Virus record (IMG/VR): IMGVR_UViG_3300036851_000272
Location: 4,422-68,421 of that record
From: a virus
DNA length: 64,000 bases
Strand: one strand, 5' to 3'
The translations under genes and the position numbers were made by a program. Of this stretch, positions 1 through 64,000 are shown piece by piece (positions within the stretch are counted from its first letter, which is position 1; the number at the start of each line of letters is the position of its first letter). The notes beneath the pieces were generated by a model that was given only the letters and a program-made list of their open reading frames with translations, was not told where the DNA came from and ran no database searches.

Positions 1-350
1 AGCGCATCACGGTTTTGGCGATCTTCGGCCACAGCGTTCATTGCGCCGAGCACGCCGCGCGCGTTCTCTCCGCCATTGCTCGAAGCGCCCACCATTGCGC
101 CACGCAGAATCTCCGGCAGCACGCCCTTTGTGAACTTGCCGAATCCAGACAGTCTGCCAGTGCGCTCCTCCGGCCCTGGGCGTGTCTCTTCAGGAGGCGG
201 CAGTTCAATCGGCCCGTCGTCGCCAAATGGCACAGGGACTCCCGGCTGACGCTCCATGCGCGGCCCCGAATGCTCATACTGTGCTTCACGGGCTCGTCCA
301 GGTAGGCCCCCGATCATCTGGAGGATTTCGAGTATCTGCGCTCTTGTCAT
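1..350 (-). CDS. Putative internal virion (ejection) protein, 5' part, runs off left edge
   Basis: Not in ORF track; ATG at 350, 2 nt after stop of upstream gene, open to position 1: MTRAQILEILQMIGGLPGRAREAQYEHSGP...GVLGAMNAVAEDRQNRDA. Confidence 0.65.
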   Translation of the reverse strand, partial: MTRAQILEILQMIGGLPGRAREAQYEHSGPRMERQPGVPVPFGDDGPIELPPPEETRPGPEERTGRLSGFGKFTKGVLPEILRGAMVGASSNGGENARGVLGAMNAVAEDRQNRDA

Positions 351-352
351 AC

Positions 353-2677
353 TTACCCGGCCCTGCGCACTCTCAGGCTACCGTCTGGCTGAATCTCTGA
401 GGTGCTGTAATAGTCGTAGTTTCTCTGATTCGCCGAGTTGTTCGCTGGTGGACTGACGCGGTTGTAGATCGAATTGAACACTGAAGTCCAGGGGTTCTGC
501 TGGCCCTGTTGTTGTGGAGATTGCTGCCAAGAGAAAGAATACGGAGATCCGCCTCCACCGCCTCCACCTTGCCCGCCACCATACTGGTAGCCGCCAGTGA
601 AACCGCCAGGACTCGGAGTGATCGCCGGGTTAAATGCTCCAGACACAATGTTTCCGGCGCCGGGAACTAGAAAATTCAGCCCCGCCGCTCCAGCTCCTAC
701 CAGCGCTCGCGTTCCCCAATTCCCTTGCCCCGCCTCGGTCGCCTGCGTCTGTCCGTAGTTGCGTGACGAAGTGTCCGCAAAGCCCCGCGCCTGATTCGCC
801 GCTTCTCCCGCGCGACTCGCTTCCTGCGCGTACATCTGAGCAATGTTTCCCATCGCCGCATCACGGCGGCCGAGATTGGAGGAAACCCAATTGCTTCCCA
901 TGTTGTAGGCGAGATTGCGCACGTCCAGCGCCGTCAATTCCTCGCCGTTCTGCTCATGGAGAATGTCCGCCGCAGTCTGCCAGTCCTCTTGCTCCATCGC
1001 GCGATTCAGAGCAATCGCCTGGTTCTGCTGAGCCCTCAATTGCGTGGTCCGCGTCAACGCGGCGTCGCTATTCGCACGGGAATCAGAGGATCGGTTGAGA
1101 TCAAGGGCGTTCACGTCGCCGGAGGAGCGGAGCAGTGTATCGCGATAGATATTCCCTTGCTCACGGCCAAGTGTGGTATCCCGATCACTTTGCCCAGTCG
1201 CCAGATCCGCTTCGCGGTTGAACTGATTTTCGACGACGGCCCGCCCGCGGTCCTGCTCGTTCTGTGTCAGTGTTGCTTCGTTTGCCTGCCGCGTCACTTC
1301 CAGATTCATCTGCCGGGTGAGATCGCCGAGCGTCAATCCCTGCCGCTGAAGCATGGCATCCACGGCCTGCCGCTGCTGGTCGTCCAATTGCGTCAGGTCG
1401 AGGTTCTCGCGGTTCGCCAACTCAGACAATCCCGCGTCATCGAGCGCTCTTCGTAATGCGGTCTGGAGCCGCTCATTCCCTGCCAGTTCGCGCTCGCCGA
1501 GTCCGAGGGTCGTGTTCAACCGTCCCGTTCCGAGACGCTCCCTTGCAGTTTGCCCCGCCTGCCGTAACGTGTTGACGCGGTCAACGTTCTCTCCGGCAAA
1601 CTTGGCACGGGAATCGTCCATCGCGACGGCCTGCTCTCCTTCGACTTCCCGCATGGCCGCCAAGTATTGCGGGTCCCCCGGATTTACCCCTGCACGCCGC
1701 AAGCGGGACGCTGTATTCGCCACCACGGGAGCCATTGAGCGGCCAACGCGCGCGGCAAGAGCATCGCCGGTAGGGCCAAGCTTCTGCGCATCCTCGATGG
1801 ACTGTTGAAAGACATCGGCTGAAGACTCTCCAAGGTCTTCGTACGTGGAGGCCGTATCGCCCCGCATGTCGCGATAGGCATTCCCGAGCGTGTTGATCAG
1901 GTTGCCGTAGGTGCTTTGATTCCCTGAGCGGATGTCGCCGAACGTTTCCCCTGACGCTCCCCGCAATCCTGCAAAAGTCGCATCAGTACGGTCCCCGGCA
2001 TCGCTATACGTTTGATCGGAGTCGTCGATCAGCCCACGGGTTGTGTCCCCGCTACGGCTCGTAAGGTTTCGAAACGTCGAAGCGTTTCCGCCACGCAATC
2101 CAGTGTATGCATCGTTCAACGAACTGAGTAGACTGCGTCCGACGGTGGCGTTCTGCCCGCGCAGACCGCCGAACGTTTCGTTGGTGCCCGCCCGCATGCC
2201 TGTGTAGGCTTCGCCGGTATTGCGAAGAATGTCGCCTGCGGTTTCCTCGACACGACCCATCGCCCGCGTCGTCGTGTCGTTGATGTCGCCCTGGTTCGCC
2301 TCCTGCGTGCGGCCGATGTCGCCCGCCTGTTGGGAGAGATTTTCTTGAATCTGGCCCGTGACATTAGCAGCGGTTCCCGTTCGGGCGGCATTGAGATCGG
2401 AGATTGTGTTGAGCCGGCCGACACGCCCAGCAAGTGCCGCTTCGACACCCGGCATCACCTGTTGGCCGATTTGCCGAATAACATCAGGCTCAGGCATGCC
2501 AGCCTCAAGTTGCTGGCGAGCGTAAGCGATGACCTGATCGCGCAGTTCTGCCGAGATCGCACCCGCATCGTGGGCACGGGTGAGATTGCGGATCATCTCG
2601 TCGAAGCTGTAAGCGCCTATCTCACGCTGAGCGCCGACTGCTTCGTTGTAGGCCGATGAGTTGGAAAAGGCCGGCAT
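353..2677 (-). CDS. Putative internal virion / DNA ejection protein
   Basis: Long A/Q/R/T/G-rich helical protein with Gly/Gln-rich C-terminus, typical position after tail genes; start moved to MPAFSNSS (2677). Confidence 0.65.
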   Translation of the reverse strand: MPAFSNSSAYNEAVGAQREIGAYSFDEMIRNLTRAHDAGAISAELRDQVIAYARQQLEAGMPEPDVIRQIGQQVMPGVEAALAGRVGRLNTISDLNAARTGTAANVTGQIQENLSQQAGDIGRTQEANQGDINDTTTRAMGRVEETAGDILRNTGEAYTGMRAGTNETFGGLRGQNATVGRSLLSSLNDAYTGLRGGNASTFRNLTSRSGDTTRGLIDDSDQTYSDAGDRTDATFAGLRGASGETFGDIRSGNQSTYGNLINTLGNAYRDMRGDTASTYEDLGESSADVFQQSIEDAQKLGPTGDALAARVGRSMAPVVANTASRLRRAGVNPGDPQYLAAMREVEGEQAVAMDDSRAKFAGENVDRVNTLRQAGQTARERLGTGRLNTTLGLGERELAGNERLQTALRRALDDAGLSELANRENLDLTQLDDQQRQAVDAMLQRQGLTLGDLTRQMNLEVTRQANEATLTQNEQDRGRAVVENQFNREADLATGQSDRDTTLGREQGNIYRDTLLRSSGDVNALDLNRSSDSRANSDAALTRTTQLRAQQNQAIALNRAMEQEDWQTAADILHEQNGEELTALDVRNLAYNMGSNWVSSNLGRRDAAMGNIAQMYAQEASRAGEAANQARGFADTSSRNYGQTQATEAGQGNWGTRALVGAGAAGLNFLVPGAGNIVSGAFNPAITPSPGGFTGGYQYGGGQGGGGGGGSPYSFSWQQSPQQQGQQNPWTSVFNSIYNRVSPPANNSANQRNYDYYSTSEIQPDGSLRVRRAG

Positions 2678-2781
2678 GGCTACCCTCGTTCTTTCAGAAT
2701 ATTGGTGATAAAATAGAGCGAGCCGAGGAAGTGCTGAATACACTGCGTCGGCTCTGACCACCGATCTACGAAGGAGATCCA

Positions 2782-3342
2782 ATGGCTAAGAAGCAGTTTA
2801 TACCAATCCCTCATCTCAACGAAGCTGACGCCTGTCGATTTTGGAATAAAGTTGAACGTCGAGGAACACAGGAGTGTTGGCCATGGACAGCAGCGCTGAT
2901 GAGTGGATATGGAGCATTTTTCATGAGCCGACCATGTCGATTCAACTTCAAATCCAGCCGTATAGCGTACTTTCTCGAATACGGTCTTGACCCAAAAGAG
3001 TTGCTCGTGTGCCATCACTGTGATAATCCCAAGTGCTGCAATCCGAGTCACTTGTTTATCGGAACGAATGCCGACAACACTGCTGACATGCTCGCTAAGG
3101 GACGGGCAAGCGTTAGCGACATGCATTGGACTAGAAGAATGCCGGAGCGGATTAACAGGGGGCCTCGTATGCCGTTCCCCGGCGAGAGTAATCATAATGC
3201 TAAATTGACTGAGGCTGCGGTCATAGAGATTCGCAGGAGACGCTCTGCGGGGGAGTCGCTCGCTAGTCTCGCCAAGGAGTATTCCGTCAGTATGAGTTTG
3301 ATAAGCCATGTCGCCTTGAGAAGGAACTGGAAACACATCTGA
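2782..3342 (+). CDS. Free-standing HNH homing endonuclease
   Basis: CWPWT..GYG, VCHHCDNPKCCNPSHL..GT..DN..DM..KGR, C-terminal GESNHNAKLTE..V.EIR DNA-binding module; RBS AAGGAG; antisense to late operon. Confidence 0.9.
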   Translation: MAKKQFIPIPHLNEADACRFWNKVERRGTQECWPWTAALMSGYGAFFMSRPCRFNFKSSRIAYFLEYGLDPKELLVCHHCDNPKCCNPSHLFIGTNADNTADMLAKGRASVSDMHWTRRMPERINRGPRMPFPGESNHNAKLTEAAVIEIRRRRSAGESLASLAKEYSVSMSLISHVALRRNWKHI

Positions 3343-3350
3343 GCGAGTCA

Positions 3351-3671
3351 CTAAAGGCGGGCATCAGGACCTCCCTTATATCGAGAGTGAACCGTCACAC
3401 ATATGAGCACTATGATGGCGATCGCGAGCGCACCACGGCTTGTCCATGTCATCCATACTCCAGGTGGTTTGAGAACTGCTCTCTGCACAAATCCAAACCC
3501 CATTCCCAGCCACTCCCCCAAATCCCTGATGGCGAGGCTGTAAAATACGCAGCCCAACATCCGCATCCGCCAATCCCCGCTTGTTGTCCAAAAGAGAAAC
3601 CCTAGGAGCGCAGACCCGAGGATGGTGGTCGCCACAGTGAGAACCATCGCGATAAAGAAGAATGGGTTCAT
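3351..3671 (-). CDS. Small 3-TM membrane protein (lysis-cassette candidate)
   Basis: Three hydrophobic segments, ATGA coupling with upstream gene. Confidence 0.6.
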   Translation of the reverse strand: MNPFFFIAMVLTVATTILGSALLGFLFWTTSGDWRMRMLGCVFYSLAIRDLGEWLGMGFGFVQRAVLKPPGVWMTWTSRGALAIAIIVLICVTVHSRYKGGPDARL

Positions 3672-3985
3672 TTTTCACGCCTGTCACGGGGGTCGGTGTA
3701 GTCGAATTTCTCTGGAACTTCGCGGGGCGGTTTATCTGGAGTTTCACGGGGACGGCGGTTAATTAAAATATCGAATCTTCGAATGAAGTCGGCATTGTTC
3801 GTGCGCTGCAATTCGTCACGCCGCTCCAGCGCCTTCAGAAACTCTTTGGTCAGTTCTCTGGAGTGCTGTTGGGCGTCTTCCATGGTCTTCACCATGAACG
3901 GCCACCCGAGCTTGTAGATGAACAGGCCGATGAACAGCAACGCCACTGTCGGCCAGCCGTATTGCATCCAATCTTTTAATTCCAT
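3668..3985 (-). CDS. Holin-like single-TM protein
   Basis: N-terminal TM (YGWPTVALLFIGLFIY) then charged coiled coil. Confidence 0.5.
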   Translation of the reverse strand: MELKDWMQYGWPTVALLFIGLFIYKLGWPFMVKTMEDAQQHSRELTKEFLKALERRDELQRTNNADFIRRFDILINRRPRETPDKPPREVPEKFDYTDPRDRREK

Positions 3986-4345
3986 TCATGGCTTTCCGTT
4001 TGGCGGTTTTTTGAACTGGAGCACAAGTCCCAAGGTTTGCAAAATGCCAAGCAGTATCCCGACGCCCTGACCCATCCCGCGCAGCGACGACATTTCGTTC
4101 TCCTGCGCCTGAAGCGCTCTGCGCAATTCCCGCTGCTCGTCCTGAAGAGTGCGGATTGCTTCCCGTGCTCCGTCCAGCTTGTTCTCGTGAACCTCCAGGC
4201 GTGCCTCTGTGGAGGCTCCGCGAGTTTGTCCCGTTCCGTGCGGCTGCATGAACGTGGTCACACTCACGCACAGGATGATCACCACCACGAGGCTCAGGAT
4301 TCGCACGATGGCGATAGCAAACTCGCGTTTGAGACGGTCGTCCAC
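3986..4345 (-). CDS. 2-TM coiled-coil membrane protein (holin/antiholin-like)
   Basis: TM - coiled coil (RLEVHENKLD..IRTLQDEQ) - TM. Confidence 0.5.
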   Translation of the reverse strand: MDDRLKREFAIAIVRILSLVVVIILCVSVTTFMQPHGTGQTRGASTEARLEVHENKLDGAREAIRTLQDEQRELRRALQAQENEMSSLRGMGQGVGILLGILQTLGLVLQFKKPPNGKP

Positions 4346-4870
4346 TCAGAGTTCCATCCACCACAGCGAAAACGGATTCACCGGAGCCACCGCGCGGTAA
4401 CGCTTGCCGTCCACGGTGACAATGCTCCCTTCGCCTGCGGCGAGAGCGTCCGAGTTCACAGCGAAGTACTTCCGGCCGACACTGACGCGTCCGAATTCCG
4501 CCTTTGCTGCCACTTCCTCGGCCGGGATTGGTGCGCCGATAGGGGATACCGGACCGGCAGGAGGAGGAGGCGGATTGAGGAACTTGTCCCATGGGACGGA
4601 CTGATGAGGCGCCTTTCCGTAGATTACCTGCACCTCATAGAGTGCGTTTGAGAAATCTCCGGTTTCAAGCATCGGATAGAGCACGTCGATGCACTGCTTA
4701 AGCGTTGATGTGGTGCCCTTCCAAATGATGTAGGCGCTGTCGTCCATGTCCACCACGGGTGTCAATTCGGCTGTCCTGTGCTGTTCCACCGTCTGGATCT
4801 CATGGATCGCCGTGATTCCGTTCAAGCGGAGGTAGCCGACGTACTTGTCAACAAATTGCGGTAGCGTCAT
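4346..4870 (-). CDS. Hypothetical protein
   Basis: 174 aa ORF tightly packed in late operon, poly-Pro linker. Confidence 0.65.
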   Translation of the reverse strand: MTLPQFVDKYVGYLRLNGITAIHEIQTVEQHRTAELTPVVDMDDSAYIIWKGTTSTLKQCIDVLYPMLETGDFSNALYEVQVIYGKAPHQSVPWDKFLNPPPPPAGPVSPIGAPIPAEEVAAKAEFGRVSVGRKYFAVNSDALAAGEGSIVTVDGKRYRAVAPVNPFSLWWMEL

Positions 4871-5010
4871 TCTGACTCTCTTTCTGTAAGTTCGTTGAGC
4901 AATTGCTGGCGCTCATGGTCGTTGAGCACACCCTTTTCGCTCAACGTTGTGATTAAATCTGCCAGTGTTTCCTTGATGGGGCGGACGGGATCAGGAGGTT
5001 TATCAGGCAT
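4867..5010 (-). CDS. Small hypothetical protein (47 aa)
   Basis: Not in track; MPDKPPDPVRPIKETLADLITTLSEKGVLNDHERQQLLNELTERESE, fills gap and overlaps both neighbours. Confidence 0.6.
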   Translation of the reverse strand: MPDKPPDPVRPIKETLADLITTLSEKGVLNDHERQQLLNELTERESE

Positions 5011-5344
5011 TCTTCCGCCCCCTCAACGCATCAGCCATGAGGTTCATCCTCAATCGACCGTCCTCGGATGGCCATTTCCTGTAGTTCTGTTGAGCTTCTA
5101 CAAACTCCAACATTGGTGGCCTGATGCTCATTACCTTATTTACGTCGCAGTTGGATTGTAGATCACACAGGGCATGCACGACTGGATCGTTTAGCCGGTC
5201 ATCCGGCTTTCGCTTCTCTATATCGCACTGAACCAGAATCCGGCATGCGGTTATTACCGAGTCGATCAGTCCAATTATGATTCCGTCTTTAGTTGCACAA
5301 TCTGTCGGCATGGGCACTTGTTCTTGTTCTTCTTTGGATTGCAT
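5003..5344 (-). CDS. Hypothetical protein
   Basis: Start MQSKEEQ at TGATG junction with upstream gene. Confidence 0.55.
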   Translation of the reverse strand: MQSKEEQEQVPMPTDCATKDGIIIGLIDSVITACRILVQCDIEKRKPDDRLNDPVVHALCDLQSNCDVNKVMSIRPPMLEFVEAQQNYRKWPSEDGRLRMNLMADALRGRKNA

Positions 5345-5667
5345 CAGCCGTTCCCCTTCGTGACAACCACGCGGATCACCTTCATACTTCCGCGCGGTTC
5401 GGTGCCGCGCTGATATGGGATTTGCGCATGATCCTGATACGGTAACCCGGTTTGTTCGCGCGGCCAATTCCATGAGGCCGCATGGTCTACTCCATTATGT
5501 TGGTAGTCCATCTCGACGTGGTATCGCGAGAAGGAGCCAGCCGGGGCGCTGGAGCTGATGTTGATCATCAGTCCGTCGCGGCCAAAATACTCATCATCTC
5601 CCTCGCCGCGCGTCCCGATCTGCTGCAAGTTCACCGTAACATCGTCAGGTCTGCAAATTTTCGCCAC
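5344..5667 (-). CDS. Hypothetical protein
   Basis: Operon packing. Confidence 0.55.
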   Translation of the reverse strand: MAKICRPDDVTVNLQQIGTRGEGDDEYFGRDGLMINISSSAPAGSFSRYHVEMDYQHNGVDHAASWNWPREQTGLPYQDHAQIPYQRGTEPRGSMKVIRVVVTKGNG

Positions 5668-5857
5668 GAAGCAACTCCCATAATTGCTGAGCAGAGATTT
5701 CCTTCACGTCGCGCCCATAGTGGATAGCAATGGAGCCGTATCCGACAGTTCCCTTTTCGACAGCCTGCACGAGGATCGGTTCAAATCCGACAATGACAGT
5801 GGCATCCCCGATCTTTGTCTCCCTGCCGTCGTACAGGCAGAGGTTTAGCTTTCCCAT
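5645..5857 (-). CDS. Hypothetical protein
   Basis: Operon packing. Confidence 0.55.
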   Translation of the reverse strand: MGKLNLCLYDGRETKIGDATVIVGFEPILVQAVEKGTVGYGSIAIHYGRDVKEISAQQLWELLRGENLQT

Positions 5858-5861
5858 GGCG

Positions 5862-6602
5862 CTACCCCGCGAATTGCGGCGGGCGCGGCGGTGGAGTGCC
5901 GATGCCGAGCACCATTTTCACCGCTTCCAGTTGCTCTTCAAAGCTCTTCGATGGGTCCTGCGCATCGCGAATGCGCTTGAGCGTGACGAATGCGGGCTCC
6001 GAGGACGCCGGAATTGAGACAACCGTGGGCTTGTAGAGTACGCGGAATTCCGAAATTCGGAACCACTGAAGCTTTCCGCTTTCCACGCGGAACCCGATGT
6101 CAGGTGGCATGCTCGGGTTCCCGTTGCCGGTGATGTAGCCGATTGGTGGCTCTTCGTTCGGTCCTGGGCCGATCTCCATCCGCTGCGCTTCCTCATCCGA
6201 ATACGCCCTCTCGATGAACAGTGGAACGTCGGCGTATTTGGTTGCGCGATATTCCACGATCAGATCCATCCATGGCCGACTAACGAGTCCGATACCGGGC
6301 GTCGCCATGTCTTTGTTGGGCGCGGTAGCAAACTTCCCATCGGCGTTGCGCGCTGGGAAAATGCCCTTGAAGGCCCGCCCTTCGTACCAGAGCTTCAGGC
6401 CGGGGCGCGGCTCTTGATCGCGCCCCACATTGCCCTCACGCTTCATGTGCTCCCATGAGCCATAGGCGAAGTCGGCTGCGCGGAGCAAGCCTACGGCAAG
6501 CGCGGCGTTCCAATCGGAAACGAGCTTATCGGTCTGTTCCTTGGCGGGGTTGACCGGCTGGTTCCAAACATCCGGGTAATCGTGAAAAATGCTGTCTTCC
6601 AT
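5862..6602 (-). CDS. Hypothetical protein
   Basis: 246 aa ORF with AAGGAG RBS. Confidence 0.7.
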   Translation of the reverse strand: MEDSIFHDYPDVWNQPVNPAKEQTDKLVSDWNAALAVGLLRAADFAYGSWEHMKREGNVGRDQEPRPGLKLWYEGRAFKGIFPARNADGKFATAPNKDMATPGIGLVSRPWMDLIVEYRATKYADVPLFIERAYSDEEAQRMEIGPGPNEEPPIGYITGNGNPSMPPDIGFRVESGKLQWFRISEFRVLYKPTVVSIPASSEPAFVTLKRIRDAQDPSKSFEEQLEAVKMVLGIGTPPPRPPQFAG

Positions 6603-6614
6603 TTCTAAATCTCC

Positions 6615-6878
6615 TTACTTCTCAATGATATTCGCAGCCGGTGCTAAGGGCTCGTCTTTTCGGGCTTCTGGCTTTAGCGCCACCGGCCTCACTGCCGCCG
6701 CATCGAGCGCAAATTTCCCGGCAAGCGCTGGCCCAACGATCACCATGAGGGCGCCGGCCTGCCGTGCCCACATCGGCACAAGTTCGGTGATAAACTCCGG
6801 CATGACTTCAGTGAGGCCAGAGCCCGCCAGCGCCATGCCGACCGCTGTCATGAGTCCTGCTGCCGTAGTTCTGTCCAC
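6615..6878 (-). CDS. Small 2-TM membrane protein (holin-like)
   Basis: GTG start overlapping upstream TAG; two hydrophobic segments and charged tail. Confidence 0.5.
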   Translation of the reverse strand: MDRTTAAGLMTAVGMALAGSGLTEVMPEFITELVPMWARQAGALMVIVGPALAGKFALDAAAVRPVALKPEARKDEPLAPAANIIEK

Positions 6879-7081
6879 TATCGCCTCATGGGCCATAGGT
6901 TGATGCTTCCGCCACCGAGTTGCCGCGACACGAACACGAGAATGATGATCAGCAGGATCGCTCCGCAGATCCACAGGACCGGCTGAGGAAGCTCGAATTT
7001 CTTGCACACGTAATACAATCCGCATCCCACGATTGCGAAGATTACGACGAGAATAAGTAACTGAATTAGTTGGTCTACCAT
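6878..7081 (-). CDS. Small 2-TM membrane protein
   Basis: LIQLLILVVIFAIVGCGLYY..LPQP..ICGAILLIIILVFV. Confidence 0.7.
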   Translation of the reverse strand: MVDQLIQLLILVVIFAIVGCGLYYVCKKFELPQPVLWICGAILLIIILVFVSRQLGGGSINLWPMRR

Positions 7082-7185
7082 TTGTTGGCCTTTTCTTTCA
7101 AACGATCCCCAACCACCGCAAAGCCACCGCCAACAGAGTTACGGAGATGAGCGTAACGAAGAAGGCAAAGACGCTCCCACGCCAC

Positions 7186-7587
7186 TCACTTCGCGGTTTT
7201 GGCGGCAACACCTGGCGCTTCCTTCTGTGGGCAAATACCGATCTTCGCGTCAAGCGTCACCTCGCATCCTTCGAGCCCGAGCGGCTTCAGTACCCGGCTG
7301 ATCGCGGCCTGATACTCCTGCTCGGCCTTCTGCCGGTCTTGCGCCGCCTGGTTGATGTGCTGCTGAGCCTGCGCCTGAGTCGTCAGCTTCTTGTCCGACT
7401 CGATGAGCCTGGCTTGCAGCACCTTGGCGTTCGCAACGGCGATAGCGGCTTCATCCACGGGGCAAAGCTTCTTGGCTGTCGAAATGCACGGCAACTTCTC
7501 AAGTTCTGCCACCCTCTTGTTTTCTTCCGCGCTCAGCACGGTTCCGAGAATGATTGCGCCGATGAGCGCGAGTTTGTCGATTTTCAT
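7186..7587 (-). CDS. Signal/anchor-bearing coiled-coil protein (spanin-like or fibre chaperone)
   Basis: MKIDKLALIGAIILGTVLSA then coiled coil with 4 Cys; AAAGGA RBS. Confidence 0.55.
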   Translation of the reverse strand: MKIDKLALIGAIILGTVLSAEENKRVAELEKLPCISTAKKLCPVDEAAIAVANAKVLQARLIESDKKLTTQAQAQQHINQAAQDRQKAEQEYQAAISRVLKPLGLEGCEVTLDAKIGICPQKEAPGVAAKTAK

Positions 7588-7595
7588 AAGTCCTT

Positions 7596-10500
7596 TCAGT
7601 CGCATGCCCATGCTCCATTGAGCCGCTTGGCGATAGCGCCGGTGCTCGATGCCGCACAGGTTGAACTGCCATGCGTACAGTCGCTGCAGAACCAGATGCT
7701 GCCGTTTGGTGTGAATCCTCCGCTGGCGAGCGTGTCCAAGTCGGACTTCGTTCGGCCTCGCTGGAATTCCAGCCCGCCGTAGGCGTTCATTTTGAACACA
7801 TCTGTGGGAAATGCCGCGTTTTCCGCAGTGGCGAAACGCAGGCTCGATGTTGCGTTCGGACTCGATACAGCATCCGCGTAGCCGTCAATGCGAACAGCGA
7901 ACAGATCGACAGCGTTCACTCGACCAGCCATGGTGAACGTTCCAAGCCGCATGCCAGCCGTCACGTCGCTGGGGGATGCGATAGTCCCACCAGCCCGGTA
8001 GATGTGCAAGCCCGCGCGATCCGTAGTGGCAGCGTTTCCGTATTCGCGCAAAAACACATTGAACCCGCCAGTCTCCTGGCTCTGCCACGTGGTCGTTCCA
8101 GTGTCAGCAATTGACAGAACATCCCACCCCTTCAGAAACGAATAGAGCCGCTCGGATCCACCATCCGCATACCATTCCCAGGCTTTCGAGGCTCCAGTGG
8201 TTCTGTCGTCGTTGAGGAAGCCGGCAAGCGACCCCTTGGATTCTACTGCCGTTCCGATCTTTGCTCGCAGTACGCCGCCTGTAGCGAAGCCGATATCGTC
8301 GGCTCCAACCCGGTACATGCCGGTGTTCACATCGGCAGAGAAGGAATAGGCCGGGGAGGTGACCGCACCATCCCGCGCCTGCATGTACGTATTGAAGAAC
8401 CGGCCACGGTCGGTAAACCCACGGACATTGAGATTAGTGAACGGCAGGTTAGCAACCATGTCGTCGAGGCTACCTTCGAGTTCGGTCTCGCCAAAATTCG
8501 GGAGCCACAGGTTTCGGCCTTCGCTCTGGTTCTCGACCAGCGCGGAGTTGCTGAAACACATGTCACAGCGATTTGCGGCCGGCATATTGACGTAGTTGAT
8601 AGGCTGAACCCGCCGCCAATCCTTACCACCAGATGTTCCACCGGGTCCGCCGAACTGCCCATGGCGAATCACGTTATTGTCGGAATAGCCCTCTTCGACT
8701 GCATAACTGCCGATTCCCATTCCGAACATGATTTTAAGATCGTCAATCTTGTTTGAGCACGTATCGGCTCCACCTTCCGGGTAAACCGCAGCAATGTCGT
8801 ATCCTGACCAACGCATGCCGCTTGCCCGCTGGTGTGCCGGAGTGCCAATTACAATGTGCTGGATTAGGCTGTTGCAATTGAAGTAGTTCACCGAGGCGTT
8901 GGTTGTGTTCGACGTACGCATGTCAATGGCGAGAACGAAGCCGTTCACGCCAACGTTTCGCATACCGCCCGAAGTAACGTGCCGCCACTCGATCCCAACA
9001 CCGGAGCCCGTTGTGCCGGTGGTAACCAGCGTGCCGGTGATTCCGCCCGAGTTCGCGACCGCTCCATCTACCTGGATGTTTTCGAGGTGGACGTTCGTGA
9101 TCGGGCCAGCAACCCGAATAACAGGCTTACTTTTGTAGAGCTTAGGGGTGCAACCGGTGGAAAAAAACGTTCCGTTACCGACAGAGCCACGCAATTCGAC
9201 GTTGTTCGCGTCAATTTTGCGTACCGTCCACGTGCCGTTCGCCGCGTTGTCATTCGAGCAGGAGCCATTTCGGCCAGCCTGGTCAATGGTTGCGAGATCC
9301 TGCGTCTCCAGCCCGTGGCTCGTGGCCGTAACAACAATCGGCGTAGCGTTCGTGATGCCGGTGATGGTGACTTCGCTGAGCCCAGTGGTGCTGATGGACT
9401 TGAACCGCGTAGCGCCCGTATAAGCCGCGCTTCCGCCGCTCGCATTAGTCAGTTCCCCTTTGCCGCATCCCCGTAAGGTGATCCCGTGCCGAGTCGATGC
9501 GGTTCCACCCACTGTCCCATTCCCCAACTCCAGCGCGTCAGAGAGGGCGATATCTCCACATGGAGCCTGCATCACGCCACCAGTTGTTGGCAACGCGTCC
9601 CGGCAGGCCTGCATGGCAGCGAGATCATCAGTCGTTCCATCAGCCACGACGCCATAGCCGGAGCAGTGAAAGACTGTGCCGCCCTTGTCGTATGCCTTAA
9701 AGCCCTTCAGGGAGTCGGTGCCGATCAGGGCAGTGGCCGTGGGTGTTGTCGTTTGGACGGGATACCCGCCATCGATCTGAGTGCCTGCCGTGTTATTCCA
9801 TCTAGGGACGAATCCAATTGTCGATGAGCCAGGGCCGGAAACAAACCCGCTACTGGCGACCGCGCATGTGAGCGTGCCGTTCGCCGCCACATCGGTGACG
9901 AATTGCCCGCCTGGGCACGCCGCGGGGTCACTGGCGAGCGCTGTGGCGGTTGCCGCTCGGCCAGTAAAGTTTCCGCTGTTGTCGAAGCTTGTTAGGTCGC
10001 CGCCTACTTGAGTCTGAAACTTCACTATATCGGTCGCACCTGCTGCACCCCTGCGAAAAAATGCAGTAACTACGTCGGTGGCTGGACCTATCACGAGAGT
10101 TTGAAATGATCCAGTGAATCCCGCAATGGACCCATCTGAGGTTCTTTGAACGATCGTGTTGTTTGTTGCCGCTGTGTCGTAGTCAACTCCGACGTTATCG
10201 ACCGATCCTCCCGTGCTATTCCAGATGACTACATTCCCGCTTGTCGTGGCCCCAGTAACATTAACGTTTCCACCGCCAGCCGGGGCTGAGCACGTCAGAT
10301 TACCGTTGGCCGCGATCGCGTTGGCGAACTCTCCGCCAGGGCAATCCGTGGGGTTCGCCGCCAGTGCTGTGGCCGTCGCGGCGTTCCCGTCCGTGAATAG
10401 AAACGTTTTGTTCGCGCCGTTCACTCCACCTTCCCAAGTATTCGCCGTGGAGTCGTACATGATGGAGCCGCTCGCCGTGGGAGCCGCGCCAGCGGCTGCC

Positions 10501-11018
10501 GGCACGATCAAAGAGGTAGCCGCCGCAAAACTCTGCGCGCCAGTGCTCCACGTGTTGGCGGCGTCGGTGTATGCCGTAGCCCCGAACTGACGGGCCTTTG
10601 ACAGCGTGCTCGCCCAGGTGATGGTGTGCTGCGTCCCGGACGAAACGATGGTAACGTTCGTGTCGTTGACAAAGGTTTGAGTGGCGCTGGTCAACGTATT
10701 CAGCGAAGTGATCCCGCTGCCGCCGCCGCCAGCGCAGGTTACCCAATCGAGCACGGCGGCGCTGGACCAGCCGATGCAATTACCGGCAGAACCGTCAGCA
10801 GCCGGAAGCTGCCAGATGATATTCGCCGCGATGCTGGCAGGGGCCTTGAAGCCAACGTAGTTCGTTGGTGTTGTGGCCTCGTAGAAGCGCAATTGTCCCA
10901 CCGGGCTCTGCGTCGTTTCAGGCCGGATTGAAATCAGGCTCCGGTTGAACGACTGCCCGTGCAGTGCTGTGGCGATTAGAGAGTAGCCAAGCCAGTATCG
11001 AAGCCTACGCAATACCAT
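7596..11018 (-). CDS. Tail fibre / tailspike with beta-helix domain
   Basis: G/T/A/S-rich; DGTTDDLAAMQAC..GG pectin-lyase-like entry motif; ITGITNATPIVVTATSHGL module; DG..TSPAYSFSAD.NTGMYR fibre repeat; two ATATALA..P..CPGG.F....ANG.LTC repeats. Confidence 0.85.
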   Translation of the reverse strand: MVLRRLRYWLGYSLIATALHGQSFNRSLISIRPETTQSPVGQLRFYEATTPTNYVGFKAPASIAANIIWQLPAADGSAGNCIGWSSAAVLDWVTCAGGGGSGITSLNTLTSATQTFVNDTNVTIVSSGTQHTITWASTLSKARQFGATAYTDAANTWSTGAQSFAAATSLIVPAAAGAAPTASGSIMYDSTANTWEGGVNGANKTFLFTDGNAATATALAANPTDCPGGEFANAIAANGNLTCSAPAGGGNVNVTGATTSGNVVIWNSTGGSVDNVGVDYDTAATNNTIVQRTSDGSIAGFTGSFQTLVIGPATDVVTAFFRRGAAGATDIVKFQTQVGGDLTSFDNSGNFTGRAATATALASDPAACPGGQFVTDVAANGTLTCAVASSGFVSGPGSSTIGFVPRWNNTAGTQIDGGYPVQTTTPTATALIGTDSLKGFKAYDKGGTVFHCSGYGVVADGTTDDLAAMQACRDALPTTGGVMQAPCGDIALSDALELGNGTVGGTASTRHGITLRGCGKGELTNASGGSAAYTGATRFKSISTTGLSEVTITGITNATPIVVTATSHGLETQDLATIDQAGRNGSCSNDNAANGTWTVRKIDANNVELRGSVGNGTFFSTGCTPKLYKSKPVIRVAGPITNVHLENIQVDGAVANSGGITGTLVTTGTTGSGVGIEWRHVTSGGMRNVGVNGFVLAIDMRTSNTTNASVNYFNCNSLIQHIVIGTPAHQRASGMRWSGYDIAAVYPEGGADTCSNKIDDLKIMFGMGIGSYAVEEGYSDNNVIRHGQFGGPGGTSGGKDWRRVQPINYVNMPAANRCDMCFSNSALVENQSEGRNLWLPNFGETELEGSLDDMVANLPFTNLNVRGFTDRGRFFNTYMQARDGAVTSPAYSFSADVNTGMYRVGADDIGFATGGVLRAKIGTAVESKGSLAGFLNDDRTTGASKAWEWYADGGSERLYSFLKGWDVLSIADTGTTTWQSQETGGFNVFLREYGNAATTDRAGLHIYRAGGTIASPSDVTAGMRLGTFTMAGRVNAVDLFAVRIDGYADAVSSPNATSSLRFATAENAAFPTDVFKMNAYGGLEFQRGRTKSDLDTLASGGFTPNGSIWFCSDCTHGSSTCAASSTGAIAKRLNGAWACD

Positions 11019-11656
11019 GCGTCATCTCCTGCGGGATCACCCGCCACTTTGCGGTATGAAAACGTTACCCAGGATAGAGTGTTTGCTGTGCCATCGAGCG
11101 CGGTCGTGGGCGCATTCTTGAATGATGCGTGCCATGATGGGACTCTCCCGCCGGTGCCGTCCTGCGCCAGGTAAAACGTCACGTCAAAACACGCCGACGG
11201 TGCGGGATTTAGAGGAATCGGGAACGACGCCGCGTTCATCGTGTAATTCATCGCAACCATGACGCCTCCCGCAATCTGCGCGGCGAACTTCCTAAAATCC
11301 GCCTCTGTGTCGTAGGCCAAAACCGCGAGCGGGCTTTCCAATCGGCTGACGGCATTATAAGTGGAGAGGAAAAACACCCGTCCCTTGAACATCTGAATTG
11401 CCCGCTGTCCGGGGGGCATTTCATACTCTGGCAATCCCGCGTCCTGATCGACACGCAGCCGGTAGTGCGTGAAGTTCTGTAAATCCGGCGCTTCCCATGT
11501 GAGCCAGCCGGGGAATGCCCCCTGAAAACTGAGCGGCACCTCCGGCCTCCGGGGATCGATGTTGGCAACTCGTTGCAACATCCTTCCTGTCGGGGTGCCC
11601 AGTGCCGATTCCAGCCGCAGTGGGGCGGGGTCAACTCTAACCTCATCGCTAGGCAT
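10976..11656 (-). CDS. Tail-associated protein
   Basis: C-terminal LAQDGTGGRVPSW fibre-type module; lies between nozzle and fibre. Confidence 0.6.
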   Translation of the reverse strand: MPSDEVRVDPAPLRLESALGTPTGRMLQRVANIDPRRPEVPLSFQGAFPGWLTWEAPDLQNFTHYRLRVDQDAGLPEYEMPPGQRAIQMFKGRVFFLSTYNAVSRLESPLAVLAYDTEADFRKFAAQIAGGVMVAMNYTMNAASFPIPLNPAPSACFDVTFYLAQDGTGGRVPSWHASFKNAPTTALDGTANTLSWVTFSYRKVAGDPAGDDAWYCVGFDTGLATL

Positions 11657-13865
11657 TCCTGTTTTCTGTGTGCGCTATGGTCAACATCTGAGCCATGATT
11701 GCGCCGTAAAAGTTCGAAGCGAACGCGAGATCTCCCTCGAAGTCCGGTATTGAGAAATAGTCCCCGAAGTCGGCACTGTGCGAACGAACGGTGAACCCGA
11801 ATTTCCACCAGCGATGATGCCGGAGCAGGAGTTTGGCCCGGTAGACATAGTCATACAGCTCCTGCTTGGTTTTCTCGAATGCTAGTTGCGTTCCCGCTCC
11901 CGGAGTGACGGCGCCAACGAACCCGGTGAAGAACTCGGCGCTCACTGCCGGGACTAGCAGCGCCGGAGCTACCGCACCGTCTCCTACAATGTCCAAAAAC
12001 GGAATCTCGAATCGCCTCGATGGATCTCCAAAATCCACCCAGTTGCTGATGTAGTATCCATTGGGCAATTCGGATGTCGTGAATGCCTGTGTGGTCGCCG
12101 ATGTGAACACATCGTTCTTCGTATAGAGTTTGAACGAGTGGTCCGGTTGCCCGCCGATGCTATAGAGACCTGCTTTGTTGACGTTGTCTCCAGCGCCGAT
12201 CACGCGGTACACGTTACCATCTCCGTCCGTCATATTGGCGTAGCAAGTGACAAGAGCATACGGCTCTGTTGTAGTTGTCACCCCATTCCCGAAATCGTGG
12301 CAAAGGCACCGCTGCAAGCTATCGGAAAAGTAGTAGACCATCACCATATCAACGTTGTTCAGCGGATCATACTGATAGCCGATGCAGGAAACAAAAGTTC
12401 CAGGAGGGATTGTTCCGTCGTAGTCCGAGGAGAGAATCTCGACAGACTCGGTTCCCGGCCGCAAGATGGCGATTTGATTGTTCTGTGTCACCCAGCAGGT
12501 GCCGTGCCTCGTCTTGCACCACATGCGATTGCTGTTCGGAGTTCGGATGCCATGAGTATCGCTGACTGTTGCCCATTCGTGCGGGCCGTCCGCCTGTTGT
12601 CGCAGTAAACGCGTATGTGTCGGGCTGAATACACCACAACTGACTCCGTCAGGCGCCGGGAAAACAGTTACCGGGTACTGGCCACTTGGAACCTGCGATG
12701 CGGCATTTGGATCGAAAGACTCCAGTGGGTCCCCGAGAAAATTCTGATTTTTGCTGTCGCCGTCAGCCGCCGACCAGCCGACCGATGCCAGTTCGCGCTC
12801 GGTGTAGATGTATTCTACCGTTGTGGTTTCCGCCTGGCTTTTGTTTTTGAAGGGAGAAAGGATATAATAAATCCTCCCATTGACGTAGCACATGGAAGCA
12901 ACTGCGCGCGGCGGGTAATTTTTGGTCGGCATGCGATGGGTTGCGTCGAGTGTCCAGCCGTTATCGGTACCGGCTTCGATGGAAAGACTAATGCCTGCCG
13001 GAATTCCGGCATCGGTAACGGACACCTTGAATGGCCCATCCAGTGTGCTGTTCAGGATGAGGTACGGCACGTCATATCCATCCAAAGTTGCATAAAAGAC
13101 GTAGTACAATTCAGCGGTCTCGGCGGCGGAATGGGTGACATAGTTGACAAAATTCAAACCACCGGCCAGGATCGTTCCGGTACCAGAAGATGGAGCCAGA
13201 GTGCCCAGACTGACACCGTTAGAGTAATGTTGCGTGGCTGAATTGAACAATCCAACGTAGATCTTGAGGGATGTCCCGACTTTGTTGTTTCCCGCGCCGG
13301 CGTTGAACACGGCCAATGGGGTGCCTCCCTCGACCACTGGATACAGACCCCAATAGCGCACCTCTCCCGTAAGCGTTGTCGCGCTCGGACGCCACTGGCT
13401 CATAGCCGGAAAACTCGCCGTTCCCGAGGCGGCCGCCGCCCTGATTCCCAACCCATTTTTGTATACCACTGAATCGGGTAGCTCGGCGTAGGCGAGAGCG
13501 CTGGTGACATCGTCCCATGTGGCTAACAGCGCTTCGACAATCACGCTTTCATCGAGAGTGAATACGCCCGCATTGATCGAGAGCCGAATCAGTTTGACAG
13601 CCCCAAAGGAGTCCTCTAACTGGACCAGATTGTAACGGTACCCATACTGTTGCGTGATGGAGATCGGCATCAACTGAATAATCTGCTGCGTGGAGATGGC
13701 CTGGACTCGCGCCTTGCGCCCGCCTGCCAGCCGCAGCCAGTTTCCCGGCATGACGGTCAGGTTCTGACAGAGGCTCGCCGATCCAGGTATCCGCTTCAGT
13801 GGATGATCGGCAGTATAGAGACCACCGAAGGCGAACTGTGTTGCTGGCTGAAGCTGCTTGCCCAT
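11649..13865 (-). CDS. Tail nozzle / tubular protein B-like
   Basis: 738 aa beta-rich; N-terminal F.FGGL....P.....G.ASLCQN...PGN.LR..GG.K pattern; follows adaptor. Confidence 0.7.
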   Translation of the reverse strand: MGKQLQPATQFAFGGLYTADHPLKRIPGSASLCQNLTVMPGNWLRLAGGRKARVQAISTQQIIQLMPISITQQYGYRYNLVQLEDSFGAVKLIRLSINAGVFTLDESVIVEALLATWDDVTSALAYAELPDSVVYKNGLGIRAAAASGTASFPAMSQWRPSATTLTGEVRYWGLYPVVEGGTPLAVFNAGAGNNKVGTSLKIYVGLFNSATQHYSNGVSLGTLAPSSGTGTILAGGLNFVNYVTHSAAETAELYYVFYATLDGYDVPYLILNSTLDGPFKVSVTDAGIPAGISLSIEAGTDNGWTLDATHRMPTKNYPPRAVASMCYVNGRIYYILSPFKNKSQAETTTVEYIYTERELASVGWSAADGDSKNQNFLGDPLESFDPNAASQVPSGQYPVTVFPAPDGVSCGVFSPTHTRLLRQQADGPHEWATVSDTHGIRTPNSNRMWCKTRHGTCWVTQNNQIAILRPGTESVEILSSDYDGTIPPGTFVSCIGYQYDPLNNVDMVMVYYFSDSLQRCLCHDFGNGVTTTTEPYALVTCYANMTDGDGNVYRVIGAGDNVNKAGLYSIGGQPDHSFKLYTKNDVFTSATTQAFTTSELPNGYYISNWVDFGDPSRRFEIPFLDIVGDGAVAPALLVPAVSAEFFTGFVGAVTPGAGTQLAFEKTKQELYDYVYRAKLLLRHHRWWKFGFTVRSHSADFGDYFSIPDFEGDLAFASNFYGAIMAQMLTIAHTENRNA

Positions 13866-14513
13866 TTACCGGACGTAACTCCGCCGCCCTCCCGTGGACT
13901 TATTCGGACTCTCGGCGATCCGGGCGATGTACTCGCCATATTCCTGCGCCGCCGACATGTAGCGGTCATCCTGGATGCCGAACCGCGTCATATAGATCTG
14001 TTTCCTGAGGCCCAACACGAGCCCCCACTGAAAGTCAGCGGGGATGTAGGGGTTTAGCTGCACGCTGGACGTATCGTCAGGGAACGGAATCATCCGGTCG
14101 TAGACTAGCGCCACGGTATAAGCTGTATCTGCGGGACAGTTGAAGAAAACACGCCGGAAAAGACTGCCGTCGAACTCCAGCATATAGCCGGTTGGCTTCC
14201 CCGCCGTGGTATTCGCCTTTGCGGCCATGATCCACGACTCGTCATCGCCAAAATAGGGCAACCCGGTATCGTAATCCGGCGCCAGCGCCACCTTCTTCAT
14301 GTGGCGGAAATCGTCATTGTCGATATCGACAAATTGAGCCGCGGCCGCAAGGGGCCGGGCAACATGCCTGCGCGTCCATGCGGGATAGCCCGCGTCGTGG
14401 AAGAATTCGTAGACTACCTTGTGCCGTAGAACAAACTTCAGGTTGGCTCCTGAAAGCTCAGCTGTGGAGATGCCGTCCAGGTCGGCAAAATTTTCAATCT
14501 CTGCCGTTGTCAT
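13866..14513 (-). CDS. Head-tail adaptor / tubular protein A-like
   Basis: 215 aa; GKPT.Y...P.DTAYTV.L.Y...IPADFQW.LV.G pattern; synteny. Confidence 0.7.
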   Translation of the reverse strand: MTTAEIENFADLDGISTAELSGANLKFVLRHKVVYEFFHDAGYPAWTRRHVARPLAAAAQFVDIDNDDFRHMKKVALAPDYDTGLPYFGDDESWIMAAKANTTAGKPTGYMLEFDGSLFRRVFFNCPADTAYTVALVYDRMIPFPDDTSSVQLNPYIPADFQWGLVLGLRKQIYMTRFGIQDDRYMSAAQEYGEYIARIAESPNKSTGGRRSYVR

Positions 14514-15337
14514 GCGAGTTTCTTGAATGTCTCGGCAATGTTCACCGAGCGAAGTTTTTGCGTGGTTTTGGGAATGTAGTCCTTGATCCCGAACGGATAA
14601 TCTCCCATGTGACCCACCGCAATCTCAGGATCTACAAGCACTTTTATGCCAAGCTGGATCAGCCGCGTCGAGAATCCGATATCCTCGCCAAGTTGCCACT
14701 GTGCATCATCCACGGGATAATCGAAAATTCTGACAAAGGCATGTTCAGCATACAGGTGCCGCCGCTTTGCTTCGATGCGAGCGGCCTCTACCTCTATTTG
14801 AAATGGATTGACTTTCATGCGTCGAAAGGTGCGCTCGTTGTCCATCACCCAATCTTGAGCACTCAGGTAATGCTCGATCAGGCGCTCCACGGTGTCTTTG
14901 CGCAACGCCAGAAACGCGGCCCCAACGCCAAACTGGCCGATTGTAGGAGACCGATCTGGGTCCGCCGCATGCATACCTCGAATCTGATCCATGTGTACGA
15001 ACTGATGAGCGTCCGGATCCCACGCTTTGAGAGCCAACTGAACGGGCTTGGAGCGTGTAGTACAGATACCGACCGCCACTGGCGCCTCATGCCGTAAAAT
15101 CTTCCAGATGGCGTCCGGCTCGGGCAACATATCGTCGTCGATCATAACGGCATAGTCCGCTACCGGGTTCATCTTGGCAAGCGCTTCATTGCGGGCGGCA
15201 TGTAGCAGTGATGAGCCGTATGGGACCATTACCGTTTGCATGCCTTTCCGGTTTGCTTCAGATATGGCGGTAGATATGGCGGTAAAGCAATACGGGTTTG
15301 CTCCCCGGTACGTGGCTATCTGGATTTCAGCCTTCAC
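14510..15337 (-). CDS. GT-A fold (family 2-like) glycosyltransferase
   Basis: HAARNEAL, YAVMIDDDM (DxD), GAAFLAL, GEDIGFS, VDP.I.VGH.G. Confidence 0.85.
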   Translation of the reverse strand: MKAEIQIATYRGANPYCFTAISTAISEANRKGMQTVMVPYGSSLLHAARNEALAKMNPVADYAVMIDDDMLPEPDAIWKILRHEAPVAVGICTTRSKPVQLALKAWDPDAHQFVHMDQIRGMHAADPDRSPTIGQFGVGAAFLALRKDTVERLIEHYLSAQDWVMDNERTFRRMKVNPFQIEVEAARIEAKRRHLYAEHAFVRIFDYPVDDAQWQLGEDIGFSTRLIQLGIKVLVDPEIAVGHMGDYPFGIKDYIPKTTQKLRSVNIAETFKKLA

Positions 15338-15735
15338 CGGGCCGCTTTCCCTGCCTGCTCCCGCTCCGCAATTTTCCTTAGCAGATCGTTTTGAACGGTC
15401 AACTCGCGAACCTTCTCTTCAAGAAGGGAGGTTTTATCGTTCGAGAGCTTCAGCTTGTCTTCGACGGACGTACTCAGTTCCAGATACCTGGCGTAGTCAA
15501 TGATTTCATTCTCACCAGTAGCAACCCATATGTCCATAATGGCCTGCTCTTCAGGATCGTTTGTGATGTATCGTCCGAATTTGCCGAACGGCTGGAAATG
15601 GGCTATTCGCTCGCCGAGCCGGTGAACCATTTTGTTTTCGTCCATCACCTGTTTCCCGAGAGTGAGGCGCACCACAGCCGTTCCGGAGGGATGAAAATAC
15701 TGTTTCGCTTGAATCTGTTCTTGCACTGCCGTCAT
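15334..15735 (-). CDS. Hypothetical protein after capsid gene
   Basis: AAGGA RBS before MTAVQEQ; C-terminal coiled coil. Confidence 0.65.
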   Translation of the reverse strand: MTAVQEQIQAKQYFHPSGTAVVRLTLGKQVMDENKMVHRLGERIAHFQPFGKFGRYITNDPEEQAIMDIWVATGENEIIDYARYLELSTSVEDKLKLSNDKTSLLEEKVRELTVQNDLLRKIAEREQAGKAAR

Positions 15736-15753
15736 GTTGTTTTTCCTTGGTTT

Positions 15754-15783
15754 GTGCGGGCATGAATTACTCCACGCCCGCAC
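15754..15783 (-). other. Stem-loop downstream of capsid gene
   Basis: GTGCGGGC...GCCCGCAC 8-bp inverted repeat; no U-tract, so mRNA-stabilising rather than a terminator. Confidence 0.45.
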
Positions 15784-15804
15784 CGTTATTCAGATAGGCA
15801 ACGC

Positions 15805-17088
15805 TTACGACTGGTAATCGGTGACGTTGTAGAGTTTCGCGTGGCGTCCACCACCGGCAAGCCCGGAAGCTGAAGATGGATTGGACCCGAATTTGATCTT
15901 GAAAGCGATCTCGGCGATGATCTGATCTACCTTTTTATCGTCGCCATTCTGCACCACGTCTTCCTGGAGCATGATGTTCCGGGAGCCGCCAGCGCCTTCG
16001 AGCCAGAGCATCTCGATCTCATCGAAGTCGAGTGAGAAGGCAACGCCAGCCATTCCCTGGCCAGCCGCCGAGGTGCCCGAGGTAGGTACGTAATCCTGGA
16101 GCATCCAGTCGGTGATCATCGCCCACGTGCCGTAGGGAGTCTCAACCTCCTGAATGTCCACACCGAACTTCTTCTCTCCGGGCCGGACCATGAGGAAGTT
16201 CGTTCCCCACATGTTGATCGCGGAGCGGATGCGTGGCGCGCAGACAAGCATGGCGCGCTTATTGCGGGCGTAGCGGAAAGACTGTTGGGCGAATCCGTCC
16301 AGGAAGATCTTGGGCGTCAGCACGCCGCCTGCGTTGGTAACGTTGCCGGATGCGCCGATGGCGTAATTGATGCCCATGGTCGAACGAATTGGCCGGCCAT
16401 TGTCTCCTCCAGTGAGATCCTGCGATGGTTGTCCCCAGTAGAGCGCGGCGTTGAGTTGCTCCTTGAACTCGACCATCTTTTGGCGCTGAAGGCGTTTCCG
16501 CTCGTTGCCGGCATCGCCGTATTGTTTTGAAGCGATATAGGTGTTGGTCAGATCGAGGACGGCCTTGAAGATTTGCGTGTAGGTTGTTTTGTTGACCTGC
16601 GATTGATACTTTGCTGTCGGCAATACGCCACCTTCCTCATTGGCCGAGCCGATGAGGCGAAGTGCGCCATTAGCGCCGATAGTGGCAACGGTAGACCCAC
16701 CAAAGGCGCGCTTGACTGCAATGACCGTAGCGCCGATTGAAGTGACTCGAATCATTTCCGGCAACGCATTGGAGTCAATGGCCTTGGGCACCATGAACAC
16801 GTCGCCTTTTGCAAAAACAGTTCCGTCAACGACCGTCAGAGTTGTGTTCGCCACATCGTTAGTGGAAGTTGTAGATCCGTTTTGTCCCCAGCGGGCGATG
16901 TAGTCCTGCTCCAGCCATTCAATAACGGGAGTCTCGGTCTTTTGCTTGTGCTTCATCTGAAGCAAAAGCGTCAAGAGTGGTTTTTCGTTGGGCTCCAACT
17001 CCATGATCTCGTCGGTAATGTTGCGTACTAGACGATTATCGGTGGTGATGGCAGCGATTGTGCTTCTAACGCCAGTGGTTTGCGCCAT
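15805..17088 (-). CDS. Major capsid protein (SU10/DUF5309-like, HK97 fold)
   Basis: PLLTLL...IEWLEQ, G.ANEEGG, YTQIFK, E..AL.WG, RSTMGI, G..I..VETPYG; AGGAGAGG RBS; follows scaffold. Confidence 0.9.
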   Translation of the reverse strand: MAQTTGVRSTIAAITTDNRLVRNITDEIMELEPNEKPLLTLLLQMKHKQKTETPVIEWLEQDYIARWGQNGSTTSTNDVANTTLTVVDGTVFAKGDVFMVPKAIDSNALPEMIRVTSIGATVIAVKRAFGGSTVATIGANGALRLIGSANEEGGVLPTAKYQSQVNKTTYTQIFKAVLDLTNTYIASKQYGDAGNERKRLQRQKMVEFKEQLNAALYWGQPSQDLTGGDNGRPIRSTMGINYAIGASGNVTNAGGVLTPKIFLDGFAQQSFRYARNKRAMLVCAPRIRSAINMWGTNFLMVRPGEKKFGVDIQEVETPYGTWAMITDWMLQDYVPTSGTSAAGQGMAGVAFSLDFDEIEMLWLEGAGGSRNIMLQEDVVQNGDDKKVDQIIAEIAFKIKFGSNPSSASGLAGGGRHAKLYNVTDYQS

Positions 17089-17118
17089 GGCCTCTCCTGA
17101 TTTCGGTTAGCGCCGGGA

Positions 17119-18327
17119 TCAACTGTGGAAAAGGTCCGACATTGGCATCCCGGAGGTGGAATGGGCATCCGCCCACTCATTCGGTTTCTTGCCGGATATA
17201 GATCCGGCAGTGCGAGTCTTGCCAGTGTTCATCGACTGGCGTACCCGCTCTGTTTCCGTGGTCCGCTTTTCTTGCGTGCGGCCTTGCTCGATGAGTTCCT
17301 TCGCCTTGCCGGGGCTGAGCCCGGTATTTCGAGTTTGTTTATGAAACTTCGCCGCGAACCCGTAGATGTCGAAGTATTTTTGGGCTTGAACATCGGGAGA
17401 GTCCCCTGGCTTGATCATGTCCAACCACTCGGGGAAGGCTTTCATGATTCGGTTAAACGCATTATTCGGATACTTGCCAACAGATCCGTCACTGTTGCGG
17501 ATCTCGATGGTTCCTGTCTCCGGCTTGAAAAGCTCGTCAATCACGGGAGCGAAGGTTGTGCTCTCCGCCAACTTCGTCAGCGCCTTTCGGCTTGCCTGCT
17601 GGCTCTCCCGTTCCTGCCGTGTTTGCTGGAACGAGGTTTGCACATCGGTCAGTTCCTTCTGCTTAAAATCGCGCAGCGTTGCCTGAAGCATCGCTTCAAA
17701 TTGCGGCAGCGCTTCGCGAACCACCATGCGTCGGAAACGTGCCTCCTGGATCTGCTGCACCACAGGATAGTTGCCAGCCTGTAACGCTTCAATTTCCTGC
17801 TGGTGGGACTGATCCCAGGTCTCCCACTTGTCGCCGATGTCACCGTAGGTCAGCCGCCCATTGTTGCCGTTATTGCCGTTATTCGGCGGAGCCTGATCGA
17901 CTTTCAGTGGTAGAGCGGGCAGAGCCACGGGCGCCGGAGGCGCGAAGGAGGCGCGCAGCTTGTCGTACTCGGCCATCCAATCATCCGCCAACGGCGCTGC
18001 CGCATCCGCCTTGAGTTTGTCAGCCGCCGCGATATCAGCCAGCATTTGGGCGATGGCCGGATTGGTTGGATCAACGCCGTAGCGTTTTGCCAGTTCTTGA
18101 ATATGGGCGTCATCCGTTTGCGCAGCGCCGGGTTCTGTAACCTCCAAATCTTCGGTGGTCTCAGGTTGCGTGTCGATTCCGTCATCAACTGGCTGATCGC
18201 GCTCGCCCGCGCGCTCATCGGTGGCTATCCCCCTCAGTGCGTCGCCAGGTGCGGCAGCGGGGGTAGGCGGCGCGGTAGAAGGCGTTGCCGCTGCTGTTTG
18301 CGGGGCCGTTTGTGTGATTGCTTCCAT
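17119..18327 (-). CDS. Capsid scaffolding protein
   Basis: Acidic Pro/Ala-rich N-terminus, helical body, directly upstream of capsid gene. Confidence 0.7.
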   Translation of the reverse strand: MEAITQTAPQTAAATPSTAPPTPAAAPGDALRGIATDERAGERDQPVDDGIDTQPETTEDLEVTEPGAAQTDDAHIQELAKRYGVDPTNPAIAQMLADIAAADKLKADAAAPLADDWMAEYDKLRASFAPPAPVALPALPLKVDQAPPNNGNNGNNGRLTYGDIGDKWETWDQSHQQEIEALQAGNYPVVQQIQEARFRRMVVREALPQFEAMLQATLRDFKQKELTDVQTSFQQTRQERESQQASRKALTKLAESTTFAPVIDELFKPETGTIEIRNSDGSVGKYPNNAFNRIMKAFPEWLDMIKPGDSPDVQAQKYFDIYGFAAKFHKQTRNTGLSPGKAKELIEQGRTQEKRTTETERVRQSMNTGKTRTAGSISGKKPNEWADAHSTSGMPMSDLFHS

Positions 18328-18339
18328 ACTTTCGGCTGG

Positions 18340-18609
18340 TTATTCCAGCGCTTCCTTTCGTTTGGCTACATATCTCTCGGAGAGTGAGCCGATTCTGGGA
18401 ACGATTTCGGTCAAGGCCGCTCCGAAGCCGGCCCATTTCGCTGCCTCGTGGAACCGCTCGCTGGATACCGCCGCGATCATCGAATTGAGCGCGTCCTGCT
18501 CCATAACCATCAGCACGTTGGCGAGAAACGTCATTAAATCCGAGTCTGCGTAGACGCTATGGGCTCTGGCGAGGTCGGTGTCGGTCAATTCGAGTTGTGC
18601 TTGAATCAT
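18340..18609 (-). CDS. Small helical protein between portal and scaffold
   Basis: 89 aa, position conserved in podovirus head modules. Confidence 0.6.
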   Translation of the reverse strand: MIQAQLELTDTDLARAHSVYADSDLMTFLANVLMVMEQDALNSMIAAVSSERFHEAAKWAGFGAALTEIVPRIGSLSERYVAKRKEALE

Positions 18610-18636
18610 GCGAGCGTAATCTTGCTAAAATTAAAT

Positions 18637-18794
18637 GGCGGATGCGAGTCCAAATGGCTGTGACACGGCCAGCCACGCGCCGTAAACGAATAGAGCGCTG
18701 GCTCTGCTCACAAGGCAACCAGAGACACGGCTGTAAAGCTGCAATCTTGCCACCGTAGCTTAGTGCCGTCGGTGGCTCTCGAGGATTGCAGCCA
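18637..18794 (+). ncRNA. Candidate structured antisense small RNA
   Basis: TGnTAAAAT at 18623-18631; several hairpins incl. 18738-18792 with G.U pairs that form only on + strand. Confidence 0.4.
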
Positions 18795-18813
18795 TGGTTT
18801 CATTCCCAAACTC

Positions 18814-21084
18814 TTACCCAAGCGGATTTTGTCCCCTCGATGCGGCGTAAGCGCCATCCTGGAGAATCTGTGCGGGAGGAGGCGGAGCTGGTAGCGCTCC
18901 CATGCCGTTCGGTTTCGGCGGTCCCATCGGGCTATTCATGGGCGCTCCACCCATCGGCGGTGGACCGGCGCCTGCTCCAGCCATGGGCGGCTGCCCACCG
19001 GGCATTGGTGGAGCCTGTGGCACTCCTAGAATCTCTTCGCCGGTCACTTGAATTCCTACGCTGGCAAAAATCTTGGCCTGCACGGAAGGTGGATACATTT
19101 CCGCCCTCACGTTGATGCTGAGCGACGGCTTCGGCTGCTGCGGTGGCGGGGGTGGCTGAGGCTTCGCGGCCCATTCGTTCAACTGATCGCCGAACCCGTG
19201 GGATTTGACGAGTTCCTCCCCCACCTTGCGCTGATCGAACACGTCTGGCCGGCTCAGACCTACCTGGGCGAGCTGGATTGCCCGCTGGGACTTCATCTCG
19301 TCATCGGCCGCGAGCGTCGAGCCCACCTCCACCATGATTTCGTAGGTATCGGCCTGAAACATCATGGGCTCGACCTGCGCCCACTGCGTTTTGATCGGAT
19401 CTTCATCGCGGCTGTAATTCCGGTTGTAACGGCCAGGCTCGAACTCCGCCACATCCGTCATCTCGGAGCGGTTCAGCAGAAACATCATCTCGGCGTCCGG
19501 TTGAAGCGAGGTGAAGTTAAACATGTCAACCGCGCCCTTGGAAATGATGTCTCCGTTGAATGCCATGATCCGCGCGCCGGTAGCAGTTCTGCCCTGCTGC
19601 GGATCCACGTTCGCCGAAAGCGACATGTTGTTCTCGCCGGTTATCATCTGAAACATGCTCATGATGTGACCGAAGTTGTTAAGCCCGCTTGCGGCATGGG
19701 CGATCGCGGCCTGCTCCCCCTGGACCCATAGGTCATTCGGGCCGCTCATCTTGACCAGCCGGAATCCCGCGCCGCGCTTGATGATGTCCGGGTTTTCAAA
19801 GAATTCACGGGAAGTCGTGCCGATGAGCGGGCGCAGGATGTTGTACATCATCTGCCAGTACACGTTGACGTGCTTGTCGTGAAGCTGCTGGAGCCCGCGG
19901 AAGAAGCGCGGCAGAGACTCCCCGGGTCCGCCCAGGAGGTCATCGATGAGAATCAGTTCGGTGAAAGGAATCTTCCCTTCGAGATCGTAGGGAGCGTCGA
20001 TCTCGCCGAGCCAGATATCATTCTCGGCCAGGAGCCGATACTTTCCTTTTTCTCCGGGAACGTGCTCTTCGAGAATAGTCCATTCGTTGGTGTTCTCGAT
20101 GTTGTAGGAGCCGCCAAACTTCTGCCCGCTATAGGCCCGCTGGACCCATGCTCGAAAGTTCTGCCCGCTGCTCGCGCGGCTTCCCGTAACGCTCGCTGTA
20201 CTCCAGTTCGGCTCGCTTCCCTTTGGGCGCTGGCGGAATAATTCCTCCACGCCGGGAGCAAACTCGGGAAAGGTCTTTACCAGCTTTTCCAGCCATGGCT
20301 TGTCGCGCCGCCGCTCAACCTGGAAGTACTGCCCGGATTGGATACTGTCGGCATTTGGCTCCGGGTAGCAGTCCCCGACGAAGAGCACTTCGGCCCGTGG
20401 TCCCTCGTACTTCTTGTACATGCGGGCAACTTTCAGCAGATTACCTTTACCCTGCTCGGCCATGAGGCGCTGCAATATCTCAAGCTGACTTTGCCCGATA
20501 GGACTGGGAGGAAGCTGCTGTTGCATTGCCTGTTGCTGATCTTGTTGGCCAAGTTGCGCGAGGGTGGCGCCTCCCGTCCACTCCTTAATCGTGTCGCCAT
20601 AGGCAAGATCGATCAGCGGCAGGTTCGCCGGTGCCATCTTTTCGTCAAACGGATCAATGCGTTTCCGGCTGGGGTAATCTTCAACGTCCCAGTACCAGCC
20701 GCGGACTGACCAGCCGAACGTTGAGCCCTGGCGGCAATGCTTTTTTTGCCACCGCTGGATACCGCCTTTGTCCCAGTCGTACATCAGCTTGCGGCTGATA
20801 AGCTCGGCCAGTTGATCGTCCTTGGAGCGGTACCGGATGTTCGGCGGCTGCGCGGTGATGCGATCCACCGTGCGATTCACGTAGGACGTGGTGAGGGGCG
20901 TCCCGATACTGGTGAGCTCGAGGTCGTCCTTGCCTTTGTCGTCCTTCTCGGGATCGCGCTCGCAGCGGTAGGATTTGTAAACCTCCAGCCACTCGCCATA
21001 GTAGTTGGATTCCATCCAGCGAATCGAGGCGTCGTTGCGCTCTCGCATCTCGGAGGCGAGTTTTTGTTCAGCTGTCAGTGGCAT
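18814..21084 (-). CDS. Portal protein
   Basis: 756 aa; KIPF..L......GPGESL, RTATG..I, Y.I.VEVGS, Pro/Met/Gly-rich tail; between terminase and scaffold. Confidence 0.88.
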   Translation of the reverse strand: MPLTAEQKLASEMRERNDASIRWMESNYYGEWLEVYKSYRCERDPEKDDKGKDDLELTSIGTPLTTSYVNRTVDRITAQPPNIRYRSKDDQLAELISRKLMYDWDKGGIQRWQKKHCRQGSTFGWSVRGWYWDVEDYPSRKRIDPFDEKMAPANLPLIDLAYGDTIKEWTGGATLAQLGQQDQQQAMQQQLPPSPIGQSQLEILQRLMAEQGKGNLLKVARMYKKYEGPRAEVLFVGDCYPEPNADSIQSGQYFQVERRRDKPWLEKLVKTFPEFAPGVEELFRQRPKGSEPNWSTASVTGSRASSGQNFRAWVQRAYSGQKFGGSYNIENTNEWTILEEHVPGEKGKYRLLAENDIWLGEIDAPYDLEGKIPFTELILIDDLLGGPGESLPRFFRGLQQLHDKHVNVYWQMMYNILRPLIGTTSREFFENPDIIKRGAGFRLVKMSGPNDLWVQGEQAAIAHAASGLNNFGHIMSMFQMITGENNMSLSANVDPQQGRTATGARIMAFNGDIISKGAVDMFNFTSLQPDAEMMFLLNRSEMTDVAEFEPGRYNRNYSRDEDPIKTQWAQVEPMMFQADTYEIMVEVGSTLAADDEMKSQRAIQLAQVGLSRPDVFDQRKVGEELVKSHGFGDQLNEWAAKPQPPPPPQQPKPSLSINVRAEMYPPSVQAKIFASVGIQVTGEEILGVPQAPPMPGGQPPMAGAGAGPPPMGGAPMNSPMGPPKPNGMGALPAPPPPAQILQDGAYAASRGQNPLG

Positions 21085-21087
21085 TGG

Positions 21088-21131
21088 AAAAAGCGGGACC
21101 GCGCGGTTCGGAGGAGGAGGGGCGCGGTCCC
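21088..21131 (-). terminator. Intrinsic terminator/attenuator just upstream of portal
   Basis: 10-bp stem GGGACCGCGC/GCGCGGTCCC followed by GCTTTTT on minus strand. Confidence 0.55.
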
Positions 21132-21150
21132 CAGGGTGGAAGGAATGAGA

Positions 21151-21546
21151 TTAGGCCCAGGTTCCCTCGCGGCCGGTGAGTACCCACTTGGTATCGCTGA
21201 TTCCCGTCAGTTCAAGAAATGCAATATCGACATCGCCAGCGGTGGAATTGGCAAAGCTGGCTGCGCCATTGATCGTTGTTCCCGCCGATGCAGCCACTGT
21301 CAGTGTTGAGTTGTGCGCTTTGAAGATAAAGATTCGCATCCCCACCTTCGGAACGGGCAGCGTCAGCGTGATAGCCGCGCCGTTGGAAAATGCCTTGCCA
21401 TATTCAGCAGCCAAGATCGTGTAGGACGCGGCTTTGGAGGTGATTCCGGTCCCGCCGGCGCTGCTGATTGTGTTGAGGCCGAATTTTGCGGCGTTGTCCG
21501 CCCGGACAAACGTATCACCGCAGCCCATTGTTGGAACTGATTGCAT
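21151..21546 (-). CDS. Small virion fibre/decoration-like protein
   Basis: YTIL..EYG....AITLTLP...G...TLTV....TING module resembling the one in 61924-63402. Confidence 0.6.
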   Translation of the reverse strand: MQSVPTMGCGDTFVRADNAAKFGLNTISSAGGTGITSKAASYTILAAEYGKAFSNGAAITLTLPVPKVGMRIFIFKAHNSTLTVAASAGTTINGAASFANSTAGDVDIAFLELTGISDTKWVLTGREGTWA

Positions 21547-21567
21547 TGTTCTTTCTCCCTTTGAAAA

Positions 21568-22299
21568 TCAATATCTTGGAATCGGAAGGTTGTTAGCCCG
21601 CAAGTGGGCCAGATACGCTTCGACGGCGGGTCCGCCCGCGCGCAACGCCGCCCTGAATTGGCTTTCGGATGCCATCGGCGTACCCGGCTGGCTGAATGAT
21701 CCGCCGGATCGCGTGATAAATTGCCCCGGACTGCCTGGAAGCGCTACGTATCCCTCACCTGCCGGAGAGAATGGGCGTCCGTACGCATGCTGAAAATTCC
21801 CCGCGAAGTCGTTGGGATTGCCGGTATGTGTCTGCCCGGGGAACTGGTTCGGATCGTTCGCTCCCATCGCGGCGTACCGTGGGTCATATGGCGCTACAGC
21901 GGTGTTCGCTCCACCTGTAGGTCCAAAATCCTGGGCGTTCACCTGGGGTGCGTTCACGGATGGAGCGGTCGCGTAGGTTTGCGAATAGTAGTTCGGTGGA
22001 ACGGGAGTGGGCTGCGGCCAATTCGGAGATTGGCCGGCGGAGTCAGGAATCCCAGGCGATGCCGCGGCCTGGCTGTTGTCCGCATTGAATTGTGGTGGCC
22101 CCCCGGGTAATCCAAGGCTCTGAAATGGCTGATTAGTGCCGCTAAATTCAAAGCTCCCCGGTTGAGCCGATGGAGTATCCTGCTGGCTACCAGCGGTTCG
22201 CGGGCGAGGAGCGTTGGGGTTATTGCTGGAGATGCGTTGCGGCGCTTGCCATGGGCGGCCTGATCGCAGCGTCCCGTAGCCGTAAACTTCACTGGGCAT
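21568..22299 (-). CDS. Pro/Gln/Gly-rich low-complexity protein
   Basis: Start MPSEVYG 1 nt after terminase nuclease stop. Confidence 0.6.
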   Translation of the reverse strand: MPSEVYGYGTLRSGRPWQAPQRISSNNPNAPRPRTAGSQQDTPSAQPGSFEFSGTNQPFQSLGLPGGPPQFNADNSQAAASPGIPDSAGQSPNWPQPTPVPPNYYSQTYATAPSVNAPQVNAQDFGPTGGANTAVAPYDPRYAAMGANDPNQFPGQTHTGNPNDFAGNFQHAYGRPFSPAGEGYVALPGSPGQFITRSGGSFSQPGTPMASESQFRAALRAGGPAVEAYLAHLRANNLPIPRY

Positions 22300-22300
22300 T

Positions 22301-23287
22301 CTAGGCTGCACGTTGGTACTCCTCTGTGGCATGGCGTTCGTAGTAGACGAGGTTCGGACTAGTGGCGAGATAGCGGAGAAGGTCAAGCATGTGGCAGCGC
22401 GCCTCGACGCCTTCCTGTTTGAGTTCGCGCTCTTCGTTCATCCGCTTGGTGATTTTGTAGCGGTAGCTGAAAAATTCCAGGATCGTTTCAATACAGCGGT
22501 CGGAGATGTGCAGCCGCGTCCAGTTGCCCTTGAGATCGTGCTTGCGGGGGCGAAGCAGTTCCCTGACGGCGTCCTCACCCGCGCGGTGGCTTTTGTATGG
22601 GTCGCTGCATTCGATGCCATAGCGGTTGTAGCGCTCGGCGTAAGACTCCTCCACCTGGTTCTCGCCGGAGGCGCGGAACGCTTTGCCTGCCTGGTCCATG
22701 AACCGCTCCATGATTTTCTCGCCGTCCGGCTTGCGACGGTAGATCCCGTAGCCGTCTGAAGTTGTGTCGCCATGCCACTCGATCTGATTGCCTTCCATGT
22801 GGGCGATCATCTCGACGTACTGGCCGACAAAGAATTCATTTTCTTCATCCCGGTCGGTCAATTGCTTGCGCTTGCCGTAGATCTTCGATTCCCAATTCTC
22901 CCGGTAGATGTACAAATCATTCCACGCATCTACGCCTATCCACATAAAGGCATGTGGAGTGCGGGGGTGCGGATCGATTGCCATGTAGCGGCACATACGC
23001 TTGGGGATCCGGTCGTGGCCGATGACGTGAACTTTGGGATCGAACGTTGGATAGACGCGCTGGCCGCTGAGTGCGTCGTAGTCAATCTCCATCTCGCGGC
23101 GAAAGAGAGCTTGGTTCGTATAACGTTTGCGTTCCAGTTCCAGCCGCTCTTCCGTCATCGTGGGATCGGCGGTGTAGTGCAGCCACACGACAGCGGCGCC
23201 GGTTTCGGGCGCGCGGCGGAGCATAACGCCGGGGCACGGGGTGGCAACGTCAAAATTGACGGGATCAAGGTAGCTGACAAGGCTCAT
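22301..23287 (-). CDS. terL: Terminase large subunit, C-terminal nuclease half
   Basis: LHYTADP, FRREMEIDY, G.RVYP.F....H, YMAIDPH (RNase H Asp), LYIYRE, L.I.D.C..TI.EF..Y, H.LD.LRY. Confidence 0.88.
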   Translation of the reverse strand: MSLVSYLDPVNFDVATPCPGVMLRRAPETGAAVVWLHYTADPTMTEERLELERKRYTNQALFRREMEIDYDALSGQRVYPTFDPKVHVIGHDRIPKRMCRYMAIDPHPRTPHAFMWIGVDAWNDLYIYRENWESKIYGKRKQLTDRDEENEFFVGQYVEMIAHMEGNQIEWHGDTTSDGYGIYRRKPDGEKIMERFMDQAGKAFRASGENQVEESYAERYNRYGIECSDPYKSHRAGEDAVRELLRPRKHDLKGNWTRLHISDRCIETILEFFSYRYKITKRMNEERELKQEGVEARCHMLDLLRYLATSPNLVYYERHATEEYQRAA

Positions 23288-23994
23288 TGAATCGCCAGCC
23301 TCATCTCTTGAAGCTCTTGGGACATGACAGCCGGGAATCCGCGCTCCCTGCGAAACGCCAGCAGGGCCTCACCGTATTCATAGCGCTCCGGCGCGTTCTG
23401 CCGCTGGTACACTTCATCCACTTCGGCGGCGCTGCCGGGGGTCGTCGGATGCTCGTGGCGGAACATGATGTGTGGTGCGTTTACCACCACGCCGTCGGCT
23501 TCCGCGTGCTCAGTGAATTCGGCGTCGGAGTACATGCTCACATAGGAAGGGTGGAAGAGGTAGCCGATCTGCTCGTACCGGACGCGGTTCAGGATCTGGA
23601 TGGTCAACAGGCCGCTGTGATCGGCGCTGCCGCCTGTCGAGACGCGCACCACGCAAGGCTTGTCGCCCCAGAGTTCCGGAATCTTGCGCAACGCCCAGTC
23701 CCACTCGTGGCAGGGGTAGATATCGTCGCTGATGACTACCAGCACGTGGCCAACGGCGCCCAGGGCAGCAACGTTGGTGGCATCGACCGAACATTTTGCC
23801 CAGTAATTCCACACAATTCGCGAGATCCCGTATTCGCTACGGTTTGGCACACATGTGCCATAGTCGAGAGCAACCACATGCTCGATGCTCAGCGTCCCCG
23901 ACGCCGCTTCCAGCCATTTGTCACGCGTCTTTGGCCACACCTCGGGCCGAGCCGACGGGTGGCAGAGCGAAAAGTCCGGGCGGGCAAGCTTCAT
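23284..23994 (-). CDS. GT-A fold glycosyltransferase
   Basis: HPSARP, V.A.N, LVVISDD..P...WD, GYLFHPSY.SMY.D.EFT, F.HEHP. Confidence 0.8.
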   Translation of the reverse strand: MKLARPDFSLCHPSARPEVWPKTRDKWLEAASGTLSIEHVVALDYGTCVPNRSEYGISRIVWNYWAKCSVDATNVAALGAVGHVLVVISDDIYPCHEWDWALRKIPELWGDKPCVVRVSTGGSADHSGLLTIQILNRVRYEQIGYLFHPSYVSMYSDAEFTEHAEADGVVVNAPHIMFRHEHPTTPGSAAEVDEVYQRQNAPERYEYGEALLAFRRERGFPAVMSQELQEMRLAIQ

Positions 23995-24422
23995 GTGTGA
24001 TTAAGCAATCCTGCGCCCCAAAGTTTTGTGCAGGCCGGACAGAGCGCTGTCACAGGGAACAGGCATTGGTAGTCCTGCATGTTGATCAGCTTCCCGGTTA
24101 CTATTCCGTCAGGGGTAACGCTTAGGGCGCTCGTGCGCATATGCTCTTTAACGTCCGGTTCAGCGAACTTCTCGACCTGCGTCATCCAGACGCCGAACGG
24201 TGTAGTGATCTGGAGGTCATTCTCAACAAGATCAATCTGGAAAGGGGTTTCAGAACTACGCCGCCACTCAAAAAGAGCGGTTATCAGCGGAGGACTGCAT
24301 TTCAGAATCTGTCGCGGCACCTCATCGAAGGAAACTATCTGGGCAAACCAGCCCATCATCTTTGGTGTCAAGATGCCGCCTGCATTCATAATCATCGGGT
24401 TGGCGATTTGCTCTGCCGTCAT
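23991..24422 (-). CDS. Hypothetical protein
   Basis: AAGGA RBS; ATGA coupling to glycosyltransferase. Confidence 0.6.
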   Translation of the reverse strand: MTAEQIANPMIMNAGGILTPKMMGWFAQIVSFDEVPRQILKCSPPLITALFEWRRSSETPFQIDLVENDLQITTPFGVWMTQVEKFAEPDVKEHMRTSALSVTPDGIVTGKLINMQDYQCLFPVTALCPACTKLWGAGLLNHT

Positions 24423-24484
24423 CTCTTATTTGTTTCCTTCAAGATAGGCTCGATTGGCGCAAGTTTTCCCCGGGGTGAACGGCT

Positions 24485-24670
24485 TCATGGTGTTATTGCG
24501 CGATCGCGCACAATCAAACATTCTTCGATGGAGGAGCGCTCATCCACGGGTATCGAGGCTGCCGACACTAAATCCTCACAGCCGGATTGATCTTCGGCGA
24601 CATATCGGCGTTCGAAACCAACAGCGCGCTTAACAGCCTTGCCGCTTGGACAGTACAGTGTTGGATTCAC
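24485..24670 (-). CDS. Small hypothetical protein
   Basis: GTGA overlap with terminase ATPase stop. Confidence 0.35.
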   Translation of the reverse strand: MNPTLYCPSGKAVKRAVGFERRYVAEDQSGCEDLVSAASIPVDERSSIEECLIVRDRAITP

Positions 24671-25407
24671 GCCGCTCTCTCCTTTGCCACAGGCCAATCA
24701 CACGGCAGCGCGCTTTCCGTCGCCGTACGAAACCAGCCGGGGTACGCCGAACTCAGCGCCACGAGGTGCAGCGGCTTGGCGGCCAGCATAGTGTTGAAAA
24801 TCTCCTCGCCGGCATCCATAAACGCCGCTTCGTCCATCACGAACGCCGTGGGGTGGAGCGACCGCGATTTATTCGGCTCGCCGGACAGGCCGACGCACCG
24901 GGACCCGTTCTCCATCTCGAAGTTGTCGTAAGCCTGCTCGAATGGAGGGACGCCGCGGCGGGTAGGCCAGCGGGCCTTCAACGCCGGGAGCGACTGATCG
25001 TACAGAGTTTTCACGTACTTGACATCGGTAAGCGCTTTATCCCGGTCCTGCGATTGAAAGACGAGCAATGTGGCGGGCCGGGTGAACATCATGTGAGCGA
25101 ATATTGCCGAGACCAGCCAGGAGGCCATCATGGTACGGGACTTCTCTATAAAGAGGATGGGCTCAGCCATGATCAGGTCCATGATCGGCTGGAAATAGGG
25201 ACGGTTCGGGAACGGCTTGTACGGGCTTACTCCCGGTGTTTTTTCCTGCTCGTCTACCGTTTTTGTGCAATTCATCAGCCAGAACAGCGGATCTTTGACC
25301 GCTCTCCGCGCATCCTTCTCCTCCAGCAACATCAATAACTCGGCGTCCTGCTGGGATTTGAAGGCCGCGTTGCTGGGCGTGCTCGATGATCTTGCGGTCG
25401 ATCTCAT
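24667..25407 (-). CDS. terL: Terminase large subunit, N-terminal ATPase half
   Basis: KPFP..PY, IEKSRTMMASW (Walker A variant), FVMDEAAF (Walker B), LSSAYPG coupling motif. Confidence 0.85.
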   Translation of the reverse strand: MRSTARSSSTPSNAAFKSQQDAELLMLLEEKDARRAVKDPLFWLMNCTKTVDEQEKTPGVSPYKPFPNRPYFQPIMDLIMAEPILFIEKSRTMMASWLVSAIFAHMMFTRPATLLVFQSQDRDKALTDVKYVKTLYDQSLPALKARWPTRRGVPPFEQAYDNFEMENGSRCVGLSGEPNKSRSLHPTAFVMDEAAFMDAGEEIFNTMLAAKPLHLVALSSAYPGWFRTATESALPCDWPVAKERAA

Positions 25408-25885
25408 CTTCGGAGAGTGTCGTGATTTGCACGCGGTGGTCGATATTCACTTCCACCTGGTCCGGCGCCGCCATGCCGTGCCATTCTGATGCCAGCTTTG
25501 CGAATTGCGCAATGGCCTTCCAGTCGTATTTTTTGTGAACGACCGGATTTCCGGCCTTGTCGAACAGATGGCCTTTTTTGCCCTTCAGGACTTCTTCGTC
25601 CTGTGCATCCAGCCCTTCGTTGACGCGCTGGATCACGCGAGCCATAGTCAGCCCAAGCATGTTGGCTTGCTTCTGAGCCTGCGTCTCGTACGCATCCCGT
25701 AGTGCTTGTTTGAAGTTGGTGGCTTCGGTTGCTACCCACTCGCAAACATGCTTGGGACTGAGTTCGTATTTCTTGCAAGTCTTGTTTACCCATCGATCCC
25801 ACGCCGCCCCCTGGCCTGGCCGGTCGTCGTAGTGATCTTGAAGAACAAGCGCTCGAACACGTTCCGTGGCGTCCTGAGACATCAC
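25163..25885 (-). CDS. terS: Terminase small subunit (putative)
   Basis: Helical, EGLDA...D.KA.....LA...GM.APD.V.V...LSEDEID; overlaps the start of the ATPase gene. Confidence 0.65.
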   Translation of the reverse strand: MMSQDATERVRALVLQDHYDDRPGQGAAWDRWVNKTCKKYELSPKHVCEWVATEATNFKQALRDAYETQAQKQANMLGLTMARVIQRVNEGLDAQDEEVLKGKKGHLFDKAGNPVVHKKYDWKAIAQFAKLASEWHGMAAPDQVEVNIDHRVQITTLSEDEIDRKIIEHAQQRGLQIPAGRRVIDVAGGEGCAESGQRSAVLADELHKNGRRAGKNTGSKPVQAVPEPSLFPADHGPDHG

Positions 25886-26178
25886 CCGAACCAGGGGTTA
25901 CCTTTGACATTTTCCTTGGGGCGATAGTTGGCTTCGAGTGTCCAGCAGCCCTTGTCGGAATCCAGCCCAACTATCTTTTCACCTTCAGGCCCGACATAGT
26001 ACCCACACCACTTGCACATCCATCGGCGCACCTTGCGCTTATCGTCGCCGTCCAGCCAGCCACCATGGGGCTTCCAAGTGCCGACGGCAGCACACTTGGG
26101 ACACCGCAGCCGGTCCCGCATACCGATCAACCGGATGAAGTCGAAGAAGCAATGCTTTAGTGTCAACGAGAACGTCAT
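25882..26178 (-). CDS. Zn-ribbon protein
   Basis: CPKC and CKWC pairs. Confidence 0.6.
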   Translation of the reverse strand: MTFSLTLKHCFFDFIRLIGMRDRLRCPKCAAVGTWKPHGGWLDGDDKRKVRRWMCKWCGYYVGPEGEKIVGLDSDKGCWTLEANYRPKENVKGNPWFG

Positions 26179-26181
26179 GCT

Positions 26182-26529
26182 TTATCCGAACATCCGCTCA
26201 TCGGAGGGACCGGCCGCCATGCGCTCGGGATTCATCGCCTTCGGCGCATCCTCGCGGTCGAAGTCATCACAGACGTCGGAAATCGTGACAGGGTAGCCGC
26301 CGTGGAGACCGCACTTGCGCGCGGCGTAGTGCTCGCAGGAGCCGCAACTCTCGGTGGAGCTTCGCGCAGAGCGCAGGTTTGGAGGCTTGTCGCCCTCAGG
26401 CGCTGCTGTCTTCTCTTCCGCCAGTTCGGCGTCTTCCATGCGTCGGCGCAGAGTCTTGTGATTGGGACCGGCGATGTAGCCGCCGTTCTTCTTGCTGCGC
26501 TCGTAGACGGTGGTGACTTGCTGTCTCAT
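26182..26529 (-). CDS. Small Cys-containing protein
   Basis: CGSCEHY..KC.......V....VCDDF; ATGA coupling. Confidence 0.55.
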   Translation of the reverse strand: MRQQVTTVYERSKKNGGYIAGPNHKTLRRRMEDAELAEEKTAAPEGDKPPNLRSARSSTESCGSCEHYAARKCGLHGGYPVTISDVCDDFDREDAPKAMNPERMAAGPSDERMFG

Positions 26530-26939
26530 TGTTCGACTCCGCCCAAAGCTTCGTTTCCGATGTAACGCAAGGCAGCTCCCACAGACAGGTGCGGCCAAGC
26601 GTTATCCCCAATGCGCCGCAGCTTGACGTAATCTCCGTAAGTTTCCACCGCACGGAGCAGATCGGGAGGCCGCATGTCCATGATGGGACGCGGGACTATA
26701 AACACGTCGCCTATTTTCATGAGCGATGGATCGCTGAGTGCGTAAGTGTCTCCCGACATAACGCTTTTTACTTCTGCCCAGCGAGAAATGTAATCCTCTT
26801 CGTGCCACTCAATCAGGGGCGATTTCTCGCTTCGCTTTGGACCTGCCGGCAAAATCTGCGCGGCAGAGAGAACCTTTGCCTTAACGGCAATTCCAGCTCC
26901 GCAAAGCGCGGCAAACCAAGATCGGCGCGATAATTTCAT
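26526..26939 (-). CDS. Tat-signal protein paralogous to major capsid residues ~54-155
   Basis: MKLSRRSWFAALCGAGIA signal; IEWHEEDYISRW/GDVFIVP/ALRYIG match capsid IEWLEQDYIARW/GDVFMVP/ALRLIG; AGGAGG RBS. Confidence 0.8.
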   Translation of the reverse strand: MKLSRRSWFAALCGAGIAVKAKVLSAAQILPAGPKRSEKSPLIEWHEEDYISRWAEVKSVMSGDTYALSDPSLMKIGDVFIVPRPIMDMRPPDLLRAVETYGDYVKLRRIGDNAWPHLSVGAALRYIGNEALGGVEQ

Positions 26940-27490
26940 GCAACCTCCTGTTTCACGGCACAGCGCCGAAGGACGGTGAGGCCGTTGTTATTTTCGTAGT
27001 GGTGCTCAAGCTCCCAGCCGTTGCCAATCAGCTCCTCGATGGGCTTCCAGATGCCCTCGCCGCCGTCGTCCCCCACCTTGCCATTGGTCACAGTGTCGTG
27101 GAAAATAACATGGCCGGTACAGCGGTGCAGATGCGCGGCAAGCTCGGCGCGGACGTGTTTCTCGTTGTGGAGCGTATCGACAAATAGAATGTCAAACCCC
27201 ATTGAGCCAGGCGCGGAATAACAAGAATCCTGCCTGGAAGCTATCCAGTGATCGCTTTCGATCTTTTTCAGTCCCTCGTTCAGATGGCTCCAATCGATGT
27301 CCACCGATATCAGCAGTGCAGGCTTAGCGGCCAGAAACGCTGAAGTGCTCTTTCCCTCGCGAACGCCAAGTTCCAAGATCCGGCAGTTTTTGTAAGACTC
27401 CGCGATCCGTCGCAACGTCGGCAGGTGCTCGTGGATATCGCAATAGCCAGGCGGATTGCAGAACTGCTCATAGATCTGCTCGATAGTCAT
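26936..27490 (-). CDS. Class I SAM methyltransferase (Methyltransf_24-like)
   Basis: DIHEHLPTL, ILELGVREGKST, SVDID, DILFVDT.H, VIFHDT, NNNGLTVL. Confidence 0.85.
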   Translation of the reverse strand: MTIEQIYEQFCNPPGYCDIHEHLPTLRRIAESYKNCRILELGVREGKSTSAFLAAKPALLISVDIDWSHLNEGLKKIESDHWIASRQDSCYSAPGSMGFDILFVDTLHNEKHVRAELAAHLHRCTGHVIFHDTVTNGKVGDDGGEGIWKPIEELIGNGWELEHHYENNNGLTVLRRCAVKQEVA

Positions 27491-27615
27491 GGATGCTACG
27501 GCTGTCAATTGGACCCCTCCGCGCCACCGAAGACTGTGGCCATGCAGATTGCCTTCAGAATCGCGAATCACCGGCATACCCGAAGCCATAAGATGAACCG
27601 CTAAAGATTCTGAAA

Positions 27616-27948
27616 TCACTCCGACCCCTCTATCCCGCCAAGCGCGTAGCACACATGTCCCGATGGCAGCATTTGCTCCTTGCACTGCCCGTAGTCCTGC
27701 GGCAGCAGTGGCACCGAGTGCGCCGAGAGCCCCCGCAGGTACGCGCGCCGGATGCGTTTCGCCCGCCGCGTCTCCACCAAATCGAAGTGTTGCGCATTCG
27801 CGCGCACCACCTCGTGATCGGCGAATCCGTAAAGCTTTGGCTCAGAGTTTGAGTCGGCCGTTTTAGGCCAGTAGATGGGAACTTGTTGATTTTCCAAGGA
27901 GGGATGCGGGGATAAGGTAAGTCGCCCCGGCGACTGCGGGATGTTCAA
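27616..27948 (-). CDS. Hypothetical protein, first gene of late transcript
   Basis: 110 aa just downstream of leftward promoter. Confidence 0.5.
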   Translation of the reverse strand: MNIPQSPGRLTLSPHPSLENQQVPIYWPKTADSNSEPKLYGFADHEVVRANAQHFDLVETRRAKRIRRAYLRGLSAHSVPLLPQDYGQCKEQMLPSGHVCYALGGIEGSE

Positions 27949-27952
27949 CTCT

Positions 27953-28029
27953 GTTGTACTTCAAGGGAAGGAAGTAAGTCAACAGCAAAATTTTGCTGAA
28001 CACTGTTCACAAACTAAACATGATAAGCT
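27953..28029. promoter_or_regulatory. Divergent promoters with palindromic operators
   Basis: Minus: TTGACT-N18-TACAAC (27982-27953); plus: TGATAAGCT (28021-28029); palindromes CAGCAAAATTTTGCTG (27983-27998) and TGAACAcTGTTCA (27997-28009). Confidence 0.55.
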
Positions 28030-28035
28030 GTACTT

Positions 28036-28218
28036 ATGGTGGAAGCACTTCAGGAACGTTTCAATAAAGACGTCGCCGCGAAGCTCGACGCGCGGCGTCT
28101 CACCCGCCAGCTGCCCTGCCGGTCGCTCCAGTGCCCCGTGTGCGGCTGCTATTACGTGCCGGATGCGGATTCAGCTTCGGGTATCTGCGGTTTCTGCGCG
28201 GTTTCGCTGGTGGCTTGA
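28036..28218 (+). CDS. Small Zn-finger protein, probably leaderless
   Basis: CPVC and CGFC; ATG 6 nt after extended -10. Confidence 0.45.
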   Translation: MVEALQERFNKDVAAKLDARRLTRQLPCRSLQCPVCGCYYVPDADSASGICGFCAVSLVA

Positions 28219-28433
28219 TCTTCGGCTGCTGCCAGAGCTTCTAAAATCTTCATGTCGGCTTCGCTGTAGATCTCGACGTAGAACCCGTGGCGTAAATAGC
28301 GGCGAAAAATTGGTTGAATCATTCCGCATCCTGTGAACCTCTTCCAGAACATCCATGCATACGCGGCGAGCCCAGGCACTAATGCCAAGACCGGCGTCCA
28401 CTAGGGAACTTGCAATTCAAAGAAACTCCGCAT
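28152..28433 (-). pseudogene. Small membrane protein gene with in-frame TAG at codon 11
   Basis: TGATG-coupled start, MRSFFELQVP*WTPVLALVPGLAAYAWMFW... Confidence 0.45.
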
Positions 28434-28727
28434 CACTTAAACCTCTCTTTATGCTCCCTAATTGTTCGACACGTCGCATCCAGCGCCCGCACTTCCTCCG
28501 GGCTCATCAGCTTCAGCCGCGGGAAATGCGAATACGGCATCTCTGCCGGGATCGGCACGCAGAGCACTTGCCCGCCAGGATTCACTCCATGGCGATGCGC
28601 CTCAACCACGGCTTCCTCAAGACTCCCTCAAGACTCCCTCAAGACTCCCAACGTTCGGAACGATGCAAACGCCGCGGCATTTATCCGTTGTCTCATCAGC
28701 GAAAGAAAGCCACCAGTCTTGCTTCAC
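28433..28727 (-). pseudogene. Gene disrupted by expansion of an 11-bp tandem repeat
   Basis: Removing two CCTCAAGACTC units restores MKQDWWLSFAD...VGSLEEAVVEAHRHGVNPGGQV...KERFK, coupled at both ends. Confidence 0.7.
28615..28649. repeat. Tandem repeat (CCTCAAGACTC)x3
   Basis: Read directly. Confidence 0.95.
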
Positions 28728-29551
28728 TTGAACCTCTTGTCGAACTCCGCCAGCGCCGCGTCCGCAAACTCGGCGCACCTGGAATTACAAATATGGACAG
28801 TATCGCCGGGTACTCGCTCCCAATCCACGCCTACGAACACCTCCCGCCAGAACGCGCGCCGCTCATGCTCCATCATTGACGCATGCCCCGTTGCTTCACA
28901 AGCTGGCAGCCCCGAGAGCCCCTCCATAGCCGCACCAGCAAGCCCCGTCGCCGTTCGCCCTGTTGCATCCGCGAGAGGCCCTGCGTACCGCACTCGCTTT
29001 CCGCAGGCTTCGCAGGTGTCGGTTTCCCCAGCCTGCGTCTCTGGGCAGCGGCACCACTCAATCCCGGTCGCCGTACGCGGCTGGAAACTAGGAACGCGCC
29101 GAAACGCTTCCGCCAAATTCATCCGATCTTCAGTATTACCGTACAACACGCCGCTCGCTGTCCCCGGCAATTTCTCCATCTCTACCACCGCTTCCCTAAA
29201 GTTCAAATCACCTTCCCTGTACGCGTTTAGTATCCCGCCAGGTGTGTGCTGAAAACCAATCTTCAGCCCTGCCGGCTTGTTCCTCAGCAACTCTAATCCC
29301 TCGGCCACCTGAGCGATTACGTCGCCCCAGTCTACTTCCGCAGTCCCGCGCGGCTTGCTAAGCTCTACAACCCCACAGCAATTAAAGCAAATTCTCGATC
29401 CATCATTGGATGGTGGACTGGGATTCCGATAACCGCATTCACACCACTTCCCCGTCGAGAGCGGATGCCCTATCTTTACCTGAACCTTTTCTTCGGCAAC
29501 CTCTGTAGCGGCCTCCGCCAGTGCCTGATCCGCATTCCTTAAATAACTCAC
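28724..29551 (-). CDS. Mosaic hypothetical protein with Cys pairs
   Basis: AGGAGG RBS; TPGGILNAYREG motif shared with 45014 ORF. Confidence 0.65.
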   Translation of the reverse strand: MSYLRNADQALAEAATEVAEEKVQVKIGHPLSTGKWCECGYRNPSPPSNDGSRICFNCCGVVELSKPRGTAEVDWGDVIAQVAEGLELLRNKPAGLKIGFQHTPGGILNAYREGDLNFREAVVEMEKLPGTASGVLYGNTEDRMNLAEAFRRVPSFQPRTATGIEWCRCPETQAGETDTCEACGKRVRYAGPLADATGRTATGLAGAAMEGLSGLPACEATGHASMMEHERRAFWREVFVGVDWERVPGDTVHICNSRCAEFADAALAEFDKRFK

Positions 29552-30133
29552 AGTTCCCTCCTTTTTTACTTCATCAAGAGCGAGCCGTCAGCGAGCGTCC
29601 CCGCGCTTTGCGAAGCCTCCAACAGGCCAGCAAAACACAACATACCACCCTCCTACCTCCAACCGCAGTCCATTGACACAGTGCCTCGACAACTTCAACG
29701 CATCCCCCACTCCAGAGCTGCTCCACGCCCAGTGGAACCCCATCACATCCAAACTTCGCCAAGTCCTCTGATCCGGCAACGCTACTCGCCTGTATTGCAT
29801 GCTCCCAGTCTAATCCCGATCACACCAATACCAAAACCCTGCATCATTCGCCTTCACATTTGCATATTACGCAACCGCTTCGACACGTTTGAATTTTACA
29901 ATCGCTACACTTGGAGGGTACCTAAATTCGCAGGTACCCCCCTCCCTCGGCGCGGGGGTGGGGTAGCGAAGGCCGGCATACCCGGGGGCTGACTCGCGAG
30001 AAGGCACATTATCACGAGCATGAATTGCTCACATACACTAGCTACCAGTGGTAGCAGGTGTACTCTGTAAGTGCAACAAAACACACCACATGCGCGTAAG
30101 CTGAACTAACTACAAAAATGGTAATAGGCAATT

Positions 30134-30388
30134 TTAAGCTGCTTTTGCTGTGTTCTGCTGTGAAGGCTTGAAACCGCAACGTTCAGGTATAACAGGGGTG
30201 CCGGTGTAGATGGGCATCAGTTCTGAGAGGCGAACACGAATACAGCCAGTACGACCGTAGGCTTGGATAACACCTAGTTTTATCCAACGATAGATGGTCT
30301 CACGGCGGATCGAGCAAAAACGGCAAGCTTCCTTGACAGACATGAAGCGGTCGACAACGGGATTGGGCTTAGCGGCAGGCTTAGCCAT
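30134..30388 (-). CDS. Excisionase/MerR-like HTH protein
   Basis: FMSVKEACRFCSIRRETIYRWIKLG.I.AYG...IRVRLSEL. Confidence 0.75.
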   Translation of the reverse strand: MAKPAAKPNPVVDRFMSVKEACRFCSIRRETIYRWIKLGVIQAYGRTGCIRVRLSELMPIYTGTPVIPERCGFKPSQQNTAKAA

Positions 30389-30656
30389 TTCAGCCCAATT
30401 GTACAGCGAATCTGTCAACGTGTGCAAATTTGAGGCTACTGGAGCGATTGCGAACGTGCGGGATAGCGGAGCAAGGCGCGATGCGGTTTGAAGCGCTGGC
30501 GGCCATGCGGTTGGGCGGCAGCGGGCAAATGTGGGAGTTTGTGGGAGCGGGTGTGTGGAAGTTTAAGCAGGGAAGCTTGGGCTGGTTCGGAGGAATGTAA
30601 GCGGGCAAGCTTCCCTGTGGTATGGCCCAAGGTGGCCTACAGTATAACGGCAAAAC

Positions 30657-30968
30657 GTGAATGTGGGAAAATGTTTTATTGTGGAGCTGATCCGGAGAGA
30701 CGGAACGCGATTGCAGATCTGCCGTGAGCATCGGGAGACGTACCAGGGGAAGGTGTGTCCGAAGTGTAAAGCCGTGAAGGAGCAGGCACGGTTAGATCAC
30801 ATCAAGACCATGAAGCGGCACGGGTACGTTAAGGTGGGCCGTAAATGGGAACTTGGGCCGCCGAGGGCGAACAATCCGCATACGTGGAGAGAGAAGGAGT
30901 GGGCAGAGGCGCGGGAGAATGCTCACAGGTATGGGATTTTCGCGCCTGGGGTGATTCGTGAAGCGTAA
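30657..30968 (+). CDS. Hypothetical protein
   Basis: C..H...CPKC; overlaps next gene. Confidence 0.5.
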   Translation: MNVGKCFIVELIRRDGTRLQICREHRETYQGKVCPKCKAVKEQARLDHIKTMKRHGYVKVGRKWELGPPRANNPHTWREKEWAEARENAHRYGIFAPGVIREA

Positions 30969-31440
30969 AACTCTCAATACTCTCTTCGTGGAACATGTCT
31001 GTGTTCCACTTAGTGGAAACACTTGGCGTTCCACTTGGTATGGGATGCTGCCAGCTTGCGTGCTCATGGACGGCCGGCTGAAGTGGATCGACAGGACCGT
31101 TTTCGGGATGATTGCGCTAGGCGTGCCGAAGAATAAGCACAAGTACGATCCTGTGATGGTTGGGGCTCGATGGATAGGTAAAGCCCTTGGAATTTCTCAC
31201 ACTACGGTGAATCGGTCGATACGGCGCCTGATTAAGTTCGGGCATTTGACTAGGACCGGAGTGAGGGGACAGAGGACGACGTACGAGTTCACGTCTTGGG
31301 TGTTTCGGGAAGTGGATCGCCGGGGAGATGGGGAAATTCGCGTAACTGGAGCATCAGGTGTTCCACTTAACGTGGGTATAGTTCCTGACAGCGTCGCTCC
31401 TGTGAAGCGAGTCCCAAAGAAGCGGGCGTGTACTGGCTGA
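30958..31440 (+). CDS. Winged-HTH DNA-binding protein
   Basis: ARWIGKALGISHTTVNRSIRRLIKFGHL. Confidence 0.75.
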   Translation: MKRKTLNTLFVEHVCVPLSGNTWRSTWYGMLPACVLMDGRLKWIDRTVFGMIALGVPKNKHKYDPVMVGARWIGKALGISHTTVNRSIRRLIKFGHLTRTGVRGQRTTYEFTSWVFREVDRRGDGEIRVTGASGVPLNVGIVPDSVAPVKRVPKKRACTG

Positions 31441-31529
31441 GAGCACGTGGCAGCGGTTCAACGAGGCGGAGCGATGGGCGGCGTTAGCACTCAGCCCTTA
31501 ATCGGGCCTGTACTAACCGCTCCTTCGGC

Positions 31530-31817
31530 TCAGTCGCCACTGACTTCATAGAAGTACGCGACCTTTGGATTATTGTCTTTGATTCCAACTGCTTCCAGCC
31601 TTGCTGAATACTCAGACCTGCTGAGTGGCCTGATGATTGTCAGAACTATTGACGAATTGCAATCTTTTAGGATGAGAATGGACGAGACAGGGAGGAAGTG
31701 GTCCAGTGCGATCGCGGGATTCAAGCCAGCTGCTGCATAAGCTTGTCCCAATTCTTCAAGCGACGTGTAAGCGTCAATCCAGTTCAGCCATTCAGTAATC
31801 GGTGGCAATGCTGTCAT
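31530..31817 (-). CDS. Hypothetical protein
   Basis: ATGA-coupled to upstream gene. Confidence 0.5.
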   Translation of the reverse strand: MTALPPITEWLNWIDAYTSLEELGQAYAAAGLNPAIALDHFLPVSSILILKDCNSSIVLTIIRPLSRSEYSARLEAVGIKDNNPKVAYFYEVSGD

Positions 31818-32134
31818 GTCACTTCGGCTCCTTCAACCTTAAACTTGCCACAGTAGCACTCGGTCGCGTCCTTGCCGATCCAGTAGTGCTGTGGAGGATC
31901 GCATTGGGGATTGGTGACGGCTGGAGGCGTGTGTGATACGGTCGGCGTCATACCATGCCACTCTGGTTCCTTCGGCTTGTCCAACATCTCGCGGAGCATG
32001 AGGGCGATGGCGAGGTTGGACTTAGCGATAGAGCGAAGCTGGTGCCAGTTCTGAAAGAATCCCCAAACATCGTTGAGTCTCTCTGTAGACCCTGCGATCA
32101 GCTCATCCACTTGGCGACGCTGTTCGTCTGTCAT
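31814..32134 (-). CDS. Hypothetical protein
   Basis: ATGA-coupled. Confidence 0.55.
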   Translation of the reverse strand: MTDEQRRQVDELIAGSTERLNDVWGFFQNWHQLRSIAKSNLAIALMLREMLDKPKEPEWHGMTPTVSHTPPAVTNPQCDPPQHYWIGKDATECYCGKFKVEGAEVT

Positions 32135-32341
32135 GGCTTTTTAATGGTCTCCCACATTTCGCGGGCTATCTGGTGAGCATCCAGGTACGCAAGGGTGATG
32201 TTGCGCCTTGCTAGGATTATAATCAACAGATTAGCGATATCGTCCTGCTTTTGGTTAGTGTTCATAAGCTCTCCATCCTGCACGCGCGCTTGTGAACGAT
32301 CATCTCGCGCTGCCCGTACAGTCCTCCACAGTAAGGGCATA

Positions 32342-32656
32342 TCACCATACTGTGGCCTCACGACCAAAGAGATTAAGCGCGGCTATGTCTGCTCCTAATT
32401 CAGTAGACCAGCGATAATATTCACCAATGAACTCATGGCTAGTCCTAAGTTTCGCATGGAGTTCATGCTCGAATAGCCGATCCCTGTTCAGGTACCCGAA
32501 TATTTCCGTACCGCCCTGTAGTTCCTCCCATGGAGGCATTTTGGTAGTTCGGTAAGGATAAGCCTTTCTTGACGCAGCCAACACGCCGATACGCTTCTTG
32601 GGACAAACACTACAGCCGATCTTGACCCAATGTCCAAACCGCACAGCGTATATCAC
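32342..32656 (-). CDS. GIY-YIG / T5orf172-like protein
   Basis: IYAV...VKIGCS..P.KR...E.ELH......GEYY. Confidence 0.7.
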   Translation of the reverse strand: MIYAVRFGHWVKIGCSVCPKKRIGVLAASRKAYPYRTTKMPPWEELQGGTEIFGYLNRDRLFEHELHAKLRTSHEFIGEYYRWSTELGADIAALNLFGREATVW

Positions 32657-32838
32657 TTGTCCTCCTTCGGCCGGCCGCTGCCCGCGCGGGCTCCGCCAAC
32701 CACAAGCGGCTCGAGTCCGACCGCTTTGCGCAAGTAGCCAGGTGCGCTCAGTTTTTCCGCATTCGCAAGCGCAAGAATCGCTTTTTTCTCACTTTTTGAG
32801 ACTAGCACTCGAATTACTTCTCGTTTAGTTTCAACCAT
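32653..32838 (-). CDS. Ribbon-helix-helix regulator
   Basis: VIRVLVSKSEKKAILALANAEKLS...YLR plus GGARAGSGRPK; divergent from early promoter. Confidence 0.6.
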   Translation of the reverse strand: MVETKREVIRVLVSKSEKKAILALANAEKLSAPGYLRKAVGLEPLVVGGARAGSGRPKEDK

Positions 32839-32884
32839 TTGAAGCCATTTTACCACACAATTCACAAATCGCGCAAGATTTTTG

Positions 32885-32912
32885 TTGACATGAGAATCAA
32901 ACGTGCTATGCT
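32885..32912 (+). promoter_or_regulatory. Sigma70-type early promoter
   Basis: TTGACA-N16-TATGCT with extended -10 TG. Confidence 0.7.
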
Positions 32913-33015
32913 GGTTTTGCGGACGGAAACGGAAAAGCAAACCGGACGCAGCCTGGCGAGGAAAAACGCAGAGCGGCGCGAGCCGACAACAATCCACGGC
33001 TGGTCGAGTAGCCGT

Positions 33016-33027
33016 TGCTCTTTCACA
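33016..33027 (+). promoter_or_regulatory. boxA-like antitermination element
   Basis: TGCTCTTTCACA, one mismatch to rrn boxA TGCTCTTTAACA, about 100 nt after promoter. Confidence 0.5.
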
Positions 33028-33102
33028 ATCGAGTGGCTTCCGGGAATGCAGGCCGGGACGGCCCTGAGACGTCGGCTGGAAACCGGAGGGGAGAGAGTGA
33101 AA

Positions 33103-33156
33103 TGGGGTACTTTGGGATACTTTTTACCCCAAAGTATCCCAAAACCGAGTACCCCA
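33103..33156. repeat. Long imperfect inverted repeat built of TA(C/T)CCCA units
   Basis: TGGGGTACTTTGGGATACTTT...AAAGTATCCCAAAACCGAGTACCCCA. Confidence 0.85.
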
Positions 33157-33280
33157 AAATTGACAAACGCATGGGCGCTGAGTGACACGGCGTTCATGCT
33201 TCCCCGAATCGAAGGCGCTTCGGAGGGACGCTCCCGCATTTACCCCGAATCGAAGGGGACTGATCGATAGAAAGGAAAAT

Positions 33281-33490
33281 ATGACAGACGAACAACACGA
33301 AACGCTGGAGACTTTGAAATACACCGGATCGACGACGGTTCGCGTGTATGGAGACGGAAGCTGGCTCAGTCCGGCGGATGCCACGCGGACACAGAGCGAC
33401 GATGGGTCTGTCGTCGCGGTCTGGACTGGACGAAAATACAAGGTCCGGGCGTGGACCTTGCGGAATTTCTATCGTCGGGAGGTCAAGTAA
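33281..33490 (+). CDS. Early small hypothetical protein
   Basis: Repeat-borne RBS then MTDEQHET. Confidence 0.65.
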   Translation: MTDEQHETLETLKYTGSTTVRVYGDGSWLSPADATRTQSDDGSVVAVWTGRKYKVRAWTLRNFYRREVK

Positions 33491-33772
33491 ATGAAATCCG
33501 GACAGGATAAAATGCTCCACTTGAACGAAACCGGGTTGTTCCAGGTCGCGATGCGAAAGGCCCGGTACGGCCATCGAGATTGGATAGTTTGGCGTGACAG
33601 GTCCGGCGTCCAGTACGCAGATGTCAAATCCTTGGAATCTGTAAAACGTTGCTTGTTGGACGTTGGCACCAAAGGCAACTGGTCGCTGGTGTGTTCGGGT
33701 GGTACCCCAATGAAGGGGTTCTGGTGGCTCGGAATCAACCTGCTTGCGCAAATGAAGCGAGGAATGTATTAA
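33491..33772 (+). CDS. Early small hypothetical protein
   Basis: GGAGG RBS, abuts neighbours. Confidence 0.65.
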   Translation: MKSGQDKMLHLNETGLFQVAMRKARYGHRDWIVWRDRSGVQYADVKSLESVKRCLLDVGTKGNWSLVCSGGTPMKGFWWLGINLLAQMKRGMY

Positions 33773-34075
33773 ATGAGCACTTCCAAGCGCAAGCCACACG
33801 CGGATTTCGCCGGATACGTTGCCGAACTCCGCAACCCCTATAGCGGCGGTCACACTATAATCTTGGACTGCAAGCGCGCGGCGGACGAAGGAACGCCACT
33901 GGTGGAGGACTATAAGCTGGAAGGTGGCCGGTATCAGACGCTTTGCAACGAGCATGCTTTCATCAATCACTCCACCAATATGCAAACAGCACGCGAGTGT
34001 ATGAAAGATCCCACAACGTTCTGTTCGGAGTGCCGCATCCTTGCTGGCGAAGCAACCCGCGAGAGCGAAGAGTGA
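33773..34075 (+). CDS. Early small protein with C..H / C..C motifs
   Basis: GRYQTLCNEH...P..FCSEC. Confidence 0.7.
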   Translation: MSTSKRKPHADFAGYVAELRNPYSGGHTIILDCKRAADEGTPLVEDYKLEGGRYQTLCNEHAFINHSTNMQTARECMKDPTTFCSECRILAGEATRESEE

Positions 34076-34154
34076 AATACTGACCGACACCGATTAGCGC
34101 GGGTAGGCCCGCGCTCCCCAATACGAAGGGGACTGATCGATAGAAAGGATTTTT

Positions 34155-34448
34155 ATGAATCAAATAGCAGAGGCAATCAAGCTCACCAACGACCCGCAGA
34201 ACGACCCCATCTATCAAGGTGCTCGGGACTGGAATGTGGAAATACTCTACGAAGAGCTGCCGTCCTTGCGCTTCATGTTGCGCGGCGGGTACATCCCGGA
34301 AGCGCCATCCTTTGATCTCATCGCGCAATTGCGCAGACAGGTGGAACAATACGGCGTGCCGGTGCACCCGGATTGCTCAGTGCGAGTTGGGGTTGGCGGG
34401 TATTTTAGGCTGGATAATGGAAGCGAAATACTTATCGACACCGATTAA
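34155..34448 (+). CDS. Early small hypothetical protein
   Basis: Between two repeat copies. Confidence 0.65.
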   Translation: MNQIAEAIKLTNDPQNDPIYQGARDWNVEILYEELPSLRFMLRGGYIPEAPSFDLIAQLRRQVEQYGVPVHPDCSVRVGVGGYFRLDNGSEILIDTD

Positions 34449-34506
34449 AAGCCCGATAGCGCTCCCCGAATCGAAGGGGACTGATCGCAAAAGGAGAAAC
34501 ACTACT

Positions 34507-34713
34507 ATGGCACTGAAAGAAATCGGACAGGCACAATACGTGGCCGGCCCATCAAAAACATTCCGCTCGGAGGGATCTGGCTACTGGAAATGGTCGAGTG
34601 GCGAACTAGTGCCAACGACCAACGGTGGAGGTCACATCGAACAAATACCCGGCGCTAAGGCGCTGGTCTTTGTCAATCGCGACAATGGCAAAGTGTACGT
34701 GCAGGAGGATTGA
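34507..34713 (+). CDS. Early small hypothetical protein
   Basis: AAGGAG RBS in repeat, MALKEIGQAQ. Confidence 0.6.
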   Translation: MALKEIGQAQYVAGPSKTFRSEGSGYWKWSSGELVPTTNGGGHIEQIPGAKALVFVNRDNGKVYVQED

Positions 34714-34741
34714 GCCGCTACTGCGGCAGGAGAAATCGGCT

Positions 34742-35179
34742 ATGCCGGGCAAAAGCGCTACTTCCGCCATTCACACACGCCGACAGGGATCGCTCAGATC
34801 CGACTCAGCGCCGCGCTACGGCGTGTTCGACCGCGATCCCCGCCCGGTGTTCGCCTACGCGTTGCACTGTGCGTTTCGCCGCTACCAGTGGCTCTACGAC
34901 GTGGCGGGATGGAAGGATTTTAAGCAGCAGGTGTCGATGGCCTGCTGCGGGCAGAGCACCGAGACACGCGGCGACAGGTATCGCCTTTCTCGCGCCGTGG
35001 ATCGCGCCTGCTACGCGATGGCGCGGGATTGGGGATTCTGCCGCCCCTCAGCAGGTTTGAGGAGAGGTAGAACGGGTCACTGGAAACTGGTGGCCGATGA
35101 GTTGGTGGACCGATATTTTCAAGGAGAAGAAAAATGCAACACTTTATCGGCCGATGGGCCGTCGATCATGGCATGCTGA
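34742..35179 (+). CDS. Hypothetical protein
   Basis: AGGAG RBS, MPGKSATS. Confidence 0.5.
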   Translation: MPGKSATSAIHTRRQGSLRSDSAPRYGVFDRDPRPVFAYALHCAFRRYQWLYDVAGWKDFKQQVSMACCGQSTETRGDRYRLSRAVDRACYAMARDWGFCRPSAGLRRGRTGHWKLVADELVDRYFQGEEKCNTLSADGPSIMAC

Positions 35180-35643
35180 TCGAAGCGGCACCGGGCTCGG
35201 GCAGGTTTTATGTGTTCGACGGTTCTGAAGCCAACACGGGCCAGAACCACGAAGGCCCGATGTTTAAGTTCGCTGCGCAGGCGTGGCGCGAGAAGAACTT
35301 TCAGCCGCATCCTCACGCCGGAGATCCGGTTTTCGTGAAGATCTCGTGGCGAGCCGTCGAGAAACGCGGATGGGCAGCGCACCGCCCAAAGATCGCGCCG
35401 GAGATCCGTGTGTCGCCTCTCAAAAGTGCGTATCTCACGGGCGATCTGGAGCGTCCTCTGGACGACATCATACTCACGACCGAACAGCCCGCGCACAATG
35501 CGTGCATGCGACTCGGCGAATCGCTCTGGTTGGCGCTCGTGATCGATGAACCAGTCGAGAAGTATGAGCCGCTGGATGCAAACGATATCAATCGCCTGCT
35601 GTCGCCAGAGGCGATCTGGAATCCAGCGGTAGGCGAAGCATGA
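35134..35643 (+). CDS. Hypothetical protein
   Basis: AAGGAG RBS; ATGA-coupled to recombinase. Confidence 0.65.
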   Translation: MQHFIGRWAVDHGMLIEAAPGSGRFYVFDGSEANTGQNHEGPMFKFAAQAWREKNFQPHPHAGDPVFVKISWRAVEKRGWAAHRPKIAPEIRVSPLKSAYLTGDLERPLDDIILTTEQPAHNACMRLGESLWLALVIDEPVEKYEPLDANDINRLLSPEAIWNPAVGEA

Positions 35644-36536
35644 CAGCCCTCGCGCCTCTCCCCTCGATCGAAACGCGGCTGATCGCGCTCGTCTGTGATG
35701 CTGTATCAAGCCCAGCCAGCAAGCGCGCGTACAAAGCGTGCCTAGGCACGTTCCTCGGCTTCTGCAAGGCTCAGGGGCACGCGCTCAACCGGGAGGCTGT
35801 CCAGGCCTACCGGAGCCATCTCGAAGCGTTGGGGAAGCGCGGAGCCACGATAAACCAGCATCTGGCGGCCATAAAGGCGTTTGCAAAAGAGGCGAAGTTT
35901 GCCGGAGCCATCACCGCTGAGGAGTTTGAGGGGATTCGCGAGGTGAAATCCATCCCGATCCGCGGCCAACATTGCGGCGTCTGGCTGGACAAAGACCAAA
36001 TGCTCGAGCTGCTCGCGGCGCCGGATCAAGCCACGCTAATCGGCCGGCGCGATTTCGTTCTGTTAAGCATCCTGCTGGGTGCCGGGTTGCGCCGAACGGA
36101 AGCCGTGGGGCTCGCCTGCGATCAGATTCAGACGAGAGACGGCGTGCTCTGCATCGTCAACTGCCTCGGGAAAGGCAAGAGACTGCGTTCCGTGCCCCTC
36201 CCCCGGTTCTGCTGGCAGGCTGTGCGCCAGTGGATAGTGGAGATAGGCGGCAGTGGCCCGCTCCTACGCTCGATTAACCGCTTCGGCGAGATCAACGGAA
36301 GCCTCGACGATGACAGCGTGCGGTATATCGTCGTGGGGTACGCTAAACGCTTGGGGTTCGAAGGGCTTGCGCCGCACAGTTGCCGGAGAAGTTACGCCCA
36401 TGCCTGCCTCAAAGGTGGGGCTGATCTTAACGAAATCCGCCTCGCGCTCGGCCACTCTTCACTGAGCACGACCACCAGATACATGGGCGATGGGCTCAAT
36501 CTGAAGGATTCGATTGCGGAGAAACTGGGGTTGTAG
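35640..36536 (+). CDS. XerC/D-like tyrosine recombinase
   Basis: RD..LL....GLRRTE, GKG.R.R.VP, HSCRRSYA, LGHSSLSTTTRY; no arm-binding N-terminal extension. Confidence 0.92.
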   Translation: MTALAPLPSIETRLIALVCDAVSSPASKRAYKACLGTFLGFCKAQGHALNREAVQAYRSHLEALGKRGATINQHLAAIKAFAKEAKFAGAITAEEFEGIREVKSIPIRGQHCGVWLDKDQMLELLAAPDQATLIGRRDFVLLSILLGAGLRRTEAVGLACDQIQTRDGVLCIVNCLGKGKRLRSVPLPRFCWQAVRQWIVEIGGSGPLLRSINRFGEINGSLDDDSVRYIVVGYAKRLGFEGLAPHSCRRSYAHACLKGGADLNEIRLALGHSSLSTTTRYMGDGLNLKDSIAEKLGL

Positions 36537-37677
36537 CGGAGGCAGATCATGAACGTCTTGCTTTCTCGAATACTATGCCTATGCCGAATCCGCCGAGAAA
36601 TGCGATTATGACCACGAAGACATCGTAATTCATAGCTTCGGCTCCGTTTCTGCCAGGGCTCTCTTTGCGCCGAGGATCGTGTCCAGTAGGCTTAAGGTGC
36701 CGTTCTTATCCAAACCATCAATGATCGCCTTTAGCGCCTTCCTACAAGGATCTTCAGCGATGATCGTACTCAGCGCGTACACCGTCTGCTCCAGCCTCCT
36801 GATGCGCTCCGCTACGTCGCGGGCTTCCAGTTCGCTCATGGGCTCACTATCCTCCATTCGTCTGCGCAATCCCGCTGCAATCTCCTCCGGTTTGGGCCTC
36901 GCGACAACTCCGCTTTGCACGTCCCCTCCATCCCTAGCGGCCCAACAGATTCCCACTGTACGCCGCGGTAGATGATGTAGCGCGGCCAGCCGTGGGCGTC
37001 CACCGCAACATACAGGTCACCGTGCTTTTTCCAGTGCAGTTTAAGTTTCATCGCGTGCCCGCCTTCCCGCCAGTCGTGCCGATGCAGCCCATGGGCTCTA
37101 GCTGGAGTCTCTGTTTCGCCGCATTGTGATATTTCTCCAGCGCTATAGCTTCCTCGGCTCGCATCTCTGCCGTACGCCTCTCGATCACGCCCTCGGCAAG
37201 CCGCTCCACTTGGCTGAACTTGTCCCGAACGTACGCGGAATCCTCAGCGGTCCACATGCGCCCTTCAGCTGAGGCGAGATATTCGTAAAGTGTCGTCAAG
37301 TCGATCATCGCGCCTCCCTGAGTCTCTCGATTTCCTGCCGAAGCACCACTACTGTGCCTTCCAGCGCCTCTACGCGAAGCTGGAGTGTCGCATCAGGCTC
37401 TGGTTCCACCTGGACTACCGCGCGTTGCTGGCACTTCTCCAATGCTTGGCGAATACGCTCATTCTCGCTGTACCGCTGCCGTTCGGCGGCCACCGATTGT
37501 TTCATAGCAGCCCCTGTACGGCATCGCCAGCCGCGCTCATCTTCCCGTCACGTGCTGGCGCCTGAGCGGGAAGCGGCGGCAGGCAGGTGCAGCGCCGCCT
37601 GCATGCATACGGCACGCCGTTGCGAATCACATCAGGCATCGGCTTCCAGCCTGTGCCGTCGCACTCTTGGCATTTTG

Positions 37678-38256
37678 CTATGATGCTTCTTGTTTCCATA
37701 CTGTCCTCTCGAATTGCCGGAGTATTTGCTCCCTGCGCTCAAGATCTTGAGACGTTGCGAACTCAGTGCAAATTCGCCTGAAATTTTTCTGCATAGCAGG
37801 CAAAGCCGCGCAGACCGCATTCCAACGCCGGTGCTGTTCGGCCCGGCGTGGCACGCTTGGGTCCGAAGGCGCCTCAAGCAGCCGTGGCTCAATCTCGCCC
37901 AAGAGCCTGCGCGCTCCAGTGGTGATCTGCTTGTACTGCTGACTCGCAGTGATCGCCCGGTTTTCGATCTGCACCTCAAGTGTCCCGCCGAATCCCTGCA
38001 TGTCGGCTGACCGGCCATCCGCAGGCATCCACCGCTGTGACACCATAGCGCGGAGAGCCATCGGCCCGGGCCACTCATTGAAGTGCTCCACCATGGCGCA
38101 CCCAAGCCAGTCGGCCTGCTCGGGAGTTGTGACCATCTGTGCAATGAGCTGCATGATTCCATCGCGTGTCAGTGTGTCGGTAGGGAAGAATTTCAGAACA
38201 CTCATCCTTCCGACAGCTTGCAGTATCGCGCTTTCAAATGGGGATAATTTATTCAT
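37678..38256 (-). CDS. Replication accessory protein (helicase-loader position)
   Basis: Directly follows initiator; function from synteny only. Confidence 0.45.
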   Translation of the reverse strand: MNKLSPFESAILQAVGRMSVLKFFPTDTLTRDGIMQLIAQMVTTPEQADWLGCAMVEHFNEWPGPMALRAMVSQRWMPADGRSADMQGFGGTLEVQIENRAITASQQYKQITTGARRLLGEIEPRLLEAPSDPSVPRRAEQHRRWNAVCAALPAMQKNFRRICTEFATSQDLERREQILRQFERTVWKQEAS

Positions 38257-38262
38257 TGGTGT

Positions 38263-39090
38263 TCACTCTTTGCCTTCATTCCTTCTTCTTGCCACAAAGA
38301 TCTGCGCTGCCACCATCGTCGGGCTGCTTTCCAGCTTCTCTTGTGCCCTTCTCGCAGAATCTGAGGCAACGCGAGGACGTTGCCACTTTTTCTCATCGAG
38401 ATAATTATTCGGCAGGGCTGGCGGCCGCACCTCAACTGCATTCGGGTCGCGAACACGGATATCTTTCACCGCCAAAAGTCTTTGCTCAAAATCAAGATCC
38501 CGCCAAGCGTATGCAGCTCTGCTCCATGCTTTTTCCCCGACATCAAACACGCCACGCTCAGTACAGGCTGTTCTAAACTCGACAAACTGCAAGCCAGTTG
38601 ATACCAAAGTCTCGCGCGCGGAATTGTTTCTCTGAACAGAACTTTCAGAAGAAGAATCAGAGTCAGAAGCCAGAAGGACCTTTAGATCTACCTTTGGGGC
38701 ACCTTTGTTCTCACCTTTTGGCTGACCTTTAAAGGTCGGACTCCCACCGCCACGCTTCCCAGCTTCCGAACACTTTGCCCTCTTGGACTCGTCGCGAACC
38801 ATCCGACGCGAGAATACAGACCCGTCCGCTGCGCGGACGGCGACCCCTGCGTCGAGCAGCTCTCGCAGAAAAACCAGGTTGCAGGTGGTGTCACCTCGGA
38901 CGGCCGCAGCGATCTTATGATCGGTCCACGAAATACCGTTCGTTTTGAACACTCCCACCTCCCGCATCTCATGCAAAAGACACAAAGCGTCGATCCAGAA
39001 AGCGCGGGCCCCAGGCGAGCACGCGTTCAGCTCCGGATCAGTCAACCAATCACTGGGATAGAACTTAAACCACGGAAGTCGGCTGCTCAT
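38263..39090 (-). CDS. Replication initiator (DUF1376/YdaU-like N-terminus)
   Basis: LPWFKFYPSDWL.D..L..CS..AR..WID.LC, SRRMVRD, G..GG, Ser/Asp linker, P.NYL..K.W. Confidence 0.8.
   Translation of the reverse strand: MSSRLPWFKFYPSDWLTDPELNACSPGARAFWIDALCLLHEMREVGVFKTNGISWTDHKIAAAVRGDTTCNLVFLRELLDAGVAVRAADGSVFSRRMVRDESKRAKCSEAGKRGGGSPTFKGQPKGENKGAPKVDLKVLLASDSDSSSESSVQRNNSARETLVSTGLQFVEFRTACTERGVFDVGEKAWSRAAYAWRDLDFEQRLLAVKDIRVRDPNAVEVRPPALPNNYLDEKKWQRPRVASDSARRAQEKLESSPTMVAAQIFVARRRNEGKE
38645..38737. repeat. Iteron array / putative origin within initiator gene
   Basis: ACCTTT at 38678, 38690, 38701, 38713, 38725; palindrome GACCTTTAAAGGTC; adjacent CAGA repeats. Confidence 0.7.
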
Positions 39091-39788
39091 TTCGCGCTGG
39101 CAAAAGCCTTCCTTCTCTTGGCAGCGAATTCCTCATCGTTGATGTCGCATCCAAGATCCTGCATTGCGGAAATCCAGCCGTGACAGTTAGTGCACGCAGC
39201 CCTCAAGGTTTCAAAATGTAGATAGTCTTCTCCCAAGTGCTTGTATGTGGTGTGGTGTACTTCTAGTGGAACCTCTGAAGCGAGGCAGTAAAAGCATCTG
39301 AATTTATCACGCACGAAAACTATCTGGCGGATCGTCCTCCAGTAGGTAGAGCCCAGGAACCGCGCGTACGGCAGCGCCTTGAGTCGTCTCCTTAGCTCGT
39401 GGCGATCCACTCCGTCGAGATCAGCCCGGAAGCGGAATGCTGCGCAGTGCGCATCTTCCCTGGCATAACTAGCGGATGGCTGGTAGTCACATAAATAGCC
39501 GATGAGAGTATAACTTGCGGCTTGAATGGCTTGCGCTGAGGCAGCGCTTAGTGGCACAATCTCATTGCTGTGCGTCACGCATGGCACCAGCCCATCACCG
39601 GCTTGGCCTGATAAACGAGGCCGGTGGTGGGTTTCCCTTTCTGTAGTGTGTCCTCTACCTTTGGTGGGACACGGGGCCGGGTTACCGACCCCTAGAAAGG
39701 TGTACCGCCAGAGGCAGCGCCCGTAGCTAGCGGGCACCTCAATAGTGCCATCTTTCCACGTTTCCGTCAATAAAAAAGTGATTTGCAT
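39087..39788 (-). CDS. HNH nuclease-domain protein
   Basis: W...R..V..RD...CFYC...EVHH.TY.H.G.....L...CTNCH. Confidence 0.75.
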   Translation of the reverse strand: MQITFLLTETWKDGTIEVPASYGRCLWRYTFLGVGNPAPCPTKGRGHTTERETHHRPRLSGQAGDGLVPCVTHSNEIVPLSAASAQAIQAASYTLIGYLCDYQPSASYAREDAHCAAFRFRADLDGVDRHELRRRLKALPYARFLGSTYWRTIRQIVFVRDKFRCFYCLASEVPLEVHHTTYKHLGEDYLHFETLRAACTNCHGWISAMQDLGCDINDEEFAAKRRKAFASAK

Positions 39789-39864
39789 CTACCCTGTTTT
39801 CAGTCACATAGAAAAATGTTTAGAACATTTTCGCGTGTCGATGATGTCGTCTATTTCCCGCCAT

Positions 39865-40368
39865 TTACGTGCATTTTTGATACCCCAACCGATCTTGCGA
39901 AGTAATACGCCGATGGCACTCTTCGCAGACCGCGCGAAGCTCAAAAAGCGGCTCATTCCCAACGTGCGCGTACGTTGTATGGTGCACCTGGGTTGCTTTG
40001 CGTAAGCCGCAAGCCTCGCATCGTCCCTTCGCACGAGCGAGTACGGCTTTTCTCTTTTTTCCCCACTCTGGCGATTGCAGGTAGCTGTTGTACCATCCCC
40101 ACCACCTCTTTTCTTCTGCGATCCTTTGCAACTCATATTGCCGGCTGCGCTCTGCCCATTCGCGCTCTCTTCTTTCACGATCGGCACGCGTTTCCAGAAC
40201 TTTGGCGCAGGCGCGGCAAGTATATTCAGCGGTGGAAGGTATACGCTCCCCGGGACACTCTGAAAGTCGCTTTCCGCAAAGCGTTCTGTCCCCATCCTCG
40301 TGGATAATGTGAACTTGCCCCGGCCCCCACTGATGCGATTGGGCCTTCCAGTAGCCGCTACTTTTCAT
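39865..40368 (-). CDS. HNH nuclease-domain protein
   Basis: YLQSPEW..KR..VL.R....CEAC...QVHHTTY.H.G.E..FEL.AVCEECH. Confidence 0.8.
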   Translation of the reverse strand: MKSSGYWKAQSHQWGPGQVHIIHEDGDRTLCGKRLSECPGERIPSTAEYTCRACAKVLETRADRERREREWAERSRQYELQRIAEEKRWWGWYNSYLQSPEWGKKRKAVLARAKGRCEACGLRKATQVHHTTYAHVGNEPLFELRAVCEECHRRITSQDRLGYQKCT

Positions 40369-40515
40369 TACCGCGCACTCTTTTCATTTACGTGCTTTCT
40401 CCTTCACCCAACCACTCCATTTCGCTGGGCTTGATTCCCAGCCAGCCATCAGAGCCGATCACAGCGACGGCGCCGGGCGATTCGCGATCTGTTAAATGTC
40501 CACCACCACCGACTT

Positions 40516-40932
40516 TCATCCCGAAACCTCCCTGATTCGAATCCGTGCCCCTGGCACATCTAGTGCCATTTCTCCCTCGTTTGGATACACCTTTCCGGCG
40601 TACAACTGGATTACTCGTGCATCATCCTCAAACGCCCCCGCCTGTTTTAGGGCGTCCAACGTTGAGCGGATCAACTTGTCGATATCAGGCTTTCGGTCAG
40701 GATGGGTAATGCGTTTCTTCGGCGCACTCTTTGGCTTTGGGAGCGTGAATTGCAGCAGAACGGAGACCGGGCCTTTGATTATCTCTGCCCGCTCTTCGAT
40801 AAATGCCCACTTAACCGCTTCCGTCCATGGCTTCACCTTCGCTGAGGACTCGATCATAATGCCACGCCCTACGTGGCGCTTCGATCCTTTGGGCGCCGGA
40901 GTGCCTATCACAACAAACTCTGTCATCTCCAC
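40516..40932 (-). CDS. rusA: RusA-family Holliday junction resolvase
   Basis: G.PAPKGS, KPDIDKLIRSTLDAL, DDARV. Confidence 0.92.
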   Translation of the reverse strand: MEMTEFVVIGTPAPKGSKRHVGRGIMIESSAKVKPWTEAVKWAFIEERAEIIKGPVSVLLQFTLPKPKSAPKKRITHPDRKPDIDKLIRSTLDALKQAGAFEDDARVIQLYAGKVYPNEGEMALDVPGARIRIREVSG

Positions 40933-40951
40933 TCCCTTCGCGCGGCTGCTT

Positions 40952-41317
40952 TCAGGAACCGCAACGCCGCCTGCTCCAGCGTTCTGCTGCGTCGGCCTCT
41001 TCGCGGGCAGCGTCTAGCATTCGATCCAGCTTTAGCAGACTCCTAGTTTCAGCGAGAGCTGTTAATTGGTCCCAGCGGTCGATGTATGGTTTCCAATTTG
41101 GGTATGCACGCGCCACGCGTCCCAGTGGCGGTCGCCATTCAGGGACTAGATATATGAGTGCGCGGCATCTCCCAAAATCTTCGGAGTTCCATGGTGGTTC
41201 GCAAAGGTACGGCGCACGTGGAATCTTGAGCATGGCGCAAGCAATCGCCTCGGAGCTAGCCCCACTCTCGCCGCTCAGCAGCCACTCAAGCACTCGTCGT
41301 TGAATTGGCTTACTCAC
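40952..41317 (-). CDS. Hypothetical protein
   Basis: WL..GESGASS.AI...P....DFGRC..L...VPEWR. Confidence 0.65.
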   Translation of the reverse strand: MSKPIQRRVLEWLLSGESGASSEAIACAMLKIPRAPYLCEPPWNSEDFGRCRALIYLVPEWRPPLGRVARAYPNWKPYIDRWDQLTALAETRSLLKLDRMLDAAREEADAAERWSRRRCGS

Positions 41318-42231
41318 GGCGGTCTTCCTCGTTGTGTCGCTCCATTGCGAGTGCCAACACCTCTTCCAGCCATGGAATTTGCATTTCGACGAAGTCCAGC
41401 TTTATGGTGTAGCCTTTATTGCGGATATGTAGATACGCATGGTTACGCGGAAGTTTTTTTTGCTCCATCACTTCGCCTCCTTGATCGCAGCCAGCAAATC
41501 CTCAAGCGAGGCGTGCGGCGGCCCAACCGGCGTGCCGAAAGGAAACGCGAGCACCGGGCGCAACACCCACATCTCGGCGTTCTTCATGGCCCAAGTGGTG
41601 CCGTCGACGTGGACCCATGAGCGGTCCAGGAGTTCGCGGAGCCGTGCGATCTCTTCGCGCAGTAGTTTTGTCTCGCGTCCAGCGAATTCAGGCTTTAGAC
41701 CGGCTGATCCAGCACTCGGCATGCGTTCCATTTCCGCATACGTCGGGCTTGGGCGTGGGCGCATTGAGCAATTGCCGGGAACGCACCCCTCGGCGACGGA
41801 CGCGGCCAACGGCCAGCCGCACACTTCACACCGGGCAACATCAGCGCTCATGTCTTCGGCTCCTCCTTTGCGAGCTTGCGCAGCCACACCCCAAGCCCAA
41901 ATGCGGTTGAATATTTAGGTTGGTCCTCGCCAGTGGTAAATGTTGGGATTTCTCCTAAGCGCTCCGCCGCCTCCAGCAGCGCGGTCTTGCGAACCTCGGC
42001 ATCATGCGTGGCCAAAGCGCCAACATGATCGCGGAGCGCTGCATCTGCGATACATTGCGGACATTGGCAGGTATTGTGTGGACAGCGCCCCCGACTTTTA
42101 ATGTCGAGATCCTTCATCGTGCGCAACGCCAACTCCAGGGCAGCCGCGCGGTTCTCGGCAGCTTCGATCTCAGCGGCCAACGCCTCGATGAGCGGCAATT
42201 TTGCTTTAGTGTGGATATGCGCCTCGAACAA

Positions 42232-43260
42232 CTCGCGGACTCGCTCAATCGCGGATTTCATCGTCATCCTCCAGTTCGCCAGCATAATCCACGGTGTCGA
42301 AGTGCTCGGCTATGTGGCATCGACAGGCGCAATCCTGGTACGTACAAGAGCCGCAACAGCGGTCTGCACATTCGGGGCTGACGGTGTTTCTATTCATCTC
42401 CGCTCCTTTCCGAGCGCTTCTTTGATGAAGGGACACGTCACCTCTGGCAGCTCGCCCACTATGCCGTTCCTGATCCACTCGGCCATTGCGTACGATTCCG
42501 AAGCGGAATACTGCTCGGAATGACTGAGCCCGTGAATCAAGATGCGCTTTAGCGCTGAGCGGAGACGTGCGATTTCAGCATCCTTCTCGCTAGCTACAAC
42601 TTCCAAGGCATTTGAAATATCCTGCAACAGTTCTCGACTTCGCGTTGTTCCATCAGCTTTTAGCCAATTGGACTGGTACTTGTTATAGACCTCACTGGCG
42701 CGTTTTTCTGCCCATGCTTCAGCCATTCTCCTCCTCCTTCCCGAGCACCTCGGCAGCTCGCCTGCAATCGCCAATAGTGGCCCACTCTCCCGGAATATCG
42801 TAAGCGGGCAGATACCAAATGGCCGCATCATTAGAAACTTCCTCAGGAGGGAACATTTTGCCGTGCTCCGCAAACGGCTTCAACGACTCTCGCAGCCGTT
42901 CCACCTCAGATTGGAGGCGTGCGTTCTCGGCTCGCACAACGCCTAGGCCCCTGAGCGCCTCTTGCGCGATTTCGGCGTCCTTGGCGCGGATCTCGGCGGC
43001 TATCGCCTGGATGACACTTTCGCGTATAGTTATGCCGCCCGCCATGTGGCGATCCATCGCGCCCTCGTGGATCTCTCGCGCCTGTTCGAGTGCTGCGTTT
43101 TCGTCAGGCATTCGGCTCCTCCTCTGCGAGTTCGCGTAGCCACGCTTCTCGGCAGCTTCGATCTCATCCGCCAGCGCCAGATGAAGTGAGCAGGCCATGT
43201 TCGTCTTGAAGATCTCGCGGACTCGCTCAATCGCGGATTTCATCGTCATCCTCCAGTTCG
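42232..43260. repeat. 47-bp identical direct repeat (42232-42278, 43214-43260)
   Basis: CTCGCGGACTCGCTCAATCGCGGATTTCATCGTCATCCTCCAGTTCG; linked 21-bp repeat at 42152 and 43146. Confidence 0.92.
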
Positions 43261-43508
43261 TCAGTTTCCTCGGCCTCAACCTTTGCGTTCCACTTGTCTA
43301 GTTCCTTCCTGTGTCATCATTCGGCCATTGATCATTTGGCCACCTGGACAAATCCTGGGTCCCAATGGCAACGCGTTCCACTTCAGCGACTTACGCGCCG
43401 CCTCTATTGCTGAATAGAGCACCATGCCATCCCTTAGTTCAACGAAGACGGTCACGGTCATATCCACCTTAGCGACCACGTATTCATCAGGCGGCTTAGG
43501 AGTTCGTT

Positions 43509-43892
43509 TCACAAGCGCCTCCCGTCAGGCTGGACTGATTTGCGCACCGACCGCGCCAGCTTCTTCAGCACCAAGTCGTAGTTCTTATGCAGCTTGATCC
43601 CCGCCAGGGAACATGCCGCCCAAACTGCGTCGGGATTGGGCAGCTGACCCTTTGCCAAGAGAAGCCGCACGTTGATGTTTGTCCAACCGACTACAGCAAG
43701 GTAGCCGTTGCAGGCATACATATCAGCCTCTGTCGAGTGATGACATGCCATAATCGGACGAAATGCATCACCTTCGCCGACTGTGTCCTTGAGCCCGCAA
43801 GCCTTCTCATGGCTGTAGCGCGGAATAACAATAGCGTCTTTGTCAACCCGCCAAGGGCAGGTGGCGCATGGCAGCATGGAGTCACTCGCCAT
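43509..43892 (-). CDS. Cys/His-rich protein (DUF6283-like)
   Basis: PCATCPWR.D...MACH....C.G.L...G..N..VRL. Confidence 0.65.
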   Translation of the reverse strand: MASDSMLPCATCPWRVDKDAIVIPRYSHEKACGLKDTVGEGDAFRPIMACHHSTEADMYACNGYLAVVGWTNINVRLLLAKGQLPNPDAVWAACSLAGIKLHKNYDLVLKKLARSVRKSVQPDGRRL

Positions 43893-44530
43893 CACTTCTC
43901 CTCGTTTGCCAGATACCGCTTCCACTCCTCCGGCGTGATCTTCCGGCGCTCATTGAAAGCCGTATAAATCTCTTCCGCCGCCTCTTCGCAATGCCAATCC
44001 TTCTTCGCCGCCAGATAGTTCAGTACCCGCAGTGCATGGACGGCCCGCACCTTCCATCTGTCCCAGCACCAGTTCCCGTAGCCGTAGGTGTAGTCGAGGA
44101 CCGGGACGACGATGCGACCCACGCGGAGCCCATCGCCGCCTTCCACGTTTGGAACCGTCCATTTGGGTGGCTTCGCGCTGCCGCAGGTGATCGACCCACC
44201 CACCAAATTCACATCATGCACATTGGCAAAGTCGAAGCGCCCGGTGAAGGACCCGCTGTCCGGGTCATTGCAGCAAAGCTCAAGATTAAGAGCCAAGCCA
44301 CGTGGCAAACACCTCCCGTTGTGGACTCGCGGACAGTCCGAGCATTCCCCCTTGGGGCATTCATCGCACTCAGCGGGATACATTTTCTTAGAACTTTTGC
44401 GCCGCAGGCAGCCATTGCAAACGAGCTCGAATGGTCCCGAGAAAACGAATTGGCACTCGTGCTTTTCCTCAACGTTCTTGAGGTAGACTTTGCCGATCAC
44501 AAACACCTCCCGTTGTGCCGGTTCGCTCAT
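43892..44530 (-). CDS. Hypothetical Cys-rich protein
   Basis: 212 aa, coupled at both ends. Confidence 0.6.
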   Translation of the reverse strand: MSEPAQREVFVIGKVYLKNVEEKHECQFVFSGPFELVCNGCLRRKSSKKMYPAECDECPKGECSDCPRVHNGRCLPRGLALNLELCCNDPDSGSFTGRFDFANVHDVNLVGGSITCGSAKPPKWTVPNVEGGDGLRVGRIVVPVLDYTYGYGNWCWDRWKVRAVHALRVLNYLAAKKDWHCEEAAEEIYTAFNERRKITPEEWKRYLANEEK

Positions 44531-44847
44531 GCAACACCTGCCTTCTCAAGGTCCGTTCCCAGGAGCGAGATTTCCAGTAGTAGCACGCCATAGAGTTGAT
44601 TCTCCGCATCTTGCACGGCTTTTGGGTCTGCCGAGGCTGCGATTATCTCGCCGCAACGATCGGCTTCGGCCGATAGCCGAATCAGCATCTTTATGCGCTC
44701 ACTCTTCAGCTTTCGTGCGAAAACTCCCCGCGCCGCTTCCGCCAAGTCGGTAAGGCTATTCAGGATTACGCCGTCGGGCGGGTCGCTCTTGATCCGCATC
44801 GAATTCACGTACCAGAGAGATCTGATCATGATCGGCACCTCCAAATG

Positions 44848-44993
44848 TGCCGCCGTGTGCCGCGCGGAGCGTTGTACGATGCCGCCAGATGTGAAACGTC
44901 GCGACAGATGCCGCCCAATGTGTTGAAAATACAGCGGACGCCGGTGGATGGCGGAAGGGAAGGCGGGTTCGATTCCCGAAACACTTTGCGGCA
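44848..44993. other. Candidate attP
   Basis: Intergenic gap about 0.5 kb downstream of integrase; TGCCGC(C) repeats at 44848, 44858, 44880, 44909; tRNA-like segment 44949-44978. Confidence 0.45.
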
Positions 44994-45521
44994 ACCGCTC
45001 CCGTAACCCGTTGTCATAGGCCACTTTCAACCGTTGCATTTTCTGCAACAGTTGCCTCGGATGTGCCAGATTGTGGCTCCGCGGCTACCGGCGTGGTTTC
45101 CGTCGCGCCTCTTACGGATCGTGGTATCCTTCTCGGTATCTTCTTTGCACGCAGTGAATAGGGCTCTGGACCACTACCATTGTTCCATCGAACGCATGGT
45201 TCAGTAGCGGCTAGCGTTACCCCTCGCTGCGCCCACAGATCGATTGCCGTTACTGCCTCGTCAAATGTAATGCCTCCCTCGCGATACGCGGTCAGGATGC
45301 CGACAGGTGACAGTCTTGTCATACCATTCCAGCCTTTGCTTCTATCGCAAGCACGGAAATTCGCCACGACTCACGGCCAGTGGCTACGGTGATCGAGGCG
45401 ACCGGAAAGCCGTGGCTATCCATCAAGGCGCAATACCTTACCTGCCCGTCAGTGACGCAGCGTTGATAGCAGCGCCATGCCATCCAAATAAACTTTAGAT
45501 CGTTAAGTAAGCCCAGCTTCG

Positions 45522-46655
45522 TCACTTCTTTCTCCTCCCGATCAAATCCGCCCAAGTCCCCGCCGCCTTGTCGTTATCGGACGGCAACGCATGCGCGTAG
45601 ATCTTGAGCGTGGTGTACGGATCGCAGTGCCCCAGGCGCTCGCTGACAACAGGAATCGGCGTACCGTTCGCGATCAGCAAAGAGCCGTGCGAGTGTCGAA
45701 GTATATGGAGCCCGACATGCGGCAGCTTCAGCTTGCGCCCCAACTCCAGCACTACCTTACTCAGGTAGTTCGGTCCCACGTAGCCGCCATCCGGTCGCGC
45801 GAAGATCAGATCCATCCGCTTGTAATCCGCACCGAACATCGCTGCCTGTTGCTCCTGCGTCTGCCGATGCATCCGCAGCACTTCGATGGTCGCCGGATCC
45901 AGCTTGATCGGCTTCCGGTCGTCGTTGCCTTCCTTCGTGCTCTTCTCAGCGATGCCCTTCCCGGTTACCACGATGGCTCTGTGAATGCGGATCGTGCCAG
46001 CCATCCAATCGAGATCGGCCCATCGCAGAGCCAGCAGTTCACCGCGTCTGGCGCCGGTTGCTGCGGCTAGGCGAATCACGGGCCCAAACCACCGGCCGTC
46101 TGCCGCCCGCATGTACTCGTTCACCTGATCCGGCTCGAGCGCGCCCTTCGCTGGTTTACGCACTTTCGGCAACTCGCAGCCAGCAGCCGGATTAAACGGA
46201 ATCAGCTTCCGGCGAACCGCGACGGCGAGCGCGGCATGGATGCAGCCGTGGATGTTGTGGACCGTCTTCGCGCTCAGATCGGATTCCTTGCGGGCCTCCA
46301 GGTACGCTTCCTCCAACGCAACCGCCGTGAGGTCGTAAAGCTTCGTGCTGCCGAGTCGCGAGGTCACGTGGCGCACGGCTCCCGAATAGGCCGCGAATGT
46401 AGTGGGCGACCGGTCCGGCTCAATCTTGTGCTTCAGCCACCACTCGATAAATTCGGCAAGCGTGGCGTCGCTGTTCTTCACAGCTTGGTTTGCGCGGAGC
46501 CGGTTTACCTGCTGGTTCACCCAATCCTCGGCTTCGCGCTTCTTTGCGAACCCGGCTTGGCTCAGACGCTCGCGTTTCTTGCCGGGGAGTTCCACTTGCC
46601 CGCGCCAGCGCTTGCCGCCCCCCTTGAGTTTGTAGGCGAAAACGGTGCCTCTCAT
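45522..46655 (-). CDS. int: Tyrosine integrase
   Basis: Arm-binding N-terminus (WRGQV..GF..KREA), TGARRGELLALRW.D, TK, HILRHSHGS, LGH....TL.IYAH. Confidence 0.95.
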   Translation of the reverse strand: MRGTVFAYKLKGGGKRWRGQVELPGKKRERLSQAGFAKKREAEDWVNQQVNRLRANQAVKNSDATLAEFIEWWLKHKIEPDRSPTTFAAYSGAVRHVTSRLGSTKLYDLTAVALEEAYLEARKESDLSAKTVHNIHGCIHAALAVAVRRKLIPFNPAAGCELPKVRKPAKGALEPDQVNEYMRAADGRWFGPVIRLAAATGARRGELLALRWADLDWMAGTIRIHRAIVVTGKGIAEKSTKEGNDDRKPIKLDPATIEVLRMHRQTQEQQAAMFGADYKRMDLIFARPDGGYVGPNYLSKVVLELGRKLKLPHVGLHILRHSHGSLLIANGTPIPVVSERLGHCDPYTTLKIYAHALPSDNDKAAGTWADLIGRRKK

Positions 46656-47079
46656 GACCGCACCGCCTCTTTGGCTTTAGCTAGCGCCTGTATCAACGGA
46701 AGTTGGCGGATAGCCCAATCCGAGAAGTGATCATTGCTTGTGTTTCTGACAAGCATCCCAGCGTCGATCATTTTCAACAACGTTTCGAGCGCTGTCAGAA
46801 CCGCTGAGAACTCTGCCTTGATGTGACGGTAGGCCTGTCCGGGATACTCCCAGTCGCCGTAATTCGGACTCCGCGCCACAATAATCTCATCCCAGAGCTT
46901 TTGGAGAGCATGGCCGCAGGCATCATTTGAAACAACCTCTGCGAGTTCATCGCACAGCTCTTTGCCGATCCGCTCCGCCCTCCGAGAGTCGAACACTTGT
47001 TCGTGCGGGAGCGGGTCCCAGCACATGCTGGCCGCACCGAGCGCCACGTGAATCTTCGATACGATGTCTTCGTTGAGCT

Positions 47080-47310
47080 TCATGCGCGGTATGTTACCCC
47101 AGTTTCCGGGAAGGCTGCGACGGGTGTTGGCTTCCCCGGCTTTCCCGCGTTTGCCAGCCACGCCGCGATTGACGCTCGCGGGATGACGTAGCGCGTGCCC
47201 AGCTTGTAGCAGGGGATCGTGCCTGACCGCAGGCCCTCGTACGCGTGATGCTCGCTGACGCCGAGGAGGCCGGCGAGTTCGCGAACTGTGTAGGTTAAGC
47301 GTTGCTCCAT
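47080..47310 (-). CDS. xis: Excisionase-like HTH protein
   Basis: TYTVRELAGLLGVS....Y.....G.IP..KLG.RY.IPR; one gene upstream of integrase. Confidence 0.8.
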   Translation of the reverse strand: MEQRLTYTVRELAGLLGVSEHHAYEGLRSGTIPCYKLGTRYVIPRASIAAWLANAGKPGKPTPVAAFPETGVTYRA

Positions 47311-48003
47311 CACTTCTCCGCTTTCTCTGTTTCCTTTATCCGCGCGGCGAAAAACTCGCTGGCTTCTGCTGGTGTCATCGCGTCCACCTGCTGCCAAAAA
47401 GCCACGTCTTCTAACGCTTCGGTTCTCAGCGCCACGACAGCGTCGAGATTAGATCCGTAGATGCATCGCAGGAGCCTCTTGCAGTCGGTAACTATGAATC
47501 TACCTTTGAGCACTTCCGGAACTTTCTTTTCCTGTATGAGCCGCAGTGATAGCATCGTGCTCTGGATAGCTTTGTCCAGCCATTCCGGCTGGTCGATTCT
47601 TACGTACACTTTTCTGCTCACGGCTTCGCCCAATCCCGCACCACGTCATCCAGCGAAATGCCGGAGAACCTCGCGATGAGTAGCGCCTCGCGAAGCCGGT
47701 CTTCGGCCAAACGAAGTGCAAGATAGTAAGGGGACGCAAAATATTTCCCGTCTGCCTCCCAGGTTTCGGCAAGCTTCTGCAATTCGGCCAGCGTGATTGT
47801 GGTGGCTTCAGGCACTTTGCGCCGCCTTCTTTGCCGGTCGCCCGCGCTTCGGCTTCTCTAATCGCGCTCGAAGCTCCTCGGCTTCATCGATCACGGCGCT
47901 CACGATACTCAGCGTGTCCATGTTGATGCCGCCTTCCACGAGCACCATGAGATCCGCGCGCTGGTCGGCATTCAAACTCATCACGAATTTTGTCAACTGG
48001 CGT

Positions 48004-57469: not shown

Positions 57470-58201
57470 ATGATCAGCGCATTAGAATTTGAGATTCTGC
57501 GGAGAGCGTACCCGCAGGCGCCGGACAAGGTGGACGGCAGCGCGTACGCTGGGAAGTCAAAGCTTGCGGTATTGATGGGGCCGGGATTCTTTGACGAGAT
57601 CCGCGGCAAGGACGTGGTGGATTTTGGCTGTGGCTCTGGAAGGGAAGCGCTCGAAATGGCGCAGGCCGGAGCCGCAAGCGTGATCGGACTCGATATTCAA
57701 GAAAGCCTGTTAGTCGAAGCACGAGAGCGTTGCGCGGGGTATCGCAATATCGACTTTCGTACTCCTGGACATCGTGTTCAGGCCGATGTTGTAGTATCCA
57801 TTGATTCCTTCGAGCACTTCGCCAACCCCCAGATAGTGCTGGCGAGCATGTGGAACGCGCTAAAGCCAGGAGGGAAGATTATGGTGTCCTTCGGCCCCAC
57901 ATGGTACCACCCGCTCGGTGGCCACCTGTTCAGCGTGTTCCCCTGGGCGCACCTGCTGTTCACCGAGAAGGCGCTCATCCGCTGGCGCTCCACGTTCAAG
58001 ACTGACGGAGCAACCCGTTTCTCCGAGTGCGCCGGAGGGCTGAACAAGATGACCATCGCGCGATTCGAGCGACTAGTGGCCGCGAGCCCGCTAAAACTAG
58101 AGAAACTGGAGTGCGTGCCGATTCGACGACTGGAGCGACTGCATAATCGGCTGACACGGGAGTTCACCACTGCCATTGTGCGGTGCACGCTCGCAACATG
58201 A
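57470..58201 (+). CDS. Class I SAM methyltransferase (moron)
   Basis: VVDFGCGSG, VIGLDI, DVVVSIDSFEH, LKPGG; own promoter TTGCAA-N17-TAAGCT (57424-57452), GGAGG RBS. Confidence 0.9.
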   Translation: MISALEFEILRRAYPQAPDKVDGSAYAGKSKLAVLMGPGFFDEIRGKDVVDFGCGSGREALEMAQAGAASVIGLDIQESLLVEARERCAGYRNIDFRTPGHRVQADVVVSIDSFEHFANPQIVLASMWNALKPGGKIMVSFGPTWYHPLGGHLFSVFPWAHLLFTEKALIRWRSTFKTDGATRFSECAGGLNKMTIARFERLVAASPLKLEKLECVPIRRLERLHNRLTREFTTAIVRCTLAT

Positions 58202-58225
58202 AAAAGGCCCCGGTTTCCCGAGGCC
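58201..58225 (-). terminator. Intrinsic terminator ending late operon
   Basis: Minus strand GGCCTCGG-GAAA-CCGGGGCC-TTTTT. Confidence 0.8.
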
Positions 58226-58262
58226 CATTCGTCGGCGATGGCACGGCTCGTACCCCGCGAAA

Positions 58263-58802
58263 TTATGGTGGATCGTGCGTCCAATAGGCCAGAAACACAA
58301 TATCCTCAGCGCCGAATGGCCGGTACGTGGGAACCGTCATAACAATCTCTTTTGGCGTGGCCGTGTTAGGCGTCACGATATCTACGGTACCGCCTCCAAC
58401 TTGACCGGACTTGAAGAACGCCAACACCAATGTGTTCGGAGCAGGCGTGTACTTCAAAATGAGCAGTTGAGTCGAAGTGAAGGCAGGAAGTGCCGGATTG
58501 AGATTAGCCGATTCTTTCACCATTCGTGGAAGGCTAGCTGGAGTTGCAGCAGGTGGCGGGGGAGTCGCCGCTTCGATTGTGTCGGTGGCGAGATTGATCA
58601 CTAGGCCCTTGCCGATGTTGAGGCACCGCACCACGTAGAAGTTAGCCGCCCCAATTGTCACAGGGACTTTGACTGGAACGCGAGCGACGCCGTTGAACGG
58701 ACACCCTTTCTCCAGCAGATCGATCGTTCCCTGTGTCTGCGCATGCGCGGCGACGGCGAGGCAAAAAGCGAAGGCCACCCGCGCGAACGCAGGGTGGTCC
58801 AT
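58263..58802 (-). CDS. Signal-peptide-bearing hypothetical protein
   Basis: MDHPAFARVAFAFCLAVAAHA-QTQG (AxA cleavage site). Confidence 0.7.
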   Translation of the reverse strand: MDHPAFARVAFAFCLAVAAHAQTQGTIDLLEKGCPFNGVARVPVKVPVTIGAANFYVVRCLNIGKGLVINLATDTIEAATPPPPAATPASLPRMVKESANLNPALPAFTSTQLLILKYTPAPNTLVLAFFKSGQVGGGTVDIVTPNTATPKEIVMTVPTYRPFGAEDIVFLAYWTHDPP

Positions 58803-58828
58803 AGGTCGTGGTGTTTCTCTTTTATGCC

Positions 58829-59050
58829 TCATCTGCAATTATAGCCTCTCATCTCTATCTCAGCACGAAGCCGGTCAATCTCTTCAGATAGTTGCCGAGT
58901 CGTCAAATTCATATCGTTCGATGAGATACCCCAAACGTTCAGCACTTCCCGGCGCAGACTGGTAACCTCATCTCGCAGGCGTACGCGATTGGCTTTCATC
59001 CAAGTGGTGACTGCGATTGAAAGTGCTGTTTTGGTATTCATACCATTCAT
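58829..59050 (-). CDS. Small coiled-coil protein
   Basis: Operon packing. Confidence 0.45.
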   Translation of the reverse strand: MNGMNTKTALSIAVTTWMKANRVRLRDEVTSLRREVLNVWGISSNDMNLTTRQLSEEIDRLRAEIEMRGYNCR

Positions 59051-59074
59051 GGCGCCAGAAAAGCCTGCGTGGGC

Positions 59075-59326
59075 TCAAGCCCGCGAAGCCATTTCGAATC
59101 GGCTGGAGATATTGGACTTGTTGAATTTTCTGTAGTTGATGAACATACAGTCCCCCAATTCCAAGAACAGCAGCCGAACGCGGCCCCAGTAGGAGTAAGT
59201 TTTATACTGGCCGGTATAGTATCGCCGATCTTTCCCCAAGACTTGCGCCTGCTTCCATTTACCAGGGTAGTGCCGGATTGCAAGGCCGGAAACCGCTTTC
59301 GTTTCAGTGGTGCTCATACTCTTCAT
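59075..59326 (-). CDS. Small basic hypothetical protein
   Basis: ATGA-coupled to tailspike stop. Confidence 0.4.
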   Translation of the reverse strand: MKSMSTTETKAVSGLAIRHYPGKWKQAQVLGKDRRYYTGQYKTYSYWGRVRLLFLELGDCMFINYRKFNKSNISSRFEMASRA

Positions 59327-61920
59327 GGTGTCAGATACGCCTGCGTAACGCCACCTGTTTCTCGATACCACGTCGGAGCGGCCCCGGCCACCAGCGGCAC
59401 TACATGCGTTGTCGAGCTTGAGTAAGCCGTGGGCGAACTGAAAGTTGGAGAGGCGCTACGCTCCCCCGTACGCGCCGTCGAATAGCTGATGGGCACGCTA
59501 CGGTCGCTGCCCGCCGCTTGTGTCGAGAACTCGAACGGGCGGATCTGTGTGCCGCAGGCTACCTGGCCCCAGACTTTCGTGCTGGCCGTCAGTAGCGTGT
59601 TGGTGCCGAGTACGAAGATGCGCCGGGTGCCAGCGCTGTAGCTCCCCGAACGGGCATCCGTCTGCTCCCCGGCGTCCGAGGTATCGGCATGCAGCGTAGT
59701 GCGAGCGAAATTGGTCCACAGCTTCACATCGCAAGCTGCCGTGCTCGGCGCGGTGTAGGTCAGTGTGGCGCGCGTCGAGGCTGGCTGGATACTGAGATCC
59801 TCCAACCACCGCGGAGTGCCCGCTACCGTACCGCTCGTATGGTACTCTTGCTCATCGATGAAAGCGCCGGGTGCCTTGCCATTCGGAGCGGTGAAGGCAC
59901 AGCCAGACACGCAGTCGGGGCTGTAGGGGCTACCAAGTTGCAGCCGGTTGTCAGTGCTGGAGACAAACGGTACCGGATTCACGTTGACTGTGTTGGTTCG
60001 GCAGGCCGCGTATCCGGGCGTGTCCGTTCCCTCTAGTAGGTTGGCGTTGATTGAGAAGGGGGCCACGCCGATGGTCATTATTTGCGCTAACCCAGCTGCG
60101 CCACAGGTCCCATCTGTGTCCGGAGTAGTGAAGCCGATGATGTTGTAAGTTCCCTCCGGCCCGATGTTTCCCTCCATCTTGAAGTTAGTAAGCGGGCCAT
60201 CGGCTACCGTCTCATTCATCCTCAACCATGAATGCACTGAGGCTGAAGCTCCTTTGCGCACAGTGTTGTAGAGAAATTGCGCGCCCTGCATGCCGCTGTC
60301 GATACCAAACGAGAAGCAATGCGCATTGTTGCCAGCGGCGTAGTATGTCATCTCTGGATGATTGCAAAGATTGGTGACTGTGTTGTTGACGAACAGCAGA
60401 TTGCGATTTTGCTGCGCTGCTCCCCCGCAAGTTCCAGTGTGCCAGGCCCGCCAGAGATTGTCCCCACGATTGTTCGTGAAGCCAGTGTTCTGGATGTTGG
60501 TCCAAGGATTGTTGCTGTTGCCGCAGATCCCAGCGTCTGCTTGCGATGCCAGACTTGCAGTACCGGGATTACCACTGTCTGCCCCCTCGAAGCCATTCTC
60601 GATCCAGTTTCCCTCAATTCGGCAATTCGAGCATTGCTTGAGTTCGATCGGGGCCTTAAGCTGATACTGGCTGCGAAAGGTCATAGAGGTATCCTGTGAC
60701 CCCCACGTTCCGCTGTAGCCGGAGCCGTTGCAGGGATAGCAGCCGCCTGCCGTACAGTTGCTGATGGATATGGTGGTATCGCGATACATCTGGCCGGGAA
60801 AGCATGCGCCTTGAGACAGCGCAGTCGGCGAGCCAGTTCCCACCCCCCGAGAGCTATTAGTCACTACTTGCATGTACCCGGATTTGAAGATGTGATTCCG
60901 CAGTACTAAAAGTTCGGAGACTTGCCGGTTTGGGATCGCGGAGCCAGTGCCGCCAGTGAGTATGCCATGCGTGGCGCAGTTGAGATAGTTGTTCTCGATT
61001 CTAATTCCCCACGAGTTCACCCCGCCATAGATACAATGCGTCTCGTCAGTGGTCATTTTTATGTGTCCAAACCAGCTATCCCGAACGCTGACGTTGTTGG
61101 CGTTGATCGCAATTCCGCGCTTCGGCCCGTTGAGGTTTTGCTGTCCTCTGAATAAGCTGTGCTCGATCTCGAAATGATGTGGCATGCCTTCGACTGAAGC
61201 CTCCAACCCAGTGCCGAGTTGGAGCATGTCGGTAACCAGTGCCACTGCTCCTGTATAGAAATCAATTCCCTTAAACTGGACATTGTGGCCAACCTTGCCA
61301 GGCGTGCAGTACTGCGTTCCGGTGCCGATGTCGATGATGTCAACCACTGCACCTTGGTAGGTGAGTTGAAAGGTCGCTCCAGTGACCCCGGTCATGATGT
61401 ATTGCCGGTTGGCGGTCACGCCTCCCATAATTACTGAGGTTGTCGGCCCGCCCATGCCGTCGCTATTGGCGATCCGGCACGCGATCGGGTCACCTTCGAC
61501 GATCCCAACAGAACTGGCAACAGTAATCGTGTTGGCTCCTGCGTTGATCGAGCTTACGGTAGTCTGCTCCCGGCCAGCGCGCATGATCGCGGTATTGGCA
61601 TCGGACGGCGTGAATTGCGCCATCAGTGGTGAGTGGGATTCATTCACCCGGTAGCCGGTAGCAGGAAGCTCAGGCCAGCGGGAAGAGCGAAACGTGATGT
61701 ACTTCGCTCCAGCCTTCCAGCTCAGCGTGCAAGCCATCGCGAACGACTCACCAGCCCGCACGGTGATCGTGTCCCCGCCAACTGTACCAGCGTCGTTGTG
61801 TGCTGTACATGGATCGGTGAAATTGCACCCGGAGGCGCAGACGGTGTGGTCGGCAGCTACCGCAACTGATCCGGCAAAGACCGCAAACACTGCCAGCCGT
61901 AGGTGGTTTGACAAAGTCAT
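59323..61920 (-). CDS. Right-handed beta-helix tailspike/depolymerase-like protein with signal peptide
   Basis: TVCASGCNF...GDTITV.AG, IENNYL, V.RNH..K, IELK......IEGN.IEN; N-terminal LAVFAVFAGSVAVA-AD. Confidence 0.8.
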   Translation of the reverse strand: MTLSNHLRLAVFAVFAGSVAVAADHTVCASGCNFTDPCTAHNDAGTVGGDTITVRAGESFAMACTLSWKAGAKYITFRSSRWPELPATGYRVNESHSPLMAQFTPSDANTAIMRAGREQTTVSSINAGANTITVASSVGIVEGDPIACRIANSDGMGGPTTSVIMGGVTANRQYIMTGVTGATFQLTYQGAVVDIIDIGTGTQYCTPGKVGHNVQFKGIDFYTGAVALVTDMLQLGTGLEASVEGMPHHFEIEHSLFRGQQNLNGPKRGIAINANNVSVRDSWFGHIKMTTDETHCIYGGVNSWGIRIENNYLNCATHGILTGGTGSAIPNRQVSELLVLRNHIFKSGYMQVVTNSSRGVGTGSPTALSQGACFPGQMYRDTTISISNCTAGGCYPCNGSGYSGTWGSQDTSMTFRSQYQLKAPIELKQCSNCRIEGNWIENGFEGADSGNPGTASLASQADAGICGNSNNPWTNIQNTGFTNNRGDNLWRAWHTGTCGGAAQQNRNLLFVNNTVTNLCNHPEMTYYAAGNNAHCFSFGIDSGMQGAQFLYNTVRKGASASVHSWLRMNETVADGPLTNFKMEGNIGPEGTYNIIGFTTPDTDGTCGAAGLAQIMTIGVAPFSINANLLEGTDTPGYAACRTNTVNVNPVPFVSSTDNRLQLGSPYSPDCVSGCAFTAPNGKAPGAFIDEQEYHTSGTVAGTPRWLEDLSIQPASTRATLTYTAPSTAACDVKLWTNFARTTLHADTSDAGEQTDARSGSYSAGTRRIFVLGTNTLLTASTKVWGQVACGTQIRPFEFSTQAAGSDRSVPISYSTARTGERSASPTFSSPTAYSSSTTHVVPLVAGAAPTWYRETGGVTQAYLTP

Positions 61921-61923
61921 ACG

Positions 61924-63402
61924 CTAAAAGATCAATGTCAGGTTAAACACAACGGCCTCATCCTGTAGCGTATCTGCCGCGTCTCCACTGTTTCTATAGA
62001 GCGCGATTTGTAGCAATCCTCCACCAGAACAGCTATCCATTGTTAGAGAGGCCAATGACCCGAAATAGTATACTCCCCGTGCAACCGTCGTGTAGGTGAT
62101 GTCGATAGCCTGCGGGGTGCCAAATGTGGGAACTCTCAAATCCTGTCCGGCAACAACACAATCTGTTTTTATAAAAAACCTCGCAACTTCCCCGTTTGTT
62201 CCACCCACACCTTCGGGAGATGTGTCGAGTTTTACCTGTACTGCTCCAGAGGTATAAGATGATGGAATTCGAATCCAGTGCCACAATTCGCTTGATGCTG
62301 CTCCGGTGTTATCAAAGCTTGCTCCAGCCGGAGAGGAAACGTTGGTGCTTGTGGGATAGGACAGTCCTGTTAAACCTTGCGCCGCCCAACCATTGCTTGC
62401 CCGGTAACTCCCGGCTGAGTCTATCGCGCCCACTGGAAGATTTATAGAAACACTCGAAGAACCGCTGCCGCCAATCCCCCGCTGCGTGAAATAGTTCGCG
62501 CCGTCCGAGAAGATCCGCACGCCTTGCGCGGTGGTGAGTGCTAGCGAAGCAGCTCCGTCGATGGTGCTGGTGGTTGGCGTGATGGTCAATGTCCCCACGC
62601 CACGGTTCTGCACATCCATGAACCAGCCGCTGTCGAAGCCAGCCCCGGCAGCGCTAGGCAGCGTTGCCGCGATAGCAGAGCCGTTCGTGTGAGTAACCAG
62701 CTTGCGCCAGTCGGAATCGAGATAAGTGTAGGTGGTACCGGTCTGGGCGTTCACTGTGAACGTGTTGCGAGTGACAGTGCTATCGGTAGCACATTGAGGA
62801 TTGCCATTCACATCCACGCCACAGCTCAACCCGTCGCCCGCCACTGGGGCGCTGGTGCTGCTGAGAACACGCAACTCTGTAACAGCCACCCATGCTGCGG
62901 TACCGGGGTCGGTAGCTGTGATGCTCGCGATGGGAATCATCGTTGGTCCGTAGCTGGATAGATCAACGTTGCTCGTGTCGGTATAGCCTGACACGCCGGA
63001 CATTGTGTTCGCCCCACGCGCCAGCGTTACCGGCACTCCCCCGGCGTCGAGGCAATTAAACCCGATGTAGCTTGTGGCAGCACCGTCTGCAAGAGTGAAT
63101 GTGGTGGCCGCGACAGTGTAGACAAGGCTGCCACATCGCACCTTGCCCGCGGCGAGCGTGGCAACGTTGGTGGAGATGGTCACCTTCAGATCGGTGAGGC
63201 CAGTGATGGCTGTGACTCCGGCCCCACTCGCGCTACATGCGAACCAGCTTGACGCGTTCACCCAGGTCAATACGCATCCGTCTGCAACGGAAAGCGGCGA
63301 TTCGATCACCCTCCCGCGCAGCCGCGCAGCGTTGCTCGATGTGAACAACTGTGCGTAGCCCACCGGGCCCGCGAGAAGCAGGAGAATCAGTATCTTTACC
63401 AT
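61924..63402 (-). CDS. Tail fibre-like protein with signal peptide
   Basis: MVKILILLLLAGPVGYA-Q; VNAQTGTTYT...D..KLVT.TN.SAIA.TLP...TIDG...SDG.NY module. Confidence 0.8.
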   Translation of the reverse strand: MVKILILLLLAGPVGYAQLFTSSNAARLRGRVIESPLSVADGCVLTWVNASSWFACSASGAGVTAITGLTDLKVTISTNVATLAAGKVRCGSLVYTVAATTFTLADGAATSYIGFNCLDAGGVPVTLARGANTMSGVSGYTDTSNVDLSSYGPTMIPIASITATDPGTAAWVAVTELRVLSSTSAPVAGDGLSCGVDVNGNPQCATDSTVTRNTFTVNAQTGTTYTYLDSDWRKLVTHTNGSAIAATLPSAAGAGFDSGWFMDVQNRGVGTLTITPTTSTIDGAASLALTTAQGVRIFSDGANYFTQRGIGGSGSSSVSINLPVGAIDSAGSYRASNGWAAQGLTGLSYPTSTNVSSPAGASFDNTGAASSELWHWIRIPSSYTSGAVQVKLDTSPEGVGGTNGEVARFFIKTDCVVAGQDLRVPTFGTPQAIDITYTTVARGVYYFGSLASLTMDSCSGGGLLQIALYRNSGDAADTLQDEAVVFNLTLIF

Positions 63403-63414
63403 TGCGGCTCCTTT

Positions 63415-63786
63415 TTAGGCCATCTCTAGCGCTACCGTGAGTGTGCTGCCAGCCGTCTGCGCGACGGACGACACGAATTGCCACCAGTTGGCCGCCATCA
63501 CTGGCAATTGTGTGATGCTGATATAGCGGCTGGCCACGACCCCTGTTGCTTGGATGAGATTCGCGCCATCGTCGTACATCGGCAATACAGTGGCAGGCGC
63601 TGCCGCTACGTTCCCTGTGGGATCGACGATCTCAGCAGGGCTACCCTTGAACGACACGGCACCCGTCACCCACGCGGCATCCGTATAGAAGCCGAGGACT
63701 TTCATTTCCGCACTGATACGAGTGATGGCGGAAGCCGTCGCTCCGGCGGGAATTGGGATCTGCATGTAAGAAACTCTGTGAATCAT
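63415..63786 (-). CDS. Small putative virion protein
   Basis: GAGGAG RBS; beta-rich; precedes fibre genes. Confidence 0.6.
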   Translation of the reverse strand: MIHRVSYMQIPIPAGATASAITRISAEMKVLGFYTDAAWVTGAVSFKGSPAEIVDPTGNVAAAPATVLPMYDDGANLIQATGVVASRYISITQLPVMAANWWQFVSSVAQTAGSTLTVALEMA

Positions 63787-63795
63787 GGTGCTCCT

Positions 63796-64000
63796 CTATT
63801 CTTCTACGTCAACCTTAAATCGCTCCGCTATCTCGCGTTTGACCCTTCGGATGATATCCGCAATCTCTTTTTTCCGTTCGGCAGGATCGCTCGGGAGGTT
63901 ATTCAATTCTTGCCGCAACGTCAGTTCGATCGCCTTCCCGACGTAGTTCTTTCTGTCCCGATAGGCATCATCAGTTTCGCCGGGATTCTGCCGCACGCTG
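63796..64000 (-). CDS. 3' end of a larger ORF (probably large internal virion protein)
   Basis: Frame open to right edge; charged helical C-terminus. Confidence 0.55.
   Translation of the reverse strand, partial: SVRQNPGETDDAYRDRKNYVGKAIELTLRQELNNLPSDPAERKKEIADIIRRVKREIAERFKVDVEE

Follow-up and report, generated by a model that had tools for sequence, protein, structure and literature searches.

Why would a phage encode a separate copy of one piece of its major capsid protein (MCP) behind what resembles an export signal? Capsid proteins are viewed as strictly cytoplasmic building blocks, and a capsid knob with an export-type leader would amount to a structural domain recruited for work in, or en route to, the cell envelope. 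The question is raised by a soil phage whose 68,421-bp record contains the stretch analysed here (64,000 nucleotides; the window). On its minus strand, an open reading frame with an ATG start encodes a protein of 137 aa, referred to below as the small protein. The features of the locus and of the corresponding capsid gene are as follows.

26526..26939, minus strand: the whole gene, a Tat-like leader followed by a paralogue of the capsid N-arm end, E-loop and I-domain (BLASTP against own MCP E 5e-15; homologue P0002)
26944..26949, minus strand: ribosome-binding site AGGAGG, within the 3' end of the methyltransferase gene (read from the sequence)
26936..27685, minus strand: upstream neighbour, a SAM-dependent methyltransferase (PF13578 E 2.2e-6)
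26182..26529, minus strand: downstream neighbour, a 115-aa Cys-motif protein with its ATG on the stop of the small gene (from the sequence)
15805..17088, minus strand: MCP of the SU10_MCP family, 427 aa, the parent-type gene (PF17236 E 2.9e-36; phrog_1328; VP1 MCP, 9in6, E 1e-16)
16624..16947, minus strand: MCP residues 48-155, comprising the N-arm end, E-loop stems and inserted beta-barrel, the segment copied by the small protein (BLASTP range, alignment A3)

The reading frame has the surroundings of a working gene. AGGAGG stands 5 nt upstream of its ATG, the ATG overlaps the methyltransferase stop (ATGA), and a second ATGA joins its own stop to the start of the following gene. The late operon has this gene at its head, with the packaging and head genes immediately downstream. 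Together with translational coupling on both sides, this position leads us to expect co-production with the head proteins. Scanning 25000-28600 revealed no sigma-70-like promoter on its strand, and the sole minus-strand terminator-like site in that interval (28090-28074) is upstream of the operon. No RNA runs containing the sequence were listed; the only listed run with the DNA is a soil metagenome, perhaps the source sample itself. The Cys-motif neighbour heads the packaging module in some relatives, with tblastn matches in L003, L004, L012 and L021 and a similar ORF, judged by eye, in L005. The methyltransferase gave no tblastn match in the related loci L003-L023.

Comparison with the phage's own MCP gave one colinear BLASTP alignment of residues 35-135 with MCP 48-155 (36/109 identical, 33%; 57.4 bits, E 5e-15), establishing sequence homology to the I-domain segment. 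When the small protein was used as query against its own record, only itself and the MCP (E 2.0e-12) were matched. The first-pass annotation had proposed such a colinear, free-standing paralogue of a capsid segment, and the significance of this alignment bears it out. The strings it quoted were all found, MKLSRRSWFAALCGAGIAVKA, PLIEWHEEDYISRW, GDVFIVPRPI, PDLLR and AALRYIGNEALGGV in the 137-aa ORF and PVIEWLEQDYIARW, GDVFMVPKAI, PEMIR and GALRLIGSANEEGGV in the 427-aa ORF 15805-17088. The acidic and aromatic stem residues E44, E47, D49, Y50, R53 and W54 correspond to MCP E57, E60, D62, Y63, R66 and W67, and the MCP columns E57, E60, D62 and W67 are nearly invariant across the capsid family. 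A two-sequence profile of the small protein and its homologue P0002 matched the MCP in 10 of the 21 related records (E 5e-15 to 4e-11). It is virtually certain that this is a real gene and a real paralogue.

The kinship is nevertheless one of part to whole. Pfam returned no family for the small protein at E <= 0.1, and membership of SU10_MCP (PF17236), which denotes a complete HK97 fold, does not apply: the alignment covers MCP 48-155 only and the C-terminus falls before the MCP spine helix. The protein is a homologue of an MCP segment, not a member of the SU10_MCP family. That segment had been taken for the E-loop and its inserted domain. The matches to the VP1 and phicrAss001 I-domains described below agree with this, but homology also extends into the N-arm end, and the copied piece is therefore larger than the E-loop. 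The expectation that the small gene would track the capsid of its own phage failed. It scored up to 65.1 bits (E down to 4e-16) against other MCPs of the clade compared with 57.4 bits against its own, and the tree did not group it with its own MCP. In that tree the median branch is 0.27 changes per column, and those of the two small proteins are 2.26 and 4.25. Among cultured phages, Microcystis phage Mel-JY34 has the nearest MCP (32.5% identical across 55% of the MCP query), and no prophage with a related MCP was found in genome contigs with the MCP alignment as query.

Among 1.84 billion representative proteins, searched exhaustively, there was a sole true small homologue, P0002, encoded on a 14,241-bp contig; each of the two is a singleton cluster. 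They are 34-37% identical overall, nearly equal in length (137 versus 138 aa) and have a common leader and end point. Constraint is uneven along the protein, with identities of 14/22 in the leader, 9/14 and 9/10 in the stem strands, 13/65 in the barrel and 3/18 in the linker, that is, 64-90% in three segments and 17-20% elsewhere. Further searches brought no third member. In word-indexed searches, 1 of 41 candidates obtained with the small protein was the protein itself, and 2 of 571 obtained with the two-sequence alignment were the two known members. Scans with P0002 or alignment A1 gave no locus in viral, metagenome or genome contigs, tblastn against 50,697 GenBank phage records gave no match, and an exact-pattern leader motif at an ATG start occurred in no stretch of the viral contigs. 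Neither of the 100%-complete relatives, G002 and G003, has the gene, nor do the 8 other clade records with an MCP match, indicating that it is dispensable.

Two sets of candidate relatives were set aside. The long repeat proteins P0003, P0004, P0006 and P0007 matched at E 2.7e-8 to 7.8e-4, each in 5-7 stretches. The likeness of their repeats (..AWDGTNYLVVWQD..) is confined to the EWxExDYxxRW motif, and we provisionally count them as hits to the motif added up across repeats and not as relatives. The second was a 116-aa ORF at L004 831-1181, which carries the leader MRVERRWFFRLLAGLIPGLASAGQ and precedes the packaging module of a complete relative. It was rejected as a homologue at BLASTP E 1.3 and hhalign probability 0.15%; no paralogue was found in its own record, and its Atlas model was uninformative.

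Behind the leader, the protein includes the following parts.

26778..26819, minus strand: outgoing E-loop stem strand, aa 41-54, PLIEWHEEDYISRW, matching the MCP motif EWxExDYxxRW (9/14 identical to P0002)
26583..26777, minus strand: barrel body, aa 55-119, a predicted six-stranded beta-barrel equivalent to the I-domain (AF2 blocks at pLDDT 83-92; 13/65 identical to P0002)
26553..26582, minus strand: returning E-loop stem strand, aa 120-129, VGAALRYIGN, aligned to MCP ALRLIGSA (9/10 identical to P0002)

The protein ends 8 residues past the returning stem strand; in the MCP, the chain goes on from there into the spine helix. With alignment A3, AF2 modelled residues 52-132 as a six-stranded beta-barrel (mean pLDDT 73.7; residues 51-130 at 83-92); from the single sequence pLDDT was 37.3. 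As 38 of the 40 rows in alignment A3 are capsid proteins, the capsid-domain likeness of this model is partly built in. Read with that in mind, the modelled barrel is superposable on solved MCP E-loop insertions. Among 48,161 chains ranked by VIA, the first was VP1 MCP 64-154 (9in6_M; Z 10.1, rmsd 3.2, 84 aligned), the second phicrAss001 MCP 79-184 (7qof_A; Z 8.1, rmsd 2.0, 77 aligned) and the third an unrelated tail-tube protein (Z 8.0). Foldseek gave no PDB match at E <= 0.001, the top row being 9in6_M at 9.6e-3, and the BFVD structure search returned only generic barrels of fibre and tail proteins and two uncharacterised proteins (~8e-4). The first-listed structural neighbour of the Atlas model was an SU10_MCP cluster (TM 0.46, residues 50-134). 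That cluster is mostly from Planctomycetota, a lead only as to the host. Complex prediction between the MCP and the mature small protein scored 0.28 and 0.14 against a mark of 0.32, which is evidence neither way.

The second half of the question concerns the N-terminus.

26877..26939, minus strand: leader, aa 1-21, with n-region MKLS, R5-R6, 13 uncharged residues SWFAALCGAGIAV, V-K-A and then K (14 of the first 22 residues identical in P0002)

The consensus of twin-arginine (Tat) signals is S/T-R-R-x-F-L-K; their h-regions are weakly hydrophobic, and basic c-region residues serve as signals for avoiding Sec. At the level of motif, the leader MKLSRRSWFAALCGAGIAVKA-K fits this pattern. The small protein has S-R-R-S-W-F and P0002 S-R-R-S-L-F, with the arginine pair at positions 5-6 and 4-5, respectively. 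In both proteins the pair is followed by exactly 13 uncharged residues, with a mean Kyte-Doolittle value of 1.73 and 1.77, and these by K-A-K. V-K-A and T-K-A are candidate small-x-small cleavage sites, and h-region and c-region both conform to TATFIND-type rules. The mature parts lack Cys and have pI 5.7 and 5.4. The twin-arginine signal that had been annotated is thus borne out as an RR motif within a leader conserved in the only homologue, the routing being predicted from motif rules. A Tat-type rule was also run over 408,720 bases (the window, two loci from the same genome and 21 related loci; all frames, all starts). It returned 7 rows, two of them the small protein and two alternative starts of one L021 ORF. 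An RR within the first six residues and after a polar residue was found in 2 distinct ORFs there, the small protein and an unrelated L004 ORF. Two other kinds of signal were rejected: a lipoprotein signal, given that there is no lipobox and the sole Cys lies in A-A-L-C-G, with Thr at that site in P0002, and an SAR-type anchor, the h-region being only 13 residues. As a weak lead, two clusters stood among the Atlas feature neighbours of the small protein at scores under the 0.9 level, one of TAT_signal (0.77) and one of the small subunit of a periplasmic [Fe] hydrogenase (0.79).

The leader is short for a Tat signal (21 aa with an n-region of 4). Pfam and NCBIfam on the whole proteins, and Pfam on the 40-residue leaders (E <= 10), reported no family, so that no Tat-signal model (PF10518, TIGR01409) was matched; such models are short, and HMMER filters drop weak matches. 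Together with the A-x-A-like site V-K-A, this would suit an ordinary signal peptide or signal anchor used for Sec export or membrane tethering, the twin arginine being incidental. The phage does carry Sec-looking leaders on other ORFs (61924-63402, 59323-61920, 58263-58838, 56713-56886 and 7186-7611). However, S-R-R-S-(W/L)-F is common to two homologues that are otherwise far apart, and the K-A-K flank and weak hydrophobicity suit Tat more closely than Sec. With 13 uncharged residues the stretch is too short to anchor stably in a membrane, and a lipobox is missing in both proteins (A-L-C in one, no Cys in the other). We consider Sec export or tethering unlikely. The small protein is predicted to leave the cytoplasm, which we regard as probable; whether it would do so by Tat specifically is, from the leader sequence, an evenly balanced call.

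Alternatively, the N-terminus may not serve export at all, and the protein could act in the cytoplasm as a modulator of capsid assembly or a decoy, binding scaffold, portal, capsid subunits or a host sensor. It retains exactly the nearly invariant acidic/aromatic stem motif of the family, and its site in the late operon, just ahead of the genes for packaging and the head, would suit such a function. Yet a conserved RR, an uncharged 13-mer and K-A-K at the N-terminus are hard to explain in a soluble protein, and close relatives assemble heads without this gene. A purely cytoplasmic role therefore has a poor chance in our view. That the gene is a functionless, decaying remnant of a partial capsid-gene duplication, as its very long branches, drifted barrel residues, absence from relatives and mere two known members might suggest, is highly improbable given its intact frame, strong ribosome-binding site and coupling at both ends, a second member matching it in length, leader and end point at 34-37% identity, and conservation that is patterned instead of decaying uniformly.

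Our core proposal, a functional capsid-fragment paralogue predicted to leave the cytoplasm by the Tat route, is one we would as readily see upheld as overturned. The protein would reproduce, as a free-standing unit, the first third of an SU10-type MCP, with the N-arm end, both stem strands and the I-domain at the E-loop tip. Its probable origin is a partial 5' duplication of a capsid gene inside the phage clade, after which its N-terminus would have become a twin-arginine-type signal peptide. Folding in the cytoplasm would give a barrel of ~12.9 kDa, compact, acidic and without Cys, held by the E-loop hairpin. Folded proteins are the cargo of Tat export, and the host Tat system would recognise S-R-R-S-W-F and move the folded protein across the inner membrane, with cleavage after V-K-A.

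As to what the protein would do, selection has preserved the leader and the stem motif (EWxExDYxxRW ... ALRxIG) and let the barrel drift; we therefore read the protein as a mimic of the capsid surface that may be removed from the cytoplasm or act outside it. The first-pass annotation had named a decoy, superinfection exclusion and a membrane tether as possible roles. Mimicry of the capsid motif, with the protein as a decoy that draws off a binder of the capsid protein, is a role we put forward tentatively. Another envelope function, for example exclusion or masking, we hold to be a somewhat doubtful possibility. These leading candidate roles are guesses. The stem motif could be conserved for structural reasons alone, to close the barrel and not for mimicry, and the very long branches could mean relaxed constraint. 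Folded complexes can pass through the Tat pathway by 'hitchhiking', so a mimic, possibly with a bound partner, would leave the cytoplasm. It is a long shot that the small protein is one case of a widespread, undescribed strategy in which exported head-protein mimics, here one displaying the least mutable motif of the capsid family, capture a cytoplasmic capsid-recognising partner such as a capsid-sensing defence protein. In a bolder variant, the exported knob would be a periplasmic stand-in for the capsid surface, serving the phage's other signal-bearing proteins. If mimicry is true, some host sensor or phage assembly factor would be expected to read the capsid E-loop stem motif, and Tat export would gain a role in phage-host conflict.

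The literature searched, with a limited library and set of terms, described neither a capsid fragment with a Tat tag nor a phage exclusion protein that depends on Tat; the small protein would be the SU10-type, I-domain version of an export-tagged capsid piece. Its nearest structural counterparts are parts of whole capsid subunits. Residues 79-180 of the phicrAss001 MCP (PDB 7QOF) are the published E-loop I-domain, and that paper notes a likeness to the P22-type coat protein I-domain (PMC10172136). The I-domains of phicrAss001 and VP1 (PDB 9IN6) offer a matching beta-barrel at the equivalent site of the capsid chain (Z 8.1 and 10.1), and the small protein is linked to VP1 by sequence via its own MCP. 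In those phages, however, the domain sits in a full capsid subunit of ~400-470 aa, whereas here it stands alone, without P- and A-domains and with an export-type leader. The P22-type coat I-domain, represented by the CUS-3 capsid (PDB 8SKG, residues 225-336), is a similar small barrel (Z 5.9). With Tat signal peptides in general, the leader has in common S-R-R-x-hydrophobic-hydrophobic, a weakly hydrophobic h-region of 13 residues, a basic c-region and a small-x-small site, but it is shorter than typical and gave no Pfam or NCBIfam match. A capsid-derived second gene in one phage is also seen in T4, where gp24, a paralogue of gp23, is reportedly the vertex protein, incorporated in the shell as a whole HK97-fold subunit; the small protein differs in being a 116-residue fragment behind a signal peptide. 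Small, dispensable, envelope-directed phage proteins include T5 Llp, T4 Sp and Imm, and HK97 gp15, none of which is known to be capsid-derived. The protein described here is likewise small, dispensable and putatively envelope-directed, but it derives from a capsid protein, has no promoter of its own and is encoded in the late operon.

The small gene under study and the gene for the major capsid protein (MCP) of the same phage lie in the window as follows:

26526-26939, minus strand: target small gene, 137-aa ORF with an ATG start
15805-17088, minus strand: MCP, 427-aa ORF, SU10-type (PF17236, E 2.9e-36)

The parent virus record (68,421 bp) carries direct terminal repeats and has an IMG/VR completeness rating of 100%; DNA of the window is contained in a single sequencing run, from a soil metagenome that is possibly the source sample itself. 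All sequence strings quoted in the first-pass annotation were recovered, in the 137-aa ORF and, for the capsid strings, in 15805-17088. The MCP ORF also matches phrog_1328 ('major head protein') and the MCP of Vibrio phage VP1 (PDB 9IN6, E 1e-16). An AGGAGG ribosome-binding site lies 5 nt upstream of the target ATG, which forms an ATGA overlap with the stop codon of the methyltransferase gene upstream; the target stop shares a second ATGA overlap with the ATG of the next gene. These signals mark the small ORF as a genuine gene. Scanned with a simple consensus, 25000-28600 showed no sigma-70-like promoter on the target's strand, and the one minus-strand terminator-like site (28090-28074) is located upstream of the operon. 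Beyond the target, the long late operon on the minus strand goes on to encode terminase, portal, scaffold and capsid. Because no promoter of its own was found and the terminator-like site lies only upstream, the target looks like an embedded, co-translated member of this operon.

The target had been claimed to align colinearly with the phage's own capsid protein, and this alignment proved significant by BLASTP: residues 35-135 match MCP residues 48-155 in a single colinear alignment (36/109 identical, E 5e-15). Searched against its own phage genome, the small protein matched only itself and the MCP (E 2.0e-12), and it scored 28-65 bits against 38 clade MCPs. At the sequence level this similarity is beyond chance, and the small protein is a paralogue of the capsid segment comprising the end of the N-arm, the E-loop and the I-domain, a beta-barrel inserted in the E-loop. 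Some alignments to clade MCPs begin at residue 29-30 (MCP residue about 36-43). In A3, an alignment of the target and its homologue P0002 with the 38 clade MCPs, the target ends 8 residues past the returning E-loop strand, where the MCP enters the spine helix. Partial duplication of the 5' third of a capsid gene would be the simplest origin.

AlphaFold failed on the small protein as a single sequence (pLDDT 37.3). With A3 (2 small proteins and 38 MCPs) as input, mean pLDDT rose to 73.7, and residues 51-130, at 83-92, formed six strands. Compared with 48,161 representative solved chains, this model ranked VP1 MCP 64-154 first (Z 10.1, rmsd 3.2, 84 aligned) and phicrAss001 MCP 79-184 second (Z 8.1, rmsd 2.0, 77 aligned), a capsid likeness partly built in by the capsid-containing alignment. 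An unrelated tail-tube protein came third (Z 8.0), many generic small barrels followed at Z 6-7 (N-terminal domains of F1, V1 and T3SS ATPases; translation GTPase domain 2), and the CUS-3 (P22-like) I-domain reached Z 5.9. For the Atlas model of the small protein, made without A3, the first-listed structural neighbour was an SU10_MCP cluster (TM 0.46). The proposal that the fragment is the E-loop and its inserted surface domain is supported because the model best matches the VP1 and phicrAss001 MCP segments; its boundary has to be widened, as homology also extends into the end of the N-arm. As a separate observation from A3, the I-domain of the clade MCPs has a Ser/Thr/Asn-rich first loop that is missing from the small paralogue, and capsid glycosylation is a possibility.

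The target N-terminus reads M-K-L-S-R-R-S-W-F-A-A-L-C-G-A-G-I-A-V-K-A-K, with exactly 13 uncharged residues after R-R (mean Kyte-Doolittle 1.73) before K-A-K. Twin-arginine (Tat) signals are marked by S/T-R-R-x-F-L-K, by an h-region of weak hydrophobicity, by basic c-region residues ('Sec-avoidance') and by a small-x-small cleavage site. The leader fits these rules, with V-K-A as putative cleavage site, and no lipobox is present in it. The predicted mature part (116 aa, 12.9 kDa, pI 5.7) contains no cysteine, which would suit folding in the cytoplasm. Two points weigh against Tat: the leader is short, and neither small protein, whole or as leader alone, matched a Tat-signal model, since Pfam and NCBIfam gave no family at all for them. 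Such models are short, however, and weak matches can be lost in HMMER's filters. We also applied a crude, self-made rule (RR in the first 18 residues, then x-hydrophobic-hydrophobic with a basic residue optional, then at least 13 uncharged residues of mean Kyte-Doolittle at least 1.2) to every start in six frames of 408,720 bases, covering the window, two own-genome loci and 21 related loci. It returned seven rows: the target twice, one ORF of locus L021 twice (alternative starts), and ORFs of loci L004, L013 and L016. Among these distinct ORFs, only the target and the L004 ORF have RR within the first six residues after a polar residue. Feature neighbours of the small protein in the Atlas included two Tat-related clusters (scores 0.79 and 0.77), which are leads only. 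At the stringency used, exact-pattern scans found the target leader on no other cargo in IMG/VR.

Sec-like hydrophobic leaders were seen on window ORFs 61924-63402, 59323-61920, 58263-58838, 56713-56886 and 7186-7611, all on the minus strand. Those scanned with Pfam (E <= 0.01) gave no family, and tblastn of the three within 58263-63402 found no match in the related loci.

When 1.84 billion representative proteins were searched exhaustively with phmmer, seven matched at E <= 0.001: the target itself, its own MCP (2e-5), P0002 (138 aa, E 4.3e-10) and four long repeat proteins. The latter (P0003, P0004, P0006 and P0007; 787-1725 aa, bacterial-looking) are built of roughly 55-residue repeats (..PAVAWDGTNYLVVWQDxRSG..DIYGARVS..) and hit the small protein at its E-loop stem motif (E 2.7e-8 to 7.8e-4), probably a motif-level coincidence with the score summed over repeats. 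We take P0002 to be the one true small homologue and the family to be tiny; the two proteins are each a singleton cluster. P0002, from an assembled contig of 14,241 bp, begins M-I-S-R-R-S-L-F-A-A-L-T-G-L-V-A-A-T-K-A-K-A, continues into a capsid-like part, and shares the architecture and end point of the target.

Identity between the target and P0002 by segment
Leader, residues 1-22: 14/22
Linker: 3/18
Outgoing stem strand (PxxEWxExDYxSRW): 9/14
Barrel body: 13/65
Returning stem strand (VGxALRYIGN): 9/10

The conserved stem residues align to the nearly invariant MCP-family columns E57, E60, D62 and W67, and several MCP-invariant barrel residues, such as E111, are missing from P0002 in A3. This pattern, with the stem kept and barrel residues lost, points to selection on the leader and the most conserved motif of the capsid family, not on the barrel surface.

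Forty MCP homologues were found at E <= 1e-5 among 8,000 scored candidates (closest 51% identity), and 21 MCP-related loci in IMG/VR. A profile of the two small proteins matched 10 of these 21 records (E 5e-15 to 4e-11), exactly once each, the matched frame of 404-408 aa being the MCP itself; no match came from the other 11, which have fragments or more distant MCPs. In the 100%-complete relatives G002 and G003 this profile matched the MCP alone, with no separate small gene. The expectation that such fragments track their own capsid is not supported here: the target scores 57.4 bits against its own MCP and up to 65.1 bits against other clade MCPs, and in a maximum-likelihood tree of the shared segment neither small protein joins the MCP of its own phage. 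Their branches measure 2.26 and 4.25 changes per column (median 0.27), and they group together in 39% of bootstrap trees, which leaves their placement uncertain. Because the target is no closer to its own MCP than to others and neither small protein joins its own, the duplication would be old, or the gene would have moved between phages.

Relatives conserve a module of Cys-motif protein, small-terminase-like protein, terminase halves, portal, scaffold and MCP. The methyltransferase, the target, the upstream 110-aa ORF and a 98-aa zinc-ribbon ORF have no counterparts in the related loci, which carry unrelated small ORFs at the target's position. Gene order thus places the target where the late operon begins, in an accessory slot whose content varies. 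In G002 the slot, upstream of the packaging module, holds a 116-aa ORF (L004 831-1181, plus strand; G002:52615-52962) whose leader (MRVERRWFFRLLAGLIPGLASAGQ), with RRxFFR, is more canonical as a twin-arginine motif than that of the target; this ORF has no homology to the target or the capsid protein.

Directly downstream of the target, the 115-aa Cys-motif protein (26182-26529, minus strand) has CGxC...C...VCDxF-like motifs and directly precedes the small-terminase-like gene, a position conserved in L003, L004, L005, L012 and L021. The large terminase is encoded by two minus-strand ORFs, 24667-25407 (PHROG terminase match) and 22301-23287 (further PHROG terminase matches), with a glycosyltransferase-like ORF and a 143-aa ORF between them. 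The gap between the halves is about 10-60 nt in L008, L009, L012 and L013 and about 600-3,800 nt in L003-L007, L010 and L021, suggesting a site of variable insertion within or between the halves. ORF 14510-15337 (minus strand), flanked by the capsid region and by the SU10-type adaptor (13866-14513), has counterparts in 10 related loci (34-43% identity) and no Pfam family.

I-domains are autonomous folding units, as in P22. The small protein would fold fast into a barrel in the cytoplasm, and at such a folding speed its passage across the membrane would call for Tat, not Sec; after removal of the leader behind V-K-A, the product would reach the periplasm. We tentatively favour mimicry, in which the fragment would present the capsid motif to whatever normally reads it on the capsid protein, because selection acts on the motif that varies least in the capsid family. 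An envelope role unrelated to mimicry, such as exclusion or the masking of receptors or debris, is conceivable at a low probability. A cytoplasmic assembly modulator is unlikely. That the gene is a decaying remnant is very improbable; the RR leader and the stem motif are conserved between the target and P0002. Predicting a complex between the MCP and the mature fragment returned no verdict either way.

In the literature searched, no paper reported a capsid fragment carried behind a Tat leader, and none dealt with Tat-dependent phage exclusion proteins. What sets the gene apart is that a capsid domain paralogue stands on its own behind a putative export leader. In the portion of the published account considered here, SU10's own MCP is listed with standard HK97 domains only (PMC9509320). 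The closest structures to the small protein are the E-loop I-domains of the phicrAss001 and VP1 MCPs. The closest concept is the capsid paralogue gp24 of phage T4, yet gp24 is a complete subunit, whereas the small protein is a free-standing domain.
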